From Octopus vulgaris (taxonomy: Eukaryota): 64,000 bases of DNA. Shown in pieces: positions 1 through 64,000 of this stretch (position 1 is its first letter; every line of letters starts with the position of its first letter). The stretch is taken from assembly GCA_951406725.2 (NCBI GenBank), contig OX597817.1, forward strand, positions 66,960,001-67,024,000, in the 5' to 3' direction. Made by a program: the position numbers and the translations under genes. Under the pieces are notes generated by a model, which saw only the letters and a list, made by a program, of their open reading frames with translations, was not told the origin of the DNA and did no database searches.

Positions 1-66
1 AAAACTTAATCCAAAAACATTTAATCATTGAAATGCCTGTCATTATACGAAATCTATATTTTGCAG

Positions 67-114
67 CTTCATATTTCGACATCGATAAAATAATCCCAAC
101 TGAACCACCACGCG
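67..114 (+). CDS. Putative 48-nt symmetric (phase 1-1) micro-exon of an unidentified plus-strand gene; xSYFDIDKIIPTEPPR
   Basis: Acceptor tattttgcag at 57-66 and donor G|gtaagt at 115. Only the phase-1 frame is open. A paralogous exon with conserved splice sites lies at 8857-8907. Confidence 0.55.
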
Positions 115-340
115 GTAAGTTCGATATAAATATTTACGTTATCCTTCAGATATCTTTCGCATTACATTGAATAACATGTTGAAAATTGTTTCAGCTAGGA
201 CAGAAATATTTCGAGCACAATAATTATTCACCCGCTGACAAACACATATTTAATCTAATCCTGATTGTGGACCAAATTTCGATGATAAATGATCAAAATT
301 CATGAGTTGAATACAAAAGTAAAATATGCTACATGTAGAC

Positions 341-1052
341 CATAGGTTCTCAGAGTGGGCGCTACCGCCCCAGCCCTCAGTAGGCGTTGAAACAGTCCAG
401 ATGGGCGCTGGTGCTTAAGGAGGTGGAGGGGTTGGAGTGGTAGAGAAAAAGGAGGCGTTGGGAGGACGGCAGTGGATTGGGGGACGCTATGAATTTAGGA
501 TAGTATTACTCTTTACTCTTTTACTTGTTTCAGTAATTTGACTGTGGCCATGCTAGAGCACCGCTTCTAGTCCAGCAAATCGACCCCAGAACTTATTCTT
601 TGTAAGCCTAGTACTTATTCTATTGGCCTCTTTTGCCGAACCGCGATATTTGGAGGACAAACACAGACACACAAACATATACACACAAACATACATATAT
701 ATACATATATACGACGAGTTTCTTTCAGTTTCCGTCTACCAAATCCACTCACAATGCTTTGGTCGACCCGAAGCTATAGTAGAAGACACTTGACCAAGGT
801 GCCACGCAGTGGGACTGAACCCGGAACCATGTGGTTGGTAAGCAAGCTACTTACCACACAGCCACTCCTACACCTATATTATTATAATATTGTATACAAA
901 ATATATAATATTATATTAAATATCAAATGATTCATAGTATATATAAATTAGTAAAATATAAAATATTTGTTTATACATAAAACTAGGGGTGGGGGCGCAG
1001 GGGGTATCATGTGGCCATGAGGGGGATAGTTCCAAAAGTTTGAGAAACTCTG
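341..1052. mobile_element. hAT/Charlie-like MITE interrupted by a SINE
   Basis: Ends CATAGGTTCTCA...TGAGAAACTCTG are imperfect TIRs. 8-bp TSD atgtagac (333-340) / gtgtagac (1053-1060). Confidence 0.65.
508..875 (-). mobile_element. tRNA-derived SINE, family A
   Basis: Reverse complement of the copies at 38455-38858, 42512-42912 and 61367-61788; tail (GAGTAAAA)n. Confidence 0.85.
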
Positions 1053-2147
1053 GTGTAGACTGTGGCTTCTTCCCACTAGTCTTGCGGGAATATTTGTCAA
1101 ACGTGATCGGGGATAAAAATCCCACAAATGTTCAACTGAATTAATACGTGTGATTCACGATGTATTGACGCAAAAATGTAATCTATCACAGAAGCAGTTG
1201 AGTAAGTTTTGTATGAAAATGGATATATGCAATTGCGTCCTGAGAGAGTATCTTCTGTAGACGTACGGTGTTAAAAATTGCAAAAACGCATCCGTTCCAG
1301 ACGATACATCAGTCCCACTTTGGTTAGTAGAAATGTCCACCGATAATAGCATGCTAAAACAAAATCTACAGTTACTGATAAACTAAGGATTAAAAAATGT
1401 CTTATGTCGCAGTTGACGACAACGTGAATATAAAATTCGTTATGTGCAACGGAAGCAGTATTAATTTGAAATAGCAATTTGTATCACATATGAACAATTA
1501 CATAATTAAAAGACTAATTCAGCGGGAACACTAAAAATCATCATAATCATAACTGGTTTCATCAAAACCAGATAAACACTTCCGTTTTTACAACCATGTA
1601 ACAATTTACAATAATAAAATTTTCATAAATATACGATTTTCACAATGTTGAGATAAATCATGAATGTTAAATTTCCTTCATTGTCATACACTGACAAACC
1701 CCAGGTTCCACATTTAAGTTAGAGATATTAAACATAAGATAAATATAATATCTTATCTTGTAGATATTTTGATATTTTTGAATAATGTGGTTACGGCTGC
1801 GGTATCTGGAATGAAGTCATATATTTTATCATTGAAATAGTTCCCATCATATTAAAATGTCTTGAAAATTGTATCTGATTGAAGGAATAACTGTCTTTGG
1901 CGTAGATGACATTCAGTTAGTGATAAATACATACTTTGAAACTTGATAATGTGCGCGTTCTTTCCAACTCAGTAGAACAAGTTAACAAAACTAAAGAAAT
2001 AGTTAGTTAGTTATGTAGAGGTAACATTGTACATATATTATGAAATGGATGAGCTAATACTTCCGTACATTGCTACAAACATGGCATTATTATTGCTAGA
2101 TTTAGCATTTCTTTGAAGCTATTAAGCACATTATATATGTATATATA

Positions 2148-3358
2148 CAGGGGTTGGACAAAATAATGGAAACACCTAGCATCATAGCATCATAATTTTG
2201 AAATACCTATAAAACCATCAAAAGTTTGTTTATTTTTATGGTTTTTGATTTATTATTAGTGTTGCTTAGTATCTTTTGCTAAAATTGCTGGGTTTTTTTT
2301 CACATATCATTAGGAAAAGGTAATTAAAATTCGTTAAAATGACAGAGGTCAAATTATTGGAGCTCATATGGCAGGCGCTAGCGTTACGAAAACAGCCGAA
2401 ATATTTGGTGTATCAAGAAGTATTGACTAGAAATTAATGGCAGCCTTTGAGAAAGAGGGAAAAACCTCCTCGTCGAAACAAAACTCCGGAAGAAAACCAA
2501 AACTTTCAGATAAGGACCGTCAAACTCTTACGCGAATTGCTAGAAAGGATCGCAAAAGTACAGATCCCAAAATTACTGCAGAGCTTAATGACCACTTCGA
2601 GAACACAGTTTCCACAAAAACTGTTGGCCCGGAACTGCATAAAACCGGATTTCACGGGAGGGCTGCAATCAAAAACAAACGTTGCAAAGCGTTTAGATTG
2701 GACTAAAAACCTACAGAATTGGTTTCCAGAGCAGTGCAAGAATGTTATTTCTCGAACGAGTCAACTTTTACCTTATTTCCGACCACCGGCCGAGTATACG
2801 TTTGGAGACAGTCAAAGGAAGCATTTGACCCAGACTGCCTTCTTCTAACTGTTAAACATGGAAGAGGATCTGTGATGACCAGGGAGGCTATATCTTGGAA
2901 ATCCGACGGCCCAATGATTTCCCTTCATGGCAGAATTAATAGTCAAGACTATTTAAGCCTTTTATCTGATTAAATTTATCCTATGGTTGCGGAACTGTTT
3001 CCGAAGGGAAACAAAATCTTTCAGAATGATAATGCACCAATTCAAACAGCTAAAGTTGTTACTGAATGGCACGAGGAACATTCTAATGAAGTTGAACATC
3101 TTATCTGGCCACCACAGTCCCCAGATTTCATAGAAAAACAAGTAAGGAGTCGATATCTTCTACCATCATCCCTACAAGAACTGGAGACTGTTTTAGCTAA
3201 AGAATGGATAAAAATTCCTTTAGAAACAATTCAAACTTTGTATGAATCCATATATTGTGGAATTCAAGCTGTAATTAGTGCCAAAGGCGGTCCTACCCTA
3301 TATTAAATTAAATTGGTTTGAAATTTTAAGGTCTTTCCATTATTTTGTCCAACACCTG
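2148..3358 (+). mobile_element. Tc1/mariner DNA transposon, near full length, decayed
   Basis: 30-bp TIRs CAGGGGTTGGACAAAATAATGGAAACACCT and the reverse complement of AGGTCTTTCCATTATTTTGTCCAACACCTG. TA TSD at 2146-2147 and 3359-3360. Confidence 0.95.
2339..3306 (+). pseudogene. Tc1-like DDE transposase pseudogene
   Basis: Motifs GRKPKLS, FSNES, TVKHGRGSVM, FQNDNAP, WPPQSPD and AVISAKGGPTLY, broken by stops and frameshifts. Confidence 0.9.
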
Positions 3359-3360
3359 TA

Positions 3361-3417
3361 TGTGTATGTATATATGTGTCTATATATATATGCATATATA
3401 TGTGTATATACATGTAT

Positions 3418-3465
<48 letters not shown>

Positions 3466-3590
3466 TATATGTATATATATATATGCATATATGTATATAT
3501 ATACATATATATAGATATTATATGTGTGTGTGTATATATATATTTATATGCATATATAGATATTTGTATTTATATATGTATGTATATATA

Positions 3591-3652
<62 letters not shown>
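3361..3652. repeat. (TA)n-rich microsatellite
   Basis: Directly visible. Confidence 0.95.
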
Positions 3653-3655
<3 letters not shown>

Positions 3656-3994
3656 AGTTATGTAGAGGTAACATTGCATATATAATGTGCAATGGGTGAT
3701 CTTACATTTCCGTACATTGCTAAGAAATTAGAATTTCTATTGCTAGATCTAGCATTTCTTTGAAGCTATTAAACATTATGTGTATATATATGTTGTTGTA
3801 TTTAGGAATGGTCATTTTGCCAGTTTAGCCAATAAAAACACACGCACTATATATTTGGTGTTAATTTGCTTCAGCTTTATTTATTTTTTACGTTAATCTT
3901 AATCTTATTTCGGTCAGAGTTCTTTCGTCACACTTCTGTGACCTCATCAGTGGTCCATTGCTTTCTTCTTTCTTATTTGTGTTTTATTTTCTTA

Positions 3995-4530
3995 CTAGTG
4001 GCACTTCTTCTTCACACAGCTCTCCTCCTCCAACCGTAGTACATGACCATACCAGCGCAAACGTCTCTCTTGCACGCCACATCCGATGCTTCTTATGTCC
4101 AACATTTCTCTCAAGGCGCTTACACTACGTCGTGTGTGCACACTGACATTAAACATACAGCGGATAATGCTAGCTTCATTTCTTTCGAGTCTACGCATAT
4201 CCTCAGCAGTCATGGCCCATGTTTCACTACCATGAAGCATGGCAGTTCGCACACATGCATCATACAATCTACCTTTCACTCTGAGCGAGAGGCCCTTTGT
4301 CACCAGTAATGGTAGAAGCTTTCTAAACTTAGCCCAGGCTATTCTTATTCTAGTGGCAACACTCTTTGAGCATCCACCTCCACTACTAACTTGGTCACCT
4401 AGGTAGCAGAGCTATCAATTACTTCTAGTTTCTCTCCCGGAATGTGATGGAATCTGTTTTCTTAGCATCTGTGGTGTTTATTGCCCCTGTGCATCTGCCG
4501 CACACGAAAGCTATCTTCCCGGTTAATCTT
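3995..4530 (-). mobile_element. RTE-clade LINE fragment (C-terminal to RT)
   Basis: KGRLYDACVRTAMLHGSETW...RRLRWYGHVLR is a typical RTE C-terminal motif. Confidence 0.85.
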
Positions 4531-5873
4531 CGCTTGTGGGGCGTAGGCAGAGATAATTGTAGCTGTGCTGTTCTGCAGGACTAGCCTGAGCTTAAGCACT
4601 CTATCGCATACCCTGACAACCTCTATAACTTTATCTACCCATTTCTCTACTTTATCTGCCCATTTCTCCGCAAGGAGTATACCTATACCCCTACTTCATC
4701 CATGTTACCTTGCCAAAAGATTTTATACCTATGTGTCTTGCCTGCGAGGACCCTAGCTGAAGCTCCTCTCCACCTTACCTTTTGTATGCAGCATACATCG
4801 ACACATCTCCTTTAAAACATCTCTACAATCTCACTAGACCTACCTTTCAGTGTGCCTACATTGACAGTGCCAACTCTGAAAACTGGGAAAGGAATGTGGG
4901 GTGAGGCTTCGGGAGGAGAAATGTTATTCAGTGCCTGAAAAGAAGAGGGAGGTTGTTGTGTTCGTTTTTTAGGCATGCTTCATCTGTTCTCACTTCCGAC
5001 CTGATATTCAAACATTCAAGCGTGTTAAGATTAAAATTGAGTAGGTGTTAGCGGCATTGTGAGTATTTGTATTATGGTCATCGTAAAGGGAGGGGGTGAT
5101 TTCACTTGATATGTGCATGGAAAATTACTGCGCAGTCGTAATATTTCCAGACGGGATGAAAGCTGGGTAGCTAACCTAGTTGCGTTTTTCTGAGGAGAGA
5201 GTGGGGGTGCAGGTAGTGTAGAGAACAGCACCAGTGAGGAGGTGAGATTGAGAGAAGAGTCATCTGGTAATGGTGGTGACAAATTTCTTGACAGAACGAA
5301 ACGAAAGATAGCCGGTAAGTAGGTGGGCAACTGAGCTAGTTGCATTTGTCCCAGGAGAGAGAGAGGAAGAGTGCAGGTAATATATAGAGAACATCCCAGT
5401 GAGGAGGAGCAGTGGAGAGAAGAGACATCAGGTAATGATGGTTGGAGGAGAGGGAGAGATATCCGGTGTAGATGATGAAAAGATGGAGATAAAGATCGAG
5501 GTATCCGATATTGGTGATGGGGGCGAGACAAGGTGGGCGCACAGCGAACAAGCAAATTTAAATTGATGAGATGGTACGAGGAGCGACAGTAGCAGGTGTA
5601 ATTAGAATAGTATACATTGATAATGTTCATGGCAGATGAGAAATTAAACTAGAGAAACGAGAAATAAGAAATTAAACAGGCCAAGAAACGAATAATTATC
5701 CTAATTCAATAAGCTCCTGAGAAAATTAGCTGTTAGTAAACAATACATTTAAAGGGATAATGGCGAATGAATGTATGAAAGATCGAAAAAACGAGTCTTA
5801 GCTTAGCAATGCATAATCATCATTTAGCGACTGGGCAAGAATAGTGAGAGAATTATGCATGTATATATGTATA

Positions 5874-5904
<31 letters not shown>

Positions 5905-5912
5905 GGGAGTTC

Positions 5913-5964
5913 TGAGCTGATGATAGAAATGTCTTTTTGACTAATCTTGAAACGTACGTTCTCA
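5913..5964 (+). ncRNA. Minimal type I hammerhead ribozyme-like motif (stem II degenerate)
   Basis: TGAG-CTGATGA-(stem II)-GAAAC-GTAC-GTT-CTCA. Stem I is TGAG/CTCA; stem III is the palindrome AACGTACGTT. Confidence 0.55.
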
Positions 5965-6237
5965 AATAACCTTTGCATTTGATTTTTTAATGTTTCTACC
6001 CTCATACTTTCGTGAGTTGAATTGAGCAAACACTATAGAGATTTTCTTTAAGTATTGGAAATAGTTTTAAAAAGTTTTTTTAGCTGCTATTTCTAATGAG
6101 TTCAGTATGCGGCAAAGTAATTTATTTTACTAAGCCCTTTATATAATGTAATAATTTGAATTCGCCTTAAATGGTCCCTTTGCATACTGAATACTTGGTG
6201 AAATTGATTAATTAATTAATTTTACCCTCAATTATTG

Positions 6238-6299
<62 letters not shown>

Positions 6300-6301
<2 letters not shown>

Positions 6302-8000
6302 AATAAAAGAATGGAGTCGAACGAGGATTTTAACACAATTCCTTTAATTTCAACACATGTTTCGAAGACTGCATATTTTTATTCTGAAGGAATAAGGTGC
6401 ATTATGCCGTCTTCTCATCAGGAAAGTCAAGGAAAATCAATCAGCCTCAAGACGGACAAAAACTTTTCTATGGCTTGCTACATATTGACCACAGTGATAA
6501 TGAGTGATTTTAAAAATCCGTTAAAAGCAATGACGTCAAAATTGTTTGGAAGAGGAATTTATGAAAATAAGAAGGGGACAGTATGCATGCTGTATGAATA
6601 TGGATGCGGGGGTGTTTGCTCTGGTTAATAAGTTTATTGCTTATGTGTGTGTATGAGTGTGTGTATATAACTGCATTTATGTCTATGTATGTATATGTGT
6701 GTAGACATGTATAGGTAGGGGCCGGTTGTCAGATAAATATAGCAGTAAAGCGAGAAATTTGTGTCTGTGTGTTTGATTAAGCGTATGACAGAGACAGATA
6801 AGTAGAAAGAGAGAGGGAAAGGTAGAGAGGAAGGGATGAACATACGCCAGTGACATATAGTATCATTGTTTTATGTAACGGATTAGACGTAAAAGGGACG
6901 TGAAATTAAATACTAAAACAGAGAAGTTATCAATATTAATTATCATTTGTTGAATGAAAAGTATGTTTTTGCCAGTGCATACATTTATAGGATTTTTCTG
7001 TTAACGTGTTAACTAAATGGAACTTGGCGAAAATTATATGGTAGAGCTCGGAAATACAAATTCCGCAAAATTTCCTGCCCTTATCAAAAGGAAAGGATAC
7101 AGACAATATGGACCAATCCAGCTTAAAAGTTATATTATTGTCCTTAAGACGCCAAACTAATTTACTTAGTCCTGTGCTCTGTTGTTTTCTCTTATCTCGG
7201 AACGTTGAATAATGATTTGAAATTCTCTCTGATAATTTGGAAGTTGTTGCCCCAATATAAAAGAAGACATCGGTACCGGTAGAAATTCTACATTGGTAAA
7301 TTGTATTCTTAATTTTGGAGTTACTGGACAAGAACCTTAATCTGTTAGGATTTCCTTCAGAGATTGAGACTGAATTATTAATGATATGATTGCTGTTAAT
7401 ATTACTGTTAGTTTTAACCCGTACATTATTTATATTATTATTATCATTATTATCATTAATATTAATAGCATTACAACCGGCAATATTCCTGGCAATAGAA
7501 ATATTGTTGTTGATACCATTATCAGCCCGACTAGTGCTATTATTAATACTATCATTGCCTACACTAACGTTACTACGAATGTTGCTACTATCAATACTAT
7601 TTCTATTAATATTATTGTATGTTTGGTTGGAATCGATAAAAATAGTGTTGGATCTTCCGGGTGAAGGATCTCTGTTTAGCAGCTTGTTATTATGAGAAGC
7701 GATAATTTGTGAAAGATTTCTAGTGTTAGAGAATGCAATTCTCACCTTATGTGAATTTATAATAGAATAATACCTAGCCACTGCTTCACGGAACTGTAAG
7801 GGAAGGTTCGATTTGATTTGTTTTCCGAAAGGTATAACAAACCAGATATAGTTTTTTGTAGATTTAGAATTGCTCACCGTGTTATTTTTCACAGTAAAGG
7901 GAAATTTTCTATGGTGTGAATTTGGGGTTGGGTGTTGATTGCAACCCCAGGTCCATAAGTTATTAATCTTATGTACGTCGGCACCTCTGTACATAAGTAA
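6300..8000 (-). mobile_element. Penelope-like element, 5'-truncated (RT thumb, Asn-rich linker, GIY-YIG endonuclease, pLTR)
   Basis: ORF 6936-7994 contains NTIYQCRI...FFYIGAT...LSERISNH (GIY-YIG). A hammerhead lies in the downstream terminal region. Confidence 0.85.
6348..6425 (-). ncRNA. Minimal type I hammerhead ribozyme of a Penelope pLTR
   Basis: Minus strand reads TTTC-CTGATGA-GAAGAC...GTCTTC-GAAAC-ATGT-GTT-GAAA: intact core, 4-bp stem I, 6-bp stem II. Confidence 0.75.
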
Positions 8001-8170
8001 AGGTACTTAAAGTTACAGCTTTGCTCTATAAATTCATTGTACCATATTTTTTTATCGAATGACATATTACAGGCTTTTGAACAGAGTCATCATTAGATGG
8101 CTTCACAACCTGAGAACACCACCATCTAAAAGTGCTTCATATCAAATCCTGTAAGCTCTCTTTTTTTCAG

Positions 8171-8224
8171 CTCCGTCTTCCTTCGAGGATGTTAGTACCG
8201 TTGCTACTTCTGAAACTACACAAT
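8171..8224 (+). CDS. Putative 54-nt symmetric micro-exon; xPSSFEDVSTVATSETTQ in phase 1 (Ser/Thr-rich)
   Basis: Strong acceptor ctctctttttttcag, donor T|gtaagt, length a multiple of 3. Confidence 0.5.
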
Positions 8225-8856
8225 GTAAGTTGATATACACTCCGTGTGTACGCAATAACTTACATAGCTGAACCACTGTTCATTTCGACAGCAACTCTTC
8301 GCAGTTTAATTTGCACTATGACAAAGTTCTTATAGCTAGTGATTATCATGTCGCACGAAGAGACCCTTCAAGTGGTTTTTTCCCGATGTGTACTGAACTC
8401 CTGTACACCTACCCTGTGGGGAAATCTGTGTCATTATCGCATATAAAATATTCCTCATATGCAAATGATGTAATTAATGTATTTCTCAGTCCAATGTCTA
8501 AAATCTTCGTTTTGCTACAGAGCAATTTGAATAAGTCTTGTATGAAAGTTGATTGAGAAGATTAAATCAACTACAGTACATTATTTGTAAATCGTTTGCT
8601 GAAAACGGAATGAAAGGCAAATATAGTTGGATTCAGGCAGCACTGAACTCATTCAGACCTTATAGTTGTTCTAAATCATCACTCTTATAATATTCCTTGT
8701 TCGTTTTAAGAAGATATGATACAAACTTTAGATTTTACGGCAAATATGTGAAAACTTATTGTGAGAAATCTATAAATAAATAGATGATCCTTTCAAAAAA
8801 CTTTATCCAAAAACATTTAATCATTGACATGCTTATATAAAATCTATATTTTGCAG

Positions 8857-8907
8857 AGCTAATTTTCCACGGCTTCAAGAACATTTCGTCAACTGAAGAA
8901 CCACCGG
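8857..8907 (+). CDS. Putative 51-nt symmetric micro-exon; xLIFHGFKNISSTEEPP, paralogue of 67-114
   Basis: tattttgcag| ... G|gtaagt. Only the phase-1 frame is open. It lies in a duplicated block (1-330 vs ~8797-9120). Confidence 0.55.
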
Positions 8908-9394
8908 GTAAGTTCTATATAGATTTTTACGTTGTCTTTGAAATATTTTTCGCATCACATTGAATAACATATTGGAAATTGTTTCAACTAGGACAGAGGT
9001 ATTTCTAGCGAAATAGTCATTCATCCATTGTCAAATATATACTTTATCTTTTCCCGATTGTGGACCTGTTTTCCATGATAAATTATCAAAATTCATGAAT
9101 GGAATGTAAAAGTATTATGTTAAGGAAGTATACGTCACATTGCAGTTTATTGTTGGAGCGAAGAAATGATAGCTTCTGTTTTACGAATTTAGCATCTTGA
9201 ATGCTTAGCACATTTTGCTAACACACACACACATACACACTCATATACACCAGGCTTATTTCTGTTCCTGTCTACCAAATCTACTCACAAGGTTTTTGTC
9301 GATCTGAAGCTATAATAGAAGTCATCTGCTCAAGGCACGAAGCAGTGGGACTGAACCCAGAGTCATGTCGTTAAAAAACAGACTTATAATATAC

Positions 9395-10020
9395 TTTTTA
9401 CTCTAGGCACAAGGCCCGAAACTTTTGGGGAGTGGTCCAGTCGATTAAATCGACCCAGTACGCAACTGGTTCTTAATTTATCGACCCCGAAAGGATGAAA
9501 AGCAAAGTCGACCTCGGCGGAATATGAACTCGGAACGTAAAGACAGACGAAATACCTATTTCTATTTCTTTACTACCCACAAGGGGTTAAACACAGAGGA
9601 GACAAACAAGTACAGAAAGACGGATTAAGTCGATTACATCGATCCCAGTATGCAACTGGTACTTAATTTATCGACCCCGAAAGGATGAAAGGCAAAGTCG
9701 ACCTCGGCGGAATTTGAACTCAGAACGTAACGGCAGACGAAATACCTATTTCTTTACTACCCACAAAGGGCTAAACACAGAGAGGACAAACAAGGACAGA
9801 CAAACGCATTAAGTCGATTATATCGACATCAGTGCGTAACTGGTACTTATTTAATCGACCTCGGAAGTATGAAAGGCAAAGTCGACCTCTGAGTTCAAGG
9901 TTGACTTTGCCTTTCATCCTTTCGGGGTCGATAAAATAAGTACCAGTTGAGCACTAGGGTCGATGTAATTGACTTTTTCCCTCCCCCGAACTTGCTGGCC
10001 ATGTGCCAAAATTTGAAACC
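9395..10020. mobile_element. Cluster of SINE family B: three tandem minus-strand units plus a plus-strand partial copy
   Basis: Repeated core GTCGACTTTGCCTTTCATCCTTTCGGGGTCGATAAA..AAGTACCAG, resembling the Meta/MESC SINE core (from memory). Confidence 0.85.
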
Positions 10021-10056
10021 AATCTTAATATCTGTCTCTTTTTTTCATTGTAACAG

Positions 10057-10107
10057 ATCAATTGAAGAAAACCGTACTAATGACGTATTTGATTAATCAT
10101 ATTCCTC
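10057..10107 (+). CDS. Putative 51-nt symmetric micro-exon; xQLKKTVLMTYLINHIP
   Basis: Acceptor tctctttttttcattgtaacag, donor C|gtaagt. Only the phase-1 frame is open. Confidence 0.5.
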
Positions 10108-11996
10108 GTAAGTTTAATGGTTATAAATATATCCACTTTTCATGTTCTTCGTCCTTCTTAATGTTGCTGTTATTGATAATGTAGATGACTTGAACTTCTC
10201 ATTGTTATTGTCTACATTTTTTATGGTGTTGTTGCTGATAAAAACAAAAGCTTATGATAAAAGGCATTCCTGCATGACCACTCATGTAATTTCATATATG
10301 TAGGAAACCGAAGATCACATTATTTTAGTCTTCTTTTTAAAACAAAGTGTAATAAGAGGGGAATTTTGCTGTTATTTCTAGCAGCTAGAGTGATCATATA
10401 GAAACTCACGTATAATCTCGTTGTTGTTATTGTAAGGGAACTGCAAAAACACTGGTAGATACGAAAGGAATTCTGTTAGGATTATTTTCTTGTATTCTTG
10501 AGAAAAGCGAGACAAGTGGGTTTGTTGATTAACATTACATTGCGTGTGATCAAAGACATTCCAGCAACGGCCACCCTCTCTTTTTACAGCATAGCGTACC
10601 CTGAGTACATTATCCAATATGTTCATTTTTAAAGATTATAGGGTATGCTATGAAATAGATTTTGACTGCTAGTATTAGCAATTAGAGCAACTATGTAGAT
10701 TTTCACTTGTTAGCTTGCATAGATTTAAAAAGTGGTATTAATTATTATTCTGTGAAGAAGAATAAAAGGCAAGTGTTTTCGTCTCTGTCCGCTATTCGTC
10801 CCGTCTTGAGTTGCAAGGCCTTATATTATATATTACTTTGTTTGCATAATGTATATTTATTTCATTTTTATTTCTATGTTCACATTCTGTCGTGTTTGGT
10901 CTGTTGTTTACTCGCTATTTCACCGCAGCTTCTCGTCGCTGACGCCACCAAAGGGGAACGATGTCGTTAAAGGCGTAAAATTATGATCCTTTGGATGATA
11001 ACTGATGGGGATTTAGTGACATTCTATGTCTGTATTTTCCGGTCGTTCCATTTGTTTGTACTTTTATACAAATTTTGAATGTATTATACACACACACAAT
11101 TCGATGCATTTTAAATACAGTTACTATTCGTTACTAAACATTAAACACAATATCATCGTAAATACTGCTATCCTATCTATGTTTATGTGTAGTGAAAAAC
11201 TGACCCCATCTCATTCATGAACCGGACGACAAAAGTATATTGTTTGATTATATATAACATGCAGCTTTATAATTAAATATTATTATACACAAAATGAAAG
11301 TGAAGCAAAACAAGCCGATAAACAATGTAATCTTCGTATTACTTATGTTAAAGCAATAGGTATACATTCACAAAAGTGAATGTTTCCTCGTAACTTCCAG
11401 AAAAAGAGGATATCTTAAAAATGAGATTGTCTACAAATAGACTTCATGTAGTGTAGATTCCAATTATATTGGAATTTGCTGTGAATAAAAAATTTCGAGG
11501 CAACAATGACCTTCACATTAGTATTTCCAATTACAAAATTTTGATCGGTATAACTTTATCGAATATGGAGTTTGGGACAAAAAGTTTCCGATCAGACAGG
11601 TAACGTATACTTTTAAAAACTGTTAAATGAGAACAGAGGAGAAATGATAATACACTGTAAAGACACTAATTTCTAATCAATGGTTAAAGAGTAATGGTTT
11701 AGCCTTGTGTCCAAGGATAAAAAAAAACAAGGAAAATTCTCTTCTATCTACAAAAATATCAATAGCTAAGCTAACTTGGAGTTTTTGTGGCGTTAAGACT
11801 ATTGTTATGTACCAAACAGTATTTTCTTTTAATCTGCATACTTAAAAAGGACTTGAACCAAAGATATCAGTTTTATAAATTTAGCTTTTTTTTTACATCT
11901 AAGAATAAAATCTGTAGCTAATAATAATTCCCCCTCCTTGTATCTCCTCTGTCTGACTCTTTCTCATTTTCATACTGGTTTCATTTCTATTTACAG

Positions 11997-12055
11997 CCGA
12001 ATGTCATGAAGTTTGTAACGTCACGCCAAACAGTAATTCAATTATTTTTTCATAA
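11997..12055 (+). CDS. Putative phase-1 exon xECHEVCNVTPN; either a 36-nt exon ending 12032 (A|gtaatt) or a terminal exon to TAA at 12053-12055
   Basis: Long polypyrimidine tract ending ttctatttacag at 11996; the reading frame is compatible with the upstream micro-exons. Confidence 0.4.
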
Positions 12056-14132
12056 CTCATTTTTTAAAACCTTCAGTATCTTAGCAACTGCAACAAGGAA
12101 GACTAATTTTCGCCATTCAAAAACACTCAGTAACCCAATCTTTTATTACCTAGAGTCAAAATTTTCGTCGCATTGTCACTTGCACGATTCACATCACAGT
12201 TTCTGCGCGTTTTTGAATTACTAAAATGAGTTTACCACGCTTCAATTCCCTTACTTTCAATACACGATCACAAATTAAATGAATTGTTAGACAAGTACAA
12301 CCTCCGAAATTCTGTATATTAATGTCTAATTTAGGCATAAGGCAACGAATTTGAAAAAAACCGATACAGCCTCAAAGATACCAACATATAATCAGTACTT
12401 ATTTTATCAACAGCAGGAAGAGTGAAAAACAAGGTTGACATAGGTATAAATTAAGACTGAAACTTAAGGAATATCACAAGTCATTTAATCTGTCGCTCAA
12501 TTGCTGTTACTGTCACATACCATCTCTTGAGTCGTTAAACCATCGTTTACTAATCTTCCTGACTTCGTGTCACACACAATGAAATGTTGAAAATGAACAC
12601 TTGTTTTAATGTTAAAAATTTAGAAAATCGTAAAAAAATGCTATGAATTTCCTTGCTTTATTAATCCTTCATGTGTGTAATAAAATTATGAATTACACAT
12701 TTTTCAAGGTGCTCAAAAATTAAAGTTTTCTTGAAGTTTTAAGTAATACTTTGGAAAATTCATAGCACAGTGTTTGAGAACAACTGAGCTAGTATGTTGG
12801 AATGCGATATTTTTCTCGGCTCATTGCGATTCGATTTCAAATCATGTCGAAGACAACTTTGCCTTTCCTTTAGGAGTCAATAGATATATTAATAGTTGAG
12901 TACTAGGGCCCTGTCTTTCCAGTTCTCTCTCTCTTTCTCAATTGTATCAGTAATTCAAACCTTCAGCCTTGTGACATTATGTTTTGGTTATTCAGCTTGG
13001 CGGTTATAAAAGCACATGAAAATTAAAAGCCGCTCACAGTGATTTTACGAGTATAGATTCCTGTGATTGAATTACTAATTGTTCACTGTCGAAACCAATT
13101 TTCCTCATAAAGAGAAAAATAAATCGTTATGGTAGAGACGGTTTGCAGTTTACGAATTGTGAGTTCATATTTCCTTGCAAGTAATTTGTACCTGCTGTGT
13201 ACATATTGTACCAATTGGTGATATTTACCTGCAATTAATTCCCCGAGGCATTGTAGCCGCTTACTTCAATGCTATTGGAATCACTATCGAGTACTAGTTC
13301 TGTGGGTCCTTGCAACTCCATGAAATGTTTTAACCCAAGGAACACGTCATTTTCAGTAGTTTTTAACGGGGTTAGTTGCGTTGATGGATAAAGCTGGTTT
13401 GAGTTCCAGTATACGTGTGTGTGTGGATAAAGGAAGAAATGAGAAAACCAGAAGCTTAAAATGTGACGATTTATTCAACCCGTTAAAGAGCATTAACACG
13501 GCAAAACTGATGAACTACATCTTGAAAGAATGGTCAGAATATTTACACAATATTTTCGCATGTAGTTGGTACATAAGGTATGCGGTGTAAAACAGGAAAA
13601 CAAATACGTAACGACTTCTGCTGAAGGACAGGAACAAACGTACCCGTCAAAGGATAGCTGAGGCTGCCTGCGAAATAAACTCCTCTCTGCCGCAGATTTG
13701 AACTCGACCGTACATCCCAACTCACTGAGGAAATATCGAAAAAGGTTTCCTTATGTAGCTGACTATAGGCTTCCAGCGGACAGACATAAATTTCTCGCTC
13801 TCAGCTGGTCTGTCACGTGTCGTTCATGTCCTCATACGTTTGTGTGATTTCTTTTTTTTCTTATTTTCTTGTTTTAAGTCCCCTATATCATGTATTGTTC
13901 CGTTTATGTTCGCCCCTAGTGGGTAATTAAAAATCGCACTTGCTACAAGTTAAACTGTGAATAAGTTTTGGGGTTATTTTGCTGCGTTATCGTGAGTTTA
14001 CCTTTACTGTTGTCAATCTACTGGATTTTTCTTGTTACTTTTGTGGTTTGTTGAACTCTGTTATTGCTTTTTGGAAGTAATTGTTATGTGTCCCCCTTGA
14101 AACAAGGGGCAATTGTTAATTGCTAGGATAGT

Positions 14133-15349
14133 ATGTCCAATTCGACCAACATAGCGGGTGGAAGTCCCGTGAGGGAAATGCGTGTTACAGAGTAAAAATT
14201 TATTATACAAGCAAACAAGGAAAAAATTTCGCAGCGTTGAACCAATAGAGTGTATAATGAAATGTTTAAAAATGAGGCACAGGAACTTAAAATTGTCCCT
14301 TCCAATGAGTCGTTCGAAGATACAGAAAAAAGACCGTTATCTACAAAACATGGATAATAAAGGCGAAAAATCTAGACATGGCATCAAGGGAGGGAGTGTA
14401 ATTAGCACTGAAACAGAAGTGGAACGATATAACATACATGACTAGAGGGAAAAAGTTCGCGACAATAGAGGTTCGCTTTAAATCGGAAGAGCTGGCTAAG
14501 AAGCATTCGGCGAAGACTATAAAAACGGAGGAGGTGGTACTGTTACCGACGTACCTAGGCAGGAGAACGTCGAGGATTAAAGTGGGTGAAGTACCACCAG
14601 AGGTGAATGCGGGATGGATTGTAGCAGCCATAACCTTTGGCAACGAAGACAAGATGACAATCCTTAACACAACAGTGATTGATTGTCAGAATTGGCTGAG
14701 GAAGATAGAAATGATTGCCCAAGCTTCCCCTGTCGATTTATAAAATTTGATAGAAATCATTGAGGTGAGGAAAACCAAGCTTCGTGTGATGGTCGAGGGG
14801 AAGAATCCTCCTTGTTTTAGATGTGGCCAGTTAGGTCACATCAGGACCGAGTACAAACCTCTCACCAAGGAAGCACCGAATCCCCCACCACAGGAAAAAT
14901 CACCGGAAGCAACAATATCTACACCAAAACCACAGGACTAAACACTAGGACCTGCGGCGGAGACGGAGGAAGAAGTGTCTGAGAACGCGTAGGAAGGCGA
15001 ATGGCAGAAGCAACAGTGAAAGAAAAAGATAAGGAAAAGAGAGGCAATAGGGAGTCACTCAAGCCTATCGTCAAGAAAGAATGTGAAAAGGAATAGTATG
15101 GATAATTCACTAACGGATATTGTTTTTGACCATTCACTATATTTGGTAGCAGTAAATACAAAGAATGAACGTTTAAACACAAAAATAAAAAAGATTCCAA
15201 CAGCCGTAGTCGAAAAAGACCTTGACACACCAGAAAATATAAAAATTGTAAAAATGGATACGAACAATTTGAATATACTGAGAAGCGAGTTCCACACGAC
15301 CTGGGCCTTCCAAGATTACATTTTTCATCTCAATTTTTTGAGGGCCTAG
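14133..15349 (+). pseudogene. Tx1-type ORF1 (gag-like, CCHC knuckle) pseudogene
   Basis: RGKKFATIEVRF...LLPTYLG...VEGKNPPCFRCGQLGHIRTEY; homologous to 22138-23077. Confidence 0.8.
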
Positions 15350-15487
15350 TCAAAGACATCCCCGCAAGTCCCGGCATAGAAGATTAAGATGGGGATTTTA
15401 TTTGGAAGACCCGAATGAAAGGAGTAGCGACAGGCGCCTTTGTCTCCGGTCTCGCTCTAGTGAGCTTTTTTTCTTTTTTTTTCTTTT

Positions 15488-18400
15488 ATGGCTTCTTTTG
15501 ACGTAGGTGGCATAAATGTTCGCGTCCTGAAGTCGACCTGGAAGCAGGGATGTTTTGTGAACAACCTCAGGTCGCATAATTTGGATGTAATAGTAGCTAC
15601 AGAGACCAGACTGAGTAATTTGTAAAACTTTCCCCCCTCCTAACCAGCTACGAGAAAATTATTTCTCCATGCCCACCTGGAAGAGGGGCGGGTGTTGCAG
15701 TTCTGCAACGGAGGACAGATTGGTCGTCCTTGATGTGACGCCTAGCAGTGATAAGACCTTCAGGCTGGTAGCTGTCTATGCACCCCTCGGTGCTCGACAG
15801 TCTGAGTATTTTAGAGGTTTAGAGAAATTCCTAGGCACGTTACACACTTTAATTCTGTTGGGCGTCTTTAAAACTATATGCGATGCACGCGTAGATAGTG
15901 TTGGCTCGAACTCGAATAAGAGGGGAAACCCGCACTTCAAAGATCTGTTCAGTCATTTTCAGCTGGCAGATCGGTATAGACCAGAATTCCCGGACGTTCC
16001 ATTATGGACATGGTCTAATAACGACGGGTCTTCTAGATCTTATATAGATAGAATTATAATAAGAACTTAGTTAATTATCCACTTTTCTATCACGTCAGCT
16101 ACAGTGATCATAAATTTGTGACCTGTAAGCTTGACATAGATAGGTTACGTAGACGGTGTTCCGGTTACTGGAAGCTCAACAAGTCCCTTTTGATTTGTGA
16201 AGAGTACGGTAGCCGGATTAGACTGTTAGTGATGAGGGCATTGGCCGGTTTCAGTATTAACAACAAATGGTGGTATGCCCTCAAAAGAGCCATAAAATTT
16301 GAGTCGATTAGCTATAGCATAGAGATAGCTAAGTAGAAGACTAGAATTAAAAGGGATCTAGTTAAGGCTGTAGAAGAAGCGCTGAGGTCAGGCTGTGCGT
16401 CCCAAGTTTTAGCGGCGAGATTGGCTCTGAACCAACACCTCAAAGCTGTACACGAGGAATACATAGTCAGGGCGAAGCAAAGTGCAATAAGACAAGAGGG
16501 AATCAAAGCTGCCGGATGGGCCCGTGTGGTAGAAGCCAAACGGGGCAAATATACCACAATAAGGTCTGTGACGGACCAACAAGGTAACTTGGCAAAAGAA
16601 CCCGAGGAAATGTGTAAAGTCTTTCAAGAGTATTTCGCCCAGCTTTTCGACTTCCTCGCCGGTTTGCTGCGTCCCTCGGGACTGGAGGCGAAGTGCTCTG
16701 AAGGGCCGATCCCAGCTGCGGAGGTGGAGAAGGCTCTCGCGGACTGCGGCGCGGACAAGTCGCCAGGGTTAGACGGTCTTCCCTACGAGTTACAGCATGC
16801 CATACTAATTTGGGCACCTACTGGCATGTGTTTTCACGAACTGGCAACAGGACGGGTTCCTCCCCAGGCCTGTGAGTCGGGGAGTGGTGACACTTCTTAT
16901 AAAGGACCCAAACAAGCGGGACTTTATAGACAGTTTTAGGCCATCACTGCTTAACGCAGAGCTGAAGATTTTGTCCAAGGTATTAGCAAAAAGGTTGGCG
17001 TATGTCGTAGGTGGAATTGTTGGGGAGGCACAAACTTGTGCCATTCCAGGTAGATCCATACACGACAATCTCCATCTTATACGCTATACCTTAGAGAGGG
17101 TTCTCAGGATTCCTGGCAAGGATGGGGCTTTGGTCCATTTAGACCAATCTAAGGCTTACGATAGGGTTGACCATCGGTATCTGGTGTCGGTCCTCGCGGC
17201 GGTCAGTTTGTGCCTGACCTTTCTCAGTTGGATCATTGCTCTTTATAGTAACATCGATTCGATCGTTCAGGTGAACGGTTTCTTCTAGTAGCCGTTCTCA
17301 ATCAAGCGCTTAATATGTCAAGGGTATCCCTTCTCCCCACTCCTATATGTGTTGGCTCGAGCTTTTTCTCCGGAAACTGGAGGAGACAGGGGGCGTCTCG
17401 CGGGATCTAGGTTGCGGAAAATCGGTTTCAGCGTATGCGGACGACGTCACCATCATCGTATCCACAGTGGACCACCTACAGAGGGTAGGTGCGGCCATTA
17501 AGTATTACGAGGCGGCGGCAGGAGCAACAGTTAGCCGGGATAAATCAGTCGGCTTGTAACTCGGTACCTGGAAGGGCACGTCGATGTCACCCAACAACAT
17601 CGTCGGTCGCTGGACGGTGGGACTGGTTAAAATGCCAGGGGTCTGGTTTGGACCGGATCTCCAGATAGTGAAGAATTGGAGCGAGGTGGCGAGCAGGGTG
17701 ACCCTCTTAACTCGAACCTGGTCCAAGCGGTGGATATCTCTGAAAGGGAGGGCGGAGGTCGCAAATGTGTTTATCGCATCTGTAATCACCTACCGCCTAA
17801 CCGTCGTGCCTTGCCCCGCTTCATGGCTAAGCAAGCTGGAGCGCTTGCTCTTCCGCTTTTTGTGGAGGACGACGGTCCGCTTGTAAGGCGTTCTATCTGT
17901 TGCCAACACCCGCTAAAGGGTGGGCTAGGGAAGCCTTGGCTGTTGATGCGCTGAGACTGAAGCATTTGTGGCTCTGCCTGGATGGTGAACAGGTGTGGTC
18001 TCCGTTCATTAAACTGATGCTTTCGTTGAGCTGGAACCGTGGATCAAGTGTTGATCAAGGTCGGGATCACGGCAAGCCACGTGCCATCAGGCTCTCGTTC
18101 TCCTCTCTCACACGATTAATGCCAGCGGCGGTGATTCCACCTCGTTCTTTTATAGAGGGTTGGTAGAGGACAAGTGCGACGACGTCCTGGGAGAGACCCA
18201 GGGCCTCTACGATACTCAACTCGCTGGCCTGTTCTGAAGGACATTCGGGCCGGGGCCTTTGTATAATTTCCAAAAGTCTCTTGCTTGGCAATATTACCGA
18301 GGAGCTTTACCAGTTCGCGATAAACTGGCAAGGCATGGTGCTTCTTGTCTGCCCACGTGCCCAAGGTGCGAGCAGAACGACGAAACCGTTCTGCACGCGA

Positions 18401-18770
18401 TTGTGCAGTGCCCGTGAATATTGGATATGTGGGTTTATGTCAAACAGCTACTGTCATTTCTAGGAGGAGTACAACTGTCCTCCGAGTCCACCATTAATTT
18501 TGTTCCACCTTCCTCCTTTAATCGAGAAGGAAAGGTTTGTTTTCTCACTGTGGTTGCTATAGCGAAAGAGGTGGTTTGGAAGACCCGAATGAAAGGAGTA
18601 GCGGCAGGCGCCTTTGTCTCCGGTCTCGCTCTAGTGAGCTTTTTTTTTATTTTTCATCTTAAAAGGAAAATAAGACTGGAGAAGAGGTGTCTGTTGTGTG
18701 ATATATATGGTTAAACATGGAAGGATGTAGCGCAAGAGCTGAGAATAAGTGATCTCTCTTGAATGTAAGC
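15488..18770 (+). pseudogene. Tx1-type ORF2 (APE endonuclease, reverse transcriptase, C-terminal Zn finger) pseudogene
   Basis: Motifs INVR, AVYAP, SRSYIDRI, YWKLN, KSPGLDGLP, LDQSKAYDRVDH and AYADDV, with many frameshifts. Confidence 0.9.
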
Positions 18771-19296
18771 CATAGAAGTAAGGCAAGGCTTCAGTGGCGG
18801 ACCGGGGCTTGCGGGGTAGAAGCTGAACCCGACTCCCGCTCTATTGTGTTGTCCCATTGTATTGTACTTCATTCGTTTTATTTCATAAATTTTTATTGTC
18901 ATATTTACGTTATAATCATACCATGACCCTACCTCACCCCAGTTTATTTGTATTGCCATCCCCCACCCCTCTGTGTTGGCCTCTGGTGGACAACAAAGAA
19001 TTTATACTTGCTACAAGTTAAATTAATCTTGTCAATTGACACGAGTGAATATATCCTATTCGATCCTGAAAAATTTAGTGACAAAACTGTTAATAAGCAA
19101 ATTCGAGCTAGAGTACTCTTCCTTTCTCGTAGAATCGTCCTCTGCTATTCCACAGAATACATGAGATTTTATGTTTTTCTCGATCAGAGGGGAAAAACGC
19201 ATTAAAAAAAGTAGTAGCTAGTTTGATCTGGGTGTGATCTGAACTCATAAATTAAGCGACACTGAATTATATAGTATAAAATATATATATTCCGAT

Positions 19297-19507
19297 ACAT
19301 TATTTACATTTGACGGATATTTGTCCTCATCTTGTTTGTTGTTAACACAGCGTTTCGGCTGATATACCGTCCAGCCTTTACCAGGTGTCTTGGGGAATTG
19401 GGGTTAGTAGCCCGCACTCTTAACTACTACGCCATATGCCCGTGGATGTAGTGGTTAAGAGCGCGGGCTACTAAACCTTAGATTCCAAGTTCGATTCCTG
19501 AATAATA

Positions 19508-19540
<33 letters not shown>

Positions 19541-19715
19541 TTGAAAAATACCTTAGGAATGAGAACCCAGGTTTGAAATTTCCCGCAGACACCTGATGAA
19601 GGTTAGAAGGTATATCAGCCGAAACGTTGTGTTAACAACAAACAAGATGAGGACAAATATTCATCAAATGTAAATAATGTACATAATTCCTCATCTCTTA
19701 GATATAGAACTGTAT
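19297..19715. mobile_element. Fold-back non-autonomous element: tRNA-derived head, (AAT)n and Penelope-type hammerhead tail, with an inverted partial copy
   Basis: 11-bp TSD TATATTCCGAT (19286-19296, 19716-19726). Inverted arms 19297-19397/19578-19680 and 19399-19436/19443-19478. Confidence 0.75.
19589..19632 (+). ncRNA. Minimal (dimer-type) hammerhead ribozyme
   Basis: ACAC-CTGATGA-AGGTTAG...TCAGCC-GAAAC-GTT-GTGT. Stem III is the loopless palindrome AACGTT. Confidence 0.65.
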
Positions 19716-19832
19716 TATATTCCGATTACTGAAGCACGCAAGACTTGAAAATTTATCTATTTTTTCCATTGTAGAATGTAAAAACGAAGCTTGTAATCGT
19801 AGACAAAATAGTAAGTAGCCATTTATATAGTA

Positions 19833-20046
19833 CAGTAATCCCTCGACTATTGCGGGCGTTAATTTTTTTAAAAAAACCCGCGGTAGGTGAAAATCCGCGA
19901 AGTAGAAACAGTACTGAACTGGATATTATTTTTATAATTTGTATATATTTATTTTATTACAAATGCAAAACAACATTACGGTGGATCGACGAAAGCGTAA
20001 ATAATAAACCGCGATAGGTGAATCGCGATATGGCGAAGGATTACTG
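19833..20046. mobile_element. pogo/Tigger-like MITE
   Basis: TIRs CAGTAATCCCTCG / CGAAGGATTACTG with TA on both sides. Confidence 0.8.
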
Positions 20047-20075
20047 TACTTCTATTTGAATTGGTTATAAACCTT

Positions 20076-20485
20076 GGATCTTTTCGGTTTGAACGGCAGT
20101 TTTTCTAGCGGTGTCATATCAAATTGTCACCCATAATTATGACTCTAGTATCGATCTATTGCATTTCTATCTGTTTTAGGGTTAGGGGTGGGGGGAAGGG
20201 TATCTTTTTTTCTTCAGAAATGAAAATAAACCCAATCTGTTTCTTAAACGAGGGACATATTCATACGGCACATAATGTTTTCACTTCAATAGACGTCATT
20301 GATTGGTTGAAATTGCAGAAATTGAAGAAAAAAAGCAACAAATATCTAACAAACTATAGAACTTTCTCTATAAAGCCAAGGGAAAAAGATGTTTTATAAA
20401 CACATTCTACCAATATACGAAGTTTAAAAGTGTTTAGTTACGTGGAAATTATTTTAAAAAACTGCCGTTCAAACCGAAAAGATCC
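20076..20485. mobile_element. MITE with 29-bp perfect TIRs, possibly Mutator-like
   Basis: GGATCTTTTCGGTTTGAACGGCAGTTTTT and its reverse complement. Flanks ATAAACCTT / ATAAACCTG form a 9-bp TSD with one mismatch. Confidence 0.85.
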
Positions 20486-20910
20486 ATAAACCTGTCTTTT
20501 TAAAAGCCATATGTCAGTTCATAGGGTACAGATATGTATACATATCTGTACCCTATTCGTTATACGTAAGTACATCTATTTTGAGTGGTTCAATATCTTT
20601 ACTTTGTTGACACGCCATATATATTGATATAGTATAATAGAAATTACACTAACAATAACAATGATCATAAAAACTTATTTCTTCGTAGAAGGCTAGGAAT
20701 TTGGCGTAGAGACAGTCAAATAGAGCACTAACGTACTTGGAATGCATTTTATTTTATTGCTATCCTAGAAGGATGAAAGGCTAATTTGACCATGGCGGGA
20801 TTAACTTTGCTCTATTTTCCACAGAAATATCAGTATTTTTCTCCTTCTAAAATGCATTTTGCTGCAAAATATTTTGGCATAAAATCCGTTGGAATATGTT
20901 TGTCTTCCTA

Positions 20911-21505
20911 GGCGGCGCGCTGGCAGAAACGTTAGCGCGCCGGGCGAAATGCTTTGTGGTATTTGTTCCGCTGCTGCGTTCTGAGTTCAAATTCCGCCGA
21001 GGTCGACTTTGCCTTTCATCCTTTCGAGGTCGATTAAATAAGTACCAGTTACGCACTGGGGTCGATATAATCGACTTAATCCGTTTGTCTGTCCTTGTTT
21101 GTCCTCTTTGTGTTTAGCCCCTTGTGGGTAGTAAAGAAATAGGTATTTTGTCTCTCGTTACGTTCTGAGTTCAAATTCAGCCGAGGTCAACTTTGCCTTT
21201 CATCCTTTGGGGTCAATAAATAAAGTACCAGTTATGCGCTGGGTCGATGTAATCGACTTAATCTGTCTTTCTGTCCTTGTTTGTCCCCTCTATGTTTAGC
21301 CCCTTGTGGGTAGTAAAGAAATAGGTATTTTGTCTCTCGTTACGTTCTGAGTTCAAATTCAGCCGAGGTCAACTTTGCCTTTCATCCTTTGGGGTCAATA
21401 AATAAAGTACCAGTTATGCACTGGGGTCGATGTAATCGACTTAATCCGTCTTTCTGTCCTTGTTTGTCCCCTCTATGTTTAGCCCCTTGTGGGCAGTACA
21501 GAAAT
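20911..21505 (+). mobile_element. SINE family B multimer: head plus three body/tail units
   Basis: Single 15-bp TSD ATATGTTTGTCTTCC (20894-20908, 21506-21520) enclosing ~181-bp tandem units. Confidence 0.88.
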
Positions 21506-21638
21506 ATATGTTTGTCTTCCATATGAGGGTGTTGTGCATCACTGTATCATACATGTATGTAAAGAAAATAAGAAAACATAAATTAACAACAGCACTCAGA
21601 GAGCGCAAACCTGCGCCAAGGCAACTCCAACGTCCTTG

Positions 21639-23090
21639 TTTTTTTTTTTATTGCCCACAAGAGGCTAAATATAGGGGTTTATACAATACAGAAGATAATA
21701 CAAAACATAAAATCGGGGAAATGAAATATAAAAAAGAAATCGAGCAAGGAAGAAAAAATTAAAAGAAACGAATGAAATGAATAATGATAAAATGATGCGC
21801 AATGCCCAGTCGATCCCCGAAGTCGAGTGGTTACATTTATACCTGATTTTGGACAGTTTTTCCTCTTTTTTTTCTTTTTCTTTAAGAAGCAAAATGTTCA
21901 CATTTTCATCATTTTTTATATTGTTTATATCATATAGTTATGTTCTAAATTTTCTCATATCTTCATATATTCCACCACGGCGGCAGGACATTATACAACA
22001 GAGGCCCGTCACATAGTCACCAATTCACGATATGAATTCATGAACACGTCGTATCTTTCGTCATTCAGTAGAACACACCTTTCATTCTCTTTGAATATCT
22101 CTCTGGGCAGCTTCACCCTTACTAATCCCTTCCACTTTCATATTCTCCTTTCTATCTCTACACTCTTTGCGTAGTAGATTAAGAATGTCTTGTTTAACTT
22201 CTTTCTCTTTTGGCTCCCAAACCTGTTTTGGACATCCTCTCTGTTTCTGTTGCTGGTCCTTGCGAGTGTTCTCTTGATCTTGCCTTTTTTTCTCCTTTTG
22301 GGGCTGACAAACCCGTCACTCCCCTCCTTTACCGTTTTCGTTCTGTCTTCCTTCGTTTTTACTTGAGATACAAGCGCACTTTGTATCGTTTTTGCCATCT
22401 CTGTCCTTCTTTGCTTCGATTTGTCCTCCAATCTCACCTTCTTGGTCTTTATCCACAGCCTTTTTACCCTGAGGATGTTCGTGTTTAGGGCACTGTGTCC
22501 TCATATGGCCTCTCACTCCACATTCGTAACAACAGGGTCGACGACCCTCAACAATTACTTTGAGGGAACTTTCTCCCACAATCTCTATTTGGTAGGGATC
22601 CTTTCTATGTCTTCGAAAGTGGCAAAAAGCCACATCTCGACACTGCATCCCCACCAACATGCTCGTTCTTCCTACTGGTCCCAATTCGGGATTCTCCTCG
22701 GAAGCCAGAATAGCTGCCACCAACCACTCTGTCATTATTTCTGGTGACACTCTTCCTATTCGAATCTAAACACTGCATTGCCCCCAATACGTGGGCAGCA
22801 CCGTTACCTTGTTGGAGCGTAGAATAGAGGTGGAATGTGAGGCCGCCTCTTCTTTGGTGGCAAACCTCACCTCCACCGTGCCGTATTTTCTTCCTCTGCT
22901 TACAAAAGTTACCTTTTTCATTGGGGGTTCCAAGCATTCCTCTACATCATCCTCTGATAGGATCTCTATTTTATTGGTGGGGACCGCTTGCGTGCGGTAC
23001 ACCACTGTCCTATCACTCTTATCATTGACTGTTCCCTCTGGAGGGGCCAGCTTTATTGCGTCTCCCTCTCTTTGCACAAAAAAGAGCTGG
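21639..23090 (-). mobile_element. ORF1-only (half-L1-like) derivative of a Tx1-type LINE, with polyA tail
   Basis: Minus ORF fragments RGRKYGTVEVRF...VLPTYWG and VEGRRPCCYECGVRGHMRTQC. No APE/RT before the tail CCCCTATATTTAGCCTCTTGTGGGCAATAAAAAAAA. Confidence 0.7.
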
Positions 23091-23329
23091 AAGAAATGCC
23101 AAAAATAGTTCTAATTTTGGCACAAGACTAGAAAATGCCAAATAATAATAATTCTCTCTACTATAGGGCACAAAGTCTGAAATTTTGGGAGAGGGAGTCA
23201 GTCAATTACATTGATTCCAGTGCCTAAGTGGTACTTATTCTATCGACGTTGGGAAATTTGAACTCAGATTATAAAGCCAAAAGATATACCTATTTCTTTA
23301 CTACCCACAAGGGGCTAAACACACTCGTC

Positions 23330-24010
23330 TTTTTTGACAGACCTACAATCCCAGATCGAGTGTAGACCAAAGCGGGGCACTTGAAACATTGACTACCATC
23401 AGGAACTCACAGCCTTCTGCCAGTCGGGCAATGCGATCGGCATATGCTTCACCATAGCGTTCTATAAAAGATTAGTGGTGGGAAGAGCGACAACGTATTC
23501 GGGAAAATTTAGGCATCGATGAAAATCAATTGGCAAGTCCTTTCTGACCGGCGTCCATGGCTAATTTCCAGAAATTTCTGACCTGGCAGTACAATAAGGG
23601 ATATTGTCGGTTTGGATAATTTATACAGGCATGGTAGTGTCGTCAGCTGCAGTGGCCCAAGATATACACGGAGCGACGAAGCCATTCTGCATGCGCTTGT
23701 ACTGTGCTCAAGCTTTGCTGACTTGTGGAAGCATGTTGAACAGTTGTTGTCCTGTGCAGGACGGATCCAGCTATCAGCTGTCTTCATTGTGAAGATCGCC
23801 CCACCGCCTTACTTTGGCTGGGAAAGTCAGTCAGTTTTCCTCTGTCTGCTGCATATGACAAAAATGGTTGTGTAGTGGGTGCGACTGAAAGGACTGAAGA
23901 CAAATATTTCCAACCATTCCTCATCACCTTTTTCAGGTGTAACTCCCCACTGAATTTGTCTTTGTATAGTCCTAAATGTTTTTTGCACTCCTTGTGACTA
24001 ATAAAGAAAG
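23330..24010 (+). mobile_element. 3' fragment of another Tx1-type LINE
   Basis: EAILHALVLC...LWKHVEQLLS is homologous to 18380-18600; tail CTCCTTGTGACTAATAAAGAA. Confidence 0.7.
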
Positions 24011-24055
24011 TATTAATATTATTAATATTGTTATTTTATTATCAAATATTTATAT

Positions 24056-24270
24056 GGCAGCGAACTAGCAGAACCGTTAGTACACCGGGCAAAAAAGAGT
24101 TTAGCAGCATTTTGTCTATCCTTACATTCTGAGTTCAAATTCTGCTGAGGTTGACTTTGCTTTTCATCCTTTCGGGTGTCGATAAAGTAAGTACCATTTA
24201 AGCGCTGGGGGTCAATGTAATTGACTTACACCTCCCCCAAACTGGCCAGCCTTGTACCAAAATTTGATAT
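24056..24270 (+). mobile_element. SINE family B, diverged copy
   Basis: Shared core GACTTTGCTTTTCATCCTTTCGGG. Confidence 0.75.
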
Positions 24271-26087
24271 AATTGTTAAGTATTCAATTACAAAGACTCC
24301 ACTTAAATACAAAAATAATGATGTTTATATATTTCAGACTGTGTAAAATGCATAGTAAGTCGTAGATAAAAGCAATGCCAACATCATTAATGAAACTATA
24401 TTGAGGATATGGTAAGTGTTTGTACTGATATTTTTTTCTGAATGCAAACATGGCTCTTTCCTCGTGAAATTCTCTTTGTAATTATGTAATTTTAGGTGTG
24501 ATCTCACTGTTTGGTTCTTTAGGAAGATGTCTTTTGTTGTAACCTCAGATTAACCAAAGCCTTGTGAGTGAAATTTGATGGTTGCAAACTGTGGAAGCTC
24601 GTCAGAGCTAGTGGATGGCAGACACAAATTACTGCTCAGTTTAACATCTGGCCCTTGAGTGCTTTTAGCAGTGTACACCCGTTTGCTAGTGTTCAGAACT
24701 AGGTCGCCAGTATAAAAATGCTCTCCTTGATCCTTGTCAATCTGAAGAATAATGGGCGCTGTTCTTCCTCTTCTGACAGTCCATTAAGAAGAAAAATGAA
24801 TTAAAATACTGAAATCCGAATTAGTAGATTTTCTCTTTAAATCACAATCATTGGAGAACTACTGACAGAGCAGTTAATGTCCATATCTCTTCAGAGTATG
24901 AACGTTTAGAGTCATTACCTGTTTGCTTAGCTCTAAATAGAATTTACTGGGATAGATTAAATTGTAAGAGAAGATCACTGTTGTGTTTGATGAATATTTT
25001 GTTAGCTTGGTTTTTTTTTTTTTGCTGAGGTTTTTCTAGAAATAAATATATTTAGGTCTGACTGTCTAGTTAGCTGTGAGAGGGAAGAGCTTTTCTCAGA
25101 CATTGTATTACACAATTGTTTAATGCATCCTTCTCGTTTTTAAAATGCTAGAGCATAATAATGAGGTTTGGCTGAAAATTTTAGCAAGTCAAGCTACCAG
25201 TAGAGGTTCCCTTATTAGCTCAAGCAGTTAAACAATAATGTCTTACTGTTGTGCCATGTTTAATCTGTTAAACAGACATTTTCCTCCTTGTTAAACATAT
25301 AAATTTATTAACAGAAACTTCGTAAGTTGCATATTCTACCACATCTAATATAAGAAAAGTATTTTGTCAAAACATATAGAACTAAATTATACGTCCATAA
25401 TTCTAACCATAATGTCTTTTAATTGCATACCCAAGGTTGAATGACCATTCCAACATTTGTAACATGAAGAAGATAGCGTATCAAGCTTCTGTGAGAGATA
25501 ACAGTGTGCTGAAATCATATATTGAACTGACACAAACCATTCAAGAAACAGTTTGCGCAACATATTCATTACTTTCATACGCATAAGCGTAAGGAAATGA
25601 TTTTGTTAGCATAGATAGGAAAACTCAAGAGCATAAGTATTAATTTCTATATAAAATGGTAGTAAATTAATCAGGTTAAGGCGTATAAAAATTCCACATA
25701 CACAATGCATATCAAGCGCAAAAGCATTTCAAATACTGTTTTCAAAAATACTTCTATTAAATAAACATATCAGCAATATTACACTATTTGTATATTCACC
25801 TCTAGCTGGTTAAGGCGAATAGTTTCAGAAGTAGAGGAGTACGTAGCACTGAGAAATAGAAATAATCACAAAATATTGATATCTGTTGCTTTCATTCAAT
25901 TTCAGGTCAATTTCGTTTTGTCGGCCTTGAAGTATGCTGTGTTTTTTAACGCAATCTTTAAAGAGATCTCCCTTAGATGAAGTACTGCAGCTTTGTAGCA
26001 TTTTTTAACACGAAATATACGTACACATACTTGCATATACATATACACACACACATATATATGAATATATATACATATATAATGTGC

Positions 26088-26172
<85 letters not shown>

Positions 26173-26649
26173 TAAATTAGAGATAAAACCACTATTAGGC
26201 AAATCAAACAATGAAAAACTTAAGCCAATACATAAAATTAATTAATTTATATTATTTCAAATATATATCAAAAGTATTAAAAGTTTAATAAGAGATAATG
26301 ATATATATATATAAAAGAAGTTTGAAAACACCACTATATAAGATAAATTTTAATTTTCTTAGAAATCTTACATGTTACGGTTCTTCTTGAAAACGAACCT
26401 TATCAAAAATATTTTAAAAAGTTAAGTGTAATAAAAAAGTTCATAATTTTTTCTTACTGGTCTCAACAGAATCCACGTGGTGGTTTTCTGTGGGGAGTAA
26501 GCATAATAGCTGTTTTATGTGTTCGAATAAAATAAGGAAATAGCCAGAGGCCGAAATGGCAGTAGCAGCAGTCACTTTATCTTATATAGTGGCGTTTTCA
26601 AACTTCTTTTTTATAAATATATACCCACACGTATACGACCTACACCTAT

Positions 26650-26740
<91 letters not shown>

Positions 26741-26769
26741 ATTATTTAATAGATTAAACACGTTTTTAT

Positions 26770-26824
26770 GTGCTACTAATAATTTCATATGTTGAGAAAT
26801 ATCTTAAACATATTCATCAGATAC
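26770..26824 (-). ncRNA. Hammerhead-like motif in a Penelope pLTR remnant
   Basis: GTAT-CTGATGA-ATATGTT...AACATAT-GAAAT-TATTA-GTA-GCAC; homologous copy at 52003-52030. Confidence 0.5.
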
Positions 26825-27007
26825 AAACCACATATCATAACGAACAAGAAGTTGAATGAGAAGGAACGCGGAAATTTGAGAAGGAAGCATATAGATACAT
26901 GTATTGTGTCTATTAGATAATATTTATCTCCCACCAGATGGAGTAGTTTTTTGTTGATCTTACCACCATAGAATAGTACATGTACATACAGCACACATCT
27001 ACATAAA

Positions 27008-27071
<64 letters not shown>

Positions 27072-27074
27072 GAG

Positions 27075-27290
27075 AGAAGTTCCCCTTTGGTTATGAATGA
27101 GCATGGGAGTGTACCTCGAAAGTTACCCTCCGAGGCACAAGACTGGCCAAGGTTGTTTATGGAAGGCCAGCAGTCGCCCATGCATACGAGACTCCAATCT
27201 CCAAACCACTGATGTTATCCAAGGGAAAAGCAAAGGCCGATACAGCTTGGCACCAGTGATGTCGCAACTCATTTCTACAGCTGAGTTAAC
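27075..27290 (-). mobile_element. SINE family C, partial
   Basis: Reverse complement of 49050-49250 and 52660-52860. Confidence 0.8.
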
Positions 27291-27291
27291 T

Positions 27292-27322
27292 TATGTATAT
27301 ATATGTGCATATATATATATAC

Positions 27323-27363
<41 letters not shown>

Positions 27364-27782
27364 TATGTGTATACATATATATACATATGTGTATACATAT
27401 ATATATATACATATGTGTATACATATATATATATATACATATGTGTATACATATATATATATACATATGTGTATACATATATATATACATATGTGTATAC
27501 ATATATATATACATATGTGTATACATATATATATATATACATATGTGTATACATATATATATATATATACATATGTGTATACATATATATATATACATAT
27601 GTATATACATATATATATGCATATACATATATATACATGTGCATATACATATGTATATACATATATACATGTATATACATATATACATATATACATATAT
27701 ATACATATATATATATATACATATATATACATATATACATATATACATACACATGTATATATATACATATATATTCACACAT
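27292..27782. repeat. TA/CA/TG compound microsatellite with a ~22-26-bp higher-order unit
   Basis: Unit ACATATGTGTATACATATATAT(AT)n repeated. Confidence 0.95.
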
Positions 27783-28949
27783 GATTGAGTTTCAGTTGAA
27801 TAAGTTACCTAAGTTGAAACACCAAAAATTAGTGCGGTATTATCCGTACAACTCAAAATAAGGTGAATAAAATCAAGCGGCTTCATTTAATTGAACAATG
27901 AAATCATTATATCAATTTAAATGCAGGGCTATCCTCAGTTGCATAAATAAATAAATAGAATTTTTTAATCAGTCGGACACATTAATATAATTTTACTTAA
28001 ATACTCTAATAGAGTAAGAAGACAGACAAAGTCCATGCTGCCACCACTTCAGCTTAGAATTTACTAGACATCAAGAAAAAAACATTTGTTGGGGGTCATA
28101 GCTTGTAACGGATTTTAGGTCAGTTTTAATTTAATAGTCTTCTCTATCAATTACCAGATCTAAGACTAGAGGATTGTCTGTCAGGAAAGGGCAGGAGAGA
28201 GTTGACAGAACATAGTGGGTAAGGTTATAAAACTTCAAGATTATTTTGAAGTAGTATAAATTAACTGACTATAAATAGACTGGGTAGTGGAAGAGCTCAA
28301 ATCAAGATTTTAATTACCATTTAAAGGAGCAAGACGCTAATAAAACCAATGATGATAATACAGAGGAAATTTTATCAAGGGGTACTATAGGTGATTGATT
28401 TTAAACAATATTGTTATCTGTATAAAGATAAAATTTAGGATTATCAAGAAAGATATAACCAAAAAGCTAAATTTTGTATATATAACAAAATTTTCAACAA
28501 TAGAGAGAGAAAATTACATAGAATGAGTATAATATTCATTCATATTCTTTATTTACTTATTGGGTGGTATCTATAAAGACTGATCTAAGTATTTACTAAT
28601 GGAATACTGACCAAATAAAGCATTCTAACTATATATCAATTATGAGCTAAGAGGTATAAGTTGTTAAGTTATCAGTGCAAATACATACATGATAATATAG
28701 TTTCCTAAGGGTACATAATTAGGAGGTCTACTTACATAAAAGGCTTTATAAAAATATGATCAGTAGGGTGGAACACTGTGGAAAGGAATAAATAGTTTAA
28801 TTACTAAAACCATGATGAAGTTAGACTAACTAGGCAGGAATATTCATAGGATAGTAACTCTATGCAGCACACTAACTTGCTATACTAAATAGCTTATATT
28901 ATATGCAATGTACTTTAATTCATCATATAAATCAATATCACGGTAAGTA

Positions 28950-29190
28950 TAATCAAATACAACACTAAAATTTAAAAATTAGTTTCCATCAATCCAGTTC
29001 GAGCACAACACCTATAAAACGCTAATTTCGAAAATATTTAAATGTACGGGTGACACTTTGTACACAAGATACCCTTAGATCTAATGTATTGTTAATCAGG
29101 TTGCTCTTGTCCTTGTGCTTAAAAATCTCATATGTTTCCATAGAGCACAGCTCGTACCCGTATCTACTATTTCTATAAGGTTAATAATAA

Positions 29191-29268
<78 letters not shown>

Positions 29269-31450
29269 GATAAAGAGGTAATAATACTAATAATAATATT
29301 AATAAAATTATTATTATTATCACCTCTTGCTAGTTTTATATTCTTCTTATTTAACTTAGCTATGATGGTACCCATATTAGGAAGAGTAGAATACGAGATT
29401 CTGTCTTAAGGGAAAAAATTGTTATATCTATTGGAAGCAGGGAAGTTTTCTTCTAAAATAGCCATAAATTTCCTATATATGTTTGTGGATATGGCACAGT
29501 TGTAAGGAACGTTGAAGCAGACGAGATCCTTACTTTCAAACTTACGGTGTAAGTAAAGGCGAGATCTACCTGCTCTTTCACTGCCTCTCCCCTCCAGAAT
29601 CGTGACATGATTATTAGGTATGTCACCATTAAAAATATTTTTCATATCTATGTAGGGTGGAGTAACCAGCTCATTCTCTTCACTACCTTTATTATCTAAC
29701 CTAATCTTCCTACCAGTTTTAGCATCTAATTTCCTGTTTTTGCTTATTTTATTATTATTTAAATTGTTGGATTTGTAGAATGCTTTCCTATTTGATATGT
29801 TTTCACTACTAAGTAAGTTAGTAATCCCCCTATCACTCAAACTTTCATTATTTTCACTATTAATAGGTACTATACTTTCAGGATTAAGAAAAGTAATTTT
29901 CTGGTCTTATCCTGCCTCAGACAAAGCAAAGTTGTAGTGGTGGGAATGGGTATTAAAAATATCCTTATTTGCTGTTAATTTTGTAATTCTCCTAGAAATA
30001 CTTTTAACTACCAATTTTAACACATTAGTGGGGTGATTTGATAATTTGCTCACGTATCTCGTAACTTCACTTGGTCTCCTATAGGGGTGGTATAATCCTG
30101 AGCGAGCTGACAGAAACGTTAGCACGCCGGGCGAAATGCTTAGCGGTATTTCGTCTGCCGCTACGTTCTGAGTTCAAATTCCGCCGAGGTCAACTTTGCC
30201 TTTCATCCTTTCGGGGTCGATTAAATAAGTACCAGTTACGCACTGGGGTCGATATAATCGACTTAATCCTTTGTCCCCACTGTGTTTAGTCCCTTGTGGG
30301 TAGTAAATAAATAGGTATAATCCTGAGCTAATGTCTAAAATAGTATCTAAGAAATTTGCTACCTTTGTACCGTATTCCTACGTAGTACCTAAGTTGAAGC
30401 TTTTAAAAAATTTTCAATTTTTTTTTCTCATTCGTTCTATGACTGATTTGTTGTTGCCAGGGATGATAAATAGAGCATCATCTCTATATAAACCTCCCTG
30501 CAATTCAGGAATTTCTCTGTTGAAGCACCTTAAAAGATACGCACCAACTAGATTAGTGATTTCAGCCGAATCACTCAAGCCCATAGCTATATCGAAATTA
30601 TCAGGGGTATCAGACCTCGTCCAAAGCTTACCCTCAAATTCTGATAGTCCTCCTGGCTAAAAGAATGGCGTCAATTTTATCTCTAGATATAAGAGAGAGG
30701 TTTTTTGCGAAAATTAGAGATTTGTTAAGAAGAATAGAAGATATACTGGAATAATAACTGTTAATGCCATATTGAATAAACGAATGATTACGTATGTTTT
30801 CAATGGATTTAAACCAATATATTACTTCAACCGTATCAAATCATAATTTGAGAGATAGATTAGGAATTATTAGGGGTAGTATAGTATCCAGAATAGATTT
30901 GTCAAGTCAAGTAATATCGGACTTAGTCGGGCAAATTAGTCTAACAGCAGGATTATCATGGAAGTTCTTCTTATGTTCCTTGAGGTTAATCCTTGGTTCA
31001 CTTGGTTTTAAGATTTCAGTCCTGTCTGCTAAGTCATATTCCATCATAACTTTCTTAGTTTTAAGTTAATGTCCAATTGATTCTTTTTCGTCGTTATTTT
31101 ATATTTAGCGTTGAGTTCCTTCATTACTAGTCTCCTATAGTCCATTCTATATAAGTTTGCAGTTTTATCCGCAGGTACAAGTATTCCTGGCTGGTCTGCA
31201 ATGATTTCATAAAATCCTTAAGCTTCCTCAGATGCAAGTTTTTCTAAGTGGGTGCGCCTTGAATTTTACATTAGCTATTAGTTCCAATAAGTCTTTTTCA
31301 AAATTTTCTAGTAGTTGGCTAGGCGGAGGAATTTTTTTGCTTTTGAATATCTTCAATAATATGTTTCTAGGGTTCTATTTTTCTTATTAGCCTCATGATA
31401 GTAAGCTATCCACCTCATCCTCCGAACAAACTCATTTGTCCTATGGATTA
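28950..31450 (-). mobile_element. Penelope-like element, decayed RT region with a nested SINE
   Basis: Minus-strand fragments GGLYRDDALFII, FLDTILDI, SNHPTNVLK and CFNVPYN, plus an (AAT)n Asn run. Confidence 0.8.
30104..30313 (+). mobile_element. SINE family B monomer inserted in Penelope RT
   Basis: 15-bp TSD GGTATAATCCTGAGC (30089-30103, 30314-30328). Confidence 0.9.
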
Positions 31451-31477
31451 GCAGCCTATGGATTTTATACACACTAG

Positions 31478-31511
<34 letters not shown>

Positions 31512-31692
31512 CAAATATATATACACACATATATGTATATATATTTACATATATATATACATGTATACATATACAGACACACACATATATATATATACAC
31601 GTACATATATATATATATATATATACATGCATATATATATACATATATACAAATATATATACATATATATGCACACACATATATGTATATAC

Positions 31693-31727
<35 letters not shown>

Positions 31728-31849
31728 CATATATGTATATATACATATATATATGTATATATGTATGTATATATACAGATATATATAGATATATATGTGT
31801 AAATATACATATATATGTGTAAATATACATATATATGTGTAAATAAATA

Positions 31850-33120
31850 AATGGAGTTAAACGCAGGTGTTATTCAAATTATTTTACTTCCGACACATGT
31901 TTCGAAGATTTCACTAGTATTATTCCAAAAGAATAAAATGGTGTAAAACAATGTAATTTTCTCTTCAGGCAAATGAAGAAATGAAACTCATCAATAAGAC
32001 ATTTTAATAGAAAATGATCGATATGTATAGTGATTAACTGAACGCTATTAAGTTTATTAAAAAAAAACGTTATAGGATATAACGTCAAAGGTAGCGTATA
32101 GAAAGAGGCGGGGTAATGGAAAGAAAAACCAAATAAATGAGAAGTATATAACTATATGTATAAAACCATATAGACTTGGAAATAGATATATCTAGTGAAT
32201 GTGAAATGTAAGAAGAAAATTAATGTTTAAATTATATATAATGATTGATATCACTTATATGAACTAAAGGTGTGTTTCTTCCATTGTTTATATCGATATG
32301 CACGCTCTATAACCGTGTTCACAAAGGGATTTTATTTCAAAGGAATACAAAATAGTTCAGAATTACAGAGAAGACAGAATTCCTTGCCTTTGTCATAAGG
32401 TATCGAGATTGAGAGAATCAACCAATCTAAATTAAATTGTTTATTGTGGTCTTCTAGATACCAAATTATTTTACTAATCCCTGTACTGTTACGTTTATTC
32501 CTATCCCTAAATGTAGAGTAATGATTAGAAATTCTTTTAGATAACTGAGATGAGCTGCCTATATAAAAAATACTTCATTACCAGAAGTAATTTTATACTG
32601 ATATATAGAATTTTTAATTTTAAAGTTACTTGACATAAACTTGATTAACTTATAATTGACTTCAGATACAATGGCCTTGTTATTAATATTTCTAGGGGGA
32701 TGGATGGTATTAGCTAAATTAATGTTAGTATTAGTAAATGTATCGATATTTAACAGGTTAAAATTATGTGAAAAGATAATTTATAAGATATTTTTTGTGT
32801 TGGAAAAAACCAATCCTAACCGTGTGTGAGTAGATGATAGAGTAATACCTAGAATTCTTTGGAAAATTCCTAATAGCTTCACGAAACTACAAAGGAAGAT
32901 TAGATTTAATTTGCCTCCTGTAAGGAATAATTAACCAAATGTTTTTACTATTAGTTACCTTATTTTTAGTGTAACTATCTTTGAAAGACATAGATTTACC
33001 TTTAGAACTAAAATAGGGGATTAAATAAGGGTTATCTTCCTTCCTCTGTTTGGTGTTGGCGTATAAATTGACATTGATATCGCTTATATCCTTACAACTA
33101 GATTTCATATCTCTTTCTAT
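31850..33120 (-). mobile_element. Penelope-like 3' fragment (GIY-YIG and pLTR), related to 6300-8000
   Basis: KNSIYQYKITSGNEVFFYIGS...SKRISNHYSTFRD and KNIWLIIPYRRQIKSNLPL match ORF 6936-7994. Confidence 0.85.
31888..31972 (-). ncRNA. Minimal type I hammerhead ribozyme of a Penelope pLTR
   Basis: TTGC-CTGAAGA-GAAAATT...AATCTTC-GAAAC-ATGT-GTC-GGAA, at the position equivalent to 6348-6425. Confidence 0.65.
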
Positions 33121-33135
33121 AGGCTACGTTTGACG

Positions 33136-33571
33136 TATAATGGAAGGCAAGGTTTACGATATCATGAAAATATCACCTTCTCCCATTATATCTTGTTCTT
33201 TGCGTAGTTCAGGCTCCGGCAGGCGAAGAAAGAAGTCTTTAAGCACAAATGCAATTTACAACTGGTTTATTTACAAGTTTCACAGAACAGGTGAAGTGCG
33301 TTGCTCTCAGCAACCATCTCGAGTTGTATGCGTGGCGTTGTATCTCCATTAGTGCGGGTACATTGTCTCTGGGGGTACAACATGTAGTCAGGTCCAGCCA
33401 GTGAAGTGTGCTCAGCAAGCGCTGCTGCGGAGAAGCGGAGAGAGAGAGAGTGAATCTGTTTCTGTTTTGCCCTGTTTCTGTTTTGTCCTTAGGTGTCGCT
33501 CTAGTCTCGGAGATAGCGATGGCTGCCGCGAGATCACATCCAATATGGCACTGACTGCTTGTGCCGCTACA
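33136..33571 (-). repeat. 3' LTR
   Basis: Direct repeat of 38226-38450 plus 38859-38968; begins TGTAGC on the minus strand after the purine tract. Confidence 0.85.
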
Positions 33572-33837
33572 AGGGCTCCCCACTGAGTGCGGCAGTGCGA
33601 AAACATAATAACTGGAGCAGGCACAAGTAAGAGCAAAGATGGTAATTGATCGCAACCAATAAGATATGGTACAAAAATGTGACAAGTCAAATAGAAAAAT
33701 AATTGCAAGAAATATAAATTGGCATGCACAAAATTGGACAAAATGTTCAATGGCAGAGTATTGAAACAGTTCAGTAACACAAGAAAGCAATTGTCTGTCA
33801 CAGAAAACACAAAAGAGATTGTCAGATATAAATAGTT

Positions 33838-36800
33838 TTAGTGAGTTTTCTTGGGCCAATGCACAGTGCGGCCAGTCCTGGTGACATAGGGTTTGTTCGT
33901 GTTAGGTAGTGGTGACGAAGGTGTAGGTGATGATGGGGTCAAAGGTGCATGTGAAGGTGGATGTGTAGGTGGTTGTAAAGGATTAAAGGTGGGCTTGTTT
34001 GGGGTGTCATCAAAGGGTGTGGACACCTAAAAATGTGTCCTTTTAAATCTGTCAACCGTCACGGTCTCTACCCGACCATTGATGTCGAGACTAAATGGTC
34101 CCTTATAAGGAGAAACGAGAAGTCCTCTGACAGAATCATCCCGAACAAAAACATTAGTCCATTTGTCAATGTCTGGTGGGACATGAGAGGGAATAGACTG
34201 GTCGCGTAGATGCATGAGTGGAAGACTTGAGAAATACGAGCGAAGTCTGGTGACATTGGATCAGGAGGCGATAAGTTGTCTGGCGCTAACATTGTACCAG
34301 GGAGCTCCAGGGTGGTACCGTAAAGGAGTTCAGCAGAGGAGAAACCTAAGTCTGCTTCAACAGCAGTGCGACAACCAAGAAGAATGATAGGCAGAAATTC
34401 TGTCCAAGACTGCGGATCAGAAGTGGCGAGTTGGGCGGCCTTCAGTTGCCTCAGAAAACGTTCGACCATCCCGTTGGAGTCCGGGTGGTAGCTGGTCGTA
34501 CGAATGTAATGAACTCCTAGGATTTGTGATAATTCACGAAATAGGAAAGCCTCGAACTGGCGTCAGCGATCAGTGGTTATTTTAGCTGGGACACCAAAGC
34601 GAGCAATCCAGTTAGAAACAAAAGCTCGAGCAACTGACTCAGCAGAAATGTCCACTACTGGAATGGCTTCTGGCCAACGAAAGAAACGATCGACGCATGT
34701 CAATATGTAAGAGAAACCGCGACTGACAGGCTATCGTCCAACCAGATCAATGTGGACGTGGCGAAAGCGAGTCTCCGGAGGAGAGAACTGTCCAAGAGGA
34801 GCGCGAATATGCCTGTGGATTTTAGAACGCTGGCATTTTACACAAGAGTGTGACCAATCGGTGATCATCCGGCGCATATTAGGCTATAAAAATCGAGCCA
34901 GAATAAGCTTCACCGAGGCAGCGACGCCATGATGTGACAGTGAATGCAAGGCATCAAAAACGGAGCGCTGGTGGTTTTCAGGTACAAACGGTCTGGGAGA
35001 ACCAGTAGCTGTGTCACAAAGGATTGTGCCTTCAGCAGTCGGAAGTGGGAAGTAGGCAAACTTGCAACAGGACAACTTGGTAGAAGCTAAATCCAAAGTG
35101 TTCGGAGCTGGCTGATCCTGCGCAATGGCAGTTAAATTGAATGCAGCAGGAGATGAAAGGAAACACACAGGAAGACGAGAGAGTGCGTCAGCAGGCATGT
35201 TCTCTGTTCCAGGTATGTGCCGAATGTCACTCGTGAACTGGGAAATGTAGTCCAGGTGACAAAAAGCACGAGGCGAGTGTTTGTCCGATTTAGATGACAG
35301 AGCAAACACAAGAAGCTTGTGATCAGTATAAACCACAAAATTTCGGCCCTCGAGTTGATGTTGAAAATGATGAACTGACAGGTATCTCGCGTTCAAAAGT
35401 ACTGTACCGACGTTCAGCTGGCTTTAATTGACGAGAAAAAACGCTAAAGGTTTAGTCTGATTGTCTACGGTGTACTGTAAAACAGCACCAACCGCAGAAT
35501 CCGATGCATCAACGGTCAAAAAGAAAGGAGTATCGGGAACCGGATGTGCAAGCAAAGGAACAGAAGCTATATCTTTCTTGATTGACACAAAAGCAGATAA
35601 TGCCTCGGCAGATAAAGTAATAGAATTCTTTTTTGTATTTGCTTTCAATAGCTGAGTCAAGGGAAGTAACTTGTCTGCACAGTCACGAATTTATCGTCTG
35701 TAGAAGTTGACGACTCCCAAAATGTGGCGGAGTTGGATGAGTTGGCGTAGTAAACTAGGGGGTGCGATGCGCTGAATTGCATCGACTTTGGAAGAGAGAG
35801 GTCTGATACCATTTGAGTCGATATAATTCCCCAGAAATTCCAGATAGGACTACCCGAAAACACACTTACCGGGGTTGGTTTGCACATTGTAGGCGCGAAG
35901 ACGCTGAAAGAGTTGATTTAAGTATTCGAGGTGATTCTCACGCGTGTCGCTTGCAATGAGTATGTCATCAACGTAAGCGAACACAAAATCAAGTCCACGG
36001 ACAACTTCATCGATAAATCTTTGGAACGTGCTCGTGGTGTTCTGCAAACCGAAGCTCATAAAAAGGAACTCGAAGCTGCCAAAGGGAGTAGTGATGGAAG
36101 TTTTTGGTACGTCCTCAAGATTGACTGGTATTTGATGATAGGCACGAACGAGGTCGACCTTAGAAAAAATAGTACAACCATGCAAATTAGAGAAGTTTTA
36201 GAGATTTCGTATGGGATAGCCATCGGGAACAGTGACCGCATTCAAACGTCTATAATCCCCCACCGGGCGAAAATCAGAATCCCCTTTTCGTGCCAAATGA
36301 AGGGGAAATGTCCAAGAGCTGGTGGAGGGGCGAATAAGGCCAAGCTGGAGCATACGCTCAAATTCGGACCTAGCCTTCTTAAGACGTTCAGGAGCAAGTC
36401 GCTGCGGGCGTGAAAAGACAGGCGGCCTAGTGGTGGTAATATAGAGGAGGGTCGAGTGAGTAGGTTTTGCCATTTGGAATAGCTGATCCATGAGCTCTAG
36501 GAAGGAAGCTAAGAGTGAGTGAAATGCATCAGCAGCAGTGACAACAAAAAATGAAGGACTGAGAACAGCATTGGTAGTGGCCTTTGCAGGTGTAGACAAG
36601 GACGTAGAACCATCTACAAGTCTCTGTCGCCTAACATCTACCGATAGATTAAAATTGTTCAAAATGTCCGCACCCAGAATAGGATGTGGGAGATCAGCTA
36701 TGACAAAAATCCACCCAAAATCCCGGCGAAGATTAATGTCAATATGTAATGAAATTTGACCATAAGTCGTAATGAGAGACCAATTGACTGCGTGCAAGGT

Positions 36801-36905
36801 GATCTCTGAACGCTTTGGCTTGTCTGTAGTGAGACACAAAGGCCAAATAGAGCAACTAAAACCCGTGTCAACCATAAACGCCTCACCAGACACGCGGTCC
36901 TTCAC
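33838..36905 (-). pseudogene. Gypsy pol pseudogene (protease, RT, RNase H, integrase)
   Basis: Motifs [38 protein letters not shown] and MVERFLRQLK, with multiple frameshifts. Confidence 0.92.
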
Positions 36906-36952
36906 AAAAAATGTACGAGTGAGTTTTAATTAGCCGGAAGTGCTTGACGTGC

Positions 36953-37720
36953 TCAAGCCCTCCGCAGGTCATTTCCCACCGATTGAAAAGAACAAGGCTG
37001 AATGCATTTGCGGGCTTTATGCTGATACCTGGCGTGGTACCAACAAAGACCGGAACTAGATGAAGAGGAATCGGTCAAGCGTGAACGGGACCGGCTTCGA
37101 CTACGTCGGCGCGAAGAGTTGGAGCGCCCTCCCCAAAGCGCGTCCATTCGGCGTGTTAAGGAGGCAAGTTTCTCCACAATATCATCATGTGACGAGGAAG
37201 GTGCAGTGGAGGAAAACTCTGAGCAAGAGTAGACATGGCGAGGTGCTGGCTGGATAGCGAACTCTAAAATCTTATCGGCTATGGTAGCTAGTTGATCCAC
37301 GGTGTTGGTATCAACCGCTGTGGCTAAGATAGTTTGCACATTGGGAGGTAGCCAGGAGAAGAAAAGCTTCCGTAAAAGCGAGTTGTCTTCAGTCGTGTCG
37401 CTGAGCTCGTGGAGATACCGTAAAAATTGAGACGGCGTCCTGTCTTCTCACTCCTCATCTTGCATAAGCTGCTTAAACTTAGACTCCGCGGATTTAGTGT
37501 TCCGTCGGAGTACCTCGGATTTGACTACCTCGTAGGTCGCATCCGGACGAGGATCAGTGATGAGATCCCTGACTTAAGTAGCGAGTGGTGCAGGAATGCT
37601 ACAGAAGAGAAGATTCAGCTGTTGCTGCGAAGGTACAGCGTGTGCCGCAAAGTACGCCTCCAACTGAGCGAACCAAAGCGTGACGTCACCAGTGAAAGAA
37701 GGAAGATTAGGCAAACTCAT
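36953..37720 (-). pseudogene. Gypsy gag pseudogene
   Basis: MSLPNLPSFTGDVTLWFAQLEAYF...CWYHARYQHKARKCIQPC. Confidence 0.85.
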
Positions 37721-38207
37721 TTTTTTTGTTTTTTTTTCTGTCAGAAGAGAAAAGAAGTGGACAAGAAAATGACAAAAAGTGTTGTTGGAAATAGTAGCGT
37801 GTGAGCGAGAAAAGAAAAAAAAAATCTGAACAAAATTTATAGAATTGTGTACTGTATACGCAGACAAGAAAAGTTTCGTCGCCAAACCTGTTTTTGTGCT
37901 GAAGGAAAAAAAATGCCAAAAAACACTAATTGTATGTGTGTGCTTGCACTAATAAAATTTTACTTTGCAATGTATTTTTTGGGGTGGGGGCGTGACCGGT
38001 AAAATTCTGTATCCACATGGGGCAATTTAAATGTGGCGGCAGGAACGATGGGTGGAAGTTGATGGTCGGTTTGCTAGAAGTTGATGGACGGCTGGAGTTG
38101 TGGCCATTGATGTGTTTATCAGTTGGGGGCAAGTGAAACCCGCAAGTCCGTGATTCAGTTGAGGCATCTATACGATAAAGCTTGCGGCTGCCGAAAATCC
38201 TTTTTCT

Positions 38208-38222
38208 ACGTCGGGGTCACCA
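38208..38222 (-). promoter_or_regulatory. Primer binding site complementary to the tRNA-Trp 3' end
   Basis: Plus strand ACGTCGGGGTCACCA equals the 3' end of eukaryotic tRNA-Trp including CCA; 3 nt from the LTR. Confidence 0.85.
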
Positions 38223-38454
38223 TTTTATAATGGAAGGCAAGGTTTACGATATCGGGAGAATATCGCCTTCTCCCATTATACCTTATTCTTCGTGTAGTTC
38301 GGGCTCTGGCAGGTGAAGAAAGAAGTCTTTAACCACAAATGCAATTTACAACCAGTTTATTTACAAGTTTCGCAGAATAGGTGAAGTGCGTTGCTCTCAG
38401 CAACTATCTCGAGCTGTGTGCGTGGTGTTTTATCTCCATTAATGCGGGTATTAG

Positions 38455-38858
38455 TGCAGGAGTGGCTATGTGGTAAGTAGCTTGCTTACCAACCACATGG
38501 TTCCAGGTTCAGTCCCACTGCGTGGTATCTTGGGCAAGTGTCTTCTGCTATAGCCTCGGGCCGACCAATGACTTGTGATTGGATTTGGTAGACGGAAACT
38601 GAAAGAAGCCTGTCGTATATATGTATATATATATATATTTGTGTGTCTGTGTTTGTCTCCCTAGCATTGCTTGACAACTGATGCTGGTGTGCTTACGTCC
38701 CCGTCACTTAGCGGTTCGGCAAAAGAGACCGATAGAATAAGTACTGGGCTTACAAAGAATAAGTCCCGGGGTCGATTTGCTCGACTAAAGGCGGTGCTCC
38801 AGCATGGCCGCAGTCAAATGACTGAAACAAGTAAAAAGAGTAAAAAAGAGTAAAGAGT
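38455..38858 (+). mobile_element. SINE family A inserted in the 5' LTR
   Basis: A-box-like TGGCTATGTGG and B-box-like GGTTCAGTCCC; LTR homology resumes at 38859. Confidence 0.9.
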
Positions 38859-39076
38859 ATATTGCCTCTGGAGGTATAACATGCAGTCAGGCCCAGCCAG
38901 TGAGGTGTGATCAGCAAACACTGCTGCGGAGAAGCGGAGAGAGAGTGAAACTGTTTCTGCTTTGCCCTTATATACAGTTCGCCATCGCGAGCCACGTTGT
39001 GATCTCGCACATGGCAAATAGATGCAGGTGAGGTCTCGTTCCAGTCTCGGAGATGGGAAGAATAAAAGAATACTTG

Positions 39077-39077
<1 letters not shown>

Positions 39078-39125
<48 letters not shown>

Positions 39126-39136
39126 TATATACATAG

Positions 39137-39173
<37 letters not shown>

Positions 39174-39244
39174 TATATTTATACATATATATACATAGCT
39201 ATATATATATATATATGCATATATTTATACATATATATACATAG

Positions 39245-39303
<59 letters not shown>

Positions 39304-39378
39304 TTCATACATATATATACATAGCTATATATATATACATATATTTATACATATATATACATACATATATATATATAT

Positions 39379-39437
<59 letters not shown>

Positions 39438-39512
39438 AATACATATATATATCCTATATACATACAAGTATACATACGTATATATATGTACATACATACA
39501 TATATATACTAT
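39078..39512. repeat. (TA)n-rich microsatellite
   Basis: Directly visible. Confidence 0.95.
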
Positions 39513-40214
39513 ATAACACCAAAAAAGTTAGGGGTTGTGGGTACAACCCACTAAGGGATGATATTTATCCAATATACTGTTGGTACAATACCCAATTATT
39601 AATACACAAGTGTTTTAATTGCAATGCAATTAACTTATTGTATTAAATGGGTGAAGGTAAAGAAATATTTTACCATTAATTTATATTGCAAATAAAAAAA
39701 ATGGAGAGGCACATTCATATATGTATTGGTGTATATTTGTGCGTATGTATATATAAGCATATACATGTGTTTGGTTGCCCTTTATATATATATGTATGCA
39801 GAATAATACTGAAATAACTATATAGTAACTGTATGATATATGAATATACTGACTTTGATTGTAAAATTAATAAGCTTACATTTTTCATAAACATATGTTT
39901 ATATCATATAATATTCTATATTTTAAATTTCTTATACTATGTATTGCGAATAGATGAATACACGTAATCTAATATTAATAATAATAATAATATTGGTAAT
40001 AATTGAATATTATATATGTACCTATGGATATGGATGTATATGTATGTTCCAGTTTATATAATTAACCGTCTATAAACATGTATGTATGTACATTTATGTC
40101 TATCTATGTATATATGTATGTATATATATATGTGTGTGTGTGTGTTTATATATATTCAAATGTGCGTGTATATTGTTTCATATTTATAGTTATATTTTTA
40201 TGATTGTACTTTAT

Positions 40215-40342
40215 AATCTCTGACGAAGCCTAGAGATATATATCAGTACCTCATTTTCAACTGCCTATCACCTCAATACACTTGACTAATATAGGCAGAA
40301 CGAGATGCGCTTATCTATAGGCTGAAACAGCTGTAAGTGATT
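40215..40342 (+). ncRNA. Type I hammerhead-like motif with a long stem II
   Basis: CTGACGA-AGCCTAGAGATA...TATCTATAGGCT-GAAAC-AGCT-GTA, with palindromic ACAGCTGT and a weak stem I. Confidence 0.6.
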
Positions 40343-40519
40343 TTGATAAGCTATATCCATGTTTTTTAATAACTGCTTGTATTCTTATATTATATGCATA
40401 GAATAATATACTATATGTATTATGTTATTATGGTAGTCGTTTTGATAAATAAAGTCAACATTTTAATGTCCTAAAGTTGATGAACCAGCTAATGTGCTTC
40501 TCCATTTTCTTATTTGCAA

Positions 40520-40554
40520 TATATACTATATACATATATATATATACATATATT

Positions 40555-40643
<89 letters not shown>

Positions 40644-41197
40644 CATATATCTAGATATATATATAGATACATATATCTATATACGTATATATATATATAT
40701 ATAGATACATATATCTATATACGTATATATATATATATACACATATATTTCTATACGTATATATATACATATATTTCTATACGTATATATATATACATAT
40801 ATTTCTATACGTATATATATATATATATATACATATATTTATATACGTATATATATATATATATATTTATATACGTATATATATATGTATATATATATAT
40901 ATATATATATACGTATATATATATACATATATTTATATACGTATATATATATGTATATATATACATATATATATACACGTATATGTATATATATATACGT
41001 GTATATATATATATATACATATATATACGTATATATATATATATACATATATATATACATATATATACGTATATATATATACATATATATATATGTATAT
41101 ATATACGTATATATATATATATGTATATATATACGTATATATATATATACATATATACACATATATATACATATATATATATATACATATATATATA
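40520..41197. repeat. (TA)n/TACG compound microsatellite
   Basis: Directly visible. Confidence 0.95.
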
Positions 41198-41296
41198 ACG
41201 GGAAGCTTTATGAAAATAGACAAAAGACGAAGGCAGGTTTACGGAAATAAACAAAAGACGAAGGCAGGTGGAATATACACATATATATATATACAT

Positions 41297-42105
41297 ATTT
41301 GTGGTGTCCTGTACTCACGTATATATATTTATATATGCATGTATATATACATGTAGATGTAGGTAAGTACATATATGTATGTATGTATGCATATATTTTA
41401 TTTATTACACTATTGTATGACTGAGCGCCCTCGCGTCGTTTCGTTTCCTCCAAGTAAGTTTTTATATATTATTATGACGCGAAACTCTATAACCCTTTGC
41501 TTGACCTTCCCTTCCTTCCTTGTCTTCCTCTATCTCTCTCTCTCACAGCCGGGCGACAACTTCCTTTCGCTTGCGGCCTCCTAACAGTGAACACACGTTC
41601 TTCCTGCGCTCTTAAGAATCTTTCCTCGTCTAGGCCAAAAAAAGGCCCTCATTGTTTGTTTTTATTTCTTGTACTGTATTTTTTTGTAATTGTATTTTTA
41701 TTTTGTATTTTATTTGTATCGTTTTTACGTCCTGTTTTTGTCACATTTTTTTCTTTCCTTGTTTTTACCCCTCTGTGTTCTGTCCTCAGTCTTCGAAACA
41801 CGCTAGAGTTGAACTAGGGACAGCTGATGAAGGGGAATTTTCCTTGTGTAGTTTGTCTTGTACTCTGTTTTTTCGTTGTTAAAAAAGGTCCGTTTCCATG
41901 TTTGTTTTTACGTTTTCGTTTCTCGTTGAGTTCTACGTCTATTTGTGGTGTCCTGTACTCACGTATATATATTTATATATGCATGTATATATACATGTAG
42001 ATGTAGGTACGTACATATATGTATGTATGTATGCATATATTTTATTTATTACACTATTGTATGACTGAGCGCCCTCGTGTCGTTTCCTCCAAGTAAATTT
42101 TTATA
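41297..42105 (+). mobile_element. Non-coding element with ~165-bp terminal direct repeats (pLTR-like)
   Basis: 41297-41470 is nearly identical to 41941-42105. Confidence 0.6.
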
Positions 42106-42511
42106 TATATATATACACACAAATATATATACATATATACAAACATATATATGTATACAAATATATATACATACATATATATATATAAATTAATAAACAA
42201 AATAATATATAAATATAAAAATATACATACATATATATTTGTATATATATATATTTAAAATTTATAAGTTTAAATTATTTTAATAATTTTTAAATTTTTA
42301 ACTTTTATATTTTAAAATTAATTTTATGTATTGGCTTATGTTTTTCACTGTTTGATTTGCCTAATAGTGGTTTTATCTCTAATTTAATATAATATATATA
42401 CATACATATATATATATACAGATGTACATATATATATAAACATATATATATATATATATATATACAAACATATATATACACGGGTATATATATGTATATA
42501 TATACATATAT

Positions 42512-42912
42512 AGGCGCAAGAGTGACTGTATGGTAAGAAGCTTGCTTCTCAATCACATGGTTCCAGGTTCAGTCCTACTGCGTGACACCTTATGCAAGTT
42601 TCTTTTGCTATAGCCTCGAGCCGACCAAAGCCTTGTGAGTGGATTTGGTAGATGGAAACTGAAAGAAGCCCGTCATATATATATCTATATATGTATGTAT
42701 GTGTTTGTTGTTTGTGTCTATGTCCGCCACCATCGCTTGACAACCGATGCTGGTATGTCTCCGTCCCCGTAACTTAGCGGTTCGGCAAAAAGAGCCTGAT
42801 AGAATAAGTACTAGGCTTACAAAGAATAAGTCCTGGGGGTCGATTTCATCGACTAAAGGTGGTGCTTCAGCATGACTGCAGTCAAATGACTGGAACAAGT
42901 AAAAGAGTAAAG
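42512..42912 (+). mobile_element. SINE family A
   Basis: Full-length match to the other copies. Confidence 0.88.
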
Positions 42913-42914
42913 TG

Positions 42915-43164
42915 TATATACATACGTATATGTATACATACATATATATACATATGTATACATACATATACATACATATATATACATACATACATACATA
43001 CGTATATATATATATACATACATACGTATATATATATATACACATACATACATGCATATACATATATATATACACATACATACATGCATATACATATATA
43101 TATATACACATACATACATATACATACGTATATATATATATATACATACATATATATACATACG

Positions 43165-43262
<98 letters not shown>

Positions 43263-43293
43263 CATACATATATATACATATATATATATATAC

Positions 43294-43350
<57 letters not shown>

Positions 43351-43577
43351 CATACATATATATATACATACATATATACATACATATATATACATACATA
43401 CATACATATATACATACATACATATATATACATATATATATACATATATATACATACATATATATATACATACATATATACATATACATACATATATACA
43501 TACATATATACATATACATACATATATACATACATATATATATACATACATATATACATACATACATATATACATAC

Positions 43578-43610
<33 letters not shown>

Positions 43611-43615
43611 CATAC

Positions 43616-43674
<59 letters not shown>

Positions 43675-43681
43675 TATATAC

Positions 43682-43719
<38 letters not shown>

Positions 43720-43800
43720 ATACATATATATATATATATACACATATATATATACATACATATATATATACATACATATATATATATATATATATACATA
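42915..43800. repeat. (TA)n/(TACA)n microsatellite, ~0.9 kb
   Basis: Directly visible. Confidence 0.95.
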
Positions 43801-44408
43801 CACTGGCAAAAATAAATTTAAGACCAGTGATAAAAATTCTATTTCTTACAAAATATTTTGTTACTAACACCATACAAATTATTTCTATCTTTTACACCTT
43901 ATGCAGAATTTATTTCTCTTTCGAATGATGCAGACAATAACTATTTTTATACAACTTGAAGAATTCTAATGCTAAATTAATATAAACGTTTCAAATTTAC
44001 CAGCAAAATTAGTATAAGACCATGTAATATGTATGCAAATTTTTTCGTCAAAATAGGTGGTCACACAACTAGCCTAACTGCACATATATATACATATGAA
44101 TATATATATACAACCGGAAGTTGTAGTTCACAAACAGTAGCAGTAACTTCAGCTGACTACATGTCACTGATTGGTTAAAATTACTCAAATACGACAGCTT
44201 TAACAAAAAATACAAAATTTTGTCAAAAACGCTAAAAGTAAACCGTGTTCTATGTGACACATTCAACCAGTTTCCGAAGTTCCAAACTGTTTTGTTAAAA
44301 AAATTTTTTTAATGTGTGATTGAGATTGAACAGATCTGACTTAAATTTTTTAATAATAACATATGACTTGAGATGTTTGTCTTGCCTTAGCATTTGTTGT
44401 TCTCTTTG

Positions 44409-44457
<49 letters not shown>

Positions 44458-44561
44458 GTTAAATTACATTGGCAAGGGATGTAAAGATAAGAAATAGGTG
44501 GTATGTATATTAATAAACAAACATTAATAACAAACACAAAGAAAATATCTGACAAATAACA

Positions 44562-44567
44562 TTTATT
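44562..44567 (-). terminator. Candidate SNX4 polyadenylation signal
   Basis: AATAAA on the minus strand followed ~25-55 nt downstream by GT/T-rich TTTGTGTTTGTTATTAATGTTTGTTT. Confidence 0.45.
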
Positions 44568-47136
44568 GAAGCATAACAAAGAGGTTTGTGATTTTTGAGA
44601 TCAAGTATCTTTGTTATTACCTTTTTTTTTTTATCATGTCAGTCATAAATTCTAAAGGCATAGACACACATACTACTAATGTGCATCTTGCTCACATTTA
44701 CCTATATTTCCCCCCAAGTTCTGTTAATACAGAATAATAAAAGAAAATACAAATATAGGTAGGTGATTCTCACAACCAAGTATAATACAATTTTTATAAC
44801 AGACAACAAATCTCTGTCAGTTTGTGTCTGCTAAAATTGTTCTACAATCAACTTAAATACTATTGATGTTCATTAACAATGAACCCCATCTTCAGTGATA
44901 AATAGAGACAGATCAAGGAAACCCGTGCAGGTTATTGTGAGTGTAGTAACTGATTTTAATGCAGATGCATAACAGGTTATCATCTGAGTGGTAAACATTG
45001 ATTTATAGTAGAATGGTAATTAAACTAAGAACACTAATATGGCATTTGTTTTTGGTTAAAGAGAAGATTTTTCTGTAAAGCATCACAAATACAATACAGA
45101 CTGAAAACTTGAAACAGATATTATACCAGAAGTTTCTTAACTGATATGGGGGATTTGAAATTTGTACTGATACTTAATCATCTGATTTTATTTATTGCTT
45201 TCTAGTTTTCAGAGCAAGGAAAAGAAATGACACAAATGATCAATAGCTGATGGCTTAATATTTTCCATTAAGCATGGAAAATATGCAGATCCATTAATTC
45301 CACTTTAAAATACAACCTCATGCATAATTGTTGAAATGACTGACATAATCCATCAGAGAACACAAGTTCTTTACCTAATTCAAAATCTGTCATTTTGCAG
45401 TAAACCAATGTGAACAAATGATGTAAACTGTTGAGCAAAAAATATTTATGTCAGTGAAATTTGGCTGAAACTTGAATTGATTTATTCCTTTTATCTCCGA
45501 GAAGATAAAATCTTCTGGGCTAATTCTTCCAGCATTTCAACTTCCAATTACTTCTAAATACACAAAGCATATAATCATTTTATCTCATCACTGGTATTTT
45601 AATGTTTGCTTGAATTAAGTGGACCTTCATGTGTACAACCTACACCATAGTAACAGTAAAACCTTGAAGATTTCTTACAGCTGAAACACTGCTCCCAAAA
45701 TCAACCATGGCATATAAGGAAGAGATAGAAAGGAGGAGTAAGAAAAGAGGAAAAAAAAAAGTAAATTAATACATGCAAATTTCAAAGCTTCATGAAATTT
45801 TAATTAAAAAAATAGTTCTGAAATGGAAAGTTTTTTTGTTATTTCTTTAATATTTAAATATTTTAGAAAAGAATAAACAAAACTTGCAATTTATAGTAAA
45901 TTATGTGGTTTCTCCTTGATTTTTAGTTGAATAATTATCTCTAAAAATATGACAAGAACTATTTTTTGAAGAGCACTTGAAGTAGCTGTTAGAACAAATA
46001 ATCTAAAACAAAAGCAGGGATAGTGATCAGCAAATTTTGATATAAGTGGGAAAATTGCAAACAGAGAATTAAGATTTTTATAACACTGGGGTAACATAAG
46101 AAAAGAAAAAAGAAAACATAACCGTAATACCACAATAACCAAATTTAGTTAAAGTATGACAGCCTTCATGGCATTATTTTCAAGACCTAAACAGTTGGTT
46201 GACTCAATAAATATAGACATTGAAATATTAAATTTTCTGTTAGCAGAAATTGTACATGAAATCAGAATTGAATATTTTCCATCTCTATGAGCAAAGGATT
46301 GTTGGTTGCTTCAGAAAAATTCAGATTTCGCATGATTAACGTTGAAGCAAGAATTTTATGGCCGGCTACTTTCGCTAATTCCAGTTAAGCGCCACATGGA
46401 AACTATATAAGCAAGATAAAGCTGGGTTGTATACCAAGATAAATTCAGATTGCTGTTATAATGGTTTAAAGTATCATGGATATGTTTGTATGCTAATAAA
46501 CCAAGATGGTTTAGTAACATTGCCATGCCACTTTTAATTATTGTATACATGATCAGAATGGGTAAATAATATCTATATAAAAAGACCCAGCCCAATCAAA
46601 TAGCAATATTAAATATTTGTAGGGAAATTTACTCACTGAAGCAATAATCATATTTCCACAAACTGCTATAAACCAGGCAATATATATAAGCATACTTACA
46701 CTCTAGTTTCATATATACATACAAACATATATATATATGTATACATATGAGTGTAGTTACACTTTAACACTTTAGCATTATATGTGTGTGTTATGACAAC
46801 GAAGTCAAATGTAATAGTGACATTTTGAAATCATTTAATAAATTTCAGGTTTGAATAATACATAATAGGAAATGCATCCATTAGGTAAACCTTCTTCACT
46901 TAAAACATTTCAAAATTGGATTTGATTTCATTATTACAACTTATATGACTTGATGCCAATACAAATTGGCTGGTTTACATTCCACTTATGCAGACACTAA
47001 TTCCTATACTGTGCACTGCTTCTTAGTGAGACATGAAGTATATATATATAGTGTTACTTGCGTGAATTTTGCTACCCTGGTAACTGTTTATTAAATTTTC
47101 CATGTTAATGGTAAACAAAGGATAATTTATTCATCC

Positions 47137-47179
<43 letters not shown>

Positions 47180-47913
47180 CACATGTATCATATATATGTG
47201 TAGTTACACTCTAGCTTTATATATATATTTATTCATTCATTCATTTTATGTCTGTTTTTCCATGCTGGAAAATATATGAAGCTAATGTATAATTACACTT
47301 TAACGGAATGTATTGTTACTAGAGGCTGGAAAAAAGAAAAAAAAAAGAAAGCAAGCAGAAAGTAGAGTTTTACCGAAAATCATTGGAATGTAAGGCAACA
47401 GTAGAGCAAGGCAAAGGCTCACATACAAACTGCTTAAGCCAACTAATAAATATATGTTTATATTTTCTGACTTTGTCCAATTATAGATTAATCCTCAATA
47501 AATGTAAATATAGTAGATTAAATAATCATCATTAAATAATAAGTATAAAAACAAAAAAAACTTAAGGAAACTGCAAAACTTCAGGTTTCACAGCTTTGCC
47601 AAAAGCAAATCTCATTTAAATTACTGCCAGTCCATTTAAAGAATAAATAGATAAATAAAAGAAGAAAAAAGGGATTTGTGGAAGGAGTATTTAAATATTT
47701 TCATCATTGTTGTTTTTATGGGTTTGCTTTTTAAAATTTTTTTTTAGTTTTAAACATACACTTTCTGACAAAAAAAAAAAGACAAAAACTCAAAAAACAA
47801 AATAAAAAAAATTATCATTGAGTAGAGAAAGACTGCTCTTATGATGAGATGTGCTGCAGAGGTTTAGGAACCATTTTTGATCAGGGACTACTGCTTTTTT
47901 TTTATTTACTCAT

Positions 47914-47961
47914 TTACATCTTGGCATAGCAATCTTTTGCACTGGTCCAAATTGCAATACC
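47914..47961 (-). CDS. SNX4: SNX4 last coding exon GIAIWTSAKDCYAKM*
   Basis: ttgcag acceptor; TAA at 47914-47916. Confidence 0.92.
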   Translation of the reverse strand, partial: GIAIWTSAKDCYAKM

Positions 47962-50900
47962 CTGCAAAGATAAAGAATCAAATCAAATTTAACTTTTTGG
48001 TAAATGTAATATGGGAATTGGAATATAGGTAAATATGTATTCCTACTAACCTTTTTTGATTGCTTTATTTGCATAATAGCATAGTTTGTGAATATTTCCT
48101 TTAAGTCTTTCACCTTTTGTCTCTCAAATCTATCAATATCTTTGAGTGCTTGCTCCATGAAAACTCTGTACAAGAGAAAATATTTTACATTTAACCCATT
48201 TGTGTCGAAATTTTTCTAGTGAATGAAATTGCCTGAAAATTCAGATACTATTATTTTGAACTAAATAGCAACTGAAAAAAAATTTCATTCAAATCCGTTT
48301 GATACAGACTGCATATGCATTAAGAACACGTTTCATTCTTTGATACAGATTATACACAAATCACAATTTGTATCAAGTATTTATTTTATACCCTTATAAA
48401 TAAGGTGTCAGTTTAAACAGACGACTGGCATGAATGGGTTAATCACCATTTCCACCTCCTATTCATTATTTTACATCCACTTTCTATGCAAACATGTACT
48501 GAACACATCACCACAGTTTGAATCAGTTCTTATTCAGAATTACTGCTCTTCTAGACAAGCTAGAGGACCACATGTTCATTTTTGGCATGGTTTCCACAGC
48601 AGTGGGTGGTGGAGCAGTCTTTGTACCAACCACTTTACAAAAGTGTACTTTATTGTGGCAACAGCACTAGAGTAGAAACAAATGATGTTACTTGTATGAT
48701 ACTAACACTCATTTATGACTATCAAGGAAGACCAAGATAAGGAGGTACAAGCACACACACACATGGGCTTCTTTCAGTTTCTATCTACCAAATTCACTTA
48801 CAATACTTTAGTTGATTTGGGGCTGTAGCAGAAGAAATGTGCCTAAATTTCCATGCAGTGGCAGTTTAGGCCAGTGTCTTCTACAATATAACCCCACAAC
48901 CATGCTGGCACCTATATACATATGATGAGGGCACATAGCTCAGTGGTTAGAGCATTGGGTTCACACTCATGAGGTAATGAGTTCAATTCCCAGACCGAGC
49001 TCTGTTGTGTTCTTGACCAAGACACTTTATTTCACATGGCTCCAGTCCATTCTGCTGTAGAAATGAGTTGTGATGTCATTGGTGCCAAGCTGTATCAGCC
49101 TTTGCCTTTTCCTTGGATAATATTGGTGGCACGGAGAGGGGAGGCTGGTATGCATGGGTGACTGCTGGTCTTCCATTAACAACCTTGCCCAGACTTGTTC
49201 CTTGGAAGGGAACTTTCTAGGTGCAATCCCATGATCAAGCACGACCGAAGGGTGGGGTCTAGTGAAGATGTATCTCTTACAATACAATAACATTTCAAAT
49301 AATTCACTATATCTCAATTTGGAGTATTTGCCTTCAAAGATGGTTGTAAATACATACTGAGTATCTGCTGTAACAACTTTTAATTCAACTTCAGAATCCT
49401 GAATTTGCTGTTCAAGGACTTTAACTTTCTGGTCTCTTTGCTCAGGTGTATCACCGCCAAATAGTTTGGTTTTGACATTTGAAAGAGTAAAGCCACCTTG
49501 CTGTTTCCCTTGATTCTAGAGATAAAAAAAAGGAAACAAAAAACAAAATCTTTTGTGAAAGCAGAAAGTTAATTTTAACAAGAGTAAGATATAAACAATT
49601 GAATCATTATATATATATACATTGTGGCAATCCGTTGGTTATGATGACGAGGGTTCCAGTTGATCTGATCAACAGAACAGCTTGTTCGTGAAATTAACAC
49701 CATGAATCTTCCGGAGAACTACATAAAGGTCATGCATATTCGTGGCGTGCTCAGTCGCTTGCATGTTAATTTCATGAGCAGGCTGTTCCATTGATCAACT
49801 GCAACCCTCATAGTCATAACTGATGAGTTGCCAATACATACATACATGATAAGCTTCTTTCAGTTTCCATCTACTAAATCCATTCATAAGGTGTTAGTTG
49901 GCCTGAGGCCATAATAGAAAGCATCTCCAAGGTGCTACACCATGGGACTGAACTCAAAACCATGTGGTTTGGAAGCAAACTTGTAAACTACATGACCATG
50001 CCAAGATAGGTTTATGCATAATTTACATCAACCAAATTTCATTCACAATGTATCTGTCAACCCTGGGCTATGATAACATTCAATAAACAATTTTATTGTC
50101 GTTATTATGAGGATAATTAACTGAAAATCTATATACTACTAAAACTCTGGTTGCTTGCTTGCTTGTCTGTCATTTAATACAGCCAAACTGGCGCATAATG
50201 GGAAAATACTATGAATGTGAATACAAACAGAAAGAAACAAGTTTCGTGTAAATTGGACCACGGATTCCTAAGATGTGGAGTGGTTTTAGTATTTATCAAT
50301 ACCCAAAACAGTGCATAATGGAACAATACACCAAAAATAACAATCCTGGAAGGGAAGAAACTCAGCCCCACGTGAGTTTAAACCCATTCTAGATTGGAAG
50401 GCAGACATTAAACACTGATGATGATGAATTTATTAATGGTGTCCCAGTTATAACCATCCCTACTTTATTTTGGTTTTTTGTTTAGTCATAGTGCAGCTGC
50501 AATTGAACTGATCTTAGATCAAAGGCATTCTAGTCACGACCATCTAATCCCTGGTTTTATTAATAATACTGAGTCGGCTTTGATTCAGCAGACGTAAGAA
50601 AGGTGTACAAGATGTGGCCATCATGTCTTTTACTGTTGTTGCCAACATTCAAGTTGTAACCATCTTTTGTTCTTATTGCTGTTTAGCCATAGGTTAGCTC
50701 AGATCATGCAGAGCTATCTTTGATGAAAGGTATTCCAGTCTTGACTATCCTGTCTTTCATTAGGAGTTCATTATCCAATGTACATTTTTCTAAGATAATG
50801 AGATATGATTAGAAGGAAATTTGGCTGCTATTTCTGGCACCTAGAGCAGTGGTTCTCAATTGGGTTCCACGTAAGATTTTATTGTTAAAACATGTGCAAT

Positions 50901-53900
50901 AAATTGCCTATACTTCTACAATACACAAAATATTTTAATTATTCTTTTTTTTATATACAATTCCTAATATTTAATTATAAAAATATAATAGGATTTTTGA
51001 AAGATTGAATGGTTAGGAGGGTCCATCTGAGTAAAATAAGAATCAAAGGGGTCCAAAGGTAAAACATACTTGAGAAACAATGACATAGAGCAATCAACAT
51101 AATGGTTTTCTTTTTGGCTTGATTACCAGTGTTTGTCACTTGGAGTGACACCTGGGTAATAACATACACAAAAATACAGCTGTACTGAGGTTAATTCATT
51201 GGTAATTTACATATTTGCTAGGTTGATGATAGAACATTTAGATAGTAATTTTAAAACAAGAGCACTCGGAGAGTGCAAACCTCCACCAAAGCAACACCAA
51301 TGTCTTCTCAACAATTAGCCAGAGATGATTTTAAAATGAGACTATCTGAAATAAATTCAACTGCTCTCACAAACTAGAATACTAAAAATGAATCGGACTG
51401 CTCTCAAAAATTTTGTAAAAAAACAGGGCAAATAATCCAAAATCCTTGTCTAGAACTGGATCGATCCCAAAATCTAATCACTTTGTGCTAGTCATGAGGC
51501 CAAACATCCCTAAAACTTTCATCTGAGATATCTTGTCCACAGACAAACAAACATGACTGAAAACAATATCTCTGCCTTCGCTAAGGCAGAGGTAGTAACA
51601 AGGAAACACAAAAACACTTTAATTTCCTAGATAGTAACATTATGTGATACATAAAATATTGAACAAACATAAAATATAAGCAGCAAGTAAGCTGTAAACA
51701 TACCAACATATCCTTTTGGCTTCCTTTTGTTGACAAACATTCTTCAGTTTTTTCCAGGTCATACTGTATGCATTCATATTTTCGACAAACAGACCTGAAA
51801 GAATTTAAAACAATATTGCAATTTAAAATATTTGCATACACACAAACAGGCACACACACAAATATACAAAATCACAGTTTTTGTGTGTGTATATATATAT
51901 ATAAGATGTACTGATCCATGATAGAAAATTCAACAAAAAAAGTACTCCATCTGGTGAGAGATAAATATTTATTTAAAGGTTGCAATACATGTATTAAAGC
52001 ACTGCTAATAGTTTCATATTCTTCAGGCACAAACCATCATAACAAACTAAAGAAATTGAATAATAAAAGAAATGTGTAAAAACTGAGAAGGCTGCATATA
52101 GAAAACGCAGACTGTAAACAACAAAAAGCAACAAACAGAAACTAAAACGTCAAAAATAAAAAGTAAAAGGTAAAAGCGCTATCCTTCTTAGACCTTAAAT
52201 GATAAGACTGGAAAGATATTAAGTTAGTTAGGAATAGGTGGAATTTTCCAATTCTTAAGAATATATTTATACATATGCATGCAACTATTGAAAATTTCTG
52301 ACCTGAAGTTCAACAGAGAGTTAGGCATCTTAGATCTGAACAGGATTTGCTCTCTTTCAGCCAAACAAAGTCTATGTTTATTCGATCCATTCACATTGAA
52401 CTTAATAGTAAGCTTTTCTTTTTGTAACCAGTGAATATGCAAAGATTGTATCATACATAAATGGATATACAATGTGGTGATGCATACTAGTGGATAAACG
52501 ACAATTTGTCAATCACATTATCAGATGTATAGACTACAATTGTGAAGGTCCATGGTTCAGTGCTTAGAGTGTTGGGCTCATAATCATGAGTTTGATTTGT
52601 GGATCATCCAGTGTGTTGCATTCTTTAGCAGGACACTTCATTTCACTTTGCTCCAGTTCACTCAGCAGTAGAAATGAGTTGTGATGGCACTGCTGCCAAG
52701 CTGTGTTGGCTTTTGCTTTTCTCTTGGATAGCATCTGTGACATAGAGAGGGGAGGCTGGTATGCATGGGCGACTGCTGGTTTTCCATAAACAACCTTGCC
52801 CAAACTTGTGCCTCAGAGAACTTTCTAGGTGTAATCCCATGATCATTCATGACCGAAGGTGGTCTTTACCCTTTTTATTACAATTAAGAAGTATAACATC
52901 AGATATATCACAATTAGAATGCATACTAATGACACTTAATTACCTAAACTCAGAGCAGAAGCAAATAGAATAACAGAAATAGTAAATGTCTTTTCTTGCT
53001 TTCAAATCAAGTTTTTTTCTTGGAGAACTTACCTTAAAGAATCAGCAAATGCCAAGTACTCTTTGAGTTGGTCTGCATATTGTTCTTCCTCCTCCAAGAT
53101 TGCATCAACAGAATTAGCAAAACTAAATGAGAGAGTAAGAGAGAAAAGCAAAATGAATAATTGTTATTTTTAATAAATGTCGAGGATTCTAGATTATTTC
53201 TTTGCTAATTTATAGATTATTGTGGGAGTGTTTATGATTTTTCAATGTATATAATGTGGGATGTAATGGTGTAATCAGGTAAATGTGATGGAGGTGGGGA
53301 GTAAGAAAGCTGTGGCTGTTTAGTCCTCAGATCAAATCTAAACAAACCTATATCAAAAGCATTTTTACCTTGACCATCCCATCTTTTTAGGAGTACATAG
53401 GACTACATTAACTAATGTGTCCAGTCTTTATTCCAACTGTAGGGAGATTTGGTTGCTATTTCTAACTGCTATAGTATGAGAAACCATTAATAAAGAATTT
53501 ACAGCTTACATGTGGGTATTTCAATTTGTTTCATTGTATCCACACATACACACGCACACATGCACACACACACATACATTTCACTTTAATGGCTAAGTCA
53601 GGGGAGGAATGGCAATGCCCTATGATATTTTGCAGAGTTTCTGAAACTGGTGGGAATAGAGAGGACTTTGCTAAGACCATCTAAGGGTTGCATGGTAATG
53701 TTAAATTGGGTAATAGATTAAACCAGCATACACAAATATATTCAGAAGCACACAAAGTACTTATTATAGTACGAGCTAACTATGTGGTCACTTGACCTGC
53801 TAGAAATAATTTTAAACCTCCTTTACATCATTAAACTGCTTTAAAACAGAGAAGGACACATTGGACAATGTAATTCTAGATATACAAAACTATAGGATGT

Positions 53901-56900
53901 TCACATCTGGAACACCTTTAACTATATCGTTCATATTAATCAGGGATGAGTTAAGCTAAACATTAATACTTCCCTATAATATTACATATTTACTTTAGTT
54001 AATGGTAAACATTGCAAAAGATTCATAAAATTATAAAATTTAGGCTATGTTTGATATTTGCAAAATTATGTAATGCACAGGCAATAGGTTTCACTCTTTG
54101 ATTGTGTCCTGAAATACTATCAAACAAATTTCTTCATATCCTGAGACTGTATTTTTCATGTCCATAATGTACCTCAGAATACAGGCGCTCATGTAGCCAA
54201 TAAATATCTAGAGAGTATATTTCATACCTTTATATAGAATTTAGATACTAGCAAATCACACATGAACAAATGTCAAGCAATAGTAACTTACACATCCATA
54301 TAATGTCCAGATCCCTTCAAGCCTTCACTCATCTCTTTCTCTAAAGAACTCCATTCAGCGTAGACTCTGGCATAATTAGCATGAATTTTGTGAATACCAT
54401 AAAGCCGGTCGGCAAGTTTCTGAATTAAAAAAAAAATAACAATTAAAACAAGATATTATTAGGTTAGTGTTTTCACTTTTGTGGAAACCATTATCTTTTA
54501 ATATGGAATTATTGTAGAATTTAGTTAACACAGGTTCTATATTCAAAATTCAAAGACACTGGCATAAATAGCATGAATTTTGTGGATGTTCTAAGACTGG
54601 TTGGCAAGTTTCTGGATTAAATAAATTTTTTAAAAATCAAACAAAAACAATGATTGAATTGGTGTTTTTAATTTTGTAGAAATTATTATTGACATTCAAT
54701 TATTGTGAAAGTTAGTTAACATAGGTTCTACATTCAAGATTTAAAGCTGATAGCTGTCATTTTACATTTGTAACATAAGTATGTTGTGATATTTAAGAAC
54801 CACAACAACTCTCTATATAAGGCTTATGTCACTGTTTCACAAAACTGTTCTTTCAATGTGAATATTTTAGTTTTTCTTTTTTTCATTTCCTCCCACTCTG
54901 TCTCACTTCCCATCAGATATCTTTCTTGATCTTTTCTCCCCAGTTCAACATTTTTCTGAATCTGACCAGAGAATCTCATCCTGTGGTCTATAAATGCCTT
55001 AAAAACCTATGGGTATTGCTTTTCATTTTCAGATTAACTAAAGAATCTGAAGAATGGAGGTGCATGGTTTAGTGGTAAGGTGTTACACTCATGATCACAA
55101 GGTCACAGTCTCGATTCCCAGCCTGGCTGTCCATTGTGTTCTTGAGCAAAACACTTCATTTCATGTTACTCCAGTCCTCTAAGCTGTAAATAAGTAACTT
55201 TGTGATGGATTGGCATACGAGGGCAAGATGGTGACTCAGGAGAAACTAACCCAAATGGAGGCCTTGCAAGCCATGTTTTGTATTCAGCAATTAAAAGGAT
55301 CAATAAGTACAACACATACTGTGAATCCCAATTGGTTGGGATTGGTTGTCCAACTATGTTGAAGGTTGATTGAACAAATAAAATACAATAGAACTCAGAT
55401 GTGCATATTATCATCAAAATAATCACAATAATCTGCTTGGCTGTAAAGTTAAACAGATGAACTATTGACCACCATAAGGCAACAAGTTTAAAATCTTGCT
55501 AATAGTTATCATTTTTTTCCCTAGCTGCTCATAATTCAAAGATGAGTGATTATTTGCAATAGGAAGGATATTTAAATGTACAAGTATTTGTTGCAGATAA
55601 ACACAGATGTCTAAATAGGAAAAAAAAAAATCCCATCTAATTCATGATATTATGTTGGGAAAATGGATGTAAAACTGCTATTGAGGTAAAAATTGTTTTC
55701 AAGATATAATTTTTTTTTCACGCCAAAAATAACGACAAACCTGAAAAGCATATTATAACACTTACTGCTCTGATTTTCAGTATTGTTGAAATAATGGATT
55801 GAAGTTCGTTACTGTAGTTTTTAAGCTCTTCAAATTGTCTGTAAACAAAATAAAAGAAAAACCAATAAACTTTCTGAACTGTCTCAACTGTACAAAGATC
55901 AATTTTTGTTAGGAAAAAAGATAAAATCAATTGTAACTAGAATGGTATTATTTTTCTTAATTTCTTTAAGATATAAACAGCAAAGTTGAGTGCAGCACAA
56001 CTTTAAATGAGGATGTAGAGAGAGAAAATAATATTACTAGAAAGGTGCTGGCATGACTGTGTGATAAGAACTTTGATTTGCAACTGCATGGAGTTGGTTT
56101 CAATCCCAGCGCCAAGCACTTTGGGTATTTGTCTTTGACTAATGTTTGAAGTTGACTAATATTCTGTGAGTAAAATTTTCTAGATGATCAGGTGTAATTT
56201 GAGGGAGATACAGTAAGCTGAACAACCACATAGAAGCTCCTTCATAAGCTCTTATTTACAAGACAACTTACCGGTCTGGTCTTTTAAGTCGAAAGGCAGC
56301 ACTAAGACTTTTAATTCTAGATTCAGCCTGAAAATATAACAGAAGTGAAGGATTAATATCTAAATGCATCTACAATGATGCATATAAATGTACGAGAACT
56401 GTACTAACAAAGCATTTAAAACTTGATATCTGCAATGACATACATAAATATATGAAAAAAACAGTACTGTCAAAGCATTTAATATAACTGGTATCTATAA
56501 TGTGTACAAGTCTGAGAAAACTACTGCCAAAACATTTAAATTGCTTTAGTGGCTCTGTACTGAAGGGATTCAACCAAGCTGAAATGGGAGCTATATAAGA
56601 ATATTAAAGACTTTATGGACAAAAAAAGTTGAATTAAATAAATGCATGAAGGTGATATGATATATTTAATTCCTTCAAATACAGATTCACTACACTAACA
56701 AAGGAATATCAAATACTATTGGCTTCTGGCAAAATGATTCACTTTCTTACAATAGAAATAAACAACCTATAAATCAGTCATTTAATACACTGATACCCAA
56801 GAATTCTGTGAAGAGCAGAGCTAACAGAATCAACTAAACATCTCTACATACATACACTAATAAGAATGGTCATATGGGATGGTGATGGTTAGATCAGTAA

Positions 56901-59900
56901 TCCTTGTAAATTGTTGTTGTTTAACCTCAGGTCAGTTTTGATTAAGAAGATCTATGACCATAAGCATACCAGCCTTGGCCATTCTGTCTATTTTTGTTCA
57001 GACATAGTATATCGAGAACTACATCATCTTCATTTAAGACAAAATGATCTGTAATATCTAGTAGGTCGAGCAAGCACATAAAATATTTCTCATTGGTTCA
57101 TACAGGATTGTTAAAGCAGAAGGCTCTGTTTTCATGTCATAATTCAACAATAGGTTCAGGAATCAAAACCACAATCTTATGATCATGCATCCAACACCCT
57201 AACCACTAAGCCATGTGCTTCCATATGTAATGCTTGTAGTTATGTTTAGATGATTCTTTTGTCTCTGCTTTTTCACAGAATTCTTCGGAGTCAGTATATT
57301 AAACTATTGGTCAATTGGTTGTTTATTTCTGTTGTAAGGAAGAGAATCATTTTGCCAGAAGTCAATAATTGAATAATTCATCCTCTCTTTCTCCAAATTC
57401 AATGTGAGTCAAGTGTCATAGACACAGACAAAATATAGTGACAATGAGGACATGGACTGGCGACCACTTTGCTGTTTGCTTCAAACACAGAAACACAATA
57501 CCATTTGATTGTTTAAATTGTCATAGAAAAAAAAACGTAGACTGCTGCTCAATCCACAACTCTGTTAGAAGTATGTAAATCTTGTTATAGTTAAGTGTCT
57601 AAACTGGATTGTATGTTCATGCATAAAGGTTTTGTGTAGTAGATGTACTCATCAGTGAGTCTGAAACTATGTGGACATAGTTAGTCTCCACCATACAAAA
57701 CCCTCAGATGAGGAAATAATCTGGTTTATTAATACATACATGTGTGTGTGTGTGTGTGCATGTGTGTAGTACAGTTTTGTATTTATATATGAGGGGCAAG
57801 TTTGGCTATATGAAGCTCATTTCTACTATGTAGTTTTCGGCTCAGTCTCATTGCATGGCACCTTAGATAAGTATCTTCTGCAACAGTGCCAGGCTGACCA
57901 AAGCCTTGCGAATAGATTCTGTCTCACTCAAGTAAGTATGGAAAAGTGAATGCCAAAATGATGATCATAAGTGTTAAGTTACTTTGAGTGCCACTGATAA
58001 TATGTAACACAGTACAACTTGGTACACAGTCAGGTTCTCGTCAACTAAATTGGCACCAGGTGAGGAGCACTACTGAAAACTCAGCAGGGCAAAATCAAAA
58101 TCTGTCCTAAGGATGGATGAACCCAGTGCAGAGACTAAATAACTAGTAATAATGTGGGTTATATAGAACTACCTGAGATAGTGAACAAGTGCACTGTAAG
58201 AACACCTTAGGAGTTATAGATCCCCACATTTTGTCAGAACATCTGTCTAGGAGGAGGGTAGTTAGGGTTCCTTAGTCATAGTATGGGTGACTTGTCTGCA
58301 TCAGTCTGCTGTTTTGCAAGTAAATCCAAGAAGACAAAAGATCGAAAGAGTACACTGAAAGAAAAACAAGCTATGGTAATCAACTTTTAGGTGGTTTCCA
58401 ATATACTGGATTTCAAGTAGCCACCTACAACTGAGATGAAGTATTAGATGTGCTGGGCCATGCTTGTCACTGGACCTATCACCTTCATAGTGAAGATTAA
58501 TGACATTGGGAAATGTACCTACCAATGTCATTATAAGGCTGCTTCTGCAATATCTAACATCTTTCCCTCTTTTTCCAGCTCCACCCCAAGTACTCTCACC
58601 CACTCTTATATAATGCAAGGAGACATGTATCTCCTCTACAGGAAACCTGTTCTGGCCCCTTCTTTCATAACTTAAAACCTCTTATCACTTAACATAAAGC
58701 TGTCTCCCTCTCTCAGGTAATAACACTCAGTGAAAAGAGATCTTAGTCTTGTGAGCTACATAGTGGTCTCACTACACTGGTGCCATGAAAAAAAGCCTCC
58801 AGAATACTTTGTAAAGCGGTTGGCATTAGGTGAGGTATCAAGTCATAGACATCATGTCAAAACAGACATTAGAGTACAATTTAGTCCTCAGACCCATCAG
58901 ATCCTATCAAACTGGCTAACCTATGCCAGCATAGAAGATAGATGATAAAAAGAATAAGGATTTACCTTTTTCTTATGATAAGACATACAGATATATATTT
59001 TTATTTTTATGTATCACTTTACAAAAAGTAATGGTGTTATGTAATACCTGGACATGACTTGGTATTTGACAAATCAACAGCAAAAATTACATAATTAGAA
59101 ATATTATGTTAAAGAATTTATTTTCACCTTGCTTTGAAACTCAGTAGCATAAGCTAGTTCCTTCCATCCAGAATCCTGAAAGGAAGAGAATAAGAAAAAA
59201 TATAATAACAAAGCTATGAAATGTTCAGTGATCTGAGATATGAATAATGATATATAAATAAAGAAAAATTGTTTATTTGTTTATAAAAAAAATCCTTCTC
59301 CATAACAAATTTTAAAAAAGAATTTAAATATTTTACCTGTCGAAGAAAGCTAACAAACACTTTGTCAGCACAGAGAGTTGGATGCGATGAACAACGTAGT
59401 AGAAAAATCTGAAATAGTAGATATAACACAGAATTATGCTAATCTAGAAATGCATTATCAAAGTAGTTATTGTATAAATGTAGCTGAAAATTACATTGGA
59501 AGTTGTCCTTTTAAATTTCCATAGTCTTTCAGGTATGTAGATCGAAATGGCTGGGTAAGTTGAATGTGATTAATGCTTAATTTAAACTTCCCCAGCTTAG
59601 TGATTAATGCAAAACAAAGTTGTGTGTGAGTGTGTAACAGAGAGAGAAACAGTTTAAAGGAGAGAGTTTGAAATTATTGATGAATGAAGTTTGTCTACCA
59701 AAAGCTTTGTCTTTTGGGGTGTTTAGTTTAGAATGACATTGGTGGGTGTACTGTCTCAAATACATGAAGAGTACCCCAGTGTGGAATATAGTTGAATCTT
59801 GTTTAATAAATAGTAACTGCTGAATAGGAAACACTGCTTTGTTGAGACAATTTTTGGAGATATGTGTGTAATTGTTGTGGGTGGTCAGCAGCAATCATGA

Positions 59901-61787
59901 GGCCTTGTATTTGTAGGCAACATGATGGATTATTTTGCTATAAAATATAGCAAACACTGATTTATTATTCTTTCCTCAAATCAATAATCTAAACTAGTAA
60001 AAATTGACATTGTTAGCTCCAAATGGGAAAGTTAAAATGGAACCAATTATTTTGAGAGAAAGGATATAAATCCACCAACCTCTAGAGCTGCTCTTCTCCT
60101 TTCAATAAATTCCAAGTTGAATTTATCAGATGGTGCATTCTGCCAGAGAAATGTTGCCTAAAAAAGAAGGTGAAGTAATATTCAATATTTAACAGGTGTC
60201 AATGACAGAAATATTAGGTTGAATCAACAAAGATAACACTTAGTATGCCATTTTGAAGTAATTTCTTTAATACTCCTGGTATTGTATTACTACTTACCTG
60301 TTCACATATATTTTAGTTTTAAGTAAATTCTTAAAGATAAGTTTTTTTCATAAGAGTATATTGCAGAAAAGTTTTTTTTCTTCCTTTTTTTGGTAAAGTA
60401 CATGTAAAACATAAACACTTGTAATGTGTCACTGTCAACAAGTGTCTTAAGTTCATCATCACTGCTCTGGATAATTCCCAGACTTGCTAGAAACAACAAT
60501 AGAATCTTTGTTAAATCACACTTCACCAGCTTAAAAAAAAAAAAAGAAAGTTCACATTGGATAATGTAGTCCAGGAAACGTGTTGGAATGCTCAGTTTGA
60601 AACATCTTTGGTCCCAGGTCTGTATAATCAGAGCCGAATAAGGCTAAACATCACCATCATGTTTATGATGAATTCATATTGAAGAATTTACCATGAGAAA
60701 CAATATCTGAGCTACAAACCTTTTTTTCTGGTAAAGGTGGGACTACAACTTGTGGGTAAATTGCTTCTAGATAATTCCTGATCAATTCAAATTCACTGTA
60801 ACGCCTCCACACTGAAGTTGCCCCATCACCAAAACCTTTCATTTCAGGGTCAGTAACTCTGCAAAGTTCAAGAGAATATCAATTAATTTCATTAGCAAAA
60901 AAGTTTGTATATGTGCTGCAATGAGAGTACAAGGATCTCAGGTGCTCCTGATTGGAAGACAGTGCATAAGGAATAGCTGAGACATCATAAGGGAGAAGTG
61001 TGTTTGGAATGATAGACACACCTGACTTTACTGAAACTAAAAAGGAAGATGGAGAAAAGCTACTCCAGTAGATTGTTGAATGACAAGAATGCATGAAAGA
61101 GATGACCTACTCTAAACAGAACAAAGAGGGACTAGCCATTGAAGTTGTGAACCATTTGGTCAAAAGTATGAATGAGGATATGAAAGCAAGGAAGACAGTT
61201 GGGTCATTAGGAATATTTGCTGAGATTCTTAAAATATATGGCAAAGCTGGTCATACTTTAATCACAAGCGGTTAATTAAAAACACATCATACCCAATAAC
61301 TGGTGAAGTAGCATCATTATCAACTGCTACAATGGTGAAGAAGATGCTAGAGAGAGGGGGGATAAAAGTGGCTGTGTGGTAAGTAGCTTGCTAACCAGCC
61401 ACATGGTTCCGGGTTCAGTCCCACTGTGTGGCACCTTGGGCAAGTGTCTTCTGCTATAGCCCCGGGCCGACCAATGCCTTGTGAGTGGATTTGGTAGACG
61501 GAAACTGAAAGAAGCCTGTCGTATATATGTATGTATATATATATATATATGTATGTGTGTGTCTGTGTTTGTGTGTCTGTGTTTGTCCCCCTAGCATTGC
61601 TTGACAACCGATGCTGGTGTGTTTACGTCCCCGTCACTTAGCGGTTCAGCAAAAGAGACCGATAGAATAAGTACTGGGCTTACAAAGAATAAGTCCCGGG
61701 GTCGATTTGCTCGACTAAAGGCGGTGCTCCAGCATGGCCACAGTCAAATGACTGAAACATGTAAAGGAGTAAAAGAGTAAAGAGAGA

Positions 61788-61839
<52 letters not shown>

Positions 61840-63736
61840 TTGATTGACCAGATGATGAAAATTACTGAAAGAATTAGAGCCCAGCTGAGTAGGAAGAGAA
61901 TTAACCCAGAAGAGATGTACTTCAGATTTATGGCAGGACAGGATATCATTGAGGTTCTTTTCCTACTGAAGCAACTGCAGAAAAAGTTAACAAGTAAACC
62001 ATTCTACCTAGCTTTTGTCTACTAGGAAAAGTAGTTTTTACAGGGTTTCATGATCTACAGTCTAGTGATCATGAAGAAAACTAAGGATAAATAAATGGCT
62101 TGTTTTAGCTATGCAAACCATGTACAGAAGTGCTGTCAGCAAGGTGACTGTTAACATTGAACTCATCAAGAAATTTAGAAAGCAGATTTATTTACATCAG
62201 GGCTCAGTCCTCCTCCCTTTTTGTTTGTTATGGTTCTCCAGACCAAAACAGAAGGTTAAGACTAGTTGTCAATGGGAACTTGGTGATCTAGTTCTTATAG
62301 GTAAACTGCTCAAACTTGGAAACCATACCCAGAAATGAGAAGCCCCAAAGTAAACATAAAGAAGACGAATCCTAGTTAGTAGGAGAGGAGGCAGGGCTGT
62401 ACTGCTAGCAGAAAAATGGACATATTTGATATGCAGAAATGAAGTAGATAGGAATTGTTTCATATGGTGTTCCCTCTGTAAATTGTGGATGCACAAATGG
62501 TGTAGTGAAATCACAGGCAGTTGACAAGGAAGGGACACTAATATGTGGCAGATATCTGGAAGTAATTCGTAGCTAAAGAACACATGAAAGGAATTCCTTC
62601 AAATGTTTGGAAGGCTCTCTACAAGTAGTTGATAGCATTTGTTATCTGGGTGATTTAATTAGCACCAAAGGTGCTGGTTTCAAAGGCACCAACTTTATTG
62701 CTAACCATCACATTCTCTCTCACATTACTCCTGATATTAATCATACACACTCTTGCCATCACCCATTTCCATTGCTATTCATCACTCTCTCAACTTATTC
62801 CCTCTTCAATTGCTGAATCTCCAGTACTCATGCTTCCATCATGCTGACTTCCTCTTCCTTCAATCATGCTTTTTCTATTCAATCTTGTTACCAACAACCA
62901 TTATGTAGCAATTTATCTTATTCTCTCTCTCTTCCATTATTATCAAGTCAATTACACTCTCCTCTATCACTGGCTCTCCTCCATCACTCTTCTCATACAA
63001 AGACCTGTCCAACTCATACTATGATGGAAAAACAAACATAAAATGATGATCATGAGTCTTATAGTTAATCTGAAAAAGGTTAGGTTAAGATCATTTAAGT
63101 GAAAGTTCCACACTAACTTCACAAAGTGTAAAAAAAAAAAAAAAGAAGAAAACTGAAAAAAAAAAAAAAGAAAACGATTCTTACAAAATAATTAAGCCAC
63201 ATTTTTATCCTACCACACCAGCACTATTATGAACAATTATATATAGATTTTGTATTATAATAACATATATAATGACCATTGCTTAAGTATTGAGTGTTGC
63301 AGTTCAAGTGGTAAGCTTGAGTTCAATGCCCACTGGTTTCAGTGAAACATTTAAATGGTATCACATGTATTAAAATGACTAATACTAGAGGATACTGGAC
63401 ATAGACAATGAAATGAGAACAATCTACCTGAGTGGTTTGTATAAAGGGTTCAATCTGAAATACTGAGAAGAGTAACAAGGCAGATACCTGAAGAAGATCA
63501 AAGGGTAGAATAGCCAAAACATGACAATAACAAACCGAGATGAGGATATTAGTTTAAAGAAATCTGTGTATAATAATAGGTAGTGTTAGCTAAAAAAGAA
63601 AAGAGAAAGAAAAAAAACTAATAATTTACCTTGTTTCAACAAGGTACACAATATATGTATCTTGCATTTTCATGGATGGTATGGTCCTTTTTTCTGGCTC
63701 TGATACAGTGATTTCCATCCATTGTAGCAAATGAGT
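47914..63736 (-). CDS. SNX4: Sorting nexin-4 (PX-BAR); 13 coding exons in the window, first exon outside
   Basis: join(63630-63736, 60720-60858, 60080-60157, 59337-59408, 59128-59175, 56272-56327, 55766-55838, 54292-54419, 53033-53122, 51704-51794, 49358-49515, 48051-48165, 47914-47961). All junctions are GT-AG with consistent phases, 1203 nt in total. PX motifs WRRYSEFE, PPLPEK and FIERRR; SNX4-like ADRLYGIHKIHANY, EEQYADQLKEY, KLFGGDTPEQR and C-terminus GIAIWTSAKDCYAKM*. Confidence 0.96.
48051..48165 (-). CDS. SNX4: SNX4 exon VFMEQALKDIDRFERQK...KQSKK
   Basis: AG/GT boundaries, 115 nt. Confidence 0.93.
48195..48438. mobile_element. piggyBac-like MITE in an SNX4 intron
   Basis: TTAA-CCCATT...AATGGG-TTAA. 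Confidence 0.65.
48929..49260 (+). mobile_element. SINE family C (tRNA head)
   Basis: A-box TAGCTCAGTGG and B-box GAGTTCAATTCC; paralogues at 52546-52875, 55058-55200 and 27075-27290. Confidence 0.85.
49358..49515 (-). CDS. SNX4: SNX4 exon NQGKQQGGFTLSNVKTKLFGGDTPEQR...
   Basis: AG/GT boundaries, 158 nt. Confidence 0.93.
49625..49833. mobile_element. Palindromic MITE-like element with ~70-bp inverted arms
   Basis: TGGCAA...GAAATTAAC / GTTAATTTC...TTGCCA. Confidence 0.7.
50847..51082. mobile_element. hAT/Charlie-like MITE
   Basis: CAGTGGTTCTCAA...TTGAGAAACAATG; 8-bp TSD acctagag/acatagag. Confidence 0.75.
51254..51598 (+). mobile_element. Helentron/HINE-like non-autonomous element
   Basis: Starts AACAAGAGCACTC (also at 21585-21635); 3' stem-loop TCTCTGCCTT-CGCT-AAGGCAGAGG preceded by (ACAA)n. 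Confidence 0.5.
51704..51794 (-). CDS. SNX4: SNX4 exon SVCRKYECIQYDLEK...
   Basis: AG/GT boundaries, 91 nt. Confidence 0.93.
52546..52875 (+). mobile_element. SINE family C
   Basis: Matches 48929-49260. Confidence 0.85.
53033..53122 (-). CDS. SNX4: SNX4 exon FANSVDAILEEEEQYADQLKEYLAFADSL
   Basis: AG/GT boundaries, 90 nt. Confidence 0.94.
54292..54419 (-). CDS. SNX4: SNX4 exon KLADRLYGIHKIHANY...GHYMD
   Basis: AG/GT boundaries, 128 nt. Confidence 0.94.
55766..55838 (-). CDS. SNX4: SNX4 exon QFEELKNYSNELQSIISTILKIRA
   Basis: AG/GT boundaries, 73 nt. Confidence 0.94.
56272..56327 (-). CDS. SNX4: SNX4 exon AESRIKSLSAAFRLKRPD
   Basis: AG/GT boundaries, 56 nt. Confidence 0.93.
59128..59175 (-). 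CDS. SNX4: SNX4 exon DSGWKELAYATEFQSK
   Basis: AG/GT boundaries, 48 nt. Confidence 0.92.
59337..59408 (-). CDS. SNX4: SNX4 exon IFLLRCSSHPTLCADKVFVSFLRQ
   Basis: AG/GT boundaries, 72 nt. Confidence 0.93.
60080..60157 (-). CDS. SNX4: SNX4 exon ATFLWQNAPSDKFNLEFIERRRAALE
   Basis: AG/GT boundaries, 78 nt. Confidence 0.93.
60720..60858 (-). CDS. SNX4: SNX4 exon ...SVWRRYSEFELIRNYLEAIYPQVVVPPLPEKK
   Basis: AG/GT boundaries, 139 nt; PX core. Confidence 0.95.
60900..62680 (+). mobile_element. Heavily decayed RTE-clade LINE RT fragment in an SNX4 intron
   Basis: Remnants AEILK, FRFMAGQ, PFYLAFV, LHQGSVL and LQVVDSICYLGDLIS. Confidence 0.7.
61367..61788 (+). mobile_element. SINE family A nested in the RTE fragment
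   Basis: Close match to 38455-38858. Confidence 0.9.
63630..63736 (-). CDS. SNX4: SNX4 exon THLLQWMEITVSEPEKR...YIVYLVET
   Basis: AG/GT boundaries, 107 nt; PX N-terminal strands. Confidence 0.93.
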
Positions 63737-64000
63737 CTGAAAGAGAACAAACAGATCAAGACATAAATAAGGGTGAAACAGCAGAATCAAAAGAATCTAG
63801 TGATAGTTGTATTGGATTACTGATTTGGTATCCTGATATGTATATAGAACTCACAAAGAAAGCTGGTAGCCATAAAAGGATTTTACTGTTACAGTACTAG
63901 GAAAGTGAGCTGTGTAACTTACAGTTACAAACATTTAACATATGTCCTAAAAGAGTGAAACACAACACTTGGCGGCAAGGATGACAACCAGAATACATTC

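Follow-up and report, generated by a model that had tools for sequence, protein, structure and literature searches.

A single-copy Octopus vulgaris locus with the predicted structure of a flatworm micro-exon gene

Micro-exon genes (MEGs) have been defined as genes of seven or more exons in which half or more are under 70 nt and have lengths that are multiples of three, with a run of four or more such exons (bioRxiv 10.1101/2020.04.08.031872), and they appear restricted to platyhelminths (PMC4350168). No paper was found on micro-exons in octopus, the listing of papers on microexons in cephalopods includes no such gene, and none of the papers listed for micro-exon genes and molluscs describes a mollusc gene in its title or the start of its abstract. 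The window analyzed here, 64,000 nt of the forward strand of O. vulgaris contig OX597817.1, contains the 3′ part of a locus with 24 predicted exons of 6 to 54 nt, all multiples of three, of which 11 are consecutive in the database protein P0001 alone. By this definition, the predicted octopus gene is structurally a flatworm MEG without detectable homology; none was found to a schistosome MEG family, although fast-evolving short modules could escape detection.

Two reports (PMC4350168; bioRxiv 10.1101/2023.06.21.545858) describe schistosome MEGs with coding regions made mostly of very small symmetric exons, and the octopus gene resembles them in this (∼89% of its predicted coding region), in having a signal peptide (predicted in octopus), in the rapid change of the mature part, and in having no known domain. 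It differs in its free-living molluscan host, in being single-copy, in its longer exons (median 42 nt versus mostly 15), and in its longer predicted protein (∼350 aa versus up to 189 aa), and the isoform pools that exon skipping generates in schistosome MEGs are hypothetical in octopus. The Schistosoma mansoni polymorphic mucins (SmPoMuc; PMC2576457) share with it a signal peptide followed by repeats, repeat exons within kilobase-scale genomic tandem units (five of 2 kb in octopus), introns that are more alike than the exons, and splice forms with premature stops, whose octopus counterparts are predicted stop junctions. Unlike SmPoMuc, the octopus locus is a single gene rather than a multigene family, has two live exons per 2-kb unit rather than one 27-nt exon per 1 kb, ends in a short cysteine module instead of in a C-terminal region of 234 residues, and has no homology to these mucins.

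We consider it probable, if well short of certain, that the segments in the window form the 3′ portion of a single-copy series of 24 micro-exons that share one phase and arose largely through duplication of cassettes. The series likely codes for a secreted protein of ∼340 to 360 residues, basic, glycosylated, and disordered for the most part, with a predicted six-cysteine end. The predicted exons span ∼61 kb, with a signal-peptide-like exon followed by the 24 symmetric phase-1 exons and the cysteine end, and are listed below (negative coordinates are upstream of the window; contig position is 66960000 plus the coordinate).

-35369..-35284, plus strand: signal-peptide-like exon, with its own acceptor, an ATG at -35344, and a phase-1 donor (GGTACGT, cut after the first G)
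-33011 (39 nt), -27568 (39 nt), -27120 (42 nt), and -20901 (39 nt), plus strand: exons x1 to x4
-19626 (21 nt), -16531 (6 nt), and -16290 (30 nt), plus strand: exons x5 to x7
-16146, plus strand: A0, a decayed copy
-15222..-4800, plus strand: five tandem ∼2-kb units, each with exons A, B, and C
-15020, -13005, -11015, -8676, and -6687, plus strand: exon A (48 nt), five copies
-14355, -12354, -10363, -8027, and -6038, plus strand: exon B (42 nt), five copies
Within the units, plus strand: exon C, related to B, with acceptor CG in units 1 to 4 and AG in unit 5 (-6308..-6267)
-4589..-4542, plus strand: exon D, 48 nt
1..66, plus strand: end of the intron preceding exon E
67..114, plus strand: exon E, 48 nt, phase 1 at both ends, used in P0001; duplicate of the exon at 8857, flanks included
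1764..1811, plus strand: D2, duplicate of exon D, 48 nt, open in phase 1, with TG at the donor position
8171..8224, plus strand: exon F, 54 nt, its splice sites stronger than those of the other exons in the window; skipped in P0001
8857..8907, plus strand: exon E2, 51 nt, duplicate of E, used in P0001
10057..10107, plus strand: exon G, 51 nt, more hydrophobic, used in P0001
11997..12032, plus strand: exon H1, 36 nt, CxxxC, strong acceptor and weak GTAATT donor, absent from P0001
19775..19810, plus strand: exon H2, 36 nt, CxxxxC, with E-x-C-N in the H1 register
24338..24411, plus strand: exon I (CxxC), of two possible lengths, 17 nt if the donor after 24354 is used and 74 nt, including a stop, if the stronger donor after 24411 is used
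25315..25321, plus strand: possible exon J, 7 nt, weak sites
25906..25980, plus strand: possible last coding exon K, tentative, its frame set by use or non-use of J

The five micro-exons first claimed in the window (E, F, E2, G, and H1) are all present, with CAG acceptors throughout and donors that are GTAAGT in four and GTAATT in H1, whose supposed weakness agrees with a low donor score of -1.2. Phase 1 is open in all five and is the sole open phase of E, E2, and G. The earlier note's description of the peptides as mostly S/T/P/E-rich holds for three of them (fractions 0.40, 0.65, and 0.44), leaving out those of G (0.19) and H1 (0.36), and its view of the segments as the 3′ part of a larger gene, to be followed upstream for more exons and a signal peptide, is borne out by exons in series and a signal-like exon ∼35 kb 5′. 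It made no mention of the kinship of the exons at 67 and 8857, the exon at 19775-19810, the donor-less copy at 1764-1811, or the stop at the 8224/8857 junction. Splice sites are weak at x3, x7, H1, and J, and the 3′ end has three possible readings.

The signal-like exon has a 20-residue hydrophobic start, as judged by hydropathy and eye rather than by a signal-peptide predictor, and is present in one copy only; it ends in a G in phase 1, and joining it to any of the exons downstream creates no stop. Two other candidates for the start were rejected: a signal-peptide-like open reading frame at -173225 belongs to a dispersed repeat with 40 matches and sits within a DENN-domain gene of the opposite strand, and an ATG exon at -53760..-53613 ends in T, giving a stop with x1. 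Matches to the 2-kb unit are confined to its own locus, except for one of 42 bp, and no second locus was found for the signal exon, the 2-kb unit, or the H exons, although diverged paralogues could escape such a search.

The possibility that the segments arose by chance as splice-like motifs within intron or repeat DNA was evaluated with a frame-blind rule (YAG acceptor score of at least 1.3, donor GTAAG followed by T or C, length of 5 to 60 nt), with thresholds and locus bounds chosen after inspection of the data. On the plus strand from -34 kb to +26 kb, 21 of 25 candidates are multiples of three and open in phase 1 (5 of 8 for window positions 1-26000 taken alone), compared to 5 of 25 on the plus strand (404 kb) and 6 of 29 on the minus strand (464 kb) outside the locus; in 200 Markov simulations the mean was 1.27 and the highest value 4. 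The motifs are individually short, and ten of the exons sit in a tandem repeat, which multiplies any motif, but with duplicated families collapsed the locus still has 12 of 16 against 11 of 54 elsewhere (p = 1e-4), the opposite strand of the same interval has no candidates at all, and the signal exon has the matching phase. Chance motifs are thus largely refuted and are a very remote explanation.

The array has grown by duplication of exon-plus-intron cassettes, of which the five 2-kb units are the most recent. Flank homology defines the groups A/D/E/E2, B/C, and x1/x2/x5; it was also looked for between H1 and H2, with none detected. In the two old duplicate pairs the exons are 52 to 58% identical and the flanks 83 to 87% (E/E2, 28/48 versus 217/260, p = 3e-4; D/D2, 25/48 versus 413/473, p = 3e-8), with flank limits set by the BLAST match limits, which favors high flank identity. 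The old duplicate exons have therefore diverged about three times more than their own introns. CpG decay was rejected as the cause, as the excess persists without CpG transitions. The proposal that the gene is fast-evolving stands in this respect, but synonymous sites are also elevated (pN 0.46, pS 0.40, from paralogous exons only), so the old pairs do not demonstrate positive selection, and the probability of remaining stop-free by chance at such divergence is ∼54% per exon.

Among the five young units, variable columns are similarly frequent in exons (17/90) and introns (117/837; p = 0.21), with 12 nonsynonymous and 4 synonymous exon changes (∼65 and 19 sites), and this likeness means that positive selection is not demonstrated there either. 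The young exons have no indels, and in the splice windows of A and B only 1 of 40 columns is variable, versus the intron rate above. Copies die through splice-site loss, as seen in A0, C1 to C4, and D2, the last being probably a dead exon given the TG at its donor position. These dead copies, the stop junctions F-E2 and C5-B5, and the near-neutral change within the young units would fit a decaying or silent gene (a pseudogene), but the 21 intact candidates, the 24 exons without an in-frame stop or frameshift, the splice windows conserved over five units, and the intact signal exon make this quite improbable, and a secreted-protein gene remains the preferred reading.

All symmetric exons have phase 1 at both ends, and the frame therefore survives the copying, loss, or skipping of any one of them; 373 of 378 ordered exon junctions are stop-free. 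The five that make stops include the neighbors at 8171 and 8857: exon F ends in T, giving TAG when joined to E2 and TAA when joined to H2, and 8171-8224 and 8857-8907 consequently cannot be read through together. A-to-I editing of the F-E2 UAG was considered, and there is no evidence for it. No spliced read or RNA contig across exons was seen: among 24 runs none is listed with RNA for 8000-9200, which is uninformative either way, and repeats dominate four runs aligned at 8000-19900, where none of the joints listed falls on an exon junction and one RNA run has zero coverage over 8000-9190. Two DNA runs are ∼99% alike in unique parts (e.g., 2 differences in 514 bases) and are thus too close for a conservation test.

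A real secreted-protein gene whose exons are almost always spliced in one or two fixed ways is a serious contender, with a somewhat less than even chance, and the symmetry would then mirror tolerated duplications rather than a device for isoform diversity. Tandem duplication alone accounts for the common phase, and no skipping was observed, but F has strong sites yet cannot join E2, so that any use of F entails one or more alternative choices, and P0001, whatever the basis of that model, contains just one of the five A exons.

P0001 (CAI9721163.1, "hypothetical predicted protein," O. vulgaris) derives from the same locus and frame and uses the signal exon and 11 consecutive micro-exons, including those at 67, 8857, and 10057, but the other 13 of the 24 symmetric exons are missing from it, as is the entire cysteine end; a weak acceptor at 12077 gives the best fit to its final residues. 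Its first 56 residues were rejected as repeat-derived (a dispersed repeat with 37 matches) and hide the signal peptide. With this start and the missing cysteine exons, P0001 could be mostly an ab initio model, and it is not evidence independent of the sequence. Its Atlas model (pLDDT 0.44) is in line with disorder, as weak evidence. The claim of lineage specificity agrees with the searches, which detected no homologue outside O. vulgaris: phmmer with P0001 against 1.84 billion representatives gave six matches (itself, four on the repeat-derived start, and a frog repeat protein, P0002, rejected as a low-complexity repeat match), residues 62-246 found only P0001 itself among 2702 candidates of 135 to 431 aa, a protein search with the exon-A stretch gave zero candidates, and an Atlas search with P0001 gave nothing above 0.77. 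Neither P0001 nor the stretches with G, H1, and H2 had a Pfam match above cut-off.

With C5 and F left out and every other exon included, a model stays open for 353 codons and codes for nine N-glycosylation sequons and an excess of K+R (59) over D+E (38), with no hydrophobic 19-mer above 0.94 after the signal. The predicted cysteine module has a 3-6-4-6-2 spacing, which may resemble that of furin-like repeats. Gel-forming or secreted mucins are secreted and have Thr/Ser-rich repeats and a cysteine-containing end, as predicted for the octopus product, but its predicted repeats (the A1-E2 part) are only 28% S+T and 34% S+T+P, are Lys-rich (18%), and belong to a basic protein, so the label mucin-like is only partly apt. 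Of the suggested secreted or surface locations, secretion is the better fit, as no transmembrane segment was found, with the 3′ end uncertain. A product anchored in the membrane (by GPI or a transmembrane segment) through a 3′ exon missed here, with the array as a cell-surface stalk, has a low probability: exons I (17 nt) and K would give a 29-residue, moderately hydrophobic tail (KD15 1.8), and ∼18 kb of repeat-rich downstream DNA could hide an exon, but the tail has internal Lys and Asn and charged residues at its end, the two other 3′ ends are short, and no phase-1 hydrophobic exon with an acceptor score of at least 4 was seen outside repeats up to 52 kb.

For the preferred secreted product, transcription may be limited to a narrow tissue or stage, and the signal peptide would direct export from the cell. 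The Thr/Lys-rich modules would be glycosylated and serve either as an extended stalk or as a gel-forming part, while disulfides would fold the cysteine module, which would bind a partner. On an evolutionary timescale the number of exons could set length and charge, and splicing may skip some of them, with F and E2 as alternatives in any full-length product. Our best guess at a role, from architecture and rate alone, would be secretion at a conflict interface, for instance into a coat, reproductive or on the surface, or at a barrier between host and microbes.

A bolder and rather unlikely proposal is that a schistosome-style MEG evolved independently in a free-living octopus, with splicing drawing on ∼24 cassettes to make a pool of secreted variants in each animal, junction-made stops forcing choices such as F versus E2, and a local process (cassette conversion or targeted mutation) changing exons, synonymous sites included, ∼3 times faster than introns. 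A secreted micro-exon gene in octopus would extend this design beyond parasitic flatworms. The locus itself shows exons arising, diverging, and dying next to one another within a single gene. Annotation can hide such genes, the public model here lacking half of the exons and having its signal peptide masked. The flanks of exons G and I are also similar, because of a common repeat end.

The five micro-exons described in the earlier note, E (67-114), F (8171-8224), E2 (8857-8907), G (10057-10107), and H1 (11997-12032), are borne out, with lengths of 48, 54, 51, 51, and 36 nt, CAG acceptors throughout, a GTAAGT donor in four and GTAATT in the fifth, and phase 1 open in all five and the sole open phase in three. 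The array is real and is bigger than first noted. Scanning 200 kb on each side of the window, on both strands and with simple splice-site scores of our own making, gives these further features (negative coordinates lie upstream of the window; adding 66960000 to any coordinate gives the contig position):

x1 to x7, upstream, plus strand: seven symmetric exons of 6 to 42 nt
Five tandem 2-kb units, upstream, plus strand: each with an exon A (48 nt) and an exon B (42 nt)
D, upstream, plus strand: symmetric exon of 48 nt
H2, 19775-19810, plus strand: downstream symmetric exon of 36 nt
I, starting at 24338, plus strand: asymmetric candidate exon
J, starting at 25315, plus strand: asymmetric candidate exon
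K, starting at 25906, plus strand: asymmetric candidate exon

There are 24 symmetric phase-1 exons, accounting for ~89% of the predicted coding sequence. Under a frame-blind rule, which like the locus bounds was set after data inspection, 21 of 25 candidates between -34 and +26 kb have lengths divisible by three and are open in phase 1, compared with 5/25 and 6/29 in control sets and a maximum of 4 in 200 simulations; the opposite strand over the same interval has no candidates. The rule misses x3, x4, H1, and C5 (exon C of the fifth unit). With duplicated families collapsed, the locus retains 12/16 versus 11/54 in controls (p = 1e-4).

The array most likely belongs to a lineage-restricted gene for a predicted secreted protein. 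A profile built from four exon-containing stretches picks out just one of 399 candidate proteins, P0001 (CAI9721163.1), annotated in O. vulgaris as hypothetical, whose exons at the locus are x5, B1, B2, A3, B3, B4, B5, D, E, E2, and G, together with an exon at -35369 to -35284 that is absent from our donor list and was recognized via P0001. This last exon is single-copy; after its ATG come 20 residues resembling a signal peptide, and the exon ends in phase 1 at a G/GTACGT donor. P0001 leaves out exon F and stops short of the cysteine exons, and its first 56 residues derive from a dispersed repeat. A published O. vulgaris annotation (PMC10700109) merges transcript alignments with ab initio predictions, and a model of this type could therefore rest on either; P0001 is a predicted model and is not counted toward expression. 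Two other O. vulgaris hypothetical proteins from other contigs, P0003 and P0005, share its repeat-derived start of ~56 residues, which is probably a recurring annotation artifact.

Joining all exons except C5 and F gives a frame open over 353 codons, and the predicted product has 21% S+T, 59 K+R versus 38 D+E, nine sequons for N-glycosylation, and nothing resembling a transmembrane stretch. H1, H2, and I together contribute six cysteines with a spacing of 3-6-4-6-2, all kept with each of the three possible 3′ ends. Among the 378 ordered phase-1 exon pairs, 5 make a stop at the junction, and all 5 involve F or C5, the two exons ending in T: F joined to its neighbor E2 gives TAG, so that a full-length product cannot hold both, and the C5-B5 junction reads TAA. 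The F/E2 stop may reflect regulation or decay; because a preceding T would turn 9 of 25 exon starts into a stop, two stop-making T-ending exons are not unusual by chance. The F-E2 intron also has an acceptor-like site followed by ATAAGT (8521-8540), possibly another dead micro-exon.

Window bases 1-321 match 8797-9114 at 78%, with no other match found in the genome, and E and E2 are thus duplicates. Flank homology groups A0, A, D, D2, E, and E2, then B and C, and x1, x2, and x5; it gives no link between F, H1, H2, or J and other exons. The A-to-B parts of the 2-kb units differ by 1.1 to 9.5% in a mosaic pattern, suggesting unequal crossing-over or conversion. Dead copies are A0, which has lost its donor, C1 to C4, with CG acceptors, and D2 (1764-1811), with a TG donor. 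Fast exon change holds for two old pairs, E/E2 (58% identity in exons, 83% in flanks) and D/D2 (52% and 87%); it persists without CpG transitions and is pronounced among transversions, at 15/48 versus 16/260 and 13/48 versus 25/474 in exon versus flank. In these old pairs pS is 0.40 and pN is 0.46, and in the young units exon variation is not above intron variation (p = 0.21). Selection, slippage, exon-exon conversion, or intron homogenization may be responsible.

In its predicted exons, the octopus gene agrees with the structural definition of flatworm micro-exon genes (MEGs). It has in common with schistosome MEGs a signal peptide (predicted here) and fast-changing small symmetric exons, and with the Schistosoma mansoni polymorphic mucins (SmPoMuc) an exon-in-tandem-unit layout. 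Homology to either is undetectable and the octopus gene is single-copy, and it is thus MEG/SmPoMuc-like in design rather than a member by descent. Searches of other species, which are weak on short low-complexity modules and covered the cysteine module only in pieces, gave no homologue of the mature part; nor did searches of the rest of the O. vulgaris genome, where the same modules limit search power. We found no report of a cephalopod gene of such design in the literature searched, with most subscription papers outside its coverage.

The locus is flanked by minus-strand genes on both sides, the likely first coding exon of the upstream one ending near -116 kb and the downstream one lying from ~48 kb onward:

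-116 kb to ~-180 kb, minus strand: gene of several exons with a DENN domain (PF02141, E 3e-13 in one exon), oriented divergently to the micro-exon gene
~47900-64000, minus strand: convergent gene, represented by its 3′ exons (e.g., 53122-53033, 55838-55766, and 56327-56272)

The convergent gene may resemble a sorting nexin BAR domain, a likeness not confirmed by Pfam or Atlas. On the opposite strand inside the DENN gene, a plus-strand 36-nt segment (-174116 to -174081; L020:5884-5919) has a strong acceptor and donor and is open in phases 0 and 2, which may be chance. The E-F intron contains a Tc1/mariner-type element with terminal inverted repeats and a broken transposase (2127-3378; HTH_Tnp_Tc3_2, weak DDE_3), and a degenerate plus-strand non-LTR retrotransposon (RVT_1) lies between H1 and H2 (~14100-19000). 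A broken minus-strand LTR retrotransposon (~33100-39000; RVT_1) has repeats at 33136-33473 and 38226-38968 that are ~86-90% alike, the second carrying an inserted repeat common elsewhere in the window. A ~184-bp repeat, extremely abundant in DNA and RNA runs, has tandem and dispersed copies (9439-9889, 20977-21506, and 30102-30318), and exons G and I each lie downstream of the end of a repeat of this type.
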